Positions 1 through 64,000 of a DNA stretch of 64,000 nucleotides are shown here, piece by piece. Origin of the DNA: Candidatus Levyibacteriota bacterium (GTDB lineage: Bacteria; Patescibacteriota; Microgenomatia; Levybacterales; UBA12049); NCBI GenBank assembly GCA_043807135.1, contig JAZDGF010000003.1:72621-136620 (forward strand). Reading direction: 5' to 3'. The stretch's first letter is position 1, and the number at the start of each line of letters is the position of its first letter. A program made the position numbers and the translations under genes. The notes beneath the pieces are model-generated. The model ran no database searches. It saw only the letters and a list, made by a program, of their open reading frames with translations, and was not told the DNA's origin.

Positions 1-130
1 CAACAACAGTCAAAACAGAAAAACCAATTTTATTTCCACCTTTTGTTTTTTTAGAGACCCTGTTAACCTGGACTATCTCTTCTTCAAAGTCTTTTACCTG
101 ATTTCCAAAAAATTGCATATCTTTTGCCAT
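1..130 (-). CDS. rpsE: 30S ribosomal protein S5, N-terminal part; gene continues past window edge
   Basis: Reverse translation from ATG at 128-130 gives MAKDMQFFGNQVKDFEEEIVQVNRVSKKTKGGNKIGFSVLTVV, an S5 N-terminal signature. The start overlaps the rplR stop as TAATG. Confidence 0.85.
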   Translation of the reverse strand, partial: MAKDMQFFGNQVKDFEEEIVQVNRVSKKTKGGNKIGFSVLTVV

Positions 131-483
131 TAGAATTCCAAACCTCCTTCTCTTGCACCTTCTGCAAAGGCTTTAACTCTTCCGTGATAAATATAACTTC
201 CTTTGTCAAAGACTACTGTTTTTATCTTTTTTCTTAAAGCTTTTTTTGCCAAAACTGCTCCTAATTTTTTTGCTTTTTCCGTCTTATTAATCTTTTCCTT
301 TTCAGATAATTCTTTTTCCGAAATCCCAACTATAGTTTCTCCTTTTTTATCATTAATTATCTGTGCATAAATATATTGATTTGATCTATAAACGGACAGT
401 CTTAATCTTATGTCATTTCCTTTTGTTTTAGATCTTGTTCTTATTTTTCTTTTTAATTTTATATTAGTATTATTTCTTTTCAT
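130..483 (-). CDS. rplR: 50S ribosomal protein L18
   Basis: The 117-aa basic protein ends ...YHGRVKAFAEGAREGGLEF and sits in L6-L18-S5 order. Confidence 0.9.
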   Translation of the reverse strand: MKRNNTNIKLKRKIRTRSKTKGNDIRLRLSVYRSNQYIYAQIINDKKGETIVGISEKELSEKEKINKTEKAKKLGAVLAKKALRKKIKTVVFDKGSYIYHGRVKAFAEGAREGGLEF

Positions 484-484
484 A

Positions 485-1039
485 TTATTTTACCGCACCT
501 ATTGTTTTTGCAGCTTTTCCTGCTTTTCTTCTTATTTTTTCTCCCTGATATTTAATCCCTTTTCCTTTATATGGCTCTGGCGGCTTAATAGATCTTATCT
601 TTGCAGCAGTATCGCCTACTAATATTTTATCTATTCCAGAAACAGTAATAACATTTTCAACAATTGTAAAAACTATTCCCTCAGGTGCTTTAAAATGAAC
701 CGGATGGGAAAATCCAAGCGAGAGAGTAAGAGAAGGTCCTGATACTTGAGCTCTAAATCCAACTCCAATAAGCTCTAATTTTTTCTCAAAACCAACTGAA
801 ACACCAATTATAATATTAGCAATTAAAGCTCTTGTTAAACCAAATAATGCTCTTGTTTCAGGATCATTTTCATTCTTCTGAGAAACAATTATTTTATTTG
901 CTTCTGTTTTTACTTCAATCCCTTTTGGTATTCTAACAGAAAGAGTTCCTTTTGGACCATTTGCTTTTAATTCATAATTTTCAATGCTTATGGTTACTCC
1001 TTCTTTTATTTCAACTGGTTTTTTACCTATTTTTGACAT
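485..1039 (-). CDS. rplF: 50S ribosomal protein L6
   Basis: The 184-aa protein has a two-domain L6 signature and sits in the spc-operon position. Confidence 0.9.
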   Translation of the reverse strand: MSKIGKKPVEIKEGVTISIENYELKANGPKGTLSVRIPKGIEVKTEANKIIVSQKNENDPETRALFGLTRALIANIIIGVSVGFEKKLELIGVGFRAQVSGPSLTLSLGFSHPVHFKAPEGIVFTIVENVITVSGIDKILVGDTAAKIRSIKPPEPYKGKGIKYQGEKIRRKAGKAAKTIGAVK

Positions 1040-1052
1040 AATTTATTTACTT

Positions 1053-1445
1053 TTACCAAATAGCAAAAAGTATTTCTCCTCCTATTCCTTTTTTCTTTGC
1101 TTCTTTTCCTATCATCACTCCCTGACTGGTTGAAACAATAGCAATTCTTCTTCCTCTTTTTTCAAGCTCTAAAATATCTTTTACAGAACCATAAACACGA
1201 AGAGACGGTTTTGAAATAATTTCAATACTTGTTAACGTCGGAATTCTTTTATGATATTTAATAACTGCTGTTAAGGTTTTTTTATTATCTGTTATTGAAT
1301 CTTTTATTTCTTCCAAAAACCCGTTCCTTACTAAAACTCTTCCTACTTCTTTATTTATTTTAGAATATGGCAAAACAACCTTTTTTCTTTTAGACAAGGC
1401 TGAATTTTTAATCCTAATAATAAAATCTGCTATTAAATAATTCAT
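1053..1445 (-). CDS. rpsH: 30S ribosomal protein S8
   Basis: The 130-aa S8-like sequence lies between S14 and L6. Confidence 0.9.
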   Translation of the reverse strand: MNYLIADFIIRIKNSALSKRKKVVLPYSKINKEVGRVLVRNGFLEEIKDSITDNKKTLTAVIKYHKRIPTLTSIEIISKPSLRVYGSVKDILELEKRGRRIAIVSTSQGVMIGKEAKKKGIGGEILFAIW

Positions 1446-1452
1446 ATAATTT

Positions 1453-1638
1453 CTACCAACTAGTTTTTACAACTCCTGGAAGCTCTCCTTTTGCAGCAAG
1501 TTCCCTAAAGCAAATCCTGCAAAGACCAAATTTCCTCATATATGCTCTTGATCTTCCACAAATATTACAACGGTTTTTTTCTCTAACGGTAAATTTTTGT
1601 TTTTTATTAAATTTTGCAATATCTGATTTTTTTGCCAT
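1453..1638 (-). CDS. rpsN: 30S ribosomal protein S14, short zinc-binding type Z
   Basis: The 61-aa protein carries CNICGRS...CRICFRE, a CxxC...CxxC zinc-ribbon S14. Confidence 0.9.
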
Positions 1639-1640
1639 AA

Positions 1641-2195
1641 TTAATCTTTCTTAAAAGGCATTCCTAAAGCCTTTAACAAGCTAAGTCCTTCTTTATTATC
1701 TTTTGCTGTTGTAACAATTGTTAATTCAAGTCCCTGTATTTTATCTACTCTTGCAGGGTCTATCTCTGGAAAAACAGTAGACTCTGCGAATCCTAAAGTA
1801 TAGTTTCCACGTTTATCAAAACTAGTTGTTTTGACTCCATGAAAATCTCTTAATCTAGGTAATACTACTGATGTTAATTTTTCAAAAAAATCATACATCC
1901 TTTTCCCTCTTAAAGTAGCTGAAAGTCCAATTTTATCTCCTTCTCTTAATTTAAAAGTTGAAATTGATTTTTTAGCTTTCATAATCTTTGGCCTCTGTCC
2001 AGCTATTTGAGCAAGAAAAACACTTGCTTTTTCAATATTTTTTTTATCAAGAAGTGCATCTTTAACTCCCATATTTATAACAATTTTAGAAAGCACTGGA
2101 ACAGCCATGGAATTTTTTACTCCAAGTTCTTTTTTTAAATCATTTGTTATTTCTTTTGTAAATCTTTGCTGTAAGTTCATAATTCTGCTTTGCAT
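1641..2195 (-). CDS. rplE: 50S ribosomal protein L5
   Basis: The 184-aa L5-like protein sits in the spc-operon position. Confidence 0.9.
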
Positions 2196-2506
2196 TTTCT
2201 ACAAATTCTTACTTTTTGGTTTTTTTCAATTTTGAAACCTACTCTTGTTTGCTTATGACATTTTGGACAAATAAGTGCAATATTTGCAATTGGTAACGGT
2301 TTTGTAATAGTTATTATTTCTGATTTCTGACCCTGAGCTTTTGCCTTAACATGCTTCTTATAGAGATTAAGTCCAGCAATTAAAACTTTTTTCTCTTTTT
2401 GTAAAACTTTTTCAATTTTTCCGGTCTTTCCTTTTTCTTTTCCGGCAACAACTTTTACATTGTCATTCTTTTTAATTTTTTTAATTTTTAAACTTGAATC
2501 TGTCAT
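2177..2506 (-). CDS. rplX: 50S ribosomal protein L24, with an embedded CxxC...CxxC pair
   Basis: A KOW motif (VKVVAGKEKGKTGKI) is present. The C-terminal [27 protein letters not shown] aligns around the conserved RVGF segment. Confidence 0.85.
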   Translation of the reverse strand: MTDSSLKIKKIKKNDNVKVVAGKEKGKTGKIEKVLQKEKKVLIAGLNLYKKHVKAKAQGQKSEIITITKPLPIANIALICPKCHKQTRVGFKIEKNQKVRICRKCKAEL

Positions 2507-2880
2507 TATATAACCTCTGATGCCATACTGGCAATCTTTGCAAAACCTCTTTCTTTAACTTCTCTTGCAATGGGACCAAAAATTCTGGTTCCAATTGGAT
2601 TCTTATCTTTTATGCTATCAATTAAAACTCCCGCGTTTTCAGAAAATCTTATATACGACCCATCTGCTCTTTTATATTCTTTTCTGCTTCTTACTAAAAC
2701 TACTTTTACCATTTCACTTGCTTTTACTTGCCCCGTAGGACTTGCTTCTTTGATAGTGCAATTAAAAATATCTCCAATTCGACCATATTTTCTTTTTGAT
2801 CCGCCGTAAACTTGAATTACCATTAAACGCTTTGCTCCTGAGTTATCTGCAACAGATATTATTGATCTATGCTGTAACAT
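2506..2880 (-). CDS. rplN: 50S ribosomal protein L14
   Basis: The 124-aa protein begins [17 protein letters not shown], a typical L14 N-terminus. Confidence 0.92.
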
Positions 2881-2881
2881 A

Positions 2882-3121
2882 TTATTTTATTACCTCCACA
2901 ACTTTAAATTTCTTATCTTTAGAAATAGGTTTAACTTCAACAATCTTAACTTTATCTCCAACCTTAAGACTTAAATCTCCTGTATCCGCTTTAAAATTTC
3001 TACTTCTTTTAAGAAGTTTTTTATAAAGTGGGTGAGGAGCTCTTCTCTCAATCTTTACAACCGCTGTTTTTTGCATTTTCAATGAGGTTATTATTCCATT
3101 AAAGCTTTTTTGCATTTTCAA
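2882..3121 (-). CDS. rpsQ: 30S ribosomal protein S17
   Basis: The 79-aa OB-fold S17-like protein sits in the operon position. Confidence 0.88.
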
Positions 3122-3314
3122 ACTCCTTTCTTTTCATAATTGTCAGTATTCTTGCTATTTCTTTTCTCTTAAAAAAAATTGATCTGGTGTTTTTTAATTT
3201 ATTTTGAGTTTTTTCCATCTTAAGACTAAAAAGAGCATCTCTTGCTTCTTTAAGCATATTTTTTAACTCTTTTATATCTTTTGTAAATAAATCTTTTTTA
3301 TCTTTTGTTTTCAT
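3099..3314 (-). CDS. rpmC: 50S ribosomal protein L29
   Basis: The 71-aa helical protein lies between L16 and S17. Confidence 0.8.
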   Translation of the reverse strand: MKTKDKKDLFTKDIKELKNMLKEARDALFSLKMEKTQNKLKNTRSIFFKRKEIARILTIMKRKEFENAKKL

Positions 3315-3316
3315 AG

Positions 3317-3724
3317 TTAATCTTTAGCAACAATTTTTGTTTTTACTGGTAATTTATGAGAAGCAAGTCTTAGTGCTTCAAAAGCAACTTCCTTTGCAAC
3401 TCCGCTCATTTCAAAAATCATTCTTCCTGGTCTAACTGGAGCAACATATTCATGGATATCTCCCTTTCCTCCACCCATTCTTACTTCTGCCGGTTTTTTA
3501 GTAACTGGTTTGTCTGGAAAAATTCTTATCCAAACCCTTCCTCCTCTTTTGATGTAATGGGTAATTGCTCTCCTAGCCGCTTCAATCTGTCTTGACGTTA
3601 CCCAGCCAGTGGTTTCTGCAATTAGTCCATAATCACCAAAGGAAATATTCGTCCCTCTTTGAGCCACTCCTTTTAAAACACCTCTTTGCTGTTTCCTATA
3701 TTTTGATTTTTTTGGCATTAACAT
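3317..3724 (-). CDS. rplP: 50S ribosomal protein L16
   Basis: The 135-aa protein begins [15 protein letters not shown] and contains RMGGGKG, an L16 signature. Confidence 0.92.
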
Positions 3725-3725
3725 A

Positions 3726-4373
3726 TTATTTCTCCTCCGGTTTATTAATCCACACTTTTATACCTATGTATCCTTTTTTAGTCAAAGATGGAACGCTTGC
3801 AAAAGTTATATGTTCTCTAATTGTTGATAAAGGAACTTTTCCTTTCTGCAATTTTTCAACTCTTCCAATTTCTGCACCACCAATTCTCCCAGATAGCACA
3901 ATTCTTACTCCTTTTGCTCCCGAATTCATAACTCTTTCTACCGTTTGTGCCATAACTCTTCTGTGTGGAAATCTTCTAATTAATTGGTCTGAAATGTTTT
4001 TTGCAACTAGATATGCATTCAAATTAGGCTCTTTAATAGGCTCTACTCTAATATCAATTTTTCTAACATTTCTTTCCTCTTTTTTAATTTTTAAGATTTT
4101 ATATAATAACTCTTTAAGGTCTTCTAACCCTGAACCTGCTCTTCCAATAACCATACCCGGTCTTGAAACATAAGCAATAATTTTAATGCTATTAATAGAT
4201 CTTTCAATTTCAACAGAAGCAATTCCTGCATTTTTAAGCTTCTCCATTAAGGTTTTTCTTAATTTATAATCCTCAAGCAGAGTTTCCTTGTACTGCCTGT
4301 CTTCATACCATCTACTACTCCAGTTATATATCGGTCCTAATCTTAATAAAATTGGATTAACTTTTTGTCCCAT
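3726..4373 (-). CDS. rpsC: 30S ribosomal protein S3
   Basis: The 215-aa protein begins MGQKVNPI and has S3 KH and C-terminal domains. Confidence 0.92.
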
Positions 4374-4785
4374 CTTCTTTTACCTCCTTTACTTCCTCTT
4401 TTTCTTCTTTGTTTAATTTTTTCTCAATTTCTTTTTTTACTTCTTTTGCTTCTTCCTTAACTCCTAAAACTATTCTTATATGACTGCTTCTTTTTTTAAA
4501 AGGGTGAACCCTTCCTCTTGTTGAAGCATGAAATCTTTTAAAAGCCGGTCCCTCAACAACATCAATTGCTTTTATAAAAAGCGTATCTTGTGAATGTTTT
4601 GCATTATTTACTGCATTTGCAACAGCACTCTTTAAAGTTTTCAAAAGGGGATATGCCCCTCTTTTTTTAATAACTTCAAGGTTTTTAATTGCATCATTAA
4701 TTGACATTTTCTTAACTGCTTCTGCAATAAGCCTAACTTTTCTAGGACTAACTCTAACTGATTTTGTTTTTGATATAACTTCCAT
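4357..4785 (-). CDS. rplV: 50S ribosomal protein L22 with a Lys/Glu-rich C-terminal tail
   Basis: The 142-aa protein has an L22 core plus a [25 protein letters not shown] tail. Confidence 0.88.
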   Translation of the reverse strand: MEVISKTKSVRVSPRKVRLIAEAVKKMSINDAIKNLEVIKKRGAYPLLKTLKSAVANAVNNAKHSQDTLFIKAIDVVEGPAFKRFHASTRGRVHPFKKRSSHIRIVLGVKEEAKEVKKEIEKKLNKEEKEEVKEVKEDGTKS

Positions 4786-4787
4786 AA

Positions 4788-5072
4788 TTATGTTTTTGAT
4801 ATTTCTCTTGCAACAACTCTTCCATGTGTTCTAAATAATCTTGTTGGAGCAAATTCTCCTAATTTATGTCCAACCATTCCTTCCGCAATAAAAACGTTAA
4901 TAAAGTTTTTCCCGTTATGAATTGACAAGGTATGCCCAACAAACTCTGGAGTAATTGCACTTGCTCTTGCCCAAGTCTTAATTGGATCCTTATTTCCTGT
5001 TTGTTTTTGTCTTAATACTTTCTTAAATAATTTTTGGTCTATATATGGACCCTTTTTTAACGATCTACTCAT
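4788..5072 (-). CDS. rpsS: 30S ribosomal protein S19
   Basis: The 94-aa protein begins [12 protein letters not shown] and contains [11 protein letters not shown], an S19 signature. Confidence 0.92.
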
Positions 5073-5812
5073 TTCTTTCTCCTTTGAATAATATATTTAT
5101 TTGAATGTTTATTCTTTTTTCTGGTATTCCCAACAGCCGGTCTTCCAGCATAGGTTTTAGGTGTCGACATGCCTATTCCAGATCTTCCTTCTCCTCCTCC
5201 GTGAGGATGCGTCCTTGGGTTTTGAGCAACTCCTCTAACAGTTGGTCTTATTCCCATATGTCTTTTTCTACCAGCTTTTCCAATTACTTCATTTTTCCAT
5301 TCTACGTTTCCAACATTTCCAATACTTGCATACCCCTTAATTCTTACTTTTCTAACTTCTCCTGAAGGAAGTTTTAAGTGAACATACTCGCCTTCTTTTG
5401 CCTGAACAGTTGCTGCTGTTCCACTTCCTCTAGCAAGCTGTCCGCCTCTTCCAGGAGTAAGCTCAACATTATGCACAATTGTTCCGACTGGAATTGCTGA
5501 AAGCGGAAGAGCGTTCCCTGTTTTAACTTCTGCGTTTACACCAGAAACAACTTCATCATTAAGTTTTAAAGCTTCGGGACAAAGAATATATCTCTTGTCT
5601 CCGTCTGTGTATTGTATCAAAGCTATGTCACAAGTTCTATTAGGATCATATTCAATGGCGACAACTTTACCTACGACATTAAATTTGTTGCGTTTAAAAT
5701 CAATTGTTCTATAGAATCTTTTATGCTGTCCACCTTGATGCCTAACAACAACTTTTCCGCTTACGTCTCTTCCTGTTCTCTTTTTTTTAATAACCTTTAA
5801 TCTTTTAACCAT
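5069..5812 (-). CDS. rplB: 50S ribosomal protein L2
   Basis: The 247-aa L2 signature is present (..GRN..GKIT.RHRGGGHKR..). Confidence 0.92.
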
Positions 5813-6099
5813 TATTTTCCCCCTAATTCAAATAAACTAATTTTCTGACCTTGTTTTAGTAGCACAATTGCCTTTTTATAATTTGATGTTTTTCTCTCCA
5901 TTCTTTTTGAACCTGATCTCTTAGTTTTTCCTTTAACAACAACTATTAAGACACGTACAACATTTACGCTAAATCTTTTCTCAACTTCCTTTTTAATTTT
6001 CACCTTGCTTGCTCCTTGAGACACTCTAAACGTAAATTTGTCTTTTGCTGCAAAACTCATTGATTTCTCAGTAATAATTGGCGAAATAATAATATGCAT
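5812..6099 (-). CDS. rplW: 50S ribosomal protein L23
   Basis: The 95-aa L23-like protein sits in the operon position. Confidence 0.85.
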   Translation of the reverse strand: MHIIISPIITEKSMSFAAKDKFTFRVSQGASKVKIKKEVEKRFSVNVVRVLIVVVKGKTKRSGSKRMERKTSNYKKAIVLLKQGQKISLFELGGK

Positions 6100-6803
6100 T
6101 AATTTATTTTCTCCTTTAAAAAAGTTTTTTCTAAAACTTCAATTGAAGCTTTCATGAAAAGTACTGTTTTACAATTTAAAACTTCATATGTATTTAACAT
6201 TTTTGCGCTTAAAATAGTTACACCTTTTAAATTTCTTCCTGATTTAAATATATTTTCATAACCATTAATTGTATCCGGTGTAACCAATAAAATTTTTCTG
6301 TTTTTCTCTTCAAACTTAAGGTTTTTAATTACATCTGCCATTTTTTTTGTTTTTGTTTCGATTTTTTCAAGGCCTGTCAAAACCATTATTTTTCCTTCTT
6401 GTTTTTTAACTGTAAGCGAAGAAAATAAAGCTGCTTTTTTCATTTTCTTTGGCATTTTCATTGAATAATCTCTTGGTCTTGGTCCAAAAACAACTCCTCC
6501 TCCAACCCAGATTGGAGCAGATTTTGCACCATGTCTTGCTCTTCCTGTTCCCTTTTGTCTCCAAGCCTTATGAGTAGTTGCATTTATTTCTCCTCTGGTT
6601 TTTGTAGAATGGGTTCCTTTTCTTTGATTTGCAAGATATACTCTTACGGCTTGCGCCAAGAGTGTTTTGTTTACTTTTGTATCAAAAATCTCTTTAGGAA
6701 GATTTATTTTTTCTATAATTTTTCCTTTTAGATCATATACGTCCATTTTCAAACCAGTTGTTTTTTTAACTTCTTTTTTAACTATAGTTTTTACTTTAGG
6801 CAT
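6099..6803 (-). CDS. rplD: 50S ribosomal protein L4
   Basis: The 234-aa L4-like protein lies between L3 and L23. Confidence 0.88.
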
Positions 6804-7593
6804 TTTCCTCCTTCACTTCTTCTTTTTTTTCTTTAACCTCTTCTTTTATTTCTGCTACTTCTTTAACTTGTGTTTTTTCTTCAGTATCTTTTGGTTTTTC
6901 AACACTTACTTCTGTTTTTACTTCTTCTTCAGCAATTTCTCTATATAATGGGACAAAGTTTTTGTTTTTACCCACCTTTTTAATCATAAGTAATGATTTT
7001 TTTACGCCTGGAACAAGTCCTCTAAGTAAAATTGTTCCGTCTTCTTTTATTTCAATTACTTCTAAATTTTTAACGGTTACTTGCTCATGTCCCATGCGCC
7101 CTGCCATTTTTTTACCTTTATACACTCTCCCTGGTGTAGTTGTTTGACCAATAGATCCGGGAGCTCTCTCCCTATCAGATTGACCGTGGGTTCTTGGACC
7201 ACCTTTAAAGTGGTATCTCTTAACTACTCCTGCAAATCCTTTTCCTTTAGAAATTCCAACCACATCAACTATGTCTCCTGGTTCAAGCAATTCCGAAACA
7301 TTAATTTCATAACCAGGTTCAATTTCCGGAATATCCGTAAGTCTAATTTCTCTAAAAAAACGGGGTGTTTCTTTTAACCCCGCTTTATCACTGTGCCCTT
7401 TTAATGGCTTGTTTGTTTTTTTCTTTGTTCCAAATCCAAGCTGAATTGCATTGTATCCGTCTTTTTCTGCTGTTTTTACTTGAGATACTCTATTTCCTAA
7501 AGAAGTTACGACAGTAAGCGGAATCCTTTTCCCATCTTCTAAAAAACCTTGTGTCTGATAATCTTTCTTGCCAATAAATCCAGTTATATTCAT
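6796..7593 (-). CDS. rplC: 50S ribosomal protein L3 with a Lys/Glu-rich C-terminal tail
   Basis: The 265-aa protein has an L3 core (GKGFAGVVKRYHFKGGPRTHGQS) plus an [28 protein letters not shown] tail. Confidence 0.9.
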   Translation of the reverse strand: MNITGFIGKKDYQTQGFLEDGKRIPLTVVTSLGNRVSQVKTAEKDGYNAIQLGFGTKKKTNKPLKGHSDKAGLKETPRFFREIRLTDIPEIEPGYEINVSELLEPGDIVDVVGISKGKGFAGVVKRYHFKGGPRTHGQSDRERAPGSIGQTTTPGRVYKGKKMAGRMGHEQVTVKNLEVIEIKEDGTILLRGLVPGVKKSLLMIKKVGKNKNFVPLYREIAEEEVKTEVSVEKPKDTEEKTQVKEVAEIKEEVKEKKEEVKEENA

Positions 7594-7618
7594 ATCTATT
7601 CCAGGGATGGTTCAAACA

Positions 7619-7644
7619 ACAAAAAAAGCGGCTCCCTAAGCCGC
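7619..7644 (-). terminator. Intrinsic terminator/attenuator hairpin GCGGCU-UAGGG-AGCCGC followed by U7, about 25 nt upstream of the rplC ATG
   Basis: Plus strand 7628-7644 reads gcggctccctaagccgc, a 6-bp GC stem, preceded by A7 at 7621-7627. On the minus strand this is a hairpin followed by UUUUUUU. Confidence 0.6.
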
Positions 7645-7720
7645 ATCTTCTTTCGAAGCTAAAGCTATACTCAGGTAGTCAATCTCACATTTTTTATTAT
7701 AACCATGTAAAACTGGGATT

Positions 7721-7749
7721 ATTATATATGGAAACGGGGCTAAATGCAA
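7721..7749 (-). promoter_or_regulatory. Sigma70-like promoter TTGCAT-17nt-TATAAT inside the rpsJ-rplC intergenic region
   Basis: Minus strand reads TTGCATttagccccgtttccataTATAAT. The -35 element is at plus 7744-7749 and the -10 at 7721-7726, with a 17-nt spacer. Confidence 0.45.
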
Positions 7750-7833
7750 GTAATTTAAAACTAAAATTTAAAAAATATAATTTTAATTTCTTATTTTTTT
7801 TGGCAGGAATTGGTTTACTTATGCACTCCTTCA

Positions 7834-8142
7834 TTAGGTTCTTATCTCAATATTCACGCCTGCGGGAAGTTCCAGATGAGTTAAGCTATCAATGGTTTTT
7901 TCAGTAGGAGACATAATATCAATTAATCTTTTGTGTGTTTTTATCTGAAAATGATCTCTTGCGTTTTTATCTATAAAAGGGGACCTGTTTACCGCATAGA
8001 CTGTTCTTTTGCTTGGAAGAGGTATTGGACCCACGACTTTGGCACCGGTCCTAATGGCCGTATCTAATATCTGTTGACACGTAGAGTCAATTACTCTAGC
8101 ATCGTAGCTTTTTAAACGTACTCTTATTCTTCCTTTTGGCAT
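7834..8142 (-). CDS. rpsJ: 30S ribosomal protein S10
   Basis: The 102-aa protein begins MPKGRIRVRLKSYDARVID, an S10 signature. Confidence 0.93.
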   Translation of the reverse strand: MPKGRIRVRLKSYDARVIDSTCQQILDTAIRTGAKVVGPIPLPSKRTVYAVNRSPFIDKNARDHFQIKTHKRLIDIMSPTEKTIDSLTHLELPAGVNIEIRT

Positions 8143-8159
8143 TGTAGCAAATTGCGGAA

Positions 8160-9341
8160 TTAAGCAATTATTTTAGTAATTGCTCCTGCTCCAACTGTTT
8201 TTCCACCCTCTCGGATAGCAAATCTTAGTCCTTCCTCTAGGGCAATTGGGGAAATAAGCTTTGCAGTGATCTTGGTATTGTCTCCTGGCATTACCATTTC
8301 TACTCCTTTTGGTAATGTAGCTTCTCCTGTAACATCGGTTGTTCTGATGTAAAATTGTGGCCTATAGCCATTAAAAAATGGTGTATGCCTTCCGCCTTCT
8401 TCTTTTGTAAGTACATAAATCTCTGCTTCAAACTCTTTATGAGGAGTGATAGATCCCGGTTTTGCAATAACCTGACCACGCTCAACATCATCTTTTTCAA
8501 TTCCGCGAAGTAGAAGTCCAACATTATCTCCTGCTTGACCATCATCAAGTTGCTTTCTAAACATTTCAACGCCTGTTACTACAGTTGACTTAGTATCTCT
8601 AATTCCAACAATTTCTACTGTTTCGTTTACCTTAACCTTTCCTCTCTCAATTCTTCCTGTAACAACTGTTCCTCTTCCTTTAATAGAAAAAACATCTTCA
8701 ACAGGCATAAGGAATGGTTTATCAACTTCTCTTTTGGGTGTAGGAATATATTCATCAACCTTATCCATTAAGTCTAGTATTGATTTTTCTGCATCCGCAT
8801 CGCCTTCCAAGGCTTTAAGAGCTGATCCTCTAATAATTGACACTTTGTCTCCTGGATACTTATATTTTGTAAGAAGTTCTCTTACTTCCATTTCAACTAA
8901 GTCCAATAGTTCTTCATCTTGAACCATGTCACATTTATTAAGGAAAACTACGATTGCAGGAACTCCAACTTGATAAGCTAAGAGAATGTGTTCTCTTGTT
9001 TGAGGCATTGGGCCGTCTGGAGCAGAAACTACTAAAATAGCTCCGTCCATTTGAGCGGCACCGGTAATCATATTTTTTATGTAATCTGCGTGTCCTGGAG
9101 CATCAATATGGGCATAGTGTCTTTTTTCTGTTTCATATTCAATGTGAGAAATATTAATCGTTACTCCTCTTGCTTTTTCTTCAGGAGCATTATCAATATC
9201 TTCATATTTCATTGCTTTTCCTGAGCCTTTTTTGGATAAAATAGTAGCAATAGCTGCGGTTAGCGTGGTTTTACCATGATCTACGTGGCCAATGGTTCCG
9301 ATATTTACGTGTGGTTTTGTTCTCTGAAATGTATCTGCCAT
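8160..9341 (-). CDS. tuf: Elongation factor Tu
   Basis: The 393-aa protein carries [18 protein letters not shown] and NKCD G-motifs, and EF-Tu domains 2 and 3. Confidence 0.97.
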
Positions 9342-9349
9342 ATTTGATC

Positions 9350-9381
9350 AAAAAAAATAACCTCTTTATTCTCTAAAGGTT
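9350..9381 (-). promoter_or_regulatory. Leader stem-loop (7 bp) plus U8 ending 8 nt before the tuf ATG
   Basis: Minus strand reads AACCUUU-agagaauaa-AGAGGUU-a-UUUUUUUU-gaucaaau-AUG. Plus-strand arms lie at 9359-9365 and 9375-9381, with A8 at 9350-9357. Confidence 0.45.
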
Positions 9382-9387
9382 AAAGAT

Positions 9388-9416
9388 AATATACAATATT
9401 TTTCAAAATTCGTCAA
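9388..9416 (-). promoter_or_regulatory. Sigma70-like promoter TTGACG-17nt-TATATT upstream of tuf
   Basis: Minus strand reads TTGACGaattttgaaaaatattgTATATT. The -10 is about 7 nt before the leader stem-loop. Confidence 0.4.
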
Positions 9417-9424
9417 GAGGGAAG

Positions 9425-9541
9425 TTAATATCTATTAGACAAAATAAACAATAAAATAGCTATAGCAATTCCAAAACTTACAATGCTAAATCCGATTGTA
9501 AGCCATTTAAAAAAATGATAATAATTAAACTTTTTTTCCAT
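9425..9541 (-). CDS. Possible 38-aa hydrophobic small protein; not in the ORF track because it is under 60 aa
   Basis: ATG...TAA encodes MEKKFNYYHFFKWLTIGFSIVSFGIAIAILLFILSNRY, with one predicted TM helix. Confidence 0.25.
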   Translation of the reverse strand: MEKKFNYYHFFKWLTIGFSIVSFGIAIAILLFILSNRY

Positions 9542-9571
9542 AGTTTAATATTCTTGAATTATATCTAAAGA

Positions 9572-9838
9572 TTAATCAGAAATTGGATTATCTACGAAAT
9601 ATCTTGTAAGCTTAATGTTTTTTCTTAATCCAGACGCTTTTATTTTTCTAAAAACCAACGGAACAAAAACTATTAAAAAAGTAAATACTCCGAAAACAAA
9701 AGCTATTAAAAGAGCAAATGGGACTGATCCTTGAATTACCCAAACAGCAAAGTAAATCCAGGCAAAAGAGGATATTTGCAATATAAAAATTGCAAATAAA
9801 GCAAGTGCTCCCGCAACTAATAGTGCGTAATAGATCAT
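9572..9838 (-). CDS. Small integral membrane protein (2 TM), hypothetical
   Basis: The 88-aa protein has two long hydrophobic segments and a basic C-terminus. Confidence 0.5.
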   Translation of the reverse strand: MIYYALLVAGALALFAIFILQISSFAWIYFAVWVIQGSVPFALLIAFVFGVFTFLIVFVPLVFRKIKASGLRKNIKLTRYFVDNPISD

Positions 9839-9856
9839 ATTATTTCTCTAATTAAG

Positions 9857-9879
9857 AAAAAAGACCGCTTAGCGGTCTT
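9857..9879 (-). terminator. Rho-independent terminator downstream of maf
   Basis: Plus strand reads aaaaAAGACCGCttaGCGGTCTTaaa, a perfect 8-bp stem with a 3-nt loop. On the minus strand the hairpin is followed by UUUU(UU). Confidence 0.6.
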
Positions 9880-9949
9880 AAATTTACAGCTCAAAGCCAT
9901 GTTAAATCTTTCGTAATACATAAATCAATTAGACAAAGAGATACGGAAA

Positions 9950-10537
9950 CTATTTCCAATGACTACTTATATTAATACCAAATTCTTGTAGTGTTTTGCA
10001 AACAGCAAAAATTGGAAGACCTACTACATTAAAAAAATCTCCTTCTACTTTTTCAATAAATACCCCCGCTTTATCTTGAATCCCGTATGCTCCTGCCTTA
10101 TCCATTAGCTTACCTGTTTTTACATATACTTCTATTTCTTCCTTTGTAAGTTTTTTAAAATAAACTTTAGAAATAACTGATCTGGTTACGGACTTTTTTG
10201 TTTTAGTATCTAGAACAGTAAAACCGGTAATAACTGTATGCTTTCTACCAGATAGTTTTTGCAAAATCTCACTCGCATTCTTTTCAGAAGTTGGTTTCCC
10301 AATAATTTCTTTGTTTTGAACAACAATTGAATCAGCAGCAATTACAATTGCATTTTTATATTTTTTTAATATAGCATTTGCTTTTTGTCTGGATAATTTC
10401 TCAGCAAGTTTTTGAGGATTTTTTTCAACTATCAATTTTTCATCAATATTACTTACAACAACCTTAAATTTTAAGCCTATACTCTCTAGGAGCTGTTTTC
10501 TTCTTGGTGATCTTGATGCAAGTATTATTCTTTTCAT
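9950..10537 (-). CDS. maf: Maf-like nucleoside triphosphate pyrophosphatase / septum formation protein
   Basis: The 195-aa protein begins MKRIILASRSPRRKQLL and ends ...AGAYGIQDKAGVFIEKVEGDFFNVVGLP, Maf family motifs. Confidence 0.85.
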   Translation of the reverse strand: MKRIILASRSPRRKQLLESIGLKFKVVVSNIDEKLIVEKNPQKLAEKLSRQKANAILKKYKNAIVIAADSIVVQNKEIIGKPTSEKNASEILQKLSGRKHTVITGFTVLDTKTKKSVTRSVISKVYFKKLTKEEIEVYVKTGKLMDKAGAYGIQDKAGVFIEKVEGDFFNVVGLPIFAVCKTLQEFGINISSHWK

Positions 10538-10607
10538 TTAAAAGATCTTTTATTGAAGTTTTGAAAAGTCAACGATAACGATAAGTTTTATATGTTCTTT
10601 AAAAAAC

Positions 10608-12716
10608 CTATTCAACGCGTCCAGTAAAAGTAGACTTTGCAAGCATTTGTGAAACAATATTTTGTGGAACTTCTTCATAATGAGAAGGTTCCATATAATA
10701 ACTTGCTCTACCTTGTGACATAGAACGAAGTATTGTTGCATAACCTGATAATTCTGCCAGTGGTACTGTTGCTAAAATTATCGTTGCTTTTCCTCTTTCT
10801 TCAGTTCCCATAATTTGTGCTCTTTTTGAAGAAAGATCTCCAATAATATCTCCCATAAATTCACCTGGAGTTGTAACCTCAACCTTCATAATTGGTTCTA
10901 CAAGAGAAAGCTCTGCTTTTCTACAAGCTGTTTGAAGGGCCTGGCTTGCAGCAATCTTAAAAGCAACATCAGATGAATCAACATCATGAAAAGATCCATC
11001 ATAAACAGTTACACTCATATCAACTATTGGGTAACCAAGTAAAATTCCGTTCTCCATTGTTTCTTTAACGCCTTTTTCAATAGAAGTGATAAACTCAGCA
11101 GGAATTGCTCCTCCTTTAATTGCATTAACAAATTCATATCCTTCCCCTCTTGTTTTTGGCTCAACTCTAAGAAAACAGTGTCCATATTGTCCGCGTCCTC
11201 CGGATTGTCTTATATACTTTCCTTCTCCTTCTGCCGTGTTTTTAATAGTTTCTTTGTATGCAACTTGAGGAGCACCAACATTAGCCATAACATTAAACTC
11301 TCTTTTCATTCGATCAACCATAATTTCAAGCTGTAATTCTCCCATTCCTGAAATAATAGTTTGCCCTGTTTCATGGTTTGTTTTAATACTAAAAGTTGGG
11401 TCTTCTTCAGATAATCTTTTTAAAGCAAAACCGAGCTTTTCCTGATCTACTTTTGTTTTTGGCTCAATTGCCAAAGATATAACCGGCTCCGGGAAGGTAA
11501 TTTGTTCAAGAACAATAGGACTTTTTTCTTCGCAAAGTGTATCCCCTGTTCCCGTATCTTTAAGACCAACTAAGGCAACAATTTCCCCTGCATATGCTTC
11601 CTTAACTTCTTCTCTGTGATTTGCATGCATTAAAAGAATTCTTCCTATTCTTTCCCGCTTGTTTTTATTTGTGTTATAAATATATGAACCTGCTGCAGCT
11701 TTTCCAGAATAGACTCTAAAGTAGGTTAATTTTCCAACGTGAGGATCAATCTGAATCTTAAAAGCAAGCCCTGCAAAAGGTTCTTCAAAATCAGGCTTTC
11801 TTTCTTCTTCTTTTTCTGTTTTTGGATTAATCCCTTTAACTGCTCCAACATCCAAAGGCGATGGAAGATAGTCAATTACCGCATCAAGTAACGGTTGAAC
11901 TCCTTTGTTTCTTAAAGATGAACCTGCATAAATAGGAACCAGCTTATATGCAATAACCGCTCTTCTAAGTCCTGCTTTAAGTTCTTCTACAGATAATTCT
12001 TCGCCGTTTAAGTATTTTTCCATAAGAGCGTCATCATTTTCTGCTATTTTTTCAATTAACTTGTGTCTATATTCTTCAACTTGTTCTTTTAATTCTTCTG
12101 GAATTTCATCTGAAACTTCAAACTTTGCACCTAGTTGATCAGATCCCCAAATAAATGCTTTTTTAGTTAACAGATCAACTGTTCCTATAAAGCTTGATTC
12201 TACGCCGATTGGAAGCACCATAATTGCCGGATTTGCACCAAGCCTATTTTCAATAGATCTTATTGTTGCTAAAAAGTCCGCACCAAGTTTATCCATTTTG
12301 TTTACAAAGCAAATTCTTGGAACATTGTATTTATCTGCTTGTCTCCAGACTGTTTCAGACTGAGACTGAACACCTTCTTCAGCATCTAAAACTGTAATGC
12401 CTCCGTCTAATACACGCAAAGATCTTTCAACCTCTGCTGTAAAATCAACGTGTCCGGGAGTATCAATAATATTTATCCTGTGATCCTTCCAAAAAGCGGT
12501 AGTTGCAGCAGAAACAATGGTAATACCACGCTCTTTTTCCTGAACCATCCAGTCCATTTGTGTATTTCCTTCATCAATATCTCCAATCTTATACGTTCTT
12601 CCCGTATAAAAAAGAATACGCTCGGTTGTCGTGGTTTTACCCGCGTCAATATGCGCAATAATTCCAATGTTCCTAATTTTATCTAGTGTATAATCTTTTT
12701 TTGTTGGTTCTACCAT
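10608..12716 (-). CDS. fusA: Elongation factor G
   Basis: The 702-aa protein carries [20 protein letters not shown] and NKMD G-motifs, and EF-G domains IV and V. Confidence 0.97.
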
Positions 12717-12732
12717 AGTTTAAATTTAGTCA

Positions 12733-12760
12733 AAAAAAACTTCCCCCTTCTAAAGGAAGC
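12733..12760 (-). promoter_or_regulatory. Terminator-like leader hairpin plus U8 ending about 16 nt before the fusA ATG
   Basis: Minus strand reads CUUCCUUU-agaa-AGGGGGAAG-UUUUUUUU. The stem has 5 Watson-Crick and 3 G-U pairs. Confidence 0.45.
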
Positions 12761-12902
12761 TATGCGTAGTATAGCATAAATTAACGGTTAATTACTATTT
12801 TCCATCTCTTTAAAAATGGATAGCTTTACGAGCACACCTTGTTCTTGGAAAACCATCGCTAATCTTTGATCAAATTGCTGTTCAATTTCTTGATAATATT
12901 AA

Positions 12903-13376
12903 TTAAAATCTAAAGTGGCTAAATGCACGGTTTGCCTCGGCCATTCTGTGAGCCGTATCTCTTTTCTTAATAGCTGCTCCTTGGTTTTCTACGGCATCTT
13001 TAAGTTCTACTGCCAGTTTTTCAGCAAAGGTATGATATTCTTTATTTGATCTTCCCCTTGCAGCCTCAATTATCCACCGCATGGATAAAGAAATTCTTCT
13101 ATCTCCTCTTACATCCATTGGAATTTGGTAAGAAGCTCCTCCGATTCTTTTAGCTTTTACTTCTTGCCTTGGACCAACATTTTGAATTGCTTTTTCAAAA
13201 GTCTCCAGGGGATTTATTCCACCTTTTTCAAGAAGCTCAAAAGCTTTGTATAAATTTTTCTCGGCAATAGTTTTTTTACCATCTTTCATTAATTTATTAA
13301 TGAATTTGGCAACCAGAAAGTTATTATAAATTTTATCTGCCGATATTTTTCTTTTTTCTGTTTTTTTATGTCTCAT
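12903..13376 (-). CDS. rpsG: 30S ribosomal protein S7
   Basis: The 157-aa S7 signature is present (..KKREEV.R.A.AN.AF..). Confidence 0.92.
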   Translation of the reverse strand: MRHKKTEKRKISADKIYNNFLVAKFINKLMKDGKKTIAEKNLYKAFELLEKGGINPLETFEKAIQNVGPRQEVKAKRIGGASYQIPMDVRGDRRISLSMRWIIEAARGRSNKEYHTFAEKLAVELKDAVENQGAAIKKRDTAHRMAEANRAFSHFRF

Positions 13377-13382
13377 ATTTTT

Positions 13383-13856
13383 TTACTCAACTGGTGCTAC
13401 CGATGGCGGTGTAGGCACTGAAGCAGACGCTGAAACTCCTGCTTTTCCTCCTCCACTCTTGGTTCCATATTTACTTCGTGATGTTTTTCTTCCTTCAACT
13501 CCTGTCAAATCAAATTTTCCCCTAACTATATGATATTTTACACCCGGTAGATCCTTAACCCTTCCTCCTCTTACTAGAACAATTCCATGCTCTGAAAGAG
13601 AATGTCCGATTCCCTGAATATATGCTGTAACTTCCATTTTATTAGAAAGTTTTACTCTTGCAACTTTTCTTAGAGCAGAATTTGGCTTTTTAGGAGTCAT
13701 TGTTTTAACCAATGTTACAACTCCTCTTTTTTGTGGAGCAATAAGGTTTTTGTATTCTCTATCTTTTGCATTAAAAAGACGACGTAAAGCATTTGAACGC
13801 GTCTTTTTAACTTTTTTAACTCTTCCCCTTTTTGATAATTGTGAAATTGTTGGCAT
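13383..13856 (-). CDS. rpsL: 30S ribosomal protein S12 with an Ala/Ser/Pro-rich C-terminal extension
   Basis: The 157-aa protein begins MPTISQL, contains [10 protein letters not shown], and ends with a roughly 30-aa tail [24 protein letters not shown]. Confidence 0.9.
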
Positions 13857-13878
13857 AATTTATTTAATAAGTACTGTA

Positions 13879-16800
13879 TTATACCTCATCTGCTGTTTTT
13901 CCTTCAACCGGAATGAGGCGACCGATGATAACATTTTCTTTAAGTCCTACTAATTTATCTACTGCACCTTCAAGTGCTGCTTCTGTTAAAACTTTTGTTG
14001 TCTCTTGAAAAGAAGATGCCGAAAGCCAAGAATCAGAAAATAGAGATGATTTAGTAATGCCAAGCAATGTTTGTCTTGCCGTTGCAGGCTCTCCTCCTTG
14101 AGAAAGAATTTCCGAGTTAATTTCTTCAAATCTTGCTCTAGTAATAAAATCACCGGGAACCAAAGCCGTATCTCCAACTGTTTCAACAATAACCTTGTCT
14201 GACATTTTTCTTAAAATTACCTCAAAATGCTTATCATTAATAACAATTCCTTGAGATTCATATACTCTTTGAGCTTCGTCAATAACGTATCTTTGTGCTT
14301 CTTTTAGACCGTTAATTTTTACAACTTCTTTTGGATCAAGATAACCTTGTGCAAGTTGTGTTCCAACAATTATATCTTGTCCATCTTTAACTGTTAAAGT
14401 TGCTGAGGCGGGAACAAAATATTCTTTTTCTTCAACCGGTTTAACTTTAGTGTTTTTAATTTTTAACACATGGCCGTCATCATTTGACTCAATCTTTAGT
14501 TTTCCTGAAACTTCTGAGATTGGGGAAAGATTTTTTGGTGTTCTCATTTCAAAAAGTTCTTCTACTCTTGGTAAACCTTGAGTAACGTCGCTCATTACTA
14601 CTCCTCCAAAATGTCTAACACGCATAGTAAGCTGAGTTCCCGGCTCTCCAATAGATTGAGCAGCAACTACTCCAACAGGAACTCCAACTTCAACAATTCT
14701 TTTGTTACTAAAATCAATTCCATAACATTTAGCACAAATCCCGTATTCCATTTCACAGGTCAAAGGAGATCTTATAACAACTTCTTCTACTTCTTCCTTA
14801 AGAATTTCTTTTGCTTTTTCTGAAGTTATTTCATCGCCTGCTTTGACGATTCTTTTCTTTGTTTTCTTAGAAACAATCTTTGACGCAGCAAACCTACCTA
14901 AGATTCTGTCTATAAAGTTTGCAGTTCTTTCTTCTTCATGTGCAGCAATAGTGACTCCTTCTTTTGTCCCACAATCTTCTCCTTTTACAATTACGTCATG
15001 GGATACATCAACTAAACGTCTTGTTAAATATCCTGCATTTGCAGTTTTTAAAGCAGAATCAGTTAATCCTTTTCTTGATCCTCTTGCTGATGCAACATAC
15101 TCAAAGATTGAAAGCCCTTCTCTAAAATTAGATTTAATTGGTAGTTCAACAATTTTTCCAAGCGGATCAAGAATAAGACCTCTCATTGCAGATAACTGTT
15201 TTAATTGCTCTTTTCCTGCTCTTGCACCTTCTGAGTCAATAATTGTTTTTATTACGTTTTCATCTTTTAAGTTATTCCAGGTAAGATCTGCAATTTTATC
15301 GGTTGTTTTTAGCCAAACTTCGTTTGAAAGTCTTTTCTTTTCCTCGTTTGTAATAAGTCCTGATTGATAATCTTCATCAATCTTTGTTATCTTTTTCTCT
15401 GCTTCTCCAATTAATTCTTCTTTTTCTAAAACTTCTTCGTTATCAAAAACCGATACTGAAATTCCAGATACGGTTGCACCGAAAAATCCAAGTGATTTAA
15501 TTCCATCAATAAGCTCTGTAACTTCATCATCTTCAATAACAGAGATAGCACTAGTAACAAGTTTTTTAATTCCGGATGCTTTAATTGGTTCATTTATAAA
15601 ACCAAATTCATCTGGAAGTTTTTCATTAAACATAATTCTTCCAAGTGACGTTTCAATAATTTCATTATTAACTTTTACCTTAATTAGTTCTCTTAGCAAA
15701 ATTTTATCAAATGAATATGCAAGATAAGCTTCATTAAAATCTGAAAAAGTCCTTGGGTCTTCTTTTCTTAAAGTTTCATCAAAAGTTGTAAGATAAAAAA
15801 TTCCAACTGCCATTTCCTTATTTGGAAGAGTAATCGGACTTCCATCTGCAGGCTTTAATAGATTATGACTTGGCATCATGAGTTTTATTGCTTCTTCCTG
15901 AGCTTTTTTTGAAAGTGGAATATGAACAGCCATCTGATCTCCATCAAAATCAGCGTTATATCCTGCACAGACACAAGGATGAAGAGAAATTGCAGCGCCT
16001 TCAATTAAAATTGGGTAAAATGCTTGAATTCCCAATTTATGTAGCGTTGGTGCACGATTGAGTAAAACCGGATGATTTTTAGTTATCTCTTCCAAAATGT
16101 CAAATACTTCAGGTGGTCTTTTTTCAATAAATCTTTTTGCACTCTTAATGTTTGGAGCATATCCTCTGACAATAACTTCACGAAGAACAAATGGTTTAAA
16201 CATTTCAAGAGCCATTTCTTTTGGAAGCCCACATTGAGAAAGTTTTAACTCAGGTCCAACAACAATAACCGATCTTCCTGAGTAATCTACTCTTTTTCCA
16301 AGAAGATTTTGTCTGAATCTTCCTTGTTTTCCACGAAGCATATCAGAAAGTGATCTTAATGGTGAAGAGATCGACTGTGATCCTCTTTGAGATGCATCTA
16401 TTAACGAATCTACTGCCTCCTGAAGCATTCTTTTTTCATTTCTTAAGATTATTTCAGGTGCACCAAGGGAAATTAAATGCTTGAGCCTGTTATTTCTATT
16501 AATTACTCTTCTGTAAAGATCGTTTAAATCAGATGTTGCAAATCTTCCCCCTGAAAGCTGAACCATAGGACGAAGGTCCGGTGGGATAACCGGAAGAACG
16601 CTCATGATAATATTTGCAGGAGAAACTCCGGCTTTTTTCATTACCTCAATAAGCCTTAGTCTTTTAATAACTTTTAGATATTTTTGTCCTTTTGATTTTT
16701 CTGCTTCTTTTCTTAAAGTTAATATTAATTCACTAAGATCAAGTTTATTTATAAGTTCTAAAAGTCCGTCTGTTCCGGTTTTAATGGTAAAAAATACCGG

Positions 16801-17595
16801 AATATCATATTCAAGAATCTTAAAGTACTCATCTTCTGATAAAACACTCCCCATTTTAAGGCTTTTAATAAGCTTTGAAAGAGCATCTGCAATCTCGTCA
16901 ACTTTTTTGCTCTCAGAACTAAATCTATCATTAAGCCTTGCAACTCTTTGTCTTTTTTGAAGATCAAGCTCTTGAAGAATTAATTCTTTTTGCTCAGGTT
17001 TTACTTTTATTTTCTTAGATTCTTTTTTCTTTTCTTCAATCTCTTTATCAATTTTCTTTTCCTCTTCAAGTATTTCTTCCTTTAATTGTTCTTTTCTCTT
17101 TTCAATATTTTTAGAAAGATCGCCCAAGCTTTGTTTTTTCTTTTCTTCATCAATTTCTGTAATAAGATAGGATGCGTAATAAACAACTGCTTCAAGGCTT
17201 TTTTGCGGCATATTCAAAATTAAAGGCAATGCTGAAGAAAGACCTTTGAAAAACCAGACATGAGCAACCGGTGCAGCTAATGCAATATGTCCCATTCTTT
17301 CACGTCTTACTCTTGAAAGGGTAACCTCAACTCCACATTTGTCGCAAATTATTCCTCTATTTCTAATTCTTTTGTATTTTCCGCAATAACATTCCCAATC
17401 CTTAGTTGGACCAAAAATTCTTTCATCAAAAAGACCTGCTTTTTCCGGTCTTAAAGTTCTGTAGTTAATTGTTTCAGGCTTTGTTACTTCTCCGTAAGAC
17501 CACCTTAAAACATCTTCTTTTGAAGCAAGTAAGATTTTTAATGATTTGAAATCTAAGATTGTTAAATCTTTTGCTTTTTTATTATCGTTATTCAT
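13879..17595 (-). CDS. rpoC: DNA-directed RNA polymerase subunit beta-prime
   Basis: The 1238-aa protein has a zinc finger CYCGKYKRIRNRGIICDKCGVEV and the catalytic NADFDGDQM motif. Confidence 0.97.
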   Translation of the reverse strand: MNNDNKKAKDLTILDFKSLKILLASKEDVLRWSYGEVTKPETINYRTLRPEKAGLFDERIFGPTKDWECYCGKYKRIRNRGIICDKCGVEVTLSRVRRERMGHIALAAPVAHVWFFKGLSSALPLILNMPQKSLEAVVYYASYLITEIDEEKKKQSLGDLSKNIEKRKEQLKEEILEEEKKIDKEIEEKKKESKKIKVKPEQKELILQELDLQKRQRVARLNDRFSSESKKVDEIADALSKLIKSLKMGSVLSEDEYFKILEYDIPVFFTIKTGTDGLLELINKLDLSELILTLRKEAEKSKGQKYLKVIKRLRLIEVMKKAGVSPANIIMSVLPVIPPDLRPMVQLSGGRFATSDLNDLYRRVINRNNRLKHLISLGAPEIILRNEKRMLQEAVDSLIDASQRGSQSISSPLRSLSDMLRGKQGRFRQNLLGKRVDYSGRSVIVVGPELKLSQCGLPKEMALEMFKPFVLREVIVRGYAPNIKSAKRFIEKRPPEVFDILEEITKNHPVLLNRAPTLHKLGIQAFYPILIEGAAISLHPCVCAGYNADFDGDQMAVHIPLSKKAQEEAIKLMMPSHNLLKPADGSPITLPNKEMAVGIFYLTTFDETLRKEDPRTFSDFNEAYLAYSFDKILLRELIKVKVNNEIIETSLGRIMFNEKLPDEFGFINEPIKASGIKKLVTSAISVIEDDEVTELIDGIKSLGFFGATVSGISVSVFDNEEVLEKEELIGEAEKKITKIDEDYQSGLITNEEKKRLSNEVWLKTTDKIADLTWNNLKDENVIKTIIDSEGARAGKEQLKQLSAMRGLILDPLGKIVELPIKSNFREGLSIFEYVASARGSRKGLTDSALKTANAGYLTRRLVDVSHDVIVKGEDCGTKEGVTIAAHEEERTANFIDRILGRFAASKIVSKKTKKRIVKAGDEITSEKAKEILKEEVEEVVIRSPLTCEMEYGICAKCYGIDFSNKRIVEVGVPVGVVAAQSIGEPGTQLTMRVRHFGGVVMSDVTQGLPRVEELFEMRTPKNLSPISEVSGKLKIESNDDGHVLKIKNTKVKPVEEKEYFVPASATLTVKDGQDIIVGTQLAQGYLDPKEVVKINGLKEAQRYVIDEAQRVYESQGIVINDKHFEVILRKMSDKVIVETVGDTALVPGDFITRARFEEINSEILSQGGEPATARQTLLGITKSSLFSDSWLSASSFQETTKVLTEAALEGAVDKLVGLKENVIIGRLIPVEGKTADEV

Positions 17596-17598
17596 TTA

Positions 17599-20500
17599 TT
17601 AGTTATTCTCCTTTTCCGTTTGTTTAAGATCTTTGGCAACGCTTTCTTCTCCTACTTCCCCAACATGTACTCCTTGATCTTCTTCTAAGACTTCTTTTTC
17701 ACCAAGTTCTCCTGCAAGCTCTTTTACCTGCTCTTCTACTTTTTCCGCTACTATTTCTTTTTCTTCTGTTTTTACTTCTTCTTCTTTATCAGCAATTTTT
17801 GCATCAATTGGTATAACATTTAAACCAAGTGCCTGAAGCTCTTTAATAAGAACCTTAAAGGATTCAGGAACTTTTGGTGTTGGAATATCAGTTCCTTTAA
17901 CAATTGCTTCAAAAGCTTTTGCACGTCCAACAACATCATCTGATTTAATGGTCAACATTTCCTGCAAAGTGTATCTTGCCCTATGCGCCTCAAGTGCCCA
18001 AACTTCCATTTCTCCAAGTCTTTGTCCGCCCATTTGGGCTTTTCCTCCTAATGGTTGCTGAGTAACTAAAGAGTATGGACCGGTTGATCTTGCGTGAGTT
18101 TTATCTTCTACCATGTGAATTAATTTCATCATGTATTCAATTCCTACAACTACCGGTTTATCATATGCTTTTCCGGTTCTTCCGTCGTAAAGCACTGCTT
18201 TTCCACTAACTGGAAAGTTTGCTTTTTTTAAATCATTAATAATTTTTTCTTCTTTTACTTTTTCAAAAACCGGAATTGCGTACTTAGTGTTTAATCTATA
18301 TCCGGCAATTCCAAGATGAGCTTCCAAGAGCTGACCCAAATTCATACGAGCAAGTACGGAAATAGGAGATATTATTATGTCAACTGGTGTTCCATCTGCA
18401 AGGTGAGGCATATCAACTTCCGGAAGAATCTTTGAGATAACCCCTTTGTTTCCATGCCTTCCAGCAAGCTTATCTCCAACAACCACATGTCTTAATTGCG
18501 CTACCTCGACAATAATTTTTCTTAAAGCTCCAGGTTCAAGTTCATCACCTTTTTTTCGATCTAGAATTTGAACATTAACAACTGTTCCACGCTCTCCATG
18601 AGGTATTCTTAAGGAAGTATCTCTTACTTCTCTAGCCTGTTCTCCAAAGATTGCTCTTAATAGTCTTTCTTCTGCGGTAAGTTCGGTTTCTCCTTTTGGT
18701 GCAATTTTTCCAACAATAATATCTCCTGATGAAACTTCCGATCCTACAACAACTATTCCTTCTTCATCAAGGTTTGCCAAATCTTCTTCTGAGACATTTG
18801 GAATATCTCTGGTTGTTTCTTCAGGGCCTAATTTTGTTTCAACTACTACTGCTTCATATTTTTCAAGATGAATAGAGGATAAAACATCTTCTTTAACTAA
18901 TCTGTCAGAAATTACAATTGCATCTTCATATCCAAGACCATCAAAAGAAGTGTAGGCAATAATTAAGTTTTGACCTAGAGCAAGTTCTCCTTTTTGAGAA
19001 GCAGGACCATCAATTAAAAGATCTCCTTTTTTTACTTTTTCTCCTGTAATTACCATGGCTTTTTGAGTATACGCGGTTGCCTGAGAAGTTCTTTTGAATG
19101 AACTAATAATATAGGTTTCTTCTTCTTTTTTACCCTTTCCTTTAATCGTTATTCTGTTTGCATCTGCATAAGTAACAGTTGCGTCAAAAGGAGCCCTAAC
19201 TACTCTATTCATAACTTGAGAAATTTCTTTTTCCATGCCGGTTCCGACAATTGGGCTTTCTGGTTTAAGAAGCGGTACTGCCTGGCACTGCATATGAGTT
19301 CCCATAAGTGCTCTGTTTGCTTCGTCATGAGAAACAAATGGAATAAGAGATGCTGCTGATCCAACAACCTGCCTAGGAACAATATCTACGTATTCAATGT
19401 TCTCTTTATCAGTTTCAATAAATTCTCCCTTGTGTCTTGCAGGAACACGAGCAGAAGCAATAGTTCCATCATCTTCTAAAACAGTTGTATGGGTAATATA
19501 ATGATTTCTCTCGTCTTCAGTATCAATATAGACAAGTTCATCAGTTGCTTTTATAATGGCTTTCTTACCTTTTTTTTGATGAACTACTTTTCTGTATGGA
19601 GTTTCTAAAAAACCAAACTCATTTACTTTAGCATACAAAGCAAGGTAGGTAACAAGTCCTATGTTTGGTCCTTCAGGACTTCTGATCGGACAAATTCTTC
19701 CATACTGAGAAGCATTAATATCACGAATTGAGAAAGCTGCTCTTTCTCTTGAAATTCCGCCGGTTCCCATAACAGTAAGTCTGTTTAAATTGTCTATTTC
19801 TGAAAGTGGATTTGTCTGATCAAGAATGGTTGAGAGCTGAGAGGTTCTGAAGAATTCATTAATAGATGCCATAATCGGTCTTGCGTTAATTAATCCGGCA
19901 ATTGAGGTTGGCTGATCAAGCTGAATAAGACTCATTCTCTCTTTTACCGATCTTTCAAGCCTTAAAGCACCAATTCTAAAAGCAGTATTTGCTACCAGTT
20001 CCCCAACACACCTAACTCTTCTATTAGAAAGGCTGTCAATATCATCTACCCCATCCTTTCCTCTTGAAAGTCCGATTAAATAACTTATTGTTGCGACAAT
20101 ATCATCTAAAACTAGCGTCCTAACAGTCTCTTCTGCAGGAGTAAATCCGGGAACTTTTTTAAGTTTTTTATTCATTTTGTATCTTCCGACTTTTCCCAGA
20201 TCATATCTTCGTGAATTAAAAAACATTCCATTAAAGTTTTCTCTTACTTTATCTAAAACTATTGGTTCCCCCGGATGCATTTTTCTAAAAATCTCAACAA
20301 GTGCGGTTGCAGAATCTCCGGTTTCATCTTTTTTTAAAGTATTTGCAATATATGCTGTTTCTCCATCTACTTCAAGATCTTTAAATCTCTCTTTTATTTC
20401 ATCATTTGAAGAAATTCCAATTGCTCTTAAAAAAGTAGTTGCCGGAAACTTTCTTCTTCTGTCAATTTTAACCATAATTGTTTCGTGTCTGGTGGTAGAA

Positions 20501-21018
20501 AATTCAAGCCAAGATCCGTGAACCGGTCTAATTTCTGCAGTGTGCAAAGTTTTTCCGGTTACGTTATCTTTATTTGCGGTAAAGAATGCTCCAGGAGATC
20601 TAACCAATTGGCTAACAACCGCTCTTTCAATTCCATTAACAATAAATGTTCCTCTATCTGTCATTTGTGGAATATCCCCAAGAAAAACTTCCTGTTCTAA
20701 TTTTGAATCGGTTTTTTTGTTTATTAAAGTAGCGTTTACATAAAGAGGAGCGTCGTAAGTAAGTCCTTTGACAAGACAGACATCTGAATTAACAGGTATT
20801 TTTCCAAGTCTATAATCTTTAAGAACCATAGTCCAATTCTTTTCCGTAAAATCATCAATAGGAGATATTTCTTGAAGTACCTCTACAATTCCTTTTTCAA
20901 GAAACCATTTATAGGATTTTTTTTGAGTGGCAAGTAAATCTAATTTAGGCAGTAGTTTATAGTCCTTACCCCAATTATCTCTTAACTTGTTGTTTGTTTT
21001 AATATCAGCCTTTGGCAT
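17599..21018 (-). CDS. rpoB: DNA-directed RNA polymerase subunit beta with an acidic/Lys-rich C-terminal tail
   Basis: The 1139-aa protein has conserved beta-subunit blocks ([22 protein letters not shown]) and ends with an E/K-rich tail. Confidence 0.97.
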   Translation of the reverse strand: [1139 protein letters not shown]

Positions 21019-21110
21019 CTGAGAGTTGTCTTTAGAAGAATTAAGTTTTTTACAACAAAAACGCCTTGAGGATCTCTCCTCTTTCTTAATCCTTTATATA
21101 AAGTTATAAA

Positions 21111-21140
21111 CTTATATCATACAAAATTGCATAATGTCAA
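21111..21140 (-). promoter_or_regulatory. Candidate promoter TTGACA-18nt-TATAAG upstream of rpoB
   Basis: Minus strand reads TTGACAttatgcaattttgtatgaTATAAG, and the -35 abuts the stop of the upstream nuclease gene. Confidence 0.35.
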
Positions 21141-21149
21141 GAGGAGAAA

Positions 21150-21905
21150 TTAAGCTCCTCTTTCTCTTACGGCAATTCTATATTTACAATAGTCACAATC
21201 TTCTCCGGACTTGGGTATTTTATCGTCTCTTAAACAGTTAATTGCATCATTAATAGTTTTTTCAACCCAAGAATCATTTCCTTTATATGGCAAAATCTTA
21301 ATATCAAATTCAAGCTTTGCATCAAAAGCTTTTTTATCGGTAATACCATTACAATATACAAAATATCCTGTGTCTGACACTTTGTAGCCGTTTTTTCTAA
21401 ACAACCATTGATAAATTTCCATCTGTCTTTTATACCCATCTTGCCATTCCTTATCTAAAGTTACCTCTTCTTCTTTAGAAGTTGCTTTGTAATCAACAAT
21501 AATATATTCCCCATTTGGATTTATCCAAACATCATCTATTCCTCCTGTGACAATAACGTTTGAGTGATCAATTCTAGCAGTTATTCCCCTCCTCATAGCA
21601 TCTCTCCACTCATCTATTTTTTCATGATCTAAAGGAATTGCATCAACTCCATATGTTGTCATTAAAGGATGAGCTGTTTTTTTAGCTCTATGAATATCAA
21701 ATTCTTTTTTTAATAACTTATCTACTGCGGAATTTAGAGAAAACGGATAACCTGGAGGCTGACCTACACCAAGACGACGATCTAAGTAAAAGCAACGTGG
21801 ACAACTAATAAATAAATCTATTTTACTTCTGCTTAAGCGAAATAAATCAGTTGTGCTGGGGTTATATAAATATTTTTTCCGGTTAGGATTATAATATTGA
21901 GACAT
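21150..21905 (-). CDS. PD-(D/E)XK-superfamily nuclease with a four-Cys (putative Fe-S) signature, Cas4/RecB-nuclease-domain-like
   Basis: The 251-aa protein has N-terminal CPRC, C-terminal CDYCKY, and a GIDDVW...IIVDYK motif matching D..(D/E)xK. Confidence 0.5.
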   Translation of the reverse strand: MSQYYNPNRKKYLYNPSTTDLFRLSRSKIDLFISCPRCFYLDRRLGVGQPPGYPFSLNSAVDKLLKKEFDIHRAKKTAHPLMTTYGVDAIPLDHEKIDEWRDAMRRGITARIDHSNVIVTGGIDDVWINPNGEYIIVDYKATSKEEEVTLDKEWQDGYKRQMEIYQWLFRKNGYKVSDTGYFVYCNGITDKKAFDAKLEFDIKILPYKGNDSWVEKTINDAINCLRDDKIPKSGEDCDYCKYRIAVRERGA

Positions 21906-21978
21906 AGGTGCATTATATTACAAAAGAGAAAAGAGATAAACTCTAGCTTTGTTTTAAGCTCATGATATAATCAATTAG

Positions 21979-23790
21979 ATGACAGCTTTTGAAATAATTA
22001 AAAAATACATTTCATTTTTTGAAGAAAAAGAACATAAACAAATTGCAAATGCTCCTTTAGTTCCTGAAAATGACCCAACCACCCTTTTTACTTCATCAGG
22101 CATGCAACCTTTAGTTCCATATCTTTTAGGAGAGGCACATCCACAAGGAAAAAGACTTGTAAATTCTCAGGATAGTTTTAGAAGCCAAGATATTGAAGAA
22201 GTTGGCGACAATAGGCACACTACTTTTTTTAGAATGCTTGGTAATTGGTCACTGGGTAGTTACTTTAAAAAAGAACAGATCCTCTGGTTTTGGGAATTTT
22301 TGACAAAGGAATTAAAAATTCCTGCTGAAAAACTCTATGTCAGTGTATTTGAAGGAGATGAAAATATTTCAAAAGATACAGAATCTGAAGAGATTTGGAA
22401 AGAAATATTCGCAAAAGAAAGAATTGACGCTAGCGACAGAATATTTTTCTATGGAGTAAATCAAAACTGGTGGTCACGATCAGGTCCTCCAAGCAAAATG
22501 CCTGTTGGTGAACCAGGAGGGCCGGATAGTGAGGTTTTTTATGACTTTGGTGACTCCAAGGTACATGAAAAAAGCACATTTAAAGATAAAAAGTGTCACC
22601 TTAACTGTGACTGTGGAAGATACATGGAAATTGGAAATTCAGTCTTTATGGAGTTTATTAAAACAAAAGATGGATTTGACGAACTTCCGCAAAAAAATGT
22701 TGATTTTGGCGGAGGACTTGAAAGATTTTTAGCAGCAATAGAAAACCAACAAGATATTTTTAAAACCTCATTGTATTTCCCTGCTATCAAAAAAATAGAG
22801 GAATTAAGTAATAAGAAATATGATGAAGATAAACCGGCAATGCGAATTATCGCAGATCATTTAAAAGCATCTGTTTTTATCATTCTTGCAAGTGTAAAAC
22901 CATCAAATAAAGAACAGGGTTATCTTCTAAGAAGATTACTGCGGCGATCCGTTGTTAAATACCATGAATTAACAAAAAACTTTACACCTACTCAAGAGTT
23001 TAAAAAAATTGCGGAAGAAATTCTAAATATAGAAAAAGAAGTTGAACCTGAAAGAATAAATAAAGAAAGAGATCTAAAGCTTGTTGGTGAAGTTTTAGCA
23101 GATGAGCTTACACGCTTTGGCAAAAGCTTAAATAACGGACTTAAAATCATTAAAAACACAGATAAATTAACCGGCAAAGAGGCTTTTGATCTTTACCAAT
23201 CTTACGGTTTTCCACTTGAAATAACAATTGAGTTAATGGCAAAAAAGGACCAAAAAGTAAATACTGAGGAATTTAAAAAAGAATTTGAAAAACATAAGGA
23301 ACTTTCCAGAACCGCATCTTCTGGCATGTTTAAAGGAGGCTTGGCAGACTCGGGAGAACAGACTGTCATGGGACACACTGCAACCCATTTATTACACCAG
23401 GCCTTAAGAGAAGTATTAGGAGAAAAAGTAAACCAGGCAGGCTCAAATATTACAAATAAAAGGATAAGGTTTGATTTTAGCTCTGGTCAAAAACTTACCG
23501 ATGAAGAAATTAAAAAAGTTGAAAGAACAGTAAATGAAAAAATCAAAGAGAATTTGCCGATTAAATTTGAGATTATGTCACTTGAGAAAGCAAAGGAAAT
23601 TGGTGCTGCAGGAATATTTAATGAAAAATATGAAACACAGGTAAAAGTGTATTTTATAGGAAATTATTCAAAAGAAATCTGCGGTGGCCCGCATGTTGAT
23701 TTTACAGGCAAGCTAAAAAGGTTTAGAATAATAAAGCAGGAGAATATAGGACACGGATTAAAAAGAATATACGCAAAAGTAAATTTTTAA
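21979..23790 (+). CDS. alaS: Alanine--tRNA ligase, compact form (catalytic, tRNA-recognition and editing domains; no C-Ala domain)
   Basis: The 603-aa protein contains FTSSGMQP, RHTTFFRMLGNWSLGSYFK, the editing-domain HTATHLLHQALR motif, and a C-terminal CGGPH. Confidence 0.9.
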   Translation: MTAFEIIKKYISFFEEKEHKQIANAPLVPENDPTTLFTSSGMQPLVPYLLGEAHPQGKRLVNSQDSFRSQDIEEVGDNRHTTFFRMLGNWSLGSYFKKEQILWFWEFLTKELKIPAEKLYVSVFEGDENISKDTESEEIWKEIFAKERIDASDRIFFYGVNQNWWSRSGPPSKMPVGEPGGPDSEVFYDFGDSKVHEKSTFKDKKCHLNCDCGRYMEIGNSVFMEFIKTKDGFDELPQKNVDFGGGLERFLAAIENQQDIFKTSLYFPAIKKIEELSNKKYDEDKPAMRIIADHLKASVFIILASVKPSNKEQGYLLRRLLRRSVVKYHELTKNFTPTQEFKKIAEEILNIEKEVEPERINKERDLKLVGEVLADELTRFGKSLNNGLKIIKNTDKLTGKEAFDLYQSYGFPLEITIELMAKKDQKVNTEEFKKEFEKHKELSRTASSGMFKGGLADSGEQTVMGHTATHLLHQALREVLGEKVNQAGSNITNKRIRFDFSSGQKLTDEEIKKVERTVNEKIKENLPIKFEIMSLEKAKEIGAAGIFNEKYETQVKVYFIGNYSKEICGGPHVDFTGKLKRFRIIKQENIGHGLKRIYAKVNF

Positions 23791-23791
23791 T

Positions 23792-26224
23792 ATGAAAATG
23801 CCTTCTCTTTCTTTTTTTGAAAAAAAAGAAAAACCACAATATTTTCTTGCTTTAATTCTAAGAGATGAAAAAGCAACAGGCGTAGTTTTTGAAACACTCT
23901 CAGGTGTTGTAAAAATTGTAGGTTCAGGAGAAGAATATTTCTCCGAATCAATAGAAGAAATCTCTATTGAGGAATTACTTGATATTTGCGATAAATCTAT
24001 TTCAAGAGCGGAAAGTTCTCTTCCTGAGAATATTGAAACCCAAAAAGCTATTTTTGCCTTAAAAGAAAATTGGGTTGAAGATAACAAGATTAAAAAAGAT
24101 TATTTAGATAAACTTAAGAAAGTAAGTGATGAATTAAGCATTGTTCCAATCGGTTTTTTAGTAACAACCGAGGCAATTGTTTCTCTTCTTCAAAAAGAAG
24201 AGGGAGCCCCAATTTCAACCATTTTTGCCCAAATCAGTAAAGAAAATGCTATTGTTTCCCTAGTAAAGGCAAGCAAAGTTTTAGAAGCAAAAGCATCTAA
24301 AATTCATGAATCTGCCAGTTTTACCGTTGATACTTTACTTAAACACTTTGAAGTTCCAGAAATTCTACCTTCAAGAGTTATAATTTTTACAGATCAGGAA
24401 AAAGAACTTTCCCAGGAATTTATTAAACATCAGTGGAGCAAGAGCTTGTCTTTTCTTCATCTCCCTCAAGTTCTAACTCTTCCGTCAAATTATGATATTA
24501 AAGCAGTTATAAATGGGTCTGCAAAACAAATGGGACTTGCTGTTTCACCAGTCCTTATGGATTATAAAAGTTCAGACGATATTCCCGAACTTACAAAAGA
24601 AACTACCCATAAAGAAACCGAAGAGGAAAAGCCAAAAGAGGAAAACTCTGAGGAGAATGAAGAGGCAAAAGAAGCAAATGAAGAAGAAGTAAAAATTCCT
24701 GATGGGGAAAAAACAATTGAAGATAAGATTCATGAAGAACAGTCCTTTCCTTCCGAACACTTTGGATTTGGAGCAGCAGATATTGCAAAAATAGAACCAA
24801 AAGAAGTAGATCATAAAATTGAAAAGACAGAAAAGAAAGAAAGTGGAAAAGAAGATGACGAGTTAAAGATTGAAACAATTTCAAAAGAGGAAACAAAAGT
24901 AGAACCAAAACTTGCCATAATTGAAGACGATACAAAAAAATCATTCCCCGAATTTCCCGAAGAAAGGAAAAAAGATAGTTCTTCTCCATTAAGATTCTTA
25001 GGAAGCTTTGCATTTATTGGAGGATCTGCTTTTGCAAGTATAAAAAGCGTTGCAAGATCTATTATTAATTTTCTTCCCATTATTAGAGGAAACAAGATAC
25101 TTTTAATCCCCGGCATTGTAATTATACTCTTAATTGTATTTTTCATTTATTATTTATTTGCTCTTAGGGCAAATATTATTTTAAGTGTTGACCCAAAAAT
25201 TGAAGAAACTAAACAATCGGCAACATTTTCTACCTCCTCTTCAACGGACGTTGAAAAAAATCTTATTTCAGGTGAATTTGTAACTATTTCTGAAGAAGGG
25301 TCAACAACAATAACTACCAGCGGTAAAAAAGAAATTGGAGAAGCTGCTAAGGGGAAAATAACTTTATACAGCCGTTTTACAAAAGAGACAACTATTAAAT
25401 CAGGAATAGTAATTTCTGCTCCAAACGATTTGGAGTTTACTGTAGATGATTCCATTAAGATTGCATCCGCGTCTGCAGACGCAAGTGCTGAGCCAACTAC
25501 TGCAACCATTCTGGTTACTGCCAAAAAAATAGGAAAAGAGTATAACTTACCTGCCGGAACAAAGTTTTCGGTCGAAGATTTAAGCACAGGAGATATTATC
25601 GGAAAAAATGATGACCCTCTGTCAGGAGGAAATAAAAAAGAGGTAACTGTTGTCTCAGAAGAAGATATTACCCGCGCAGAACAAGATCTTATTAAAGAAC
25701 TTGAAAATAAAGCAAAGGATGAGCTTAACAATAGAATTGCGACCGATAAAATCCTCCTTCCCGTTTTTGCAGACGCAAGTGTTTCCAAAGCAGATTTTAG
25801 CAAAGATGTTGACGACGAATCAGATAAATTAACTATTACAGGAACCGTTGACTATCAAGCACTCTCCTATAAAAAAGACGACCTTGTCTCGTTTGCAAAA
25901 TTACTTTTAAAAAGCAAAATTCCAGAAGGTCTTACCATTACTGAGGATAATATTAACGTAGAAGTAAAAGACAGCAAAAAAAAAGGAGACGATGAAATTT
26001 CTGCAAACTTAAATATTAAAGCCGCACTTTTACCTAAGATTGATCAAGAAAAAATGGTTAAAGAAGTTGCCGGTAAATCAGTTTCAGATGCTGAAAAAAT
26101 GTTTAAAGATCTTCCTCAAGTAACAAACATTACTACAAGTCTTTTTCCAAGACTTCCTTTTATTCCAAAATACCTGCCTAGAGATCCTAATAAGATAAAA
26201 GTTACACTAGATATTAATGGCTAA
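23792..26224 (+). CDS. Large bitopic membrane protein (cytoplasmic domain, E/K-rich linker, one TM, extracytoplasmic domain), hypothetical
   Basis: The 810-aa protein has an acidic low-complexity region around residues 270-400 and a TM segment ILLIPGIVIILLIVFFIYYLFAL. Its start is 1 nt after the alaS stop. Confidence 0.6.
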   Translation: MKMPSLSFFEKKEKPQYFLALILRDEKATGVVFETLSGVVKIVGSGEEYFSESIEEISIEELLDICDKSISRAESSLPENIETQKAIFALKENWVEDNKIKKDYLDKLKKVSDELSIVPIGFLVTTEAIVSLLQKEEGAPISTIFAQISKENAIVSLVKASKVLEAKASKIHESASFTVDTLLKHFEVPEILPSRVIIFTDQEKELSQEFIKHQWSKSLSFLHLPQVLTLPSNYDIKAVINGSAKQMGLAVSPVLMDYKSSDDIPELTKETTHKETEEEKPKEENSEENEEAKEANEEEVKIPDGEKTIEDKIHEEQSFPSEHFGFGAADIAKIEPKEVDHKIEKTEKKESGKEDDELKIETISKEETKVEPKLAIIEDDTKKSFPEFPEERKKDSSSPLRFLGSFAFIGGSAFASIKSVARSIINFLPIIRGNKILLIPGIVIILLIVFFIYYLFALRANIILSVDPKIEETKQSATFSTSSSTDVEKNLISGEFVTISEEGSTTITTSGKKEIGEAAKGKITLYSRFTKETTIKSGIVISAPNDLEFTVDDSIKIASASADASAEPTTATILVTAKKIGKEYNLPAGTKFSVEDLSTGDIIGKNDDPLSGGNKKEVTVVSEEDITRAEQDLIKELENKAKDELNNRIATDKILLPVFADASVSKADFSKDVDDESDKLTITGTVDYQALSYKKDDLVSFAKLLLKSKIPEGLTITEDNINVEVKDSKKKGDDEISANLNIKAALLPKIDQEKMVKEVAGKSVSDAEKMFKDLPQVTNITTSLFPRLPFIPKYLPRDPNKIKVTLDING

Positions 26225-26939
26225 ATATTATAAAAAGTCTTCTCTAAATTTTAAAAAAATATCTAAGCTCATAAGTCTTCTTATGATAGTTGTTGGTGGT
26301 TTTATTATAATTTATATATTTTTCCCGTTAATTTCCTGGCAAATATATTTTGCTAATGCTTTTACCAATCCCGAACTTACAACTCCCATTCCGAAAGCAA
26401 CAGTTATAAATAGTTCAACTATTGCAAGCTTAATTACTCAAGCATCAAATGTTTTTACTCAAGCTGATTACACAAATGCTGAGACTTGGTTTCCAAACAT
26501 TAAGTTTCAAAAACAACACCAAGATATTCAAACCTATGCTTTAAGTATTCAAAAATTAAAAATTGAAAATGCTGTTGTTTCAACAATTGATACTGATTTG
26601 TCAGCTCACCTTGTAAATTACGGAGGGACCGCAATCCCACCGCAAAAAGGAGCAGCAGTGGTTTTTGGACACTCAACTCTTCCCCAATGGTTTAATCCAA
26701 AAGACTACAAAACAATTTTTGCGACTCTTCATGAATTACGAGTCGGAGATGAAATAAAAGTAAATGTTTCAAATCTTACTTTTATTTATAAGGTTTATAA
26801 TATTTCCGTTGTGGAGTCATCGGATGTTTCTATGTTTGAACAAAGATATGACGACTCATATCTTACTCTTGTTACCTGTACTCCTCCTGGAACAATCTGG
26901 AAAAGACTTATAATAAGAGCAAGGCTTGATAAGGTTTAA
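26217..26939 (+). CDS. Sortase-family transpeptidase
   Basis: The 240-aa protein has an N-terminal TM anchor, a catalytic His in VVFGHS, an LTLVTC active-site Cys motif and a downstream Arg. It overlaps the upstream gene by 8 nt. Confidence 0.8.
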   Translation: MAKYYKKSSLNFKKISKLISLLMIVVGGFIIIYIFFPLISWQIYFANAFTNPELTTPIPKATVINSSTIASLITQASNVFTQADYTNAETWFPNIKFQKQHQDIQTYALSIQKLKIENAVVSTIDTDLSAHLVNYGGTAIPPQKGAAVVFGHSTLPQWFNPKDYKTIFATLHELRVGDEIKVNVSNLTFIYKVYNISVVESSDVSMFEQRYDDSYLTLVTCTPPGTIWKRLIIRARLDKV

Positions 26940-26941
26940 TT

Positions 26942-27085
26942 ATGGAAGAAAGTTCTTTTAAAAGATTTTTAATTAAGATTTGGCCAACAATTTACAGAGT
27001 AATAAATACTCTTGTCTATGCCCTTTTAAACTTTTTAAAATCCGCTGTTTCCCAAAGCATAGAACAATTAAAAGGTAAATAAATT
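26942..27085 (+). CDS. Possible 47-aa small protein (amphipathic helix)
   Basis: It encodes MEESSFKRFLIKIWPTIYRVINTLVYALLNFLKSAVSQSIEQLKGK and exactly fills the gap between the sortase stop and the next gene start. Confidence 0.3.
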
Positions 27086-28360
27086 ATGGAAGAAAAAAAA
27101 TTAGCACTTAAGGCAATTCAAAAAAAATTAGTTGGTAAAAGACTTAGTTATAAAGAAATATTTGCCATTATGAATCAGATTTCAAATGAAGAATTAGGCG
27201 ATATTTTAACCACCTATTTTGCTGCATCCGGCTATTCTAAAGGCTTTACTAATAAAGAACTTTTTTATCTTACAAAAGCCATGGTTGAAACAGGGGATAA
27301 ATTGAAATTTGAAGGAATTGTTGCTGATAAACATTCCATAGGAGGTGTTCCTGGAACCAGAACAACCCCAATTATTGTCGCTATTATCGCAACAGCTGGA
27401 TTTAAAATTCCTAAAAGCTCTTCTAGGGCAATTACTTCTCCTGACGGAACTGCAGATGACATGGAAGTACTTGCCCCAGTAATTCTTAAAAAAGAAAAAA
27501 TTTATGAAGTAGTTAGAAAAACTAATGGATGCATTGTTTGGGGAGGAAGCTTTAATCTTGCTCCTGCAGACGACATTATTATTCAAGTAGAAAAGCCGCT
27601 TCTATTTGAAAGTTATGATAAAATTTTAGTTTCAATTATGGCCAAAAAGATTGCGTTCGGAGCAACTCACGTTGTTATTGATCTTCCATATGGAGAAACC
27701 GTTAAAGTGCACACTTTACGTGATGCGGAAATTATTAAAGATAAATTTATATTTCTTGCAAAACAATTTAAGATAAAAATAAAAGTAATGATTCACAAAA
27801 CAGAAGAGCCGGCAGGACGGGGGGTTGGGCCAATTTTAGAAATTCAAGAAGTCTTAAAAATTTTACAGCAAAAGAAAAACAGACCACTAGATTTAGAGGT
27901 AAGAAGTTTAAATATTGCAGGAACACTTTTAGAATTATGCTTAAAGGATTCTCCTAAAAAATTAAGAGAAGGTGTTAAAAGACACTACGGAAATGCATTT
28001 GGCTGGGCAACTTCAATTCTTAAAAGTGGTAACGCTTTTAAGAAATTCCAAGAAATTATTAAAGCACAGGGAGGAGATCCCAATATAGACAGTGAAAAAC
28101 TTAAACCTGGGAAATATACATATAAAGTAAAGGCAAAAAAAAGCGGGGCAGTTAAAAAGTTTAATATTAAAAACCTTACAAGTGTTGCAAAAATTCTTGG
28201 TGCACCAACCGAAAAAGCAGCAGGAATTTATTTAGATAAAAAGCTTAATGAAAAGGTTGAAAAAGGAGAGACAATCTGTACTTTATACAGTCAAAGCGTG
28301 TATAATCTAAAAGAAGGAAAAGATTCAATAAGAAACTTTCCAATTACTAATTTAGAATGA
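27086..28360 (+). CDS. Thymidine/pyrimidine-nucleoside phosphorylase family protein (possibly an AMP-phosphorylase-type nucleoside salvage enzyme)
   Basis: The 424-aa protein contains ADKHSIGGVPGTRTTPIIVAIIATAGFKIP, matching the DKHSTGGVGD block of thymidine phosphorylases. Confidence 0.75.
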   Translation: MEEKKLALKAIQKKLVGKRLSYKEIFAIMNQISNEELGDILTTYFAASGYSKGFTNKELFYLTKAMVETGDKLKFEGIVADKHSIGGVPGTRTTPIIVAIIATAGFKIPKSSSRAITSPDGTADDMEVLAPVILKKEKIYEVVRKTNGCIVWGGSFNLAPADDIIIQVEKPLLFESYDKILVSIMAKKIAFGATHVVIDLPYGETVKVHTLRDAEIIKDKFIFLAKQFKIKIKVMIHKTEEPAGRGVGPILEIQEVLKILQQKKNRPLDLEVRSLNIAGTLLELCLKDSPKKLREGVKRHYGNAFGWATSILKSGNAFKKFQEIIKAQGGDPNIDSEKLKPGKYTYKVKAKKSGAVKKFNIKNLTSVAKILGAPTEKAAGIYLDKKLNEKVEKGETICTLYSQSVYNLKEGKDSIRNFPITNLE

Positions 28361-29316
28361 AAAGAATAATTGTTGCTTTTGTTTTAGTACTTGCTATATC
28401 GGTGCTAACAACTCTTTGGTGGAAAAATAACAGCCTGCCGGTTAATTCTCAAGATAAAACTCAAAAAATATTTGTTGTTCAAAAAGGACAAGGGGTTAGA
28501 GAAATTTCTTCAAAGCTTAAAAAAGAAAATTTAATTAAAGATTCTATTGTATTTTTTATTATTACTAAAAGATACGGTTATGACAAAAAGATTGAAGCAG
28601 GAGATTTTAGATTAAGCCCTTCAATGGCTACAAGAGAAATTGCCGAAAAACTTACTCATGGAACATTAGATGTATGGGTAATAATTCCTGAAGGAAAAAG
28701 AGCAGAAGAAGTCGCAGAGATTCTTGAAGAGAAAGTTCCTTCTTATGAGGATACCTGGATTAATGATTTAAAAGAACATGAAGGATATCTTTTTCCAGAT
28801 ACTTATCTTTTCCCAAAAGATGCAGACATTGATTTAATAATCTCAATCATGAAGAATAATTTTGAAAGTAAATTTAATAGTGTAAAGAATTCAAAAACAA
28901 CCAACCTAACAGAAAATGAAACTATTACTCTTGCATCCCTTGTTGAACGCGAAGCAAAAGCAGATGTTGATAGACCGCTGATTGCAAGCGTCATTTATAA
29001 CAGGTTGAATATCGGAATGAAGCTTGATATTGATGCCACTCTTCAATACATGCTTGGATATCAAGAAGCTGAAAAAAGATGGTGGAAAAAAGCCTTAACT
29101 AATGATGATAAAAAAATAAATTCTCCCTTTAATACTTATACAAATCCGGGGCTTCCTCCAAGACCTATTTCAAACCCAGGCATTGCAAGTATTAAGGCAG
29201 CACTAAATCCTGCAAGCACCAATTATCTTTTTTATATTTCTGACGCAAGTGGAAAAAACCGTTATGGAGAAACAATTGAAGAACACCATGCAAATATTAG
29301 AAACTACGGGTTATAA
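28357..29316 (+). CDS. mltG: Endolytic murein transglycosylase MltG/YceG
   Basis: The 319-aa protein has an N-terminal TM and the motifs LASLVEREA...YNTYTNPGLPPRPISNPG. Confidence 0.85.
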   Translation: MKRIIVAFVLVLAISVLTTLWWKNNSLPVNSQDKTQKIFVVQKGQGVREISSKLKKENLIKDSIVFFIITKRYGYDKKIEAGDFRLSPSMATREIAEKLTHGTLDVWVIIPEGKRAEEVAEILEEKVPSYEDTWINDLKEHEGYLFPDTYLFPKDADIDLIISIMKNNFESKFNSVKNSKTTNLTENETITLASLVEREAKADVDRPLIASVIYNRLNIGMKLDIDATLQYMLGYQEAEKRWWKKALTNDDKKINSPFNTYTNPGLPPRPISNPGIASIKAALNPASTNYLFYISDASGKNRYGETIEEHHANIRNYGL

Positions 29317-29321
29317 GCGAA

Positions 29322-29723
29322 TTATTTACTTCGTTTAAAGAATCTGCGGATTTTTTTAACTTTGGGTTTTTCTTCTATTTCCTCTTCCTCTTTTTCCAAC
29401 TCTTCGGTTTCTTCTAGCTCCTCTTCTTTGTCTTCTTTATCTAAATCTTCTGCTATTTTTACCTTATCTTTCTTAACTTTTTTTTCTTTTTCCTCTTGTT
29501 TTTCTTCGTAATTTTCGAGAATATTTGTAATGTTATCCAAACCCTCTTCTGAAATTAATTTCAAAATTCTTTTACCTTTTTTTGTTGCCAGAAGAAAGAC
29601 TATTACTCCTCCTACTATTAAACCTAATAGGAAACCGTTAAAAAACTTATTATCATGACGGGAATTATTATTTTGCATAAGGCAGTTATTTTGAATTTTC
29701 TTTTTTCTTAAAGTATTTGGCAA
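29322..29723 (-). CDS. Small membrane protein with an E/K-rich tail (YtxH-like); true start may be the internal Met near 29678
   Basis: The 133-aa protein contains GFLLGLIVGGVIVFLLATKKGKR and a highly charged tail. Its 5' end overlaps the upstream ORF by 38 nt. Confidence 0.45.
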   Translation of the reverse strand: MPNTLRKKKIQNNCLMQNNNSRHDNKFFNGFLLGLIVGGVIVFLLATKKGKRILKLISEEGLDNITNILENYEEKQEEKEKKVKKDKVKIAEDLDKEDKEEELEETEELEKEEEEIEEKPKVKKIRRFFKRSK

Positions 29724-29946
29724 TCGTTGCTCCTGTTTTAAGTCCTGTTACAAGAGTCGAAAGAGATGAAATTGGCCCTGAAACACTTTCAGTTATATTT
29801 CCGGTGTTATCTAATACTTTATTCGCTTTTTTTAAAGTCTGTCTAAGCTCACGAAGGATAAAATATACTTGAACTCCTAAAATGATTACGAGAATTGTTA
29901 AAATAAGGATTACTAAAAATAGTGCAATCTGAGCAGGATCTATCAT
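29686..29946 (-). CDS. Small membrane protein, hypothetical
   Basis: The 86-aa protein has one N-terminal TM helix. Confidence 0.45.
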   Translation of the reverse strand: MIDPAQIALFLVILILTILVIILGVQVYFILRELRQTLKKANKVLDNTGNITESVSGPISSLSTLVTGLKTGATIAKYFKKKENSK

Positions 29947-29986
29947 ATAACTAAGTTAGCTTAAATAAGATTTTATGTCAAGGGTT

Positions 29987-30619
29987 TTATTTTATTTCTA
30001 TAGTTCTTTCAACAACGGTTTGCCTTCCAAATTTATTAGTTACTTTTATTTCAATTATTGTTTTCCCCGGAAATACATTTATTACTTTTCTAAATTCTCC
30101 ATCAGGATCAACCGAAGCCGAAAACTCTTCAATCATAACAGTTGCATTTGGATCAGTTTTTCCTAAAACAGTAACTTTTGTTGATTTAACAATTGTATTA
30201 TCTTCAGGACTTATGATATAAACTGAGGGTCCAAAAACCGCAGATCTATATTGATATCCAATAAAACCTAAAACTACTGCAAAAATTAAAAATATATAAA
30301 GAAAAGATTGCTTAATTCGCAGCCTAGAAGGAGAGTATTCTTTATTTTTTGTAAATCCTTGAGGCAAAACCCCATAATGTTTTTTTTCATCAAATTCTCT
30401 TCTAAATAATGCAAGTGTTTCCTTTTCAGGAAGCCCTAAAAATCTTGCATAATTTCTAACAAACCCATGTGCATATGTAACTGAGGGAAGTTTTGAATAA
30501 TCCCCTTTTTCTATTGCAGATAAAAAATTTGCCCTTATTTTTGTTCCTTGTGCAACTTCTTCAAGGGTTAGTCCTTTACTAAGTCTTTTTTCCTGAAGCC
30601 TTTGTCCTGCTTTAATCAT
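29987..30619 (-). CDS. rodZ: RodZ-like cytoskeleton protein (XRE-type HTH, TM, C-terminal domain)
   Basis: The 210-aa protein has an N-terminal HTH (RLSKGLTLEEVAQGTKIRANFLSAIE) and a TM segment YIFLIFAVVLGFIGY. Confidence 0.6.
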   Translation of the reverse strand: MIKAGQRLQEKRLSKGLTLEEVAQGTKIRANFLSAIEKGDYSKLPSVTYAHGFVRNYARFLGLPEKETLALFRREFDEKKHYGVLPQGFTKNKEYSPSRLRIKQSFLYIFLIFAVVLGFIGYQYRSAVFGPSVYIISPEDNTIVKSTKVTVLGKTDPNATVMIEEFSASVDPDGEFRKVINVFPGKTIIEIKVTNKFGRQTVVERTIEIK

Positions 30620-30620
30620 T

Positions 30621-32738
30621 TTAACTTTCAGTGGAATTAGCTAGAAACTCATCTGCATTTTTAATCATTACGTCTCTTGGCTTAGAACCTTCCGCTCTTC
30701 CAACAACTCCTTCTGCTTCCAATTGATCTAAAATCCTAGCAGCTCTTGAATAACCTATTGAAAGTCTTCGCTGAAGAAGTGAGGCTGAAGCTTTATCATG
30801 TTCACATATAATTCTGAGCGCATCTTCAAAAAGAGTATCTCTTCCATCAGCGCCTACTGAATGAATTCCTTTTTTAAGCATAACCGGATGAGAAGTAACC
30901 TCTTCTGTATATTCAATAGGAAAGTTCTTTGCTTTTAGATTATCCACTAGCCTCCTTACTTCTTTCTCTGATATAAAAGCTCCTTGAATACGGGTTGGCT
31001 TTGCTTGATCAGGTGGAATATATAGCATGTCTCCTCTTCCTAATAATTTTTCAGCTCCTGGGGTATCCAAGATTACTCTTGAATCAATCATTGATGAAAC
31101 ATTAAAGGCAACTCTGCAAGGAATGTTTGCTTTAATAAGACCGGTAATAACATCAACTGAAGGTCTTTGAGTTGCAACTACTAAATGAATTCCAGTTGCA
31201 CGAGCCATTTGAGCAAGCCTTGTAATAGCATCTTCAACCGCAACTGGCGCAAAAGACATAAGATCTGCAAGCTCATCTACAAGAATTACTATAAAGGGAA
31301 GAGCCTGAAAACCGGAAAGCTCATTATATGATTCAATATTTCTAACCCCACTATTAGCAAACGTTTTATACCTTCTATCCATTTCTGAAATTGCCCAATT
31401 AAGTGCTGCTAAAATCTTTTCAACCTCTACAATTACTGGTGTCATTAAATGCGGAATACCGTTATATCCTGTAAGCTCTACTCTTTTAGGGTCAATTAAA
31501 ATAAGTTTTAATTCATCAGGTGATGCTCTGAATAAAAGGGAAGAAATAAAAGCATTCATCATTACCGATTTTCCAGATCCTGTAGTTCCTGCAATTAAAA
31601 CATGGGGCATTTTAGCAATATCTGCAATTAAAGGATTTCCAGATACGTCAAGACCCAAAGAAACTGCAAGTTTTGATTTGTTTTTTCGCATAATATCTGA
31701 CGCAAGCATTGTTTTAAGAGGAACAATTTCAAGTCCCCTATTTGGAATTTCAATTCCAACCAAACTTCTTCCTGGAATTGGTGCTTCAATTCTAATTTGA
31801 CCAGTTGGTGCTTCTGTTGCCAGAGCAAGATCATTAGCAAGAGAGGTAATTTTTGACACTTTTGTTCCTAAAGCAATTTCCATTGCATATTGAGTAACTG
31901 CAGGACCAAGGTTAACTTCAACTACTTTTGCACCTATTCCAAAACTCTGAAGAGTTTTTTCAATAACACTTGCTGTTTTTTTAATATCACCACGCTCTGC
32001 TTTTTGAGCAGAAGAATCAGACAGAAGACTAAGCGGAGGATATTCCCATAAAACATTTTTTCCTAATGTGTTGGCAACAAGCTTATCTGCAATAAGAGGA
32101 GAGTCTTTTTTAACCGGAGCTGAAGAAGCTTCTCTAATATTTTGAATAGCAGGAAAATTTTTGTCCATTCCTTTAATAGTCATTTGTTTATTTTTAAGGG
32201 AAGACATTTTTTCTTTTTTAAAATAGTCCATAAGCTTACCTGGGAATAGTCTTCTTAAAGAAGAAAATACATAACTTATTGCATTTATTAATTGATCAAT
32301 TGACGTATCAAAAAGTACGATTAAACCAACAAAAATTCCAAATAAATAAACTAAGTACGCACCCGTTCCGGTTAAAATATCTGCAATTACCTGAAAAAGA
32401 TAAAAACCGAAAATTCCACCTTTAGAGATTGCGCTAAGAGATATAAAGAAAAGAATAAAACCTAAAGCAACATTTGGTTTTGAAATAAACATCTTTAACC
32501 TTAGAAAGAAAAAGCCAAGAAGAATTAAGGAAAGAGGAAAAAGATAAGCAGAGAATCCAAAATATGCAATTAAAGAATCATTTAAAATAACAAAAGAATT
32601 CCCGTTTCTTGTAAAAGATAAATAGCAGATTAGTCCTAGGAGAATTAGACCAAAAGAAAAGAGTGAGTAAACAGTATTCTTTTTTAACTTTAATTTCATC
32701 CTTGGCTTACGCTTACGGTATGCTCTTTTTTTAGCCAT
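30621..32738 (-). CDS. ftsK: DNA translocase FtsK/SpoIIIE
   Basis: The 705-aa protein has N-terminal TM helices, a Walker A AGTTGSGKS, and a C-terminal gamma winged-helix domain. Confidence 0.92.
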   Translation of the reverse strand: MAKKRAYRKRKPRMKLKLKKNTVYSLFSFGLILLGLICYLSFTRNGNSFVILNDSLIAYFGFSAYLFPLSLILLGFFFLRLKMFISKPNVALGFILFFISLSAISKGGIFGFYLFQVIADILTGTGAYLVYLFGIFVGLIVLFDTSIDQLINAISYVFSSLRRLFPGKLMDYFKKEKMSSLKNKQMTIKGMDKNFPAIQNIREASSAPVKKDSPLIADKLVANTLGKNVLWEYPPLSLLSDSSAQKAERGDIKKTASVIEKTLQSFGIGAKVVEVNLGPAVTQYAMEIALGTKVSKITSLANDLALATEAPTGQIRIEAPIPGRSLVGIEIPNRGLEIVPLKTMLASDIMRKNKSKLAVSLGLDVSGNPLIADIAKMPHVLIAGTTGSGKSVMMNAFISSLLFRASPDELKLILIDPKRVELTGYNGIPHLMTPVIVEVEKILAALNWAISEMDRRYKTFANSGVRNIESYNELSGFQALPFIVILVDELADLMSFAPVAVEDAITRLAQMARATGIHLVVATQRPSVDVITGLIKANIPCRVAFNVSSMIDSRVILDTPGAEKLLGRGDMLYIPPDQAKPTRIQGAFISEKEVRRLVDNLKAKNFPIEYTEEVTSHPVMLKKGIHSVGADGRDTLFEDALRIICEHDKASASLLQRRLSIGYSRAARILDQLEAEGVVGRAEGSKPRDVMIKNADEFLANSTES

Positions 32739-32831
32739 AAAAATATTATATACGCTTGGTATACCTACTACAAGTTTATCTTATTGTCAAAGTATTCTCA
32801 AGAATTTTAGAAAAGAAGTATCTATTAGTAG

Positions 32832-33113
32832 TTAAGAGTGTTTCCCTTGCTCTTCCCAGTATGCCTCGCCTTCTTCTTCCATTTTATCCAAGCGAGTATA
32901 ATAATCACGAATTTCATTTAAATGAGTAAGAACAATTTTATCGGTCATCAGAGGATCATTATTTGTAACGTTTGTGTTTGGATCTACTGACCCATGCTCA
33001 AGCTCTACATCCATTCCGCATCTAAATTGCTCAACATCAAACAAACTCCAGTCAATTCCTAGCTTTTTACCAATCTCTCTTGCTTGTTCTGCTGTAAAAA
33101 CTTTTTGTGACAT
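32832..33113 (-). CDS. Small conserved hypothetical protein
   Basis: The 93-aa acidic protein has a GMDVELEHG motif and no recognisable catalytic signature. Confidence 0.5.
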   Translation of the reverse strand: MSQKVFTAEQAREIGKKLGIDWSLFDVEQFRCGMDVELEHGSVDPNTNVTNNDPLMTDKIVLTHLNEIRDYYTRLDKMEEEGEAYWEEQGKHS

Positions 33114-33197
33114 ATATTTATTATTATACGGTTTTTGTCAAGAACTAGCATCTTCTATTGACTCTTTATAAAAATCAGTTTATACTCTGCTCACAAT

Positions 33198-33833
33198 ATG
33201 TTTAAGAGTAAGGGCTTAATCATTGCGGCAATCGCTATTCTTGCAATTATTGGCAGTGCTTTATACTTAAATCTTGGAAAAAAAACCTCAAATATTCCCG
33301 CTGAAGAAAAAACCCAAACCACAGGAGAAATGGTTAAAGGAACCATAAAAAGTCTTTTTGGTACTAATAAAAATACTATCTGTACAATAAACGACACTGA
33401 AAATCAAGGAAGTGGTAAGCTTTATATTTCCAACAATAAGGTAAGAGGTGATTTTACTCTTAAAACAGAAGGTGAAATGATGGAAAGTCACTTTATTCAA
33501 GACGGAGAATTTACTTACATTTGGTCATCTGAAATGGAAAAAGGCATAAAAATGAAAGCAGACTTGATAACAGAGGATTCTCCTGAAGGAGATAACAGCT
33601 TTCAAGAGCAAGCAGTAGATTTAAATAAAGAGGTAGATTATAAATGTTCAAATTGGGCTGTTGATAATTCAAAATTTGCCCCTCCTTCAAATATTGAATT
33701 TTCAGATATGACATATTTAATGATGCCCAAGACAACTCCTCCTACAGATTTAAACACAATAGAGGGATCTCCTTGCGATCAAATGCCAGACGCAGAAACC
33801 AAAGCAGCTTGCGAGAAAGCTTTAGAAGGATAA
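33198..33833 (+). CDS. Secreted/membrane-anchored hypothetical protein
   Basis: The 211-aa protein has an N-terminal signal anchor and several Cys in the mature part. Confidence 0.5.
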   Translation: MFKSKGLIIAAIAILAIIGSALYLNLGKKTSNIPAEEKTQTTGEMVKGTIKSLFGTNKNTICTINDTENQGSGKLYISNNKVRGDFTLKTEGEMMESHFIQDGEFTYIWSSEMEKGIKMKADLITEDSPEGDNSFQEQAVDLNKEVDYKCSNWAVDNSKFAPPSNIEFSDMTYLMMPKTTPPTDLNTIEGSPCDQMPDAETKAACEKALEG

Positions 33834-33852
33834 ATTTTATTCTTTAAAAAGA

Positions 33853-34200
33853 TCATTTTATAGAATAAAATATTACGCCAAGAAGAAAAACAAATATTCC
33901 TATAACTATTGCTCCAAAAAGTGTTTTCTTTTGTCCTGGATCAAGCGGTTTTTCTTTTCCCCACTGCTTTTTATTTTTTAACCCGACTAACACATATATT
34001 ATTCCCAGTATTAAGAAAACATATGAAGTATCTTTTGAAAGAAGGGTTTGTGGAAAAAAATAAATTATCAAAAAAAACAGACCAAGTATAAAGAAAGCAC
34101 GGTAATTAGGTTTTGATGTTTTCTTTCTCATTAAGAAAACTACAAGTATGACTAGGATTAAAACCGTAATTATTACCGCTAGGTATATACTGCTTATCAT
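33853..34200 (-). CDS. Small polytopic membrane protein, hypothetical
   Basis: The 115-aa protein has three hydrophobic helices. Confidence 0.45.
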   Translation of the reverse strand: MISSIYLAVIITVLILVILVVFLMRKKTSKPNYRAFFILGLFFLIIYFFPQTLLSKDTSYVFLILGIIYVLVGLKNKKQWGKEKPLDPGQKKTLFGAIVIGIFVFLLGVIFYSIK

Positions 34201-34241
34201 CGTCTTCTTTCTATCTTATGCATAAGTAAGTAAAAGATCAA

Positions 34242-35894
34242 TCACCAGCTTCCTCCACCGCCTCCACCCCCACCGCCACCGGAAAAACCACCTGATGCAC
34301 CGCTTGAAGAAGAAGTTGTCATGCTGGTTGTCATAGATGAATAAAAACCTGCATAGCCCCCATAAAATCCACCCGAATAACCACTATACCAAGTTGGGTT
34401 ATAATCAGGTTTTATAAGCTTTAGTTGTTCCATAAATTTATCTATATATCCTAAAGCCATCGCATAAGGAATCATTCTCTCAACAATATAAAATCTTTCT
34501 GCTTGCCACTTATAATTCCTATCCATTGATTTTAAGAATAATTTTAATCCGTCTACTCTAAAATCCATTTCATCTCCAAGAAAAGTTCTACCTTTAAGTT
34601 TTTTTGATAAGAAAAATAAAGTTCCGGAGAGAAATAAATTTAAAGTAAAAAAGCTAAAAAGCGCTGCCATAATAAGTAATGCTTTTTGTGTTTTGGGATT
34701 TTTTATATAATATTTTTTTTCAACTAAAGTTTTAAAAGCCTCTTTCTCTAATTTTGAGAAAGTTTTATAAAAATCCGTTTTTAATTCACTAACTTTTATA
34801 CTATCCCCATCTTTAAATAAACGATTAAGTAGTATTTTTTCAAATTCAGATAAATTACTATCATCTTTTTTAAGCTTTTTAATTATTTGCTCTTTATGAC
34901 TTGTGTCTATAATCCCAAATACTTTTGATGATTCTTTTACTTCCTCTAGTTTTATGTATTTTCTTATTGCCAAGTCAAAAATTGTTCCAACGATATCATC
35001 TCTTTCTAGTTTTGTAGTATCTATTATTCCAGAAAGGGCAGGAATAATTCTTCGACCCTTATCATCTTTGGGAGTGTCAAAATTAACGCCTGGTTTGCCA
35101 AATCTCTTTTTATTTTTGTTTTTTTGATACCATAAAAATAAATATGGAGCAAAAATCAGATTTAGAAAAATAAGAACTAAATAGTAATTTTTTAAAATAA
35201 AATTAAAAATTTTATCTCCTAAATCTTGTGGTGGATTTTTTGACAAAACACTTTTGGGAAAAGTATTTACCGGATACACAGCAACTACGGTTAATCCCTC
35301 TCCCGGATTAAGAGCATTTAAAGAAGATGTTATGTTTTCTTGAGTTTCACAATTTTTTTCTTTTGACGAAAAACTACCAGTAAAACAAGTTACATTTTCT
35401 TTTTTTGCATCAAAGTCAGTAGTTATTTTTACGCTTGCTTTTTCAATAACTACTTCCCATTTATTTCCTGTTGTATTCCAATAAATTTCATCATGTTCTG
35501 GAAAATTACTCCCTATACCGTTAGTAACGGTATAGTAAATTTTATAGATATGTGATCCTGTAATTGTTTTATTTGCATCTCCGATTTTAAATTCCGCCTG
35601 ACTACTGGTTTGAGTTTTTTTAAAGTTCTCACTTTGTCCATCTCTTTCTACTTTGACATTTTTAATGTCAATTATTCTGTACCAATCGCCAACCTTTGTA
35701 TATAGAGAAATAAATCTGTAAATTCCATGTCTGTCTAAATTCTCAAAGTCATAATTTATTATTTCAACAATCTCCATTTGTCCATTTTTTTCTGCCTTTA
35801 TATCAACATCAAAAGAGTGGATTATTTCAGCAAAAATTATTGAGGGTTTAATAAAGAAAAAAAGAAATGTAATAAGCAAAATTATTTTTTTCAT
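34242..35894 (-). CDS. DUF2207-like membrane protein with a C-terminal poly-Gly tail
   Basis: The 550-aa protein has a signal peptide, an extracytoplasmic domain, a TM, a cytoplasmic domain, further TMs and a GGFSGGGGGGGGGGSW tail. Confidence 0.6.
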   Translation of the reverse strand: MKKIILLITFLFFFIKPSIIFAEIIHSFDVDIKAEKNGQMEIVEIINYDFENLDRHGIYRFISLYTKVGDWYRIIDIKNVKVERDGQSENFKKTQTSSQAEFKIGDANKTITGSHIYKIYYTVTNGIGSNFPEHDEIYWNTTGNKWEVVIEKASVKITTDFDAKKENVTCFTGSFSSKEKNCETQENITSSLNALNPGEGLTVVAVYPVNTFPKSVLSKNPPQDLGDKIFNFILKNYYLVLIFLNLIFAPYLFLWYQKNKNKKRFGKPGVNFDTPKDDKGRRIIPALSGIIDTTKLERDDIVGTIFDLAIRKYIKLEEVKESSKVFGIIDTSHKEQIIKKLKKDDSNLSEFEKILLNRLFKDGDSIKVSELKTDFYKTFSKLEKEAFKTLVEKKYYIKNPKTQKALLIMAALFSFFTLNLFLSGTLFFLSKKLKGRTFLGDEMDFRVDGLKLFLKSMDRNYKWQAERFYIVERMIPYAMALGYIDKFMEQLKLIKPDYNPTWYSGYSGGFYGGYAGFYSSMTTSMTTSSSSGASGGFSGGGGGGGGGGSW

Positions 35895-35933
35895 TATTTT
35901 AATTATACTCTAAAAGAGAATTAGAGGAAAAAG

Positions 35934-36923
35934 TTAATTATTTTTTGCTCTGTAAAAGCTTCCTTTTGTTTTTCCTGACTTTTCAACTAAATTTTGATTC
36001 GTAAGTTTTTTTAAATCATAACGAAGCGTTCGTTCAGGTACTTTTAAAAAACGTCTTTTTATACTATCAAATGAAATCGCTGGGTGTTCTTTTATAATAT
36101 TAAGAATTTCTTCTTGTCTTGGAGGCAAGAATATATCTTGCTTTTTAGTTATCTCACTTTCAATTAGTTTTTTAGTTTTTTCAGTTTGCTCATAAAAAGC
36201 TTTAAGCATAAAATAAAGGTATTCTTCAGGTTCTTTTAAACCAATATCTAAATAGTAATAATAATCACTTTTGTGTTCATCTAGGTATTCCTCAAAAGGA
36301 ATATTAACTTCAAAGTTCCAATTTTTTTCTTTAAGAATGGCAAATACTAATAATCTTCCAACTCTTCCATTTCCATCAATAAAAGGATGAATTTTTTCAA
36401 ATATAAAATGCCCCATAAAAGCGCTTATTATTGGAAACTTTTCTTTATTAAAATTTATGTATTTTAAAAGTTTGTTTAATAATAACGGTACTTCTTGTGG
36501 AGGTGGACTTAAATAAATGGCAATTCCCGCGCTATTAAAAATAGCTCCCATTTCTTTTCTAAACTTACCTTGCACCGTGAATAAATCATTCATCACAAGT
36601 GAATGCAGATCTAAAATATCCTTCTCGGAAATTTCTTGCCCTTCTTTAATATTCTTATTTATAAAATCTACTGCTTTTAAGATATTAAAAACCTCAATTT
36701 TTTTTTGCTCTTCGGTTTGCTCCATTCCTATCTCTTCTAAGGTAAGAGGATTTCCCTCAATACGAGCTGAAAAAAGAGAACTCTTTAAAATGCTTACTCT
36801 TTGAATCTTTTCTTTTACGAGGATTGGAATTTTTATTAAAGAAAAATATTGCCTATTTGCTTCAATTTTTGATATAAGTTCTAATATTTCTGGCGTAATC
36901 TTGTATTTTGGATGTATTTGCAC
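35934..36923 (-). CDS. Fic-family protein (class II: N-terminal inhibitory SxxxEGN motif) with a C-terminal winged-helix domain; GTG start
   Basis: The Fic motif HPFIDGNGRVGRLL is present, the inhibitory SARIEGN lies upstream, and the C-terminus has a wHTH. The first in-frame start is GTG at 36923. Confidence 0.85.
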   Translation of the reverse strand: MQIHPKYKITPEILELISKIEANRQYFSLIKIPILVKEKIQRVSILKSSLFSARIEGNPLTLEEIGMEQTEEQKKIEVFNILKAVDFINKNIKEGQEISEKDILDLHSLVMNDLFTVQGKFRKEMGAIFNSAGIAIYLSPPPQEVPLLLNKLLKYINFNKEKFPIISAFMGHFIFEKIHPFIDGNGRVGRLLVFAILKEKNWNFEVNIPFEEYLDEHKSDYYYYLDIGLKEPEEYLYFMLKAFYEQTEKTKKLIESEITKKQDIFLPPRQEEILNIIKEHPAISFDSIKRRFLKVPERTLRYDLKKLTNQNLVEKSGKTKGSFYRAKNN

Positions 36924-36930
36924 GTATTAA

Positions 36931-36990
36931 TATTACCAAATATTGCCGAATATTACCAGATATTACCTAATCTTGCCAAATATTGCCGAA
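36931..36990. repeat. Six tandem 10-bp repeats (consensus TATTRCCNAA), one helical turn each, between the rnj stop and the fic start
   Basis: The units are tattaccaaa / tattgccgaa / tattaccaga / tattacctaa / tcttgccaaa / tattgccgaa, with a degenerate flank tcaaacctca. Confidence 0.85.
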
Positions 36991-38643
36991 TCAAACCTCA
37001 ACCACAACCGGAAGAACCAGAGGATGTTTCTTAAAGTTTTTATAAATATATGCTTCGGAAATCTTTCCTGTTAATCTTCTAAACCTTATCCAATCTTTAA
37101 CTGCTCCCCTTCTTTCCTGAAAAGCTCTTCTTAACTCTTGATTTAAATTTCTGCTAAGAGTTTTTGATTCATCGGATGAAAATCCACGAGCAATAATATT
37201 TGGATTTTCTACAGGCTGACCTGTTGCAGAATCAATTTCTACCATTACAATAACTATTCCTTCTTGAGCAATCTTTTGTCTGTCGCGAAGAACAAATTGT
37301 TCAACTTCTTCCCCTGAAATCTGATCCACATATACGCTCTTGAGCTGAATTTTTCTTCCTAATCTTCCTTTTCCATTTGAAAATATTATTTCTTGTCCAT
37401 CCTCGGGAAGTAAAACATTCTCATCCGCAAGTCCATGAAGCTTAGCAAGATTTTTATATGCAACCATTTGCCTAAAAGTTCCACCAATAGGAACGGCCAT
37501 TTTGGGATTAGTTAAAGCCATCATTAAAAATATTTCCTGCGAGGAACCGTGGCCTGATACATGAAAACTATCACTTACTTCAGAATAAATCGGTCTTGCA
37601 CCGGTTCTTGAAATTGCATCAATTACCGCGTTTACAGAAATTTCATTGCCTGGGATCGGATCTGCTGAAAAAACTACCACGTCCTTTGAACCTAATTTAA
37701 CAAATCTATGTTCGTTATTGGCAACTCTTGTCATGGAAGCATTCTCCTGTCCTTGACTCCCTGCAATCACTAAGCAAAGATCATGATCTTTATAATTTTT
37801 AATCTGCTCAGGAGTTATAACAAAGTTTCTTGGAAAGTTCATGTATCCCAATCTTTCCGCAATATCTTTTGCCCTAATTAAAGACCTTCCTACGAAACAA
37901 ATTTTCCTACCTGTTCTTTGCGCAGCTATTGCTGCTTGGTTTAACCTTGAAATATTTGAACTGTAAGTTGTTAGTATAAATTTTCCTTCACACTTTCGCA
38001 TTTCCATTTCAATATTTTCTTCAAGTTTTCTTTCCGAAGGAGTATGACCTTCTTTCTCAGCACCTAATGCATCTGACATTAAACATAAAATTCCCTCGGA
38101 CGCACACTTTGCTATTTTGGCAAAATTAGTTGTTTTTTTGTCGAAAGGAGTTAAGTCAAATTTATAATCGCTACCGTGGTAAAAATTACCAGCTTGAGTT
38201 TTTATAAAAAGATTTGAGGCATCAGGTATAGAATGAGTTACTCTTATAAAAGAAATTTTAAATCCTCCTAAAGAGATATCTCCACCGTCAAAATCAACCG
38301 GTTTTACTCTATTTAGAGATTTAAATTCTTCAAGCTTCCCATTAGCAAAAGCAGCAGTTAAAGGACTTCCAAAAATAGGGAACAGGGGAAGCTGCGGGAG
38401 AATAAACGGTAAGGCTCCAATATGATCTTCGTGACCATGAGATAAAACCATTCCGACAATCTTTTTCTTAGTTTGCAATAAGTAAGAAATGTCAGGAAGT
38501 AATAAATCTACGCCAAGCACAGTCTCATCTGCAAAACCAATTCCACAGTCAACTATTAATATTTCTGTTGCGGATTCGTAGATATACATGTTCTTTGTTA
38601 CATCTCCTGATCCACCTAATGGTATAAATTTTATTTCATTCAT
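36991..38643 (-). CDS. rnj: Ribonuclease J
   Basis: The 550-aa protein has a metallo-beta-lactamase HGHEDH motif, a beta-CASP domain and a C-terminal domain. Confidence 0.9.
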   Translation of the reverse strand: MNEIKFIPLGGSGDVTKNMYIYESATEILIVDCGIGFADETVLGVDLLLPDISYLLQTKKKIVGMVLSHGHEDHIGALPFILPQLPLFPIFGSPLTAAFANGKLEEFKSLNRVKPVDFDGGDISLGGFKISFIRVTHSIPDASNLFIKTQAGNFYHGSDYKFDLTPFDKKTTNFAKIAKCASEGILCLMSDALGAEKEGHTPSERKLEENIEMEMRKCEGKFILTTYSSNISRLNQAAIAAQRTGRKICFVGRSLIRAKDIAERLGYMNFPRNFVITPEQIKNYKDHDLCLVIAGSQGQENASMTRVANNEHRFVKLGSKDVVVFSADPIPGNEISVNAVIDAISRTGARPIYSEVSDSFHVSGHGSSQEIFLMMALTNPKMAVPIGGTFRQMVAYKNLAKLHGLADENVLLPEDGQEIIFSNGKGRLGRKIQLKSVYVDQISGEEVEQFVLRDRQKIAQEGIVIVMVEIDSATGQPVENPNIIARGFSSDESKTLSRNLNQELRRAFQERRGAVKDWIRFRRLTGKISEAYIYKNFKKHPLVLPVVVEV

Positions 38644-38650
38644 AATTTTC

Positions 38651-39736
38651 TTAGGTTGATAAAAATTGCTTTAAGTTTTCTTTGGTAACATGAACTTGAG
38701 TATTTTGTTGCACTTTTCCCTCAATAATAAGCCTTGCAGTTTTCCTGCAAATTCCCTCAATTGTTCTCTCTAAGCTTCTAATCCCAGAGTCAAAACCCAA
38801 TGGCCTTATAATGTTTGGCCATAAAGGATCATCGACTATTAGCTGATTATCAGAAAGTCCTGAGGCTTTTCTAATTTTTGGAAAAAGATAAATTTTAGCA
38901 ATAACAGTTTTTTCTTCGTCCGTATAAGACGGCATTTGAATTATCTCAAGCCTATCTAGCACTGCAGTTGAAATATTGGTTGTATTATTTGCAGTTGTAA
39001 CAAATAAAGAGTGAGATAAATCAAACGGATAATCAATATAATGATCTGTAAATGCCTTATTTTGCTCAGGATCTAAAAGTTCAACTAAAACTCCCATAAT
39101 ATCAGCTCTTGCCGCTTCGGTAACTCTATCAAGCTCATCAAGTAAAATTACCGAATTTTTACTTTGCGCGTGTACTATTTTTTTAACAATTGCGCCCGGT
39201 TCTGCTTCTGCAAGTGCACGAGACTGCCCACGCAGAATTTTTGCATCTCCCATTCCTCCGAAAGGAATTCTCTCAAATTTTCTTCCCAATGCTTCTGCAA
39301 TTGAATAAGCAAGTGTTGTTTTACCGGTTCCGACAAGACCAATCAAACAAAGAATTGGAGCACGAATTGTCATGTCTTGCTCTTGATTTGTTCTTAAATT
39401 AAGCATAATTGAGGAAAGATATTCAAGAATTCTGTTTTTAACACTTTCCAAACCGTAATGATTTTTGTCTAAAATTTGTTTTGCCGCATTAATATCTAAA
39501 AAATCCTTTGTTTCTTTTGCAAAGGGAAGATCACATATCCAATCAATATATTTTGCCGTACTTTCAAAATTAATAAAAGTTGCTCCTCCTGCTTTAAGCC
39601 CAGCTCTTAACATGGAAAGCATTCCATTAACTTTTTCTAAAAGTTCCGGAGGTAAATTTGCAGCTTTTACTTTTTCTTCAAGTTTTTTCACTTGAATATC
39701 AAGAGAGCCAGTTTGGTCCATATATTTATAATACAA
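38651..39736 (-). CDS. Lon-like AAA+ ATPase module only (no LON N-domain, no S16 peptidase domain)
   Basis: The 361-aa protein aligns to the Lon ATPase region: YIDWICDLPF, HYGLESVKNRILEYL, Walker A GLVGTGKTT, Walker B ILLDELD and TTANN. It ends exactly at the ATPase/protease boundary and is flanked by intact genes. Confidence 0.6.
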   Translation of the reverse strand: MYYKYMDQTGSLDIQVKKLEEKVKAANLPPELLEKVNGMLSMLRAGLKAGGATFINFESTAKYIDWICDLPFAKETKDFLDINAAKQILDKNHYGLESVKNRILEYLSSIMLNLRTNQEQDMTIRAPILCLIGLVGTGKTTLAYSIAEALGRKFERIPFGGMGDAKILRGQSRALAEAEPGAIVKKIVHAQSKNSVILLDELDRVTEAARADIMGVLVELLDPEQNKAFTDHYIDYPFDLSHSLFVTTANNTTNISTAVLDRLEIIQMPSYTDEEKTVIAKIYLFPKIRKASGLSDNQLIVDDPLWPNIIRPLGFDSGIRSLERTIEGICRKTARLIIEGKVQQNTQVHVTKENLKQFLST

Positions 39737-39775
39737 CAGTAGTTAGTAAATAGGAAATAGTTAACTTTTTATAAA

Positions 39776-42085
39776 TTACCGCGGTTTTCTATTATAGCGA
39801 GGCATTCCACTTTGTGGCCTATTTTGTCTTCCACCCATGTTCTTTGCATGCCATTCTTTTTCACGCTCACGTCTAAATTGCATTGCCAATGGATGATCGG
39901 TTTTAGCTCCTTGAAAAGAATCTCCACTTCTTTGAGGATCATTCTCTCTTCCCTCACTTTTTTTATCTCCTCCTTCTGCATTTTCTCCAAATAGCATAGA
40001 AAGATTAATTCTTCCTTGTTCATCAATCTCAATAACTTTTACTTTTACTTTTTGTCCAATAGAGACTACATCGTTTGGATCTTTAACAAATTCTGTAGAC
40101 ATTTTGGAAACATGTACCATTCCTTCTTTACCTGGTAAAATTTCAATAAATGCTCCGAAAGGAAGAATTCTTTTTACTTCCCCTTCAAAAACCTCTCCTG
40201 AAGTTACTTCGCGAACTAAACCTTTTATCCAATCAACCGCTTTTTGTACTGCTTCTTCCGAAGTTCCCGAAATTGCCACTGAACCATCGTCTTCAACATC
40301 TACTGTTGCACCTGTTGTAGCAATAATATTTTTAATTATTTTTCCTCCCGGACCAATAACTTCACCTATTTTTTCAACTGGAATTTTAACCATTTCAATC
40401 TTTGGTGCATATTCTGAAACTTCTTCTCTTACATGAGGCATAACAGAAAGCATTTTTTCTAAAATAAATATTCTTGCAGTTTTTGCTTTTTCTAAAGCTT
40501 CAGCAATTTGTTCAAAGGTAATACCTGCAATTTTAACATCTAGTTGAATTGCAGTAATGCCATCTTTTGATCCTGCAATTTTAAAGTCCATGTCTCCGGA
40601 AAAATCTTCTAAACCCAAGATATCTGTTAGGATTTGATATTTTTCAGAGGAGCTCATAAGCCCCATGGCAATTCCTGCAATCGGATTTTTAATTGGAACT
40701 CCAGCATCCATTAAAGCGAGTGTTGATCCGCATGTTGCTGCCATAGAAGTTGAACCGTTAGAAGAAAGAATTTCTGAAACTACTCTTATTGTGTAAGGAA
40801 ACTTGGCTTGATCCGGAATAACTGGCTCAAGAGCTCTTTCCGCCAAAGCTCCATGTCCGATTTCTCTTCTTGAAGGAATTCCAATTCTTCCTGTTTCTCC
40901 AACAGAATATGGAGGCATTGAATAATGGTGCATATATTTTTTAGACTCTTCTCCTTCTGCCGATTCAATTAACTGCTCTAGCCTTGGAGATCCTAAGGTT
41001 ACAACCGTAAGTCCTTGTGTCTGTCCTCTTTGAAAAATTGCCGATCCGTGAGTTCTTGGTAAAAGTGAAACTCGTGAAGAAATTTCTCTTATCTCATCCA
41101 TTTTTCTTCCATCCGGTCTAATTCCTTTTTTAAGAATGTTTTCTCTAATACTTGCAAAAAGTACATATTCTATTGCTTTGGCAATGCTTTTTTTGTCTAT
41201 TGAAAATTCAGGATTTGCCGATTGTTCTCTTTCAAAAACTGCATCCACTAAATCTCCTGCTCCGTCTCCGCTTGATTCTTTACTAAGTCTATTTTTAAGA
41301 AGCGCAACTGCCTCCTCCTTGTATGATTTTTGGATTAAGGCTTTTGCTTCTTCAAGTTTTTGATCAGGGCTAACCGTCTCCTTTTTTTCTCCTGCTTCTT
41401 TAACAAATTTTTCAATAAATTCAATTATTTTTTTGTTTTCTTCGTGTGCTTTTTTAATTGCTCCTAAAACTATCTCTTCCGAAACTTGGGTTGCTCCTGC
41501 TTCAAGCATTAAGGTTTTTTCTTTATTTTGAGTTGCAATCAAATCAAGTTCTGAAAAATCAGATTCGGCATGACCGGGATTAACAAAATATTCAAAATTT
41601 CCATTATTTGGTTCTTTTACAAAACCTATTCTTACTGCTGCTATAGGACCATTCCAGGGAATTCTTGATGCAGCAAGTGCTGCTGAGACAGCATTAATTG
41701 ATAAGATATCAGGCTCGTTTTCTCCATCAACAGAAAGAACAGTTATTATAATTTGCACTTCTTTTTTAAATTCTTTTGGAAAAAGAGGCCTAATTGACCT
41801 ATCAATAAGTCTTGCGATTAGAATAGAATCATCTGAAGGTCTCCCTTCTCTTTTTACCCAACGGCTTCCTTTAATTCTTCCACCTGCGTAAAGTCTTTCA
41901 ACATACTCAACCATCAGGGGAAAATAATCAATATCTTCTCTTTGTTTTCCTTCTGTAACAGTTACCAAAACCATAGTATCTCCCATTCTTGCCAGAACAG
42001 AAGATGTAGCTTGGTTTGCCAGCTCATCTGTCTCAAAGGTTATTTTTTTACCTTCTAATTCTAGTTCTACTGAGGTTTTCTTCAT
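39776..42085 (-). CDS. pnp: Polynucleotide phosphorylase with a Gly/Arg-rich C-terminal extension
   Basis: The 769-aa protein has two RNase PH domains, KH and S1 domains, and a basic tail. Confidence 0.95.
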   Translation of the reverse strand: MKKTSVELELEGKKITFETDELANQATSSVLARMGDTMVLVTVTEGKQREDIDYFPLMVEYVERLYAGGRIKGSRWVKREGRPSDDSILIARLIDRSIRPLFPKEFKKEVQIIITVLSVDGENEPDILSINAVSAALAASRIPWNGPIAAVRIGFVKEPNNGNFEYFVNPGHAESDFSELDLIATQNKEKTLMLEAGATQVSEEIVLGAIKKAHEENKKIIEFIEKFVKEAGEKKETVSPDQKLEEAKALIQKSYKEEAVALLKNRLSKESSGDGAGDLVDAVFEREQSANPEFSIDKKSIAKAIEYVLFASIRENILKKGIRPDGRKMDEIREISSRVSLLPRTHGSAIFQRGQTQGLTVVTLGSPRLEQLIESAEGEESKKYMHHYSMPPYSVGETGRIGIPSRREIGHGALAERALEPVIPDQAKFPYTIRVVSEILSSNGSTSMAATCGSTLALMDAGVPIKNPIAGIAMGLMSSSEKYQILTDILGLEDFSGDMDFKIAGSKDGITAIQLDVKIAGITFEQIAEALEKAKTARIFILEKMLSVMPHVREEVSEYAPKIEMVKIPVEKIGEVIGPGGKIIKNIIATTGATVDVEDDGSVAISGTSEEAVQKAVDWIKGLVREVTSGEVFEGEVKRILPFGAFIEILPGKEGMVHVSKMSTEFVKDPNDVVSIGQKVKVKVIEIDEQGRINLSMLFGENAEGGDKKSEGRENDPQRSGDSFQGAKTDHPLAMQFRREREKEWHAKNMGGRQNRPQSGMPRYNRKPR

Positions 42086-42089
42086 TTAT

Positions 42090-42359
42090 TTAATTCTTTA
42101 ATCCTATCTTTTTCTCGATTTCAGAGGAGCGTTTTGCGTCCACTTTTTTTAAGAAATTAATAAGTCTTCTCCTTTTTGCAATCATTGATAAAAGTCCACG
42201 TCTTGAATGATTATCATGATCATGTGCTTTTAAGTGTTCTGTTAATTTAGCAATTCTTGTTGATAAAAGAGCAACCTGAACTTCAGGACTCCCTGTATCA
42301 CCCTGTACTGTTTGAAATTTTTTAATAATGTCTTGCTTTTGTGAAGTACTAAGCGGCAT
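42090..42359 (-). CDS. rpsO: 30S ribosomal protein S15
   Basis: The 89-aa protein contains GDTGSPEVQVALLSTRI...HDHDNHSRRGLL. Confidence 0.93.
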   Translation of the reverse strand: MPLSTSQKQDIIKKFQTVQGDTGSPEVQVALLSTRIAKLTEHLKAHDHDNHSRRGLLSMIAKRRRLINFLKKVDAKRSSEIEKKIGLKN

Positions 42360-42447
42360 ATCTAATATATTCTTTAAACTGAGAATCTAATAATTTATTC
42401 TTGTTTATTTGGGTATTATAGCAGTTATTCTTAGGATTTACAATCAT

Positions 42448-43467
42448 TTAAAAATTGGTCGATCCTTTGTAGATTTTTGGCGCAAGCCAATCCTCTGGAG
42501 GGTTTTCAATTTGCTTTTCTTTTTCAACTTGTTCAATTGGAGTAACTTCATCAGTTTTTTTAGCTGCCGGTGCAATTTCCGGTTGGTTGCTTAATTTTTC
42601 TTCCTGTCTTTTTTGCGATTCAATAATTTGTTTTCTAAGTCTTTCCATCACTTCTTCTGAGCTTTGAGTTGTTTGCTGTTGAGGTCTTTGCACAGTTTGT
42701 GATGGCTCAAAATTTGTTGCTCTTTGCCTTACCAGGGAAGTTCTTCTTGCTCCATTTCTTATTAAAGCACCTGCCATTTCAAATGCTAAGGAGCTAGTTT
42801 CCGGATTTTGGAAATCATTAGTTGTAAATGAAATTCCTGACAAAAGATTTTGAGAAATATCTTGATCCATTGGAAGACCAAGAAATAGAATTAAACTCGC
42901 AATAATTTCTGAAACAGAAGAAGCTTTTGGATCTACTAAAACAACATCTCCAAAACCTTGATTCTCAGATTTATTGTCAATATTAATTACTTTTGTATCT
43001 TTAAGATCTGCAACGTCAAAAATCGTACTAAAATCAGTAAGCCTTGGAGAACCAATAGTAAATAAAATGTTTGGAGTATTTGAAGCACCACTTGTAAACT
43101 TAATATCTTTTTGGGAAAAATTAAGTCCTTGAGGTCCTGCTTTTACAATAATATTTAGTAATTCATTTTCTAAAGTATAAGAAACTTTTTCTATTTCTCC
43201 ATCTTTATACGGAAATGATACTACCAAATCTCCACCTGATATTCCTAAACTTGTTTTTACTTTATTTATACCTACTAAATTAGATATTTCAACAATCGGC
43301 TGATCAGGAGCTGCAATAGAAACTGTTTTTCCAGAAGAAACTAATGCAAGATACAAAGAAAGGGCAGCGCCCATATCATCAAGGCTTGGGTTTTTTCCAG
43401 CCACAATACCAAAAGTATTTGCCGTATTTAATAGATCTTTAATTTGTTTAAAAGTAAATGTATCCAT
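42448..43467 (-). CDS. DHH/DHHA1-family (NrnA-like) protein with degenerate catalytic motifs (DHH replaced by DNK)
   Basis: The 339-aa protein aligns to NrnA (VINIDNKSENQGFGDVVLVDPKASSVSEII against IDHHPNEDPYGDLLWVDTSASSVSEMI). Motif I is altered and it carries a roughly 100-aa low-complexity C-terminal tail. Confidence 0.55.
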   Translation of the reverse strand: MDTFTFKQIKDLLNTANTFGIVAGKNPSLDDMGAALSLYLALVSSGKTVSIAAPDQPIVEISNLVGINKVKTSLGISGGDLVVSFPYKDGEIEKVSYTLENELLNIIVKAGPQGLNFSQKDIKFTSGASNTPNILFTIGSPRLTDFSTIFDVADLKDTKVINIDNKSENQGFGDVVLVDPKASSVSEIIASLILFLGLPMDQDISQNLLSGISFTTNDFQNPETSSLAFEMAGALIRNGARRTSLVRQRATNFEPSQTVQRPQQQTTQSSEEVMERLRKQIIESQKRQEEKLSNQPEIAPAAKKTDEVTPIEQVEKEKQIENPPEDWLAPKIYKGSTNF

Positions 43468-43478
43468 ATGTCTATTTT

Positions 43479-44930
43479 TTAGTTATGGCATATTAACATA
43501 TCGCCTATAGTAAAGTCAAGGAGAGGGGATATTACAATTCCTGCCTCTTGCCCTTTTTCTACTTTTGAGGTTGAATTTTTGCCAATTCTTACTGAGTTTA
43601 CATTACTTTCTCCAACAACTTCTTTATCTCTCATTAGCCTCACTCGGTCACCTTTGGCAACTCTTCCTTCCAAAACTGAAATGCCAAGTGCTTTTCCTTT
43701 CTCAAAAGGAAATGAGGCAAGTATTTTTGCTCTACCGTAAATCTGTTCCTGCATAGCAAGTTTTTTACCCTCTAGTAAATCTTTAACTTCTTCTATTATT
43801 TCGTAAATTAAGTTGTAATTTCTAAGTAAAACTTTTTCTGCTTCGGCAAGCTTTAAAACATCTTGTTTTATTTTTATATTAAATCCTAAAATTACCGCGC
43901 CAGTTGATTTGGCAAAAAGAATATCTGACGTTTCAATATCACCTGTTTTTGAAGAAAGAATTTTAAGCTCACTAGGAAGTGAACTTATCAAAGCTTCAAG
44001 CGATCCATAAGTATCGGCACAAATAATAAAAGAGGGCATTCCCTCTTGAGATTTTTGAACCTCTTCTTCTTGCAATTCAGAGCTTCCCAGTTCTTTTTTT
44101 TCTTTAATTTTTGAATTAACAATTTCACCTATCTTAGGAGCATTTTCAAAACCTAAAATTTCTACTGCTTCTCCTACGGTTGCTTCTTTTAGTTGTTTTC
44201 CTTTGTCATTTGTTAAACTTCTTACTCTTGCTTTTATACCTCCTGCAAAAATATCACTTCTTACCTTTATTACTCCGTTTTTAATAACAACCGTTGCTTT
44301 TGGACCTGCTTTTGGATCAAGCTTTGACTCTATAACTATCGCTTCAAGCTCTTTTTTTGAAGAATAAGTAAATTTATCCTGATTTACGTCATAAATAAGA
44401 AGAATTAAATCCAAAAGTTCTTTTACGTTATGATTTGACTTTGCAGAAACTTCTATTGAAGGCACGTTTCCACCATAGCTTTCAAGTATTATCTCCTCTT
44501 TTAAAAACTGTTTTTTCACCTTTTCTACACTTATATCCGGAAGGTCAGCTTTTGTTAAAACAACAATAAAAGGAGTTTTTGAAGCTTTTAATAATTCTAT
44601 GCTTTCTTTTGTCTGAGGCTTAATTCCGTCATTTAAAGCAACAATTAAAAGTGCAATATCTGCTGCCCTAAGTCCTCTTCCCCGCATTTGAGAAAAAGCT
44701 TCATGGCCGGGTGTATCTATAAAAGTAATTTTTCGCAGTTTTTCCTCGTGCTTTATTTCTATTTCCGATGCTCCAATTTTCTGAGTAATTCCTCCATGTT
44801 CACGCTCAGCAATGTTTGTTTTTCTAATTGCATCTAAAAGTGTGGTTTTACCGTGATCAACATGCCCTAATACAGCAATTACTGGAGGGTATAAATTTTC
44901 TTTACTATGTTTTTTATTTTTAACATCCAT
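43479..44930 (-). CDS. infB: Translation initiation factor IF-2, compact form beginning at the G domain
   Basis: The 483-aa protein contains [25 protein letters not shown] and TKAD, plus IF-2 C-terminal domains. Confidence 0.9.
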   Translation of the reverse strand: MDVKNKKHSKENLYPPVIAVLGHVDHGKTTLLDAIRKTNIAEREHGGITQKIGASEIEIKHEEKLRKITFIDTPGHEAFSQMRGRGLRAADIALLIVALNDGIKPQTKESIELLKASKTPFIVVLTKADLPDISVEKVKKQFLKEEIILESYGGNVPSIEVSAKSNHNVKELLDLILLIYDVNQDKFTYSSKKELEAIVIESKLDPKAGPKATVVIKNGVIKVRSDIFAGGIKARVRSLTNDKGKQLKEATVGEAVEILGFENAPKIGEIVNSKIKEKKELGSSELQEEEVQKSQEGMPSFIICADTYGSLEALISSLPSELKILSSKTGDIETSDILFAKSTGAVILGFNIKIKQDVLKLAEAEKVLLRNYNLIYEIIEEVKDLLEGKKLAMQEQIYGRAKILASFPFEKGKALGISVLEGRVAKGDRVRLMRDKEVVGESNVNSVRIGKNSTSKVEKGQEAGIVISPLLDFTIGDMLICHN

Positions 44931-44985
44931 AATGTTTTTTTATTAATAAGCTTAAATTTAGAATTTAAAATTACAAATTCCATAA

Positions 44986-46173
44986 TCAGGCTTTATCTTT
45001 TATTTCTTCTGTTTTATTTTTTTTAACTTTTTTAACAGTCTTCTTTTTTGCAACTGTTTTTTTTTCTACCTTTTCTTTCTTAACTTTCTTAACTTTTTCA
45101 TCTTTTTTCACTGTTTTAGCTTTCTTTTTTTCCTTTTTTTCAGGCTTATCGTCTTTTTCTACATCTTTTTCTTCAACCTTTTCTTCTGTCTCCATTCCTT
45201 CAATTTCTATTCTATATCCTGATAATTTTGAGGCAAGTCTTACATTTTGACCTTCTCTGCCGATTGCCAAAGAAAGCTCATCTTCTGCAACTGACACATG
45301 AGCAATTTTTTCTTTTTCATCAATTTCTACTTTAAGATTTTTTGCAGGAGACAAAGCTTGAGCAATATAGCTTTTTGGGTTTTCCTGCCATTGAATAATA
45401 TCTATTTTTTCAAGACCACCAAATTCCTGAATAACTGCCTGAACTCTCACTCCTTTTTGACCAACACAGCTTCCAACAGGATCAATTCCTGACTGAGTGG
45501 AAAATACTGCAATCTTACTTCTTGCACCTGCTTCTCTTGCAATTTCCTTAATTTCAACATTTCCCTGAGCTACTTCAGGAACTTCTCTTTTAAAAAGCCC
45601 TTCCAAGAGTCCGGGGGCAGATCTTGAAACAATAATCTCTTCTCCTTTTAACCCTTCTCTTATCTCTGCTAAATAAACAGCTAGTCTTTGATTTAAATAG
45701 TATTTTTCATTTTGAATTTGATCTTGAGAAGGCATTATTGCTTCAGTTTTTCCAATATCAATAATTATATTTGGTCCAGCAAATCTTAATACCATTCCGT
45801 TTATAATCGATCCTATTTTTAGTCTGTAATCGGTAATTATCGCTTCTTTTTCTTTTTCTCTAATTTTTTGAAGGATTACCTGTTTTGCGGTTTGAGCTGC
45901 AATTCTACCAAAGCCCGGAGGGGTTACGTCTTTTTTGTTATGAAAAATCTTCGCTTCTCCTGTTTGAGAATCAAGACTCGCAGTAAATTCTGTAACTTCT
46001 ATTCCTGGGTGGTCTTTTCTATATGCTGCAACAATAGCATTTCTAACAGTTTCCATAACAACCTCGGGGTCAATTCCCCTTTCGGTTGAAACCTGATTTA
46101 GTGCTAATGCAAATTCGCTTCTTTGTATTGCCGGCATATTTTTTAAAAAAATGGCGGGCTTAATCCCCACCAT
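44986..46173 (-). CDS. nusA: Transcription termination/antitermination factor NusA with a Lys-rich tail
   Basis: The 395-aa protein has an N-terminal domain, an S1 domain, KH1 and KH2 domains, and a K/E-rich C-terminus. Confidence 0.9.
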   Translation of the reverse strand: MVGIKPAIFLKNMPAIQRSEFALALNQVSTERGIDPEVVMETVRNAIVAAYRKDHPGIEVTEFTASLDSQTGEAKIFHNKKDVTPPGFGRIAAQTAKQVILQKIREKEKEAIITDYRLKIGSIINGMVLRFAGPNIIIDIGKTEAIMPSQDQIQNEKYYLNQRLAVYLAEIREGLKGEEIIVSRSAPGLLEGLFKREVPEVAQGNVEIKEIAREAGARSKIAVFSTQSGIDPVGSCVGQKGVRVQAVIQEFGGLEKIDIIQWQENPKSYIAQALSPAKNLKVEIDEKEKIAHVSVAEDELSLAIGREGQNVRLASKLSGYRIEIEGMETEEKVEEKDVEKDDKPEKKEKKKAKTVKKDEKVKKVKKEKVEKKTVAKKKTVKKVKKNKTEEIKDKA

Positions 46174-46197
46174 CTCAAATGCTCCTTAATTGAATTC

Positions 46198-46226
46198 ATT
46201 TTAGCAGATTTAACCTCTTCAGTCAA
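46198..46226 (-). promoter_or_regulatory. Candidate nusA promoter TTGACT-17nt-TAAAAT, with AAGGAG Shine-Dalgarno 8 nt before the ATG
   Basis: Minus strand reads TTGACTgaagaggttaaatctgcTAAAATgaattcaattAAGGAGcatttgagATG. Confidence 0.4.
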
Positions 46227-46347
46227 CCAAAAACAACCCAGTGGATTACCTCTTTTTAAAAACACCTCTTTATATAAGAGATGTTATTTGCTAATATTGA
46301 CCTACTACTTAGACTAGCTCATTTGGAATTTTAGGGGGTGAGTAAAT

Positions 46348-46596
46348 TTGAAAAAAGACTTAATCGGAAAAGTAATTCATTATTACGACAAAATCGGAGT
46401 TGCCGTAATAAAATTGGATAAAGGGCTTAAAACCGGGGATAAAATAAAATTTGTAAAGGGCGACCACGAGTTTGAACAAATAGCCGATTCAATACAACTT
46501 GAGCACGAACAAATCTCAGAGGGTAAAAAAGGAGATGAAATTGCTTTGAAAGTTGATAAAGAGGCTGGCTCGGGAACTTTAGTTTATATAGCCTAA
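46348..46596 (+). CDS. Small beta-barrel protein resembling a translation-factor domain-2-like fold; TTG start with a strong Shine-Dalgarno
   Basis: The 82-aa protein contains GKVIHYYDKIGVAVIKLDKGLKTGDKIKF. AGGGGGTGA lies 10 nt upstream of the TTG. Confidence 0.45.
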   Translation: MKKDLIGKVIHYYDKIGVAVIKLDKGLKTGDKIKFVKGDHEFEQIADSIQLEHEQISEGKKGDEIALKVDKEAGSGTLVYIA

Positions 46597-46746
46597 TACA
46601 TATTTATATATTTATGCCACACAATGTGCAATGAACGACGCAAACTTGTCGTACAACCTCTAATTTGCTACGCGTCGAGGCTAAGTATATTACTCTAAGC
46701 TATATCTTCTTAGTGATTTTTGCCTTTGGATTAAAAATTTCCAGCC

Positions 46747-47256
46747 TTAAAAAGTATTCTGCACTACTCTTATTTCAACTAATTGACTTGAAGCTTGTTT
46801 TGTAATTTCTATACCTATTTCTTGATGTTCATCTGCTCCTGAAAGCTTATTTAAAACATTTCCGTTTGTACTTGTTGAAACAAAAGAAACAGCATTCATT
46901 CCTATTTCTCTAATTCTTTCTTTATACCAATTTGTTATTTGTCCTACATCATCATAACTTTGCAAATTAATTGCGTTTCCTGAGTTACTTAGTTGCTGTG
47001 AATTAGGATAAACCCAAGTATTGCTTATTCCCTGTACCTGTTTTACTTCACTTGTAAAAGTAGGAGTATTTTCAATTATTGTATTTGTTTGAATCGGTAT
47101 CTTTGTTGGAATAGGTGTAGGTGTTTTTTCTTCTAAAACAGGTGTTGGCGTTAATATTTTTGGCGCAAATGTTTTTTCGTCTTGTCTTAAAACAGAACTT
47201 TTAGAAAAAAGAATAAACAAGACTAATAAGATAAGAAGAATTTTTAAACTATTCAC
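46747..47256 (-). CDS. Secreted hypothetical protein with a signal peptide and Pro/Thr linker
   Basis: The 169-aa protein begins MNSLKILLILLVLFILFS and has a PT-rich linker. It is the last gene of the co-directional cluster. Confidence 0.5.
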   Translation of the reverse strand: MNSLKILLILLVLFILFSKSSVLRQDEKTFAPKILTPTPVLEEKTPTPIPTKIPIQTNTIIENTPTFTSEVKQVQGISNTWVYPNSQQLSNSGNAINLQSYDDVGQITNWYKERIREIGMNAVSFVSTSTNGNVLNKLSGADEHQEIGIEITKQASSQLVEIRVVQNTF

Positions 47257-47284
47257 AATCTATATTATAGAGGATTAATGCAAG

Positions 47285-49666
47285 TTAATTAATATTTACA
47301 ATAAGTTCGTTTTCCTTACCTACTGAAAGAGAAACTTTATTTCCTCTGTTTATTTCTCCTGATAAAATCTTTTTTGCAATATTATCTTCTATGCCATTTT
47401 GAATAAAACGTTTTAATGGTCTTGCTCCAAATTGCTCGTCAAATCCTTCGCTTGAAACTTTTTTAACAATATTTTCATCAAAACTAAGATTAACGTCTTT
47501 TTCGGCAATTCTTCTTACCAAATCTTCTAAAAGCATTTTTGAAATTAACATAACCTGTTCTAATCCTAATGGTTTAAATACAATTGTGTCATCAAATCTG
47601 TTTATAAGTTCTGGTTTAAATATTCCGTTTATCTGCAAAAACTCAAATAATCTTTCTTTAAATGCCTTATCTAAAACAATTGATTTTTTAACTTCTTCAC
47701 GAATGAACTCAGAGGCTGCATTTGAAGTTGCAATAATAATTGTATTTGCAAAAGAGACAGTTTTTCCTTTATTGTCAGTTAATCTTCCATCATCTAAAAC
47801 CTGAAGAAATAAATCGAGAATTCTTGGATGTGCTTTTTCAAATTCATCAAGCAAAACCAGAGAATATGGATTATCATAAACTTTATCCGTTAATTCTCCT
47901 TTTTCAGATCCTTCTCCAGGAAGAGCACCAAGAAGTCTTTTACCACTATCTTCCTGTGAGTACTCACTCATATCAAGTCTTATCATCCGTTCACTTGATC
48001 CATAATAACTTTCTGCTAAGGCTTTTGCAGTTTCTGTTTTCCCAACTCCGGTAGGACCCATGAATAAAAAGGAAATTGGCCTTCTTTGATCTGTCAGACC
48101 TGATCTAAGCCTTCTCATTGCTTCTGAAATTGCCACAACTGCCTCATCTTGATCAATAACTCTTTTATGAATTTGTTCCTCCAGATGTAGAAGCAATTGC
48201 TTTTCTTTTTCTTTTGGAATGCCTATCGCACTTTTTATCTTTCTTTCTAAGAAAGAGATAATATCTTCTTCTTCGAGTATATTTTTACCGTTTGCTAATG
48301 CAAAAGTTGAAGCATCTTCTAAGAGAACAATTGCAGAGCCAGGAAGAACCAAATTTCTATTGTATTTATCTGCATAATTTAAAGAGGCAAGAAGTCCTCT
48401 GTAGCTTATTTGAATATTCTTGCTTTTTTCCACATACCAAGCATTTCTAAAAAGCATCATAAGAGCAGTATTTTTATCAGGCACATCAAGCCTTATTGTT
48501 TGTAAGGCACCCATTAGCTCATGCCTTTGTTCAATTTGCTTTTTAAAAGCAACTGGAGTTGTAGTTGTAATTAATCTGATTACTCCTTTTTCAATATATG
48601 GGATGAGGGCAGAAGATAAATCTAACTTGTATGAAGAATTACCTAATATATTTTCAAAATCCTTAACTAAAATAATGATATCCCCTGCATGAGCAAGTTC
48701 CACAACCATTAATCCAAGTCTTTCTTCAAGCTCTCCTTGACTTTCTGCTCCTGCTAAAAAAGAATCTACCATTAATTGAAAAATTCTTTGGTGATAAAGA
48801 TTTCCTTTTAGTTTTCCAGAATAACTATCAAGAGCTAACTTTTGAATTAAAGAATCCTTGCCACTTCCCGGCTCACCAATAATAAGCACGCTTTTTTTCT
48901 CCATAAGTCCTTCTAGGAGCATTTTATATTCTTCATCTCTTCCAATTATTTCAGGGCTTCTTCTTAAGATTTCTGAAGTTAAATCAACCATATATTTTTT
49001 AATTTCAATTGTCCATCCGTAAACCCATGGTTCACCAACTCCCTCTCCCCAAAACTCCACTCTATTGTGTTTTGTTTTTTCAAGCTTATCAAAGCTCATT
49101 CTTGCCCAAATTAAAATTCTTAATAAATCATCTTCCTTAAGTTTATTTTTAAAAAGTAGTTTTGTTTTATCCTCTGTGTTTAAAAAGTAAGCTGCAAAAA
49201 CATCAACTTCTGTTACAAAATTTCCGTTTATTTTTTTTACCAAGTACATTGCTGTTTGCATAAGCTTTTCTTTGAAAACACTTTCTTTTACTAAATCCTC
49301 TTTTTTAATATCCATTTTAGTTAACATAAATTTCCCAATTTTTTGTTTTTTTAGTTTTTCTAAGATTTCACTTTCATGATCAAAACAAAGAACAATTGCT
49401 TCAAGAGTAAAGGAATTAAAAATATCTTCCTTATTTTCCAAAACTTTTACACTTGGAAACTTTCGATAGATTTTTCTCTTAAAGAAAATTTCAATAATTA
49501 AGAATAGGCAAAGGAAAAATAACGGAAATTTAATGTTGACTAGTTTTTGAGGAATAATTAAGAACTGATTAACTACTGCAATAATTAGAAGAGCAAATAT
49601 TAAAAACCTTATTAATTCTATAATTCTTGAGGAGTAAAAATAATAAAGCTTTGCGTAATTTTTCAT
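47285..49666 (-). CDS. Membrane-anchored Hsp100/Clp-family ATPase with two AAA+ modules; D1 degenerate, D2 canonical
   Basis: The 793-aa protein has two N-terminal TM helices, Clp_N-like repeats, D1 (GEPGSGKDS; ILVKDFENIL) and D2 (GPTGVGKTE; LVLLDEFEKAH; ATSN). Confidence 0.75.
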   Translation of the reverse strand: MKNYAKLYYFYSSRIIELIRFLIFALLIIAVVNQFLIIPQKLVNIKFPLFFLCLFLIIEIFFKRKIYRKFPSVKVLENKEDIFNSFTLEAIVLCFDHESEILEKLKKQKIGKFMLTKMDIKKEDLVKESVFKEKLMQTAMYLVKKINGNFVTEVDVFAAYFLNTEDKTKLLFKNKLKEDDLLRILIWARMSFDKLEKTKHNRVEFWGEGVGEPWVYGWTIEIKKYMVDLTSEILRRSPEIIGRDEEYKMLLEGLMEKKSVLIIGEPGSGKDSLIQKLALDSYSGKLKGNLYHQRIFQLMVDSFLAGAESQGELEERLGLMVVELAHAGDIIILVKDFENILGNSSYKLDLSSALIPYIEKGVIRLITTTTPVAFKKQIEQRHELMGALQTIRLDVPDKNTALMMLFRNAWYVEKSKNIQISYRGLLASLNYADKYNRNLVLPGSAIVLLEDASTFALANGKNILEEEDIISFLERKIKSAIGIPKEKEKQLLLHLEEQIHKRVIDQDEAVVAISEAMRRLRSGLTDQRRPISFLFMGPTGVGKTETAKALAESYYGSSERMIRLDMSEYSQEDSGKRLLGALPGEGSEKGELTDKVYDNPYSLVLLDEFEKAHPRILDLFLQVLDDGRLTDNKGKTVSFANTIIIATSNAASEFIREEVKKSIVLDKAFKERLFEFLQINGIFKPELINRFDDTIVFKPLGLEQVMLISKMLLEDLVRRIAEKDVNLSFDENIVKKVSSEGFDEQFGARPLKRFIQNGIEDNIAKKILSGEINRGNKVSLSVGKENELIVNIN

Positions 49667-49667
49667 A

Positions 49668-49997
49668 TTAAATAAAAATTAAATAAAATGTCAGTATTGG
49701 AAAAGCAATAAATAAAAGAATAAAGGAAAATTCAATAAGTAAAACTATTGCCATTAAAAATAAATCCGCGAGAATTACAAAGGTTTTAATAAAAATTCCC
49801 ATACCTATTGAAAAACCAACAAGTCCCTCTCTGTACTCATTTTTCCAAGGCTTAAAGTACGTTTTTACTAAAAGTGGAAGAGAAATAATACCCATTATTG
49901 TCTTATTTAGAGATATAAAAAAGGAAATAAGTAAAACAGGAGCTTCTATAAACCAAAAGCGTAATAGAATTAATGGCAGACTTAAATAAAAGAGCAT
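49668..49997 (-). CDS. Small polytopic membrane protein, coupled to the downstream Clp-like gene by a 1-nt gap
   Basis: The 109-aa protein has three to four hydrophobic helices. Confidence 0.45.
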   Translation of the reverse strand: MLFYLSLPLILLRFWFIEAPVLLISFFISLNKTIMGIISLPLLVKTYFKPWKNEYREGLVGFSIGMGIFIKTFVILADLFLMAIVLLIEFSFILLFIAFPILTFYLIFI

Positions 49998-50037
49998 AGT
50001 TTAAGTTTAGAAAGTTTTACGACTAAATGCAATTAAT

Positions 50038-51981
50038 TTAATTTATAGGTGTACATTTGAGGCTACAAATTTGAATACCATCTTCTCTTGAAGTACATGC
50101 AGGGTCAAAAACACAATTAGCCGTTTTATAAATGGTTGTAGTTGTGGTAGAAGTTCCTAAACCTCCTTCTCCAGGCAAACTACAATCAGAAGGACAATTT
50201 ACATTTGTTTCTCCTAATTCACAGGTTCCATTTCCACAAGTATTATTTCCTCCAGGCAAACTACAATCAGAAGGACAATTTACATTTGTTTCTCCTAATT
50301 CACAGGTTCCATTTCCACAAGTATTATCTCCTCCTCCGGGGTTTGCTCCTGGCGGAATTATAAAGCTAAAAATAAGACCAAAATTACTAGTATTAATATT
50401 AATAGGGTTCGAAGGGAAAACAATTGTCCCTGCTTTTGCGGAAATATTATAGCTACCAATAGGAAGAGAAGTAAATGCGTATTCACCGTTACTATTAGTT
50501 GTGATAGTGCCACTGTATGGACCCGACAAAGTAATTGTTGCTCCTTGAATACCTTGTTCTCCTGGATCAAAAGTATTATTACTGTTTTGATCTATAAAAA
50601 CTGCACCCGAAATAAAGGGCCTATTTTGAAGAGAAGGATCGCCTCCTCCTGGATTAGTCCCTCCCGTTGTAGTTGTTGTTGTCTGTGTTGTTGTTCCTCC
50701 ACAATATTTTGGCAAAACATTAGTTCTAATCCAATATTTTTCTACAGAGTCAAATATTGGTTGTGTTGCACAACCTACTGCACTCATCATAGTGTTTGCA
50801 TTACCACTTGCTACTAGGTTTGGGTTAGCAGGTTTTGGACAAGTTAATGGAGAAGAAGCATAATTATTTATATTACTACAGCCCTTGTATGATCCTTGCC
50901 CGCCTGCTGTTTGCCAAAAACTTTCTCCGCTTGGATTATTCGTACAATTACTTTTTATTCCCCCTTGTATTTGTCCATAGCCTAAGTTTGAAGAGACATA
51001 GCGATCATACAAGAGGCCTATTGCATGACCTAAAAATTCATGCGCTGCAACTACTCTGGTGGTATTAGTAATATTTCCTCCATTATTTGGGAAAACTGCA
51101 ACGTTTCCCCCAATTCCGCTTGTTACTCCAAGCGCACCCCCTGAAATTACCATATCAACTAAAACTATTACTTTTGAAGCATCCGGATAAGTAGATTTTG
51201 CTATTTGCATAATTCTAGTGCTACCCACACAATTAAGGCTTGCTTTACACCCTAAAGATTCTGAATTGTCAACTACTCTAAAATCAAAAATGCTTTGTGT
51301 GTTGTACGGATCAACTGAAAGATAAATTTGCTTAAAAGCATCTACATCTTGATGAAACTTATTAAAATCCGTATACCCATCACTTACAAATGCAACAACT
51401 AAAGGACTACATCCTTGTGTCTGGGCATGGGCTTTGGGTAAATTAAAAAAATTTAGAGAATTTTTTTTTACAGGGAGCTCAATTTTCAAGATATTCTCAC
51501 TATTCTCTTTAATAAGAATCTTTGTTCCTTTGTCTAAGTATGGAACATAAATAACCGTATCTAATTTATCAGGAATTTCAGGCTGAGAACTTCCCGAAGC
51601 AGGAGCATTTATAGACATATCATATAAAGGATCTGTTGTAATGTTTATTTTTGTTCTATAAAGCACTTCATCACCTGAAGAATACATCACTAACTCGTAT
51701 GGCGAAAAATCTGCACTTCTATTATCTTGTGATATTTTTTTATCAATAAGGGTTACTTCTTTTAAAACAAGCTCTCTTTTGTCCGTATTAAAAGTAAGTA
51801 TTACCTCCCATGTCTTATAATTTGGTTTTTGCTCTGTAGTTACTGTCTTTTTAGACATAAATAAAGCGATTGGAATTGAGAATAAAACAATTAGAATAAT
51901 TACAACAAAAATGATTTTTTTTGGAATTGATATCTTTTGAAAAAATGAATTAATTTTACTTAAAAATCCCTCGTTATTCAT
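50038..51981 (-). CDS. Secreted multidomain protein with an N-terminal anchor, an HEFLGH (HExxxH) zincin-like segment, a Cna-B/SdrD-B-type fold and two Cys-rich 27-aa repeats
   Basis: The 647-aa protein contains AAHEFLGHAIGLLYDRY, then SGAVFIDQNSNNTFDPGEQGIQGATITLSGPYSGTITTNSNGEYAF, then two copies of NTCGNGTCELGETNVNCPSDCSLPG. Confidence 0.55.
   Translation of the reverse strand: MNNEGFLSKINSFFQKISIPKKIIFVVIILIVLFSIPIALFMSKKTVTTEQKPNYKTWEVILTFNTDKRELVLKEVTLIDKKISQDNRSADFSPYELVMYSSGDEVLYRTKINITTDPLYDMSINAPASGSSQPEIPDKLDTVIYVPYLDKGTKILIKENSENILKIELPVKKNSLNFFNLPKAHAQTQGCSPLVVAFVSDGYTDFNKFHQDVDAFKQIYLSVDPYNTQSIFDFRVVDNSESLGCKASLNCVGSTRIMQIAKSTYPDASKVIVLVDMVISGGALGVTSGIGGNVAVFPNNGGNITNTTRVVAAHEFLGHAIGLLYDRYVSSNLGYGQIQGGIKSNCTNNPSGESFWQTAGGQGSYKGCSNINNYASSPLTCPKPANPNLVASGNANTMMSAVGCATQPIFDSVEKYWIRTNVLPKYCGGTTTQTTTTTTGGTNPGGGDPSLQNRPFISGAVFIDQNSNNTFDPGEQGIQGATITLSGPYSGTITTNSNGEYAFTSLPIGSYNISAKAGTIVFPSNPININTSNFGLIFSFIIPPGANPGGGDNTCGNGTCELGETNVNCPSDCSLPGGNNTCGNGTCELGETNVNCPSDCSLPGEGGLGTSTTTTTIYKTANCVFDPACTSREDGIQICSLKCTPIN
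50171..50332. repeat. Near-perfect 81-bp tandem direct repeat, two copies, inside the secreted-protein gene
   Basis: ccaggcaaactacaatcagaaggacaatttacatttgtttctcctaattcacaggttccatttccacaagtattat occurs twice with period 81. It is also visible as a repeated peptide in the opposite-strand ORF 50132-50452. Confidence 0.85.
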
Positions 51982-54626
51982 ACGGAATTATTATTTAACG
52001 GATTGGCATTAACAGCCATTGTTTGCCCCTCTCCTATAGTAGGAGTTGGTGGAATTGAGTCAGGTGGAACCGGAGGCACCTGATTTTGATCCTGAATAGC
52101 ACCGTTTATCGGATTCTGAACTGACTGTCCTGGCTGTTGAGCTTGTTGTTTTTGCACCTGCTCTCCTGGTTTTTGAATCGCCTTTGTAAAAACAAATTCT
52201 TCTTTTTGAGAATTGTAATCAATAAGAATTTTATCTCCTTGAACAAAAGTTTTTTTGATAAGGAAAAGAGCTATTGGATTCTCGATTGCCGTTTGAATTA
52301 ATCTTCTTAAAGGCCTTGCACCATATACAGGATCGTAGCCTTCTTCAGCAAGCCTTGCCAAAGCTGCTTCGCTTGCTTCAAGATCAACTCCTTGCATAAG
52401 TAATAATTTCTTAGTTGCATTTATTCCAAGCCTTGCCACTTGAGTCATATTTTTCTGACTTAAGGGTTCGAAAACAATTACTCCGTCAAACCTATTTAAA
52501 AGCTCAGGCCTAAAGAATTTTCTAAGCTCCCCCATTAAAATTTTTGTTAATTCTGCAAATTTCTCTTTTGCTTCTTCCAGTATTTTTTCAGGCTGTAGGA
52601 TTTGTGCATTTTTATCTTCTTTCGTAACCTTATCTTGCAATTGCTGTTGAATTAAAGCGCTACCAATATTTGAAGTTGCAATTATAATGGTGTTTTTAAA
52701 GGAAATCGTATTTCCTTTATTGTCGGTTAATCTTCCATCTTCTAATAACTGAAGCAAAATATTAAATACATCGGGATGAGCTTTTTCTACTTCATCTAAA
52801 AGAACTATTGAGTATGGTTTCGCTCTTACGGCTTCTGTTAATTGACCACCTTCTTCATAGCCAACATATCCAGGAGGAGCTCCAATAAGTTTTGCTACTT
52901 CGTGTTTTTCCATATATTCACTCATATCAAGCCTGATCATTGACTGTTCTTTTCCAAAAAGAACTTGGGCAAGAGTTTTAGCAAGTTCTGTTTTTCCAAC
53001 ACCAGTAGGACCAAGGAAAATAAAGGAAGCAATTGGTCTATTAACACTTGAGAGTCCGATTCTTCCTCTTCTTACAGCTTCCGCAACTAAACTTACTGCG
53101 TTTTCTTGATTAATCAGTCTTTTATGAATTGTTTCTTCTAGACGAAGCAGTTTTTCACTTTCGTTTTCGGTTAATTTAGTAATTGGTATTCCTGTCCAGT
53201 TGCTTACTACTTTTTCAATATCTTCTCTTTTTATTTCATTTCCTTGCCTTTTCCCGGCATTAAGCTCAAGTCTTACTTGTGCTGATGCTTCATCTAAAAG
53301 ATCTACTGCCTTATCAGGAAGATAACGCTCTCCAATATATCTTTTAGAAAGTTTTACAGATGCCTCTATTGCCTCAGGGGTAGCTTTTACTTTATGGAAT
53401 TCTTCATATCTTGGGACCAAAATCTTAATCATTTCAATTGCTGCTTTTTCGTCCGGTTCTTCAACTAAAACTGGCTGAAATCTTCTTTCAAAAGCTTTAT
53501 CTTTTTCAAAATACCTTCTGTATTCAACTGTAGTTGTGGTTCCAATTATTTGCAGTTGCCCACGTGCAAGGAATGGTTTTATGATATTTGATGCATCTAA
53601 AGCTCCTTCTGTATCTCCTGCTCCAATTATGCTGTGAATTTCATCAATAAATAAAATTACATTTCCTGCTGCTTGAGTTTCTTTAATTACTCCCCTTAAT
53701 CTTTCTTCAAATTCTCCTCTATGCGATGCACCTGCAACCAAAGATGAAAGATCAAGTTGAATAATTTTTTTTGCTTCAAGATCCTTGGGCGCTTTTCCAC
53801 CAACAATATCTTGAGCAAGACCTTCAACAATTGCTGTTTTACCAACTCCTGCCTCTCCGATAATAATAGGGTTATTTTTTGTTCTCCTTAAAAGAATGTG
53901 AGTAAGTCTTTCTACTTCTCTATCTCTTCCGGTTATAGGATCAAGATCTCCATTTTTAGCTTGCTCTGTAAGATTAATTCCGAATTGTTCAAGCGTTGAT
54001 TTTTTACCATATACAAAAGTAGAAGACTTAGATAATTGTTTTTCTATTTTTTCTTTATCAAGCCCTTGTGATTTCAAATAATCAGATACTGCCATGTTTT
54101 GAGAAAATAAAGAGACAAGTAAATCTTCCGGGCTTATAAATTCAACGCCTCTTGATTTAATAGTTGAATATGCCTGCTCAAAAACATGCTTGGAATTTTC
54201 AGAAAGCATAGGCTGTCCTTCAAAAGTTCCTGCTTGTTCTTTTGCCTGCAACTCCTTTGAAAGCTTGGCAACATCTACTGAAAATTTTGAAAGTAGGGCA
54301 AAAACTTCAGAGTCAAATAAAAGACCTAATAAAATTTGCTCAGGCTCTATTAATCCTTGTTTAATTCTTTTTGTTTCCTGCTGTGCTTGATTTAAAATTT
54401 GAGTGGTTCTAGAATCTAGATGAGAAAGAATTGATAAATCCTGTCTTTGTCCCGGCTGCATAGAAGAACTAACTATACCGTCCTGCTGAGGATTTGAAGG
54501 AGAAGAAGGAATGGGCGGTTGTTGCATGGGTGACTGCCCTAACGGTGGCATAACCGGCTGCTGAGATTGATCTTGCTTAATTTCGTTTTCTTCTTTTTTC
54601 TTTTGACTAAATAAATTTCCTAACAT
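51978..54626 (-). CDS. clpC: ClpC/ClpB-type Hsp100 ATPase with Gln/Pro-rich N- and C-terminal extensions
   Basis: The 882-aa protein has Clp_N repeats, D1 (GEAGVGKTA; ILFIDEIH), D2 (GPTGVGKTE; IVLLDEVEKAH) and no obvious ClpP-binding IGF loop. Confidence 0.85.
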   Translation of the reverse strand: MLGNLFSQKKKEENEIKQDQSQQPVMPPLGQSPMQQPPIPSSPSNPQQDGIVSSSMQPGQRQDLSILSHLDSRTTQILNQAQQETKRIKQGLIEPEQILLGLLFDSEVFALLSKFSVDVAKLSKELQAKEQAGTFEGQPMLSENSKHVFEQAYSTIKSRGVEFISPEDLLVSLFSQNMAVSDYLKSQGLDKEKIEKQLSKSSTFVYGKKSTLEQFGINLTEQAKNGDLDPITGRDREVERLTHILLRRTKNNPIIIGEAGVGKTAIVEGLAQDIVGGKAPKDLEAKKIIQLDLSSLVAGASHRGEFEERLRGVIKETQAAGNVILFIDEIHSIIGAGDTEGALDASNIIKPFLARGQLQIIGTTTTVEYRRYFEKDKAFERRFQPVLVEEPDEKAAIEMIKILVPRYEEFHKVKATPEAIEASVKLSKRYIGERYLPDKAVDLLDEASAQVRLELNAGKRQGNEIKREDIEKVVSNWTGIPITKLTENESEKLLRLEETIHKRLINQENAVSLVAEAVRRGRIGLSSVNRPIASFIFLGPTGVGKTELAKTLAQVLFGKEQSMIRLDMSEYMEKHEVAKLIGAPPGYVGYEEGGQLTEAVRAKPYSIVLLDEVEKAHPDVFNILLQLLEDGRLTDNKGNTISFKNTIIIATSNIGSALIQQQLQDKVTKEDKNAQILQPEKILEEAKEKFAELTKILMGELRKFFRPELLNRFDGVIVFEPLSQKNMTQVARLGINATKKLLLMQGVDLEASEAALARLAEEGYDPVYGARPLRRLIQTAIENPIALFLIKKTFVQGDKILIDYNSQKEEFVFTKAIQKPGEQVQKQQAQQPGQSVQNPINGAIQDQNQVPPVPPDSIPPTPTIGEGQTMAVNANPLNNNSV

Positions 54627-54631
54627 ATTTT

Positions 54632-55990
54632 TTATTGTGAACAGGTAAATGGATTATCTTTATTTGTTTTTACCATTCCGCCCCATTCAACTGCCGTAAA
54701 TCCTTTTCTTTGAGGCGTTACAATTACCGGTTCTTTTATATTAACTTTTTTATCTAATGCTTCAAAATATAATCTTACTCTAATAAACACATCAGGATTT
54801 GGATTAAAGAATATCGGCTCAATTTGATCAATATCATTTTTTGTCATAACTCCTACAAAATAGTATGGAGAAATAGGTAAAACTTTTTCCCAATATTCTT
54901 TAAATTCTTTACTTTCTTTTTCATTTAATCCCAATTTTGGCAAAAGTTTATCAAATAAAGACCCTAATTCATCTCTTTTGACTACATATCCTTTTTGAGG
55001 TTTTTTTACCAAATTATCAGGAATCTTTGATTCATAGTATAAATACGGATAAGTATTGTTTTCTAATGTAATTAGTCCTTTTTTATCTGCAAGGACTGTC
55101 CAACCTTCTTCTGGATAAGAAGGAATGGTTAAAGTTAATATTCCTTTTGTCTTTACTTTCACATTTACTTCCTCTTCTTTTTCAGGATACAGATAAATTG
55201 CTGGTTTACAGGCAGGAGTCCACCAAGAATACGATCTTGTTGTTACAAAAGTTACTTTCTTAAGCTGAAGAGATTTTTCTCCCTGAGCAGGAGGGGGAAT
55301 TGGCGTATCTACCCAAAGATACTCATAGATATTATCTCCATTTTTTAAATAAATAGTTCCCAGATGATAAAATAATGAATAATTAGTTTGTCCTACCTTT
55401 AATTTTCCAATTTCTTTTACTTCGCTAAGATTATTAAGAGAGCTAAAAACTGTAACATTCCCATTATGAACATAGCCAGGGGCAACCGATGGCTCTGTTA
55501 AGCCAATTATGTCTGTTTTATTAAATGAACTTGGAGGAAATGTATTCTCATCTCCTTCAACAATAGTAAGTTTTCCTCCTGTTGATTTGCAGTTTTTAAT
55601 ATAATCGGGGATTGCTGCTCCATCTTTTATATAAAGATCAAAAACATATGGAGATTCTAGAGTTGTATTTTTCAATTGGAAAACAATTATCGGATCTACT
55701 TTTTGACCAAAATAATTACTTGTCAGTGCGTAAAGATTATTTCCAAGCGAATTTAATTCTTTAAATTTATACTCTTCAATAATTTCTGCATCTTTTTTTA
55801 TTAAGTTATACTGAACTCCGTTATATGACACTGTTTGGGAAGTACTTGGTGGATCAAAATCAACACAAGAAGCTGTTGGAGAAACAGGTGTATAATTTTG
55901 ATTTTTATTTGGACTTATTGAAAACAAACCCGCCAAGGCTACCGCAGCAATTACTACAACCCCTAAAGTAAATATCACAAGCTTGTTCAT
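54632..55990 (-). CDS. Secreted/anchored hypothetical protein
   Basis: The 452-aa protein has an N-terminal signal anchor and no recognisable motif. Confidence 0.5.
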   Translation of the reverse strand: MNKLVIFTLGVVVIAAVALAGLFSISPNKNQNYTPVSPTASCVDFDPPSTSQTVSYNGVQYNLIKKDAEIIEEYKFKELNSLGNNLYALTSNYFGQKVDPIIVFQLKNTTLESPYVFDLYIKDGAAIPDYIKNCKSTGGKLTIVEGDENTFPPSSFNKTDIIGLTEPSVAPGYVHNGNVTVFSSLNNLSEVKEIGKLKVGQTNYSLFYHLGTIYLKNGDNIYEYLWVDTPIPPPAQGEKSLQLKKVTFVTTRSYSWWTPACKPAIYLYPEKEEEVNVKVKTKGILTLTIPSYPEEGWTVLADKKGLITLENNTYPYLYYESKIPDNLVKKPQKGYVVKRDELGSLFDKLLPKLGLNEKESKEFKEYWEKVLPISPYYFVGVMTKNDIDQIEPIFFNPNPDVFIRVRLYFEALDKKVNIKEPVIVTPQRKGFTAVEWGGMVKTNKDNPFTCSQ

Positions 55991-56032
55991 AAATTTATTG
56001 TAACACTATTTTTAAAATCAAGAAAAATCTTT

Positions 56033-58309
56033 TTATTTAATCTTTTCATCTATCTTTGCTTCCTCTGCCATTTCTTTTGGTTTTTCTTCTTTCTTAGTCC
56101 TTGCAGAAAGCATTGTGTCCTCTTCTTCTTGTTTACTTTTAAGTTTTCCTACTACAGACTTTGCTGCTTCAAGTTTTGCCTTAAGATAAGCAACTACTTC
56201 AGTCTGAGAAAATCCTCCAATCAGAAGGAAAGGAAGAATATTTCCAACTGCTTCCATTCCCTTATCAACATTTTGTGTATCTTGTGAAGAAAGAAGATTA
56301 ACTGTATCTGTAATCTTTCCAATATCTGCGTTTATCCATTCTGCTCTCTCCTGTTGTTTTGGAGGCTCAAGTGTTTCATAATTTTCCTCCCACATCTTTC
56401 TAACTGCTTCATAATCATCAAGGCTTACTTGCTGCACTCTGTTTGTAACAGGGAATGGCCCTGAAGAAACTTTAGATATATCCGTAACTCCTGCCTCCTC
56501 AAGCACCATTGCAGCAATTGAATTCCCTTTTTCTTTTGCTTCTTTAAGTCTTTCCTTAAGTGCTTCATCTGCTCCTTCTTTATCCATTGCAGAAAGAATA
56601 GAGACTGCAAGAGGATTACCATTTTTTTGCGCTTTTATTAATTGATCTTTTATTGTTGTTAATTTTTGTTTTTCTGCAATGTTTGCAGTATTTGGACTTG
56701 CAATCTTTTGAAGTGCCGTATTAAGACGTGCTGTTTCTTTTTGAGACTGAACAACCATTTCCGGCTTATTAATAGTGCTTGCAGCAGTAAGAATAGAACT
56801 TGCAACTCTATTTCCTTTTTGACCTTCCTGAACAAGTTTATCTTTTATCGATGTATATTTCTCTCTTTCTATTGTTGAGCTTAATTTCTTTGGATTAGCA
56901 ATTCTTTCTAATGATTCGTGATATTTTGCAAGTTCTGTGTGCTTACTCATGCTTGAACTTAAAGAAGCAGTTTCAAATTTTGCAATATCTCTCATTGTTG
57001 GAATAGATAAATTAGTAAGTTTCGTAATCTCTAACTGCATTGATCTTATGTTTGAGATGTCCATTGGAATACTTTGCGTCTTTATGTTTGGTATTGAAAT
57101 CTTAGCAGCAAAAGGAATAGTTTTTGCCATACCTGTTGGCTGATGAGATGAAAGAGGCGAAGGAGGCGGAGCCTGGGGAGAACTTTTTGATTTTGACATA
57201 AACGAAGAACCTGATTCTACCAATTGTTTTACAAAAGAATTCTCACTAAAGGATAACGTTTGGATATAATCAAGAAAAATCTGCAAAAGTAAAAAAGGAA
57301 GAATTATAATAACCCAAAGCATAAGAAGTGCAACAACGTAAAGTGCAAAAGACTCCTTATTATTTACACTGTTACTTAAAGACAAAACCTGTCCTGGGCC
57401 TCCTAAGAGAATATTAATTGCTGTTGGATAAACAACTGTATTTGAAAAGGCGAATTGTAAAGGAATACCAGTTCGCCAAACATAAACAAGTCCTGATAAA
57501 AAGATAGCAAAAATAGGAGCATACAAAAGCCAGCGGAAAAATTCTCCAATCCAAATTTTTCCAGTATTTCTAATTGGGGAATATAGCAAAAGAAGCGGAA
57601 ATACGGGAGAAATGATTATGAAAAACCACAGGATAATTTTTCTTATTAAAAGAATTCCTGCCATTACATAATAAGTTGCTGCAGTAAGTTTTATTAAAAG
57701 AAGGGAAATAAAAGCAGATTCATCAAAAGGAGCACCAAATCTTCTATAACCTGTAAAATCCTGATAATTAAATCCTATGTTTAAAAGGTTTTTTTGGGAA
57801 ATAAAACCGGTTCCTTCAGGATTTTTTAAGAAAAAGCCCTGAATTACATCTATAATCTGATACAAAAACTGGATAAGCGCAAAAGAAAATGTAACTAAAA
57901 GAATGATGATAATAAATCTTGGAATAAAACGCATAACCGTAATGCTTCTTCCGCGGGTTACGATCATAATAAATGCTGTTATTAAAACTGCTAAAGCAAA
58001 GAAAGCGTAAACAATATTTCTAATTTGTGACCAGAAATTAGCAAGCGGATTCTGAGTACCTGCAGTAACAAATGACCAGCTATAATTTTGAAGTGTCCAA
58101 TCTAAAAATTGTCCTGATCTTGCTCCCATTTTTCCAACAAAAGTAACATCTGAATCATTAACCCAGGTTCCATCGCCAGGTTGACCTGTTGCAGATGTAG
58201 GAGAAGTTGTTGAAGGACTACTCGGATCAATTTGAGCAATAGCTGGAGCAACAAATAACAAACTAACTATTGTTATTAAAAGAAATAAAAAGGGCAGGAA
58301 TTTTTTCAT
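56033..58309 (-). CDS. VirB6/TrbL-like polytopic membrane protein with a long repeat-containing hydrophilic C-terminal domain
   Basis: The 758-aa protein has a signal peptide, an exposed segment of about 100 aa, 6 or more TM helices, and a roughly 400-aa C-terminus with three repeats (KGNRVASSILTAAS / NGNPLAVSILSAMD / KGNSIAAMVLEEAG). Confidence 0.4.
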   Translation of the reverse strand: MKKFLPFLFLLITIVSLLFVAPAIAQIDPSSPSTTSPTSATGQPGDGTWVNDSDVTFVGKMGARSGQFLDWTLQNYSWSFVTAGTQNPLANFWSQIRNIVYAFFALAVLITAFIMIVTRGRSITVMRFIPRFIIIILLVTFSFALIQFLYQIIDVIQGFFLKNPEGTGFISQKNLLNIGFNYQDFTGYRRFGAPFDESAFISLLLIKLTAATYYVMAGILLIRKIILWFFIIISPVFPLLLLYSPIRNTGKIWIGEFFRWLLYAPIFAIFLSGLVYVWRTGIPLQFAFSNTVVYPTAINILLGGPGQVLSLSNSVNNKESFALYVVALLMLWVIIILPFLLLQIFLDYIQTLSFSENSFVKQLVESGSSFMSKSKSSPQAPPPSPLSSHQPTGMAKTIPFAAKISIPNIKTQSIPMDISNIRSMQLEITKLTNLSIPTMRDIAKFETASLSSSMSKHTELAKYHESLERIANPKKLSSTIEREKYTSIKDKLVQEGQKGNRVASSILTAASTINKPEMVVQSQKETARLNTALQKIASPNTANIAEKQKLTTIKDQLIKAQKNGNPLAVSILSAMDKEGADEALKERLKEAKEKGNSIAAMVLEEAGVTDISKVSSGPFPVTNRVQQVSLDDYEAVRKMWEENYETLEPPKQQERAEWINADIGKITDTVNLLSSQDTQNVDKGMEAVGNILPFLLIGGFSQTEVVAYLKAKLEAAKSVVGKLKSKQEEEDTMLSARTKKEEKPKEMAEEAKIDEKIK

Positions 58310-58321
58310 AATTTCTTGTCT

Positions 58322-58606
58322 TTATTTAAAACCAGGTATATGCAATATGTCAATAGCAATTATTTGAACAAAAACATAGCCAAAAATTGCTAAAAGCAAA
58401 CCTATAATAGCATAGAAAATATAGCTTTTACCCGTATTTAGTTTATCAGGATTTCCTTGAGAAATAAGAATCATGTATCCTCCGTAGATAATAAATAAAA
58501 CGGAAACTCCGCCAATTAAACCTAAACCAATAGCATAAAATTTTGTAACAAAACCTATCGGATCATTAGGAATACATCCCAATTCCGTAGGTGTACAATC
58601 AGGCAT
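58322..58606 (-). CDS. T4SS-pilin-like (TrbC/VirB2-like) small membrane protein
   Basis: The 94-aa protein has an N-terminal Cys pair (CTPTELGC), two hydrophobic helices separated by a GNPDKLNTGKS loop, and sits directly upstream of the VirB6-like gene. Confidence 0.4.
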   Translation of the reverse strand: MPDCTPTELGCIPNDPIGFVTKFYAIGLGLIGGVSVLFIIYGGYMILISQGNPDKLNTGKSYIFYAIIGLLLAIFGYVFVQIIAIDILHIPGFK

Positions 58607-58678
58607 AAATTAATCGTAACACATTAAAGGTCTTAAAACCAGCCTTTTTTAATTTAACCTGATATAATTATTCAGCTA

Positions 58679-59617
58679 ATGAAAGCTTACGAAATTAAAG
58701 TAAAAGGGAAAGTATTAGATTACCGAATTGGTAAGGATTTAGATTTAAAAGAAGTAAGAAGATTTTTTGCTAAAAACTACAAAGTTAAAAGAATATGGCA
58801 GGAAAAAAGACATGTTGTCGGAATTTTAGAAAAAAATAGCATTGAATTGTTTTTAAAACTATCCCCAACAGAAGGAATCAGCGCTGTTACACAAATTGAA
58901 TATAATTGGAATGATCAGTTCAATAAATTAGTTTCTAGAAAGTCAAACTTCTGGGTTCCTAAAAATATTTATGAGGGATTTTACAAAAAAAATCTTTTTT
59001 ATTTAATTACAGATTATTTTAAAGGAGAATCTATTTCAGAAGTGCCGCATAAAGATAACAAAGGAAGAGATTTTAAGCAATATCTTTTGCCTATTATTGA
59101 ATTTTCCGAACTTATTCAAAATTTAGAAATAGGAGAACTTTCAGAGAAAGATAAAGAAAATCATAGCAAGTGGTTTTTAGAAAAAACAAAAGCTTGGTAT
59201 GAAGCTGTTCCCAAAAGCATTCTTGAAAAATATAAAGTAAATAATTTACTTGAAATCGTTGAGAATGGATATCTGAATTTAGAAAAAAAAACAAAACACG
59301 GTGATTTTACTCCATGGCACATGATTAAATTAAACGAGAAACGAATTGGCTTAATTGATGGCGAACATGCGATGAATAGTGGAACTGAGTATTATGATAC
59401 TGGATATTTAATCCAAAGAATATTTACCGTTCTAAAAGAACCCGATTTTGCAAAAGAGTTTTTTCAACTTTTACTAAAAAGAAACTATAATTTAGAAAAG
59501 CTTCAGGTTACCTTGGCTGCAAGAGCAATTGGTGGCTTTACTGATGAAGCAATAATTAGAGAAAAAGCAAATTACCTAAGAGCAAATAAATTCAAGAATT
59601 GGGTATTAAGTTTATAA
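58679..59617 (+). CDS. Protein-kinase-like-fold phosphotransferase (aminoglycoside/choline-kinase family)
   Basis: The 312-aa protein has an HGDFTPWHM catalytic loop and an IDGEHA motif (DFG-equivalent). Confidence 0.65.
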   Translation: MKAYEIKVKGKVLDYRIGKDLDLKEVRRFFAKNYKVKRIWQEKRHVVGILEKNSIELFLKLSPTEGISAVTQIEYNWNDQFNKLVSRKSNFWVPKNIYEGFYKKNLFYLITDYFKGESISEVPHKDNKGRDFKQYLLPIIEFSELIQNLEIGELSEKDKENHSKWFLEKTKAWYEAVPKSILEKYKVNNLLEIVENGYLNLEKKTKHGDFTPWHMIKLNEKRIGLIDGEHAMNSGTEYYDTGYLIQRIFTVLKEPDFAKEFFQLLLKRNYNLEKLQVTLAARAIGGFTDEAIIREKANYLRANKFKNWVLSL

Positions 59618-59618
59618 T

Positions 59619-60515
59619 TTAAAACCAGCTTTTCTTCTTGCTTCCTTCTCCTTCAAACTCTCTAAGAAGTTCCTTTTGTTGAGAGGTTAAATTTTTGGGA
59701 ATAACTACTTTTATTTTTACGTAATGATTTCCTTTTCCCGAACCACGCAAATGAGCAATTCCTTTTTGGGCTAGTCTAAAAACTGTTTCTGGTTGAGTAC
59801 CGGAAGGAATTCTTAATTTTACTTTTCCATCTACAGTTTCTACATCGATATTTCCTCCAAGCGTAGCTATTGCAAAAGATATTTCTTCTTCAGAAACAAT
59901 ATCTTGTCCTTGCCTATGAAAATGTGAATCAGGTTTTACCTTTACTAAAACATCGTAATCATTAAAACGAATTCTGGATCCATCATCTACGCCTGCGGGG
60001 ATTTTAATTTTTTGACTTTTATTTTCGATCCTAACCTGTTTTTCAACACCTTTAACTGCTTCCATAAAATTAATTGTTATGGAATAAATAGCTCTTCTTT
60101 GTCTTTGCGCGCCAAACGGGGAACCACCACCAAAAAACTCCCTAAAAATTTCAAAAGGGTCGGAAAAGCCACCAAAATCAAAATCATTGGCATTACTGTT
60201 TGAATAAGTATAGGTAAATGGCCCATATTGTCCACCTTGCTGCCCTGAAAAACCACCAAATCCTCCAAACGGTCCTTGACCGGTTGGTCCTCCTTGCTCA
60301 AAAGCAGCACTGCCAAACTGATCATAAGTTTGTCTTTTTTGCGGATCTGATAATGCCTCATATGCTTTACTTACCTCTTTAAATTTTAGCTCTGCTTCTT
60401 TTGTTCTATTTTTATCAGGATGATACTGAACTGCAAGTTTTCGATATGCTTTTTTAATTTCTTCTTGAGAAGCTGATTTATTTACTCCAAGAATTTTATA
60501 AAAATCTTTCTCCAT
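59619..60515 (-). CDS. dnaJ: DnaJ-class co-chaperone (J domain plus G/F region, no zinc-finger; type II/CbpA-like)
   Basis: The 298-aa protein has a J domain with HPDKN, a G/F-rich linker and C-terminal substrate-binding domains. Confidence 0.9.
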
Positions 60516-60533
60516 AGGTTTAATTATATTACA

Positions 60534-60554
60534 AAAGCGCGTTTGCCGCGCTTT
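60534..60554. promoter_or_regulatory. GC-rich perfect hairpin AAAGCGCG-tttgc-CGCGCTTT between dnaK and dnaJ
   Basis: An 8-bp perfect stem with a 5-nt loop in a gap that is otherwise about 25% GC. On the minus strand it is followed by UUUUG. Confidence 0.45.
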
Positions 60555-60580
60555 AAAAAATTAGATATATTTGATATCTA

Positions 60581-62482
60581 TTAATTAACTACTTCGCCTT
60601 CTACTGGCTCATCTGAACCCTTATCGTCTTTTTTTGCTTCCTCTTTAGACTCACTAGGCTCATCTTTTTTTGCTTCTTGTTCTGGCTGTTGCTTTTGATA
60701 CATTGCTTGTCCAACTTTTTGCAAAGAATCTGAAAGTTCTTTTGTTTTTGCTTCTAAGTCTTCTTTTGAACCTGTATCTAAAATTCCTTTAAGAGCTGAG
60801 ATTTTTTCTTCAATTTCTTTTTTGTCATCTTCTGAAACTTTATCTTTTGCATCACTTAAAGTTTTTTCTGCAGTAAAGATTAATGAATCTGCTGCATTTC
60901 TTGCTTCGACTTTTTCCTTTTTCTCAGCATCTTCCTTGGCATGAATTTCTGCTTCTTTAGTCATTTTTTCAACTTCATCAGGAGTAAGTCCTGTTGAGCC
61001 GGTAATTTTTATGCTTTGTTCTTTTCCGCTTGCTTTATCTTGAGCTTTTACATGCAAAATTCCGTTTGCATCAATATCAAAAGTCACTTCCACTTGTGGA
61101 ACACCACGCGGTGCAGGTGGAATTCCGTCAAGAATAAATCTGCCAAGCGACTTATTATCAGGAGCCATTGAACGCTCTCCTTGTAATACATTAATTTCAA
61201 CTTGAGTTTGATTATCAGCTGCTGTTGAAAATACTTGAGATTTAGAACTTGGAATAGTTGTATTTTTTGAAATAAGCGGTGTTGAAACATTTCCTAATGT
61301 TTCAATTCCAAGTGTTAAAGGAGTTACATCTAAGAGAAGCACGTCTTTTACTTCTCCTCCTAAAACTCCTCCTTGAATTGCAGCACCAACTGCAACAACT
61401 TCGTCAGGATTAACCGATTTATTAGGCTCTTTACCAAAGAATTTTGTAACTTTTTCAATAACTTTTGGCATTCTGGTCATTCCACCAACTAAAATAATCT
61501 CATCAACATCTGATGCTTTAATTTTTGCATCTTTCAAAGCAAGTTCAACCGGCTTTAAAGTTTTTTCAATTAAAGGTTCTACTATTTGCTCTAGTTTTGA
61601 GCGAGACAAACTCATTGTTAAATGAAGAGGACCGTTTTTTCCTTGAGTTATAAAAGGCTGATTAATTTGTGCCTCTTGAGAACTTGAAAGCTCAATCTTT
61701 GCTTTTTCAGCTGCTTCTCTTAATCTTTGCAGTGCTTGAGAATCTTTTTTTAAATCAACTCCGTTTTCTTTTTTGAATTCATCAGCCAGATAATCAATAA
61801 TTATCTTATCAAAATCGTCTCCTCCTAAGTGAGTATCACCATTTGTTGATTTTACTTCATAAACTCCATCACCAAGCTCTAAAATAGAAATATCAAACGT
61901 CCCGCCTCCTAAATCATAAACTGCAATTGTATGGGCATTTTTTTTATCAAGTCCATATGCAAGAGCTGCTGCTGTAGGTTCGTTAATAATTCTAAGGACT
62001 TCAAGTCCGGCAATTTCTCCAGCCTGTTTTGTTGCTTGTCTTTGAGAATCATCAAAATATGCAGGAACTGTAATTACTGCTTGAGTAATTTTTCCACCTA
62101 AATAGCTTTCTGCATCTGATTTTATTTTTTGAAGAATTTTTGCAGATATTTCCTGTGGAGTATATGTTCTTCCGTCTACTTCAACAACGACCATTCCATC
62201 ACGGCCTTCTTTTATGTTGTAGGGAAGCCATTCTTTATCATGCTTAACAGACTCATCTTTATATTTTTTACCCATCAACCTCTTAATTGAGAAGATCGTT
62301 GTTTTGGGTTTTAAAACAAGTTGTCTTTTTGCAACGTCACCGACAACATGTGAAACAGGATCGACAACCGAAGGAATTGTATTTTTCCCCTCTGCCGAAT
62401 GAATTACTTTAGGGCTTCCGCCTTCCATAACAGCAACACATGAATTTGTTGTACCTAAATCTATTCCAATTATTTTTCCCAT
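60581..62482 (-). CDS. dnaK: Chaperone DnaK (Hsp70)
   Basis: The 633-aa protein contains [14 protein letters not shown] and DLGGGTFD, and has an acidic C-terminus. Confidence 0.97.
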
Positions 62483-62549
62483 ATTTTTCCTTTTTTTATA
62501 AAATTTAAAATGAAAAATCTAAATTTATTTAAACTTTTCGCTTTAAACT

Positions 62550-62996
62550 TTAGTTTAATTTTCCAACTATTACTTGTGCTGGTCGTAAAACTTTGTCATA
62601 TAAGATGTATCCTGATTTTACTTCCTCTATCACCTTTTCCTCTTCTCCTTCTATAGCTTGCACACATTCCATAAGTAACGGATCAAAATCTTTTCCTTTA
62701 GTTTCTATTTTCTCAACTCCCTCTTCTCTTAAAACATCCATGAAGGTCTTAATACTTAAAACTACTCCTTCATCCTTAGTATGCTTTTCCGCCAAAAGTA
62801 AGGCGTCAAGAGCGGGAAAAAGACGAAGCAATAATTCCTTATTAGCTAATTTTACCCATTTTGCCCTGTCTTCTGCAACCCTTTTTTCTAAATTTTTATA
62901 ATCTGCCAAAGAGCGTTTAAACTGGTTTTCAAGTTCTGCACAATTTTCTTCACATTTATTTTTTTTCTCTTCTTTCTCTTTTTTCTTTTTTGACAT
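62550..62996 (-). CDS. grpE: Nucleotide exchange factor GrpE
   Basis: The 148-aa protein has a coiled-coil N-terminus and a C-terminal beta domain (YDKVLRPAQV). Confidence 0.88.
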   Translation of the reverse strand: MSKKKKEKEEKKNKCEENCAELENQFKRSLADYKNLEKRVAEDRAKWVKLANKELLLRLFPALDALLLAEKHTKDEGVVLSIKTFMDVLREEGVEKIETKGKDFDPLLMECVQAIEGEEEKVIEEVKSGYILYDKVLRPAQVIVGKLN

Positions 62997-63004
62997 AATT
63001 TATA

Positions 63005-63736
63005 TTACCAGCCTTTTGCAATTTCCTCAATCAAATCTCCAAAATATCTAACTGTTGGAACAACATATGTATAATCAAGTCTTGTTGGTCCAATTACTCC
63101 TATTTCTCCGTTTAATCTCATTGGTGTTTGGTATTTTGTAAAAACAAAACCGTATGGTCCTTGAAGTTTTGGGCCTAATTCTTCACCAATCAGAACATGA
63201 ATCTCTTCGTCGTCTAAAACTTTTGAAAAAATATCTCTTAAATAGTCATTTTCGTCAATTACCGAAAAAAGGCATTTTGTAACATCAATATCAAAGAATT
63301 CTGGCATGTCTAAAATATTTGCATACCCTGAACAGAAAAATTCTCCTTCACTAGTAGTTATAACTGCTAATGCTTTCGTTCTTTCTGCAAGATTTTTGGT
63401 AAGCTCTTTTAAGAACTGCTTTTCCTTATCTCTTATGTCCCATACTTTTTCTTTAAGACCAATTTCATCTGCAACTGAAAGTTCTTTTTCTTTCATAAGC
63501 TGCTTCACGTAAAACTTCATTGCTTGTGGAGTTGGAACGCGTCCTGCTGAAATGTGTAATTTTTTAAGATAACCAAGTTCGGTTAACTTAACCATTTCAT
63601 TTCTAATCGTTGCAGGAGATGCAGACAAATTATGCTTTTTTTCCAAAGTCTCTGAACCAACAGCTTCTGCCGTATTAATATACTCCTCAATAAGATTTCT
63701 TAAAATCTCTACCTGTCTTTGTGTTAAGTCATGCAT
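63005..63736 (-). CDS. hrcA: Heat-inducible transcription repressor HrcA (short form)
   Basis: The 243-aa protein has an N-terminal wHTH (LTQRQVEILRNLIEEY...SATIRNEM..LTELGYL..H.SAGRVPT). It is the first gene of the hrcA-grpE-dnaK-dnaJ cluster. Confidence 0.8.
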   Translation of the reverse strand: MHDLTQRQVEILRNLIEEYINTAEAVGSETLEKKHNLSASPATIRNEMVKLTELGYLKKLHISAGRVPTPQAMKFYVKQLMKEKELSVADEIGLKEKVWDIRDKEKQFLKELTKNLAERTKALAVITTSEGEFFCSGYANILDMPEFFDIDVTKCLFSVIDENDYLRDIFSKVLDDEEIHVLIGEELGPKLQGPYGFVFTKYQTPMRLNGEIGVIGPTRLDYTYVVPTVRYFGDLIEEIAKGW

Positions 63737-63766
63737 AATTCTTTACTCCAAGTACTAATTTAGCAG

Positions 63767-63796
63767 TATGATAACATGACTGCCAATTTATGTCAA
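63767..63796 (-). promoter_or_regulatory. hrcA promoter TTGACA-17nt-TATCAT flanked by CIRCE-like half-sites (coordinates +/- 2 nt)
   Basis: Minus strand reads TTAGCACaaaaaaacctcTTGACAtaaattggcagtcatgtTATCATaCTGCTAA. The half-sites match CIRCE arms but are spaced about 37 nt apart instead of 9. Confidence 0.45.
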
Positions 63797-64000
63797 GAGG
63801 TTTTTTTGTGCTAAACTTAATTCATGCGAAGAAAAAGAAAGATAAAGTTGTTATTTATTAGTTTTATTTTCCTTTTTATATCTACCTATCTTGTCTATAG
63901 TTTTTCTCCTAATCAAAAACTTTCAGTACTTGGTTTCCAATTACCAAACGTCCCCTTGTTTCTCTTTTCACTTTTTTTATTCATGACTTCCCTTTTTGCT

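What the first reader, a model, noticed from the sequence alone, without database searches (positions are those of the whole stretch)
56033..58606. VirB2-like pilin and VirB6-like polytopic protein pair with an internally repetitive C-terminal domain
A 94-aa protein with two hydrophobic helices around a Gly-rich loop fits the TrbC/VirB2/T4SS-pilin pattern. It sits 12 nt upstream of a 758-aa protein with 6 or more TM helices and a hydrophilic tail of about 400 aa. That tail carries three roughly 45-aa-spaced repeats of [KN]GNx[VLI]Ax2[IV]L. The calls rest on pattern recognition only.
Basis: inference. Interest (0 to 1): 0.5.

Follow-up and report, generated by a model that had tools for sequence, protein, structure and literature searches.

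The report
Diverged VirB2–VirB6 pair in Levybacteria
Two adjacent genes in an ultra-small "candidate phyla radiation" bacterium encode a pilin-like subunit and a very diverged, long-tailed version of VirB6, the membrane platform on which type IV secretion pili are built. This kind of machine is already known in these bacteria, but profile-based surveys had mostly missed this version of the platform.

Summary
The window is core chromosome of a Candidatus Levyibacteriota MAG.

- **The 94-aa protein** belongs to Pfam T4SS_pilin (PF18895). Its own score is 22.9 bits against a cut-off of 26.6, but 26 of 26 relatives match.
- **Its architecture** is an "extended VirB6": signal peptide, VirB6-like membrane domain, proline-rich linker, helical repeats and a conserved C-terminal domain. 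The repeats are two units of about 65 aa plus one truncated unit, not units spaced about 45 aa apart.
- **Pairing:** the pilin gene lies upstream of the VirB6-like gene in 84 of 84 Levybacteria loci. The pair always sits between the dnaK operon and a ClpC-like gene and is never near other T4SS genes.
- **T4SS link:** in other Microgenomatia, homologues lie within 10 kb of VirB4-, coupling-protein-, TraC-like and SLT_3 genes.

Most likely function: the pilin and assembly platform of the Patescibacteria-type T4SS. Whether this genome has VirB4 could not be tested; a published table lists 24 of 44 Levybacteria without it. Verdict: new variant of a known kind, of moderate interest.

The parts
58322..58606 (-). 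VirB2-like pilin gene (94 aa, PF18895 family). The protein has an N-terminal beta-hairpin with Cys4 and Cys11, two long hydrophobic helices, a short Lys-containing loop and a conserved C-terminal ILHIPGF motif. It has no signal peptide.
   Evidence: A pilin gene lies upstream of the VirB6-like gene on the same strand in 84 of 84 Levybacteria loci.
58310..58321 (-). 12-nt spacer between the pilin stop codon and the VirB6-like start codon. This spacing suggests translational or operonic coupling.
56033..58309 (-). Extended VirB6-like gene (758 aa).
58235..58309 (-). Signal-peptide-like N-terminus (residues 1-25, ...VAPAIA|Q).
   Evidence: A hydrophobic h-region followed by an A-x-A/FAQ-type site is conserved in 20 homologues.
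57230..58192 (-). VirB6/TrbL-like membrane domain (residues 40-360). It contains a conserved extracytoplasmic N-segment, W49-D52-VTF-GK-R64, and five to six hydrophobic helices.
57056..57193 (-). Proline-rich linker predicted to be disordered (residues 373-418).
   Evidence: pLDDT is below 50.
56780..56947 (-). Helical repeat unit 1 (residues about 455-510), ending in KGNRVASSIL.
56582..56749 (-). Helical repeat unit 2 (residues about 521-576), ending in NGNPLAVSIL.
   Evidence: self-score 59 against unit 1 at an offset of 65 aa.
56480..56572 (-). Truncated repeat unit 3 (residues about 580-610), ending in KGNSIAAMVL.
   Evidence: self-scores 47 and 38 against units 1 and 2.
56075..56476 (-). 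Conserved C-terminal domain (residues 612-745). Its signature is FPV-NRVQ-VS-DDYE, W-ENY, ILPFLLIGGF and YLKAKLEAAK, followed by an acidic tail. It is a hallmark of the family.
   Evidence: 46 columns are invariant in 10 homologues. It is kept at 40-49% identity in all 7 distant loci and in 74 of 80 metagenome loci. It has no PDB or Pfam relative.
54632..55990 (-). Gene for a 452-aa membrane-anchored protein of unknown fold (p452), probably an accessory component. It lies 42 nt downstream of the VirB6-like gene.
   Evidence: It has no Pfam, NCBIfam or PDB match. It is present in 16 of 84 Levybacteria loci. Homologues also sit directly downstream of the VirB6-like gene in distant Microgenomatia loci L090, L092 and L093.
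51978..54626 (-). ClpC-like double AAA+ ATPase gene (882 aa), the conserved downstream neighbour. Membership in the system is not established.
   Evidence: Pfam assignments are. It follows the pair in 77 of 77 Levybacteria loci that extend far enough, and in L089, L091, L092 and L093. It appears in only 2 of 80 other Microgenomatia loci.

Best explanation
The two genes encode the pilin and the membrane assembly platform of the chromosomal, Patescibacteria-type type IV secretion (T4SS) apparatus of a Levybacteria (class Microgenomatia) cell.

Inferred mechanism:
1. The 94-aa protein inserts into the cytoplasmic membrane as a helical hairpin. Its acidic N-tail and its C-terminus face outwards, and its Lys-containing loop faces inwards. 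This is the topology of mature VirB2.
2. The 758-aa protein is exported with a cleavable signal peptide. By analogy with R388 TrwI/VirB6, it forms an oligomeric base, a pentamer in TrwI. That base recruits pilin subunits from the lipid bilayer and serves as the site where they stack into a pilus or conduit.
3. The long tail is probably cytoplasmic. Its variable helical repeats and its conserved C-terminal domain would dock cytoplasmic partners. The expected motor is a VirB4-type ATPase encoded elsewhere on the chromosome.
4. The product would be used for contact or exchange with a host cell rather than for conjugation. This role has been shown genetically only for Saccharibacteria.

What is shown here: homology of both proteins, the domain architecture, the strict gene pairing, and the link between the family and T4SS genes in other lineages. 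What is inferred: oligomeric state, pilus formation, tail topology, the motor and the biological role.
For: **Pilin.** PF18895 hits in 26 of 26 relatives, and the window protein scores E 9.4e-5. NCBIfam's pilin-like conjugal transfer family matches at 6.6e-5. The model is a helix-loop-helix with pLDDT 81.7.

**Pairing.** A pilin gene lies upstream of the platform gene on the same strand in 84 of 84 loci from 80 species-level genomes. The gap is 12 nt in this window.

**T4SS link of the family.**
- L091 has a VirB4-type ATPase (P-loop_TraG, 61 bits) and an M23 hydrolase about 9 kb upstream.
- L089 and L093 have a coupling-protein homologue (TrwB_AAD_bind at 32.5 bits and TraG-D_C), a TraC-like gene directly upstream and a T4SS_pilin downstream.
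- L088 has an SLT_3 lysozyme.
- A VirB4 homologue lies within 10 kb in 3 further metagenome loci, and SLT_3-like genes in 11.

**Topology.** Across 110 homologues, loop 1, R223-K224 and loop 4 carry net charges of +3.9, +2 and +2. The N-segment, loop 2 and loop 5 carry -1.7, -2.3 and about 0. This fits N-out, five spans, C-in. It is the topology I recall for A. tumefaciens VirB6.

**Literature.** VirB2-like pilins and VirB6 are recognised parts of Patescibacteria T4SSs. The same survey notes that VirB6 is 'scarce' in Microgenomatia, 'suggesting extreme sequence divergence' (PMC12102498). The R388 structure proposes VirB6 as the pilin recruitment and assembly site (PMC9259494).
Against: - The window protein itself has no Pfam or NCBIfam hit. 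More distant family members also lack a TrbL hit.
- A sequence-profile search of the PDB did not find VirB6 or VirB2.
- No VirB4, coupling protein, TraC-like, SLT_3 or M23 homologue lies in the 64-kb window or within 10 kb of the pair in any of the 84 Levybacteria loci.
- Table S1 of PMC12102498 lists VirB4 as detected in only 20 of the 44 Levybacteria genomes I read. Three of the five pair-carrying MAGs I could match to it are listed as 'No'. These are draft MAGs, so absence is not proven.
- The pilin lacks the leader peptide typical of VirB2.
Confidence: 0.7

Rival explanations
1. The pair is a VirB4-independent module. In Levybacteria the pilin, the extended VirB6-like protein and sometimes p452 would work with the adjacent Clp/Hsp100-type AAA+ ATPase. 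This is either ClpC-like 882 or the membrane-anchored ClpB-like 793 with its small partner p109. The ATPase would dock on the conserved C-terminal domain and extract or unfold pilins or cargo, much as ClpV serves type VI secretion.
For: - A ClpC-like gene follows the pair, or p452, with short same-strand gaps in 77 of 77 informative Levybacteria loci.
- It also does so in four loci from other Microgenomatia whose other flanks are completely different: L089, L091, L092 and L093.
- ClpC-like 882 has intact Walker motifs but no IGF/VGF-type ClpP-docking tripeptide where ClpC proteins carry it.
- VirB4 is reported absent from 24 of 44 Levybacteria assemblies.
- The tail is probably cytoplasmic.
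Against: - In 80 further Microgenomatia loci the ClpC-like gene is next to the VirB6-like gene in only 2, and both duplicate loci already counted. Many of these loci are 22 kb long and have no Clp gene. The linkage is therefore lineage-restricted.
- dnaK-clp clustering is ordinary heat-shock gene order.
- No precedent was found in the searched literature.
- Absence of VirB4 from MAGs may reflect incompleteness or divergence.
Confidence: 0.1
2. The proteins are true VirB2 and VirB6 homologues, but they have been co-opted for a role that is neither secretion nor pilus formation. Candidates are membrane or cell-envelope biogenesis, or a stress-related membrane complex.
For: - The pair is embedded in a housekeeping and heat-shock region: hrcA-grpE-dnaK-dnaJ upstream and clpC, nusA and infB downstream.
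- In other Microgenomatia the homologue often follows yidC, jag and a Wzy_C polymerase-like gene.
- It behaves as a vertically inherited core gene, with hits in 143 species genomes.
- No relaxase or other mobile-element gene is nearby.
Against: - Strict retention of the pilin partner.
- Recurrence of T4SS genes (VirB4, T4CP, TraC-like, SLT_3) near homologues.
- The yidC/dnaA region is exactly where Microgenomatia keep virB4 according to PMC12102498.
- Patescibacteria T4SSs in general are chromosomal and lack a relaxase, so this context is not unusual for them.
Confidence: 0.12
3. The resemblance is spurious. The 758-aa protein would be an unrelated polytopic membrane protein (one source calls a homologue 'cytochrome b561'). 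The 94-aa protein would be a generic two-helix membrane peptide.
For: - The window proteins have no above-threshold Pfam hit of their own.
- Foldseek E-values are weak, at 0.03-0.17.
- Hydrophobic helices give noisy matches.
Against: - Consistent TrbL hits over the same region in 11 of 20 relatives.
- PF18895 hits in 26 of 26 pilin relatives.
- Independent genomic association with T4SS ATPases in other lineages.
Confidence: 0.03

Closest known systems
TrwI/VirB6 of plasmid R388 (PDB 7O3V, 8RT9, 8RTD); Pfam PF04610 TrbL/VirB6
   Different: Sequence identity is only 12-16%. The window protein itself falls below detection by Pfam. It has a cleavable-looking signal peptide with a conserved extracytoplasmic N-segment and a 413-aa tail that TrwI lacks. 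The host is a monoderm. It is not encoded in a virB operon.
'Extended VirB6' proteins: F-plasmid TraG, Rickettsiales VirB6 paralogues, Gram-positive ConG, TcpH and PrgH (review PMC12857230 plus my own knowledge)
   Same: The architecture matches: five or more hydrophobic helices plus a large C-proximal hydrophilic domain. Tail length is highly variable. Proteins carrying this membrane domain range from about 240 to 2790 aa. This recalls the giant repeat-bearing tails of Anaplasma VirB6-4.
   Different: The tail shows no detectable similarity to any of them. It has its own conserved C-terminal domain, kept across Microgenomatia, and its own G[ND]xxAxxIL helical repeats.
Patescibacteria-type T4SS (Southlakia epibionticum and TM7x; survey PMC12102498)
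   Same: It is a chromosomal, relaxase-less system in a monoderm CPR bacterium that combines PF18895 VirB2-like pilins with VirB6.
   Different: In those systems the pilins usually form arrays of 2-11 genes near virB4. Here a single pilin gene is coupled to the VirB6-like gene and lies far from any other T4SS gene, between the dnaK operon and clpC. The survey detected few VirB6 homologues in Microgenomatia, and this family is a candidate for the missing one.
VirB2/TrbC pilins (PF04956) and the Mycoplasma ICE Mbov_0395 pilin-like protein (NF045849)
   Same: They share size, a helix-loop-helix with a short polar loop, and the predicted topology. Sequence matches are weak: NF045849 at E 6.6e-5, and PF04956 at E 0.0069 for one relative.
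   Different: The window protein has no leader peptide; it starts where the mature protein starts in relatives that do carry a signal peptide. It also has a conserved N-terminal Cys-containing beta-hairpin and a conserved C-terminal ILHIPGF motif.
DotA of the Legionella Dot/Icm type IVB system (PDB 9NGY)
   Different: The match is much weaker than to TrwI. There is no detectable sequence similarity, and no IcmX-like partner was seen.

Membership tests
TrbL/VirB6 (Pfam PF04610; structural prototype TrwI) | Significant match to the family's sequence profile. | tested here: inconclusive
   The window protein has no hit at E <= 1. Of 20 relatives, 11 hit PF04610. One of them, P0079 at 58% identity, scores 26.7 bits, above the gathering score of 25.9. 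All hits cover the same helices. Ten more distant relatives have no hit.
TrbL/VirB6 (Pfam PF04610; structural prototype TrwI) | The VirB6 fold: a bundle of long hydrophobic helices, as in TrwI. | tested here: met
TrbL/VirB6 (Pfam PF04610; structural prototype TrwI) | Encoded together with VirB4 and other T4SS genes. | tested here: inconclusive
   This is not met in the window or in 84 Levybacteria loci within 10 kb. It is met for homologues in other Microgenomatia: VirB4-type ATPase in L091, L097, L099 and L152; T4CP-like and TraC-like genes in L089 and L093; SLT_3 in L088 and 11 metagenome loci.
TrbL/VirB6 (Pfam PF04610; structural prototype TrwI) | Oligomeric (pentameric) base that recruits VirB2 and supports pilus growth. 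| not testable with these tools
   No multimer prediction or experiment was available. The feature is inferred from PMC9259494.
Extended VirB6 subgroup | VirB6-like hydrophobic domain plus a large central or C-proximal hydrophilic domain. | tested here: met
   The membrane domain ends near residue 345 and a 413-aa hydrophilic tail follows. The definition is quoted in PMC12857230.
T4SS_pilin (Pfam PF18895) / VirB2-like pilins | Match to the family profile above Pfam's gathering score. | tested here: inconclusive
   The window protein scores 22.9 bits against a cut-off of 26.6, E 9.4e-5. All 26 aligned relatives at 67-95% identity match at E <= 0.1, with a best E of 5.4e-8. Most close homologues carry a precomputed PF18895 assignment.
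T4SS_pilin (Pfam PF18895) / VirB2-like pilins | Small protein with two hydrophobic helices joined by a short polar loop. | tested here: met
   Hydropathy. The AlphaFold model has helices at 16-48 and 53-87 and pLDDT 81.7.
T4SS_pilin (Pfam PF18895) / VirB2-like pilins | N-terminal leader or signal peptide removed on maturation. | tested here: not met
   The ORF starts at MPDCTPTELGCIP, with only 72 nt before the divergent upstream gene. A minority of orthologues (P0192, P0205, P0225, P0237) carry a signal peptide ending just before this point. Most orthologues, like the window protein, lack it.
T4SS_pilin (Pfam PF18895) / VirB2-like pilins | Polymerises into an extracellular pilus. | not testable with these tools
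Patescibacteria-clade T4SS (PMC12102498) | The genome encodes a VirB4 of the Patescibacteria clade, usually with TrsD and a VirB3/PrgI homologue. | not testable with these tools
   Only 64 kb of a 186,777-bp contig is available, and attempts to extend it failed. The paper's Table S1 lists VirB4 in 20 of the 44 Levybacteria genomes read.

The most novel reading that the evidence does not exclude
In Levybacteria and a few other Microgenomatia lineages, the pilin, the extended VirB6-like protein, p452 and the adjacent Clp/Hsp100-type AAA+ ATPase would form a self-contained apparatus. The Clp-type unfoldase would dock on the conserved C-terminal domain of the VirB6-like protein. It would complement or replace VirB4, which a published survey did not detect in about half of Levybacteria assemblies. 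That would be a T4SS-derived pilus or channel driven by a non-VirB4 motor, analogous to ClpV in type VI secretion.
Probability: 0.08. Interest if true: 0.8.

Novelty: new variant of a known kind. Interest (0 to 1): 0.42.

Why it matters
T4SS genes are the first secretion system shown to be essential for the epibiotic life of a Patescibacterium (Wang et al. 2023, as summarised in PMC12857230). Yet the 2025 survey found VirB6 'scarce' in Microgenomatia, one of the largest classes.

This locus supplies a concrete candidate for that missing component. It is a large family, with 764 representative clusters. The family is recognisable by fold and by a signature C-terminal domain, and in Levybacteria it is always paired with one pilin gene. 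A profile built from it would let T4SS inventories of Microgenomatia be completed.

The locus also raises three testable questions:
- How is a leaderless VirB2-like pilin inserted into the membrane?
- What does the variable cytoplasmic tail bind?
- Do the Levybacteria that appear to lack VirB4 still use the pair?

Tried and rejected
- **Pfam and NCBIfam on the 758-aa protein itself:** nothing.
- **Sequence profiles against PDB chains:** only noise. This covered the full family, the pilin family, the C-terminal domain, and p452 as a single sequence.
- **CIRCE operator (HrcA site) with up to 3 mismatches:** none in the window. I found no sequence support for heat-shock control of the pair.
- **Promoter and terminator scan of 46-60.6 kb:** no more sites than in shuffles, so operon boundaries are not resolved.
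- **Extending the window with exact-protein look-ups at both ends:** only short Logan contigs or nothing, so VirB4 could not be sought in this genome.
- **Mobile-element origin (ICE or plasmid remnant):** rejected. GC content is uniform at about 0.29-0.37. The flanks are core genes. Gene order is the same in 80 species genomes. No relaxase, integrase or T4CP is nearby.
- **Motif count as an explanation of tail length:** rejected. The number of G[NDS]x[VLIFM]Axxx[IVLM] motifs (0-8) correlates only weakly with protein length (r = 0.38). The 1200-1320-aa variants therefore carry other insertions.
- **ClpC as a general partner of this family:** tested and weakened. Adjacency holds in Levybacteria and a few other lineages, but not in most Microgenomatia loci.
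Full report
**Where the window comes from.** The window has 29-37% G+C, and nearly all genes are on the minus strand. The 758-aa protein is identical to a hypothetical protein of a Candidatus Levyibacteriota MAG (locus tag V1697_01600, contig of 186,777 bp).

Reading from the high-coordinate end of the window, the gene order is:
- hrcA, grpE, dnaK and dnaJ
- a divergent APH-like gene
- the 94-aa gene and the 758-aa gene
- a 452-aa gene
- a ClpC-like gene (882 aa)
- a secreted SdrD_B-domain protein
- a 109-aa membrane protein and a ClpB-like gene (793 aa)
- nusA, infB, pnp, RNase J and ftsK
- further on, rpoBC, EF-G, EF-Tu and ribosomal protein genes

It is core chromosome, not a mobile element. 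Every ORF of 550 aa or more has an assignment, and none is VirB4 or VirD4.

**The observation.** Both ORFs, the 12-nt spacer, the two helices of the small protein, the six hydrophobic segments, the 413-aa tail and the three motif copies are all present. The repeats exceed chance: self-scores of 59 and 47 against a shuffle maximum of 41. Their geometry differs from the description. There are two units of about 65 aa plus one truncated unit of 31 aa, so the motifs at residues 498, 563 and 594 are 65 and 31 aa apart. The glycines of the small protein are mostly inside helix 1, not in the loop.

**The small protein.**
- It scores just under Pfam's cut-off for PF18895 T4SS_pilin (22.9 against 26.6 bits). 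It also matches NCBIfam's Mbov_0395 pilin-like conjugal transfer family at E 6.6e-5.
- Every one of 26 relatives (67-95% identical) hits PF18895, and one also hits TrbC/VirB2. At family level the assignment is secure.
- The AlphaFold model (pLDDT 81.7) has a short N-terminal beta-hairpin holding Cys4 and the invariant Cys11. Two long helices follow.
- A few orthologues carry a classical signal peptide that ends exactly where the window protein begins. Most, like this one, have lost it.
- The acidic N-tail and the Lys-containing loop fit a topology with both termini outside, like mature VirB2. This is an inference.
- Fold search cannot add anything for such a simple fold.

**The large protein.**
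- It has no Pfam or NCBIfam hit of its own.
- Of 20 relatives, 11 hit PF04610 TrbL/VirB6 over the same helices. One passes the gathering score.
- The AlphaFold model built on 110 homologues has pLDDT 85-97 in the membrane domain.
- Foldseek's five best PDB hits are all TrwI/VirB6 of R388.

I therefore accept remote homology to VirB6. The architecture, from N- to C-terminus, is:
- a signal peptide
- a conserved external N-segment
- the VirB6-like helices
- a disordered proline-rich linker
- helical repeats
- a strongly conserved C-terminal domain of about 135 aa, followed by an acidic tail

This is the 'extended VirB6' pattern described in PMC12857230. Charge distribution over 110 homologues fits N-out, five spans, C-in, so the tail is probably cytoplasmic. 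A six-span reading with an external tail is not excluded.

**Family and context.**
- The membrane domain finds 764 representative clusters with E <= 1e-3. The proteins range from about 240 to 2790 aa, so tails are hypervariable.
- In 80 species-level Levybacteria genomes plus 4 other contigs, the pilin gene lies upstream of the VirB6-like gene on the same strand. This holds in 84 of 84 loci, and in most the two genes are separated by only a short gap.
- The dnaK operon is upstream in 76 loci. A ClpC-like gene is downstream in all 77 loci that extend far enough.
- None of these loci, nor the window, holds a VirB4, coupling-protein, TraC-like, SLT_3 or M23 homologue.
- More distant homologues occur in Shapirobacteria, Gottesmanbacteria and other Microgenomatia. 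They share 36-42% identity in the membrane domain and 40-49% in the C-terminal domain.
- Some of those distant homologues lie near T4SS genes:
  - L091 has a VirB4-type ATPase and an M23 hydrolase about 9 kb upstream, in the dnaA-yidC region.
  - L089 and L093 have a coupling-protein homologue, a TraC-like gene directly upstream and a T4SS_pilin downstream.
  - L088 has an SLT_3 lysozyme.

- In 80 further metagenome loci, VirB4 is within 10 kb in 3, SLT_3-like genes in 11 and TraC-like genes in 6.
- The dnaA-yidC region is where PMC12102498 places virB4 in Microgenomatia. The same paper notes that VirB6 is scarce in this class, 'suggesting extreme sequence divergence'. This family is a good candidate for that missing component.

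**Mechanism.** The model follows the R388 structure. There, VirB6 forms a pentameric base whose first transmembrane helix is the proposed pilin recruitment site, and its upper surface is the proposed assembly site (PMC9259494). By analogy, the 758-aa protein would form the membrane platform and the 94-aa protein the subunit it polymerises. A VirB4-type ATPase encoded elsewhere would power the process, and the tail would dock cytoplasmic partners. All of this is inference from homology and gene pairing; none of it is shown here.

**What does not fit neatly.** A published table lists VirB4 in only 20 of the 44 Levybacteria assemblies I read. Some of those listed as 'No' are larger than 1 Mb. Three of five pair-carrying MAGs I could match are also 'No'. 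These are draft genomes and the detection was HMM-based, so absence is unproven. I could not test it directly.

The ClpC-like neighbour recurs next to the VirB6-like gene in four non-Levybacteria loci with otherwise different surroundings. That raised the idea of a Clp-type motor. The wider sample weakened it: only 2 of 80 loci showed the adjacency, and both duplicate loci already seen.

The 452-aa protein is patchy in Levybacteria (16 of 84 loci). However, homologues reappear directly downstream of the VirB6-like gene in L090, L092 and L093. It may be an accessory part of unknown fold.

**Verdict.** What is there is a leaderless PF18895 pilin and a highly diverged, tail-extended VirB6 homologue. 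They form a strictly coupled, vertically inherited core gene pair of Levybacteria, encoded apart from the rest of any T4SS. The kind of system is known (Patescibacteria T4SS, extended VirB6). This variant, its signature C-terminal domain and its genomic isolation appear not to have been described in the literature I could search.

Noticed in passing
window 47285..49666 (-) and 49668..49997 (-): The 793-aa ClpB/Hsp100-like protein has two N-terminal hydrophobic segments, so it looks membrane-anchored. Its first AAA+ module is degenerate (GEPGSGKD, no Walker B DE). A 109-aa, very hydrophobic protein precedes it with a 1-nt gap. The pair recurs in most Levybacteria loci, and in those the p109 gene lies just upstream of the ClpB-like gene.
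   Followed up: partly
window 51978..54626 (-): The ClpC-like 882-aa protein has both Walker A and B motifs. It has no IGF/VGF-type ClpP-docking tripeptide between 'TSNIG' and 'FRPELLNRFD', where ClpC proteins carry it. It also has Gln/Pro-rich low-complexity extensions at both ends.
   Followed up: partly
window 47285..58606 (-): Seven consecutive same-strand genes are packed with gaps of -4 to 42 nt. They are the pilin, VirB6-like, p452, ClpC-like, SdrD_B protein, p109 and ClpB-like genes. This may be one long operon. Simple promoter and terminator scans did not resolve it.
   Followed up: partly
window 50038..51981 (-): The 647-aa secreted protein has an SdrD_B/prealbumin-like domain and an HEFLGH (HExxH-type) motif. 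It also has two perfect tandem copies of a Cys-rich 25-aa unit (NTCGNGTCELGETNVNCPSDCSLPG). In a relative (L001) the equivalent gene carries a Cohesin domain instead.
   Followed up: no
window 58322..58606 (-); proteins P0192, P0205, P0225, P0237: Most Levybacteria orthologues of the pilin have lost the signal peptide that a minority still carry. They start at the predicted mature N-terminus. The C-terminal ILHIPGF motif is nearly invariant. Whether it is a processing or cyclisation signal is unknown.
   Followed up: partly
window 23792..26224 (+) and 26217..26939 (+): An 810-aa protein with a weak Baseplate_J-like match (E 1.2e-6) overlaps the start of a sortase gene.
   Followed up: no
L089 10001..12652: In this distant homologue the conserved C-terminal domain of the VirB6-like protein is present twice (tblastn segments at 11552-11989 and 12170-12610).
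   Followed up: no
PMC12102498 Table S1 (supplement 2, part 8): VirB4 is listed as detected in only 20 of 44 Levybacteria assemblies in this part of the table. Neighbouring groups such as Magasanikbacteria are almost all 'Yes'. Several 'No' assemblies exceed 1 Mb.
   Followed up: partly
window 35934..36923 (-): A Fic/DOC-domain protein with a C-terminal winged-helix domain sits among housekeeping RNA-processing genes.
   Followed up: no
whole window: GC skew is strongly and persistently negative (about -0.1 to -0.3), and almost all genes are on the minus strand. The exception is 22-29 kb, where both skew and gene orientation flip.
   Followed up: no
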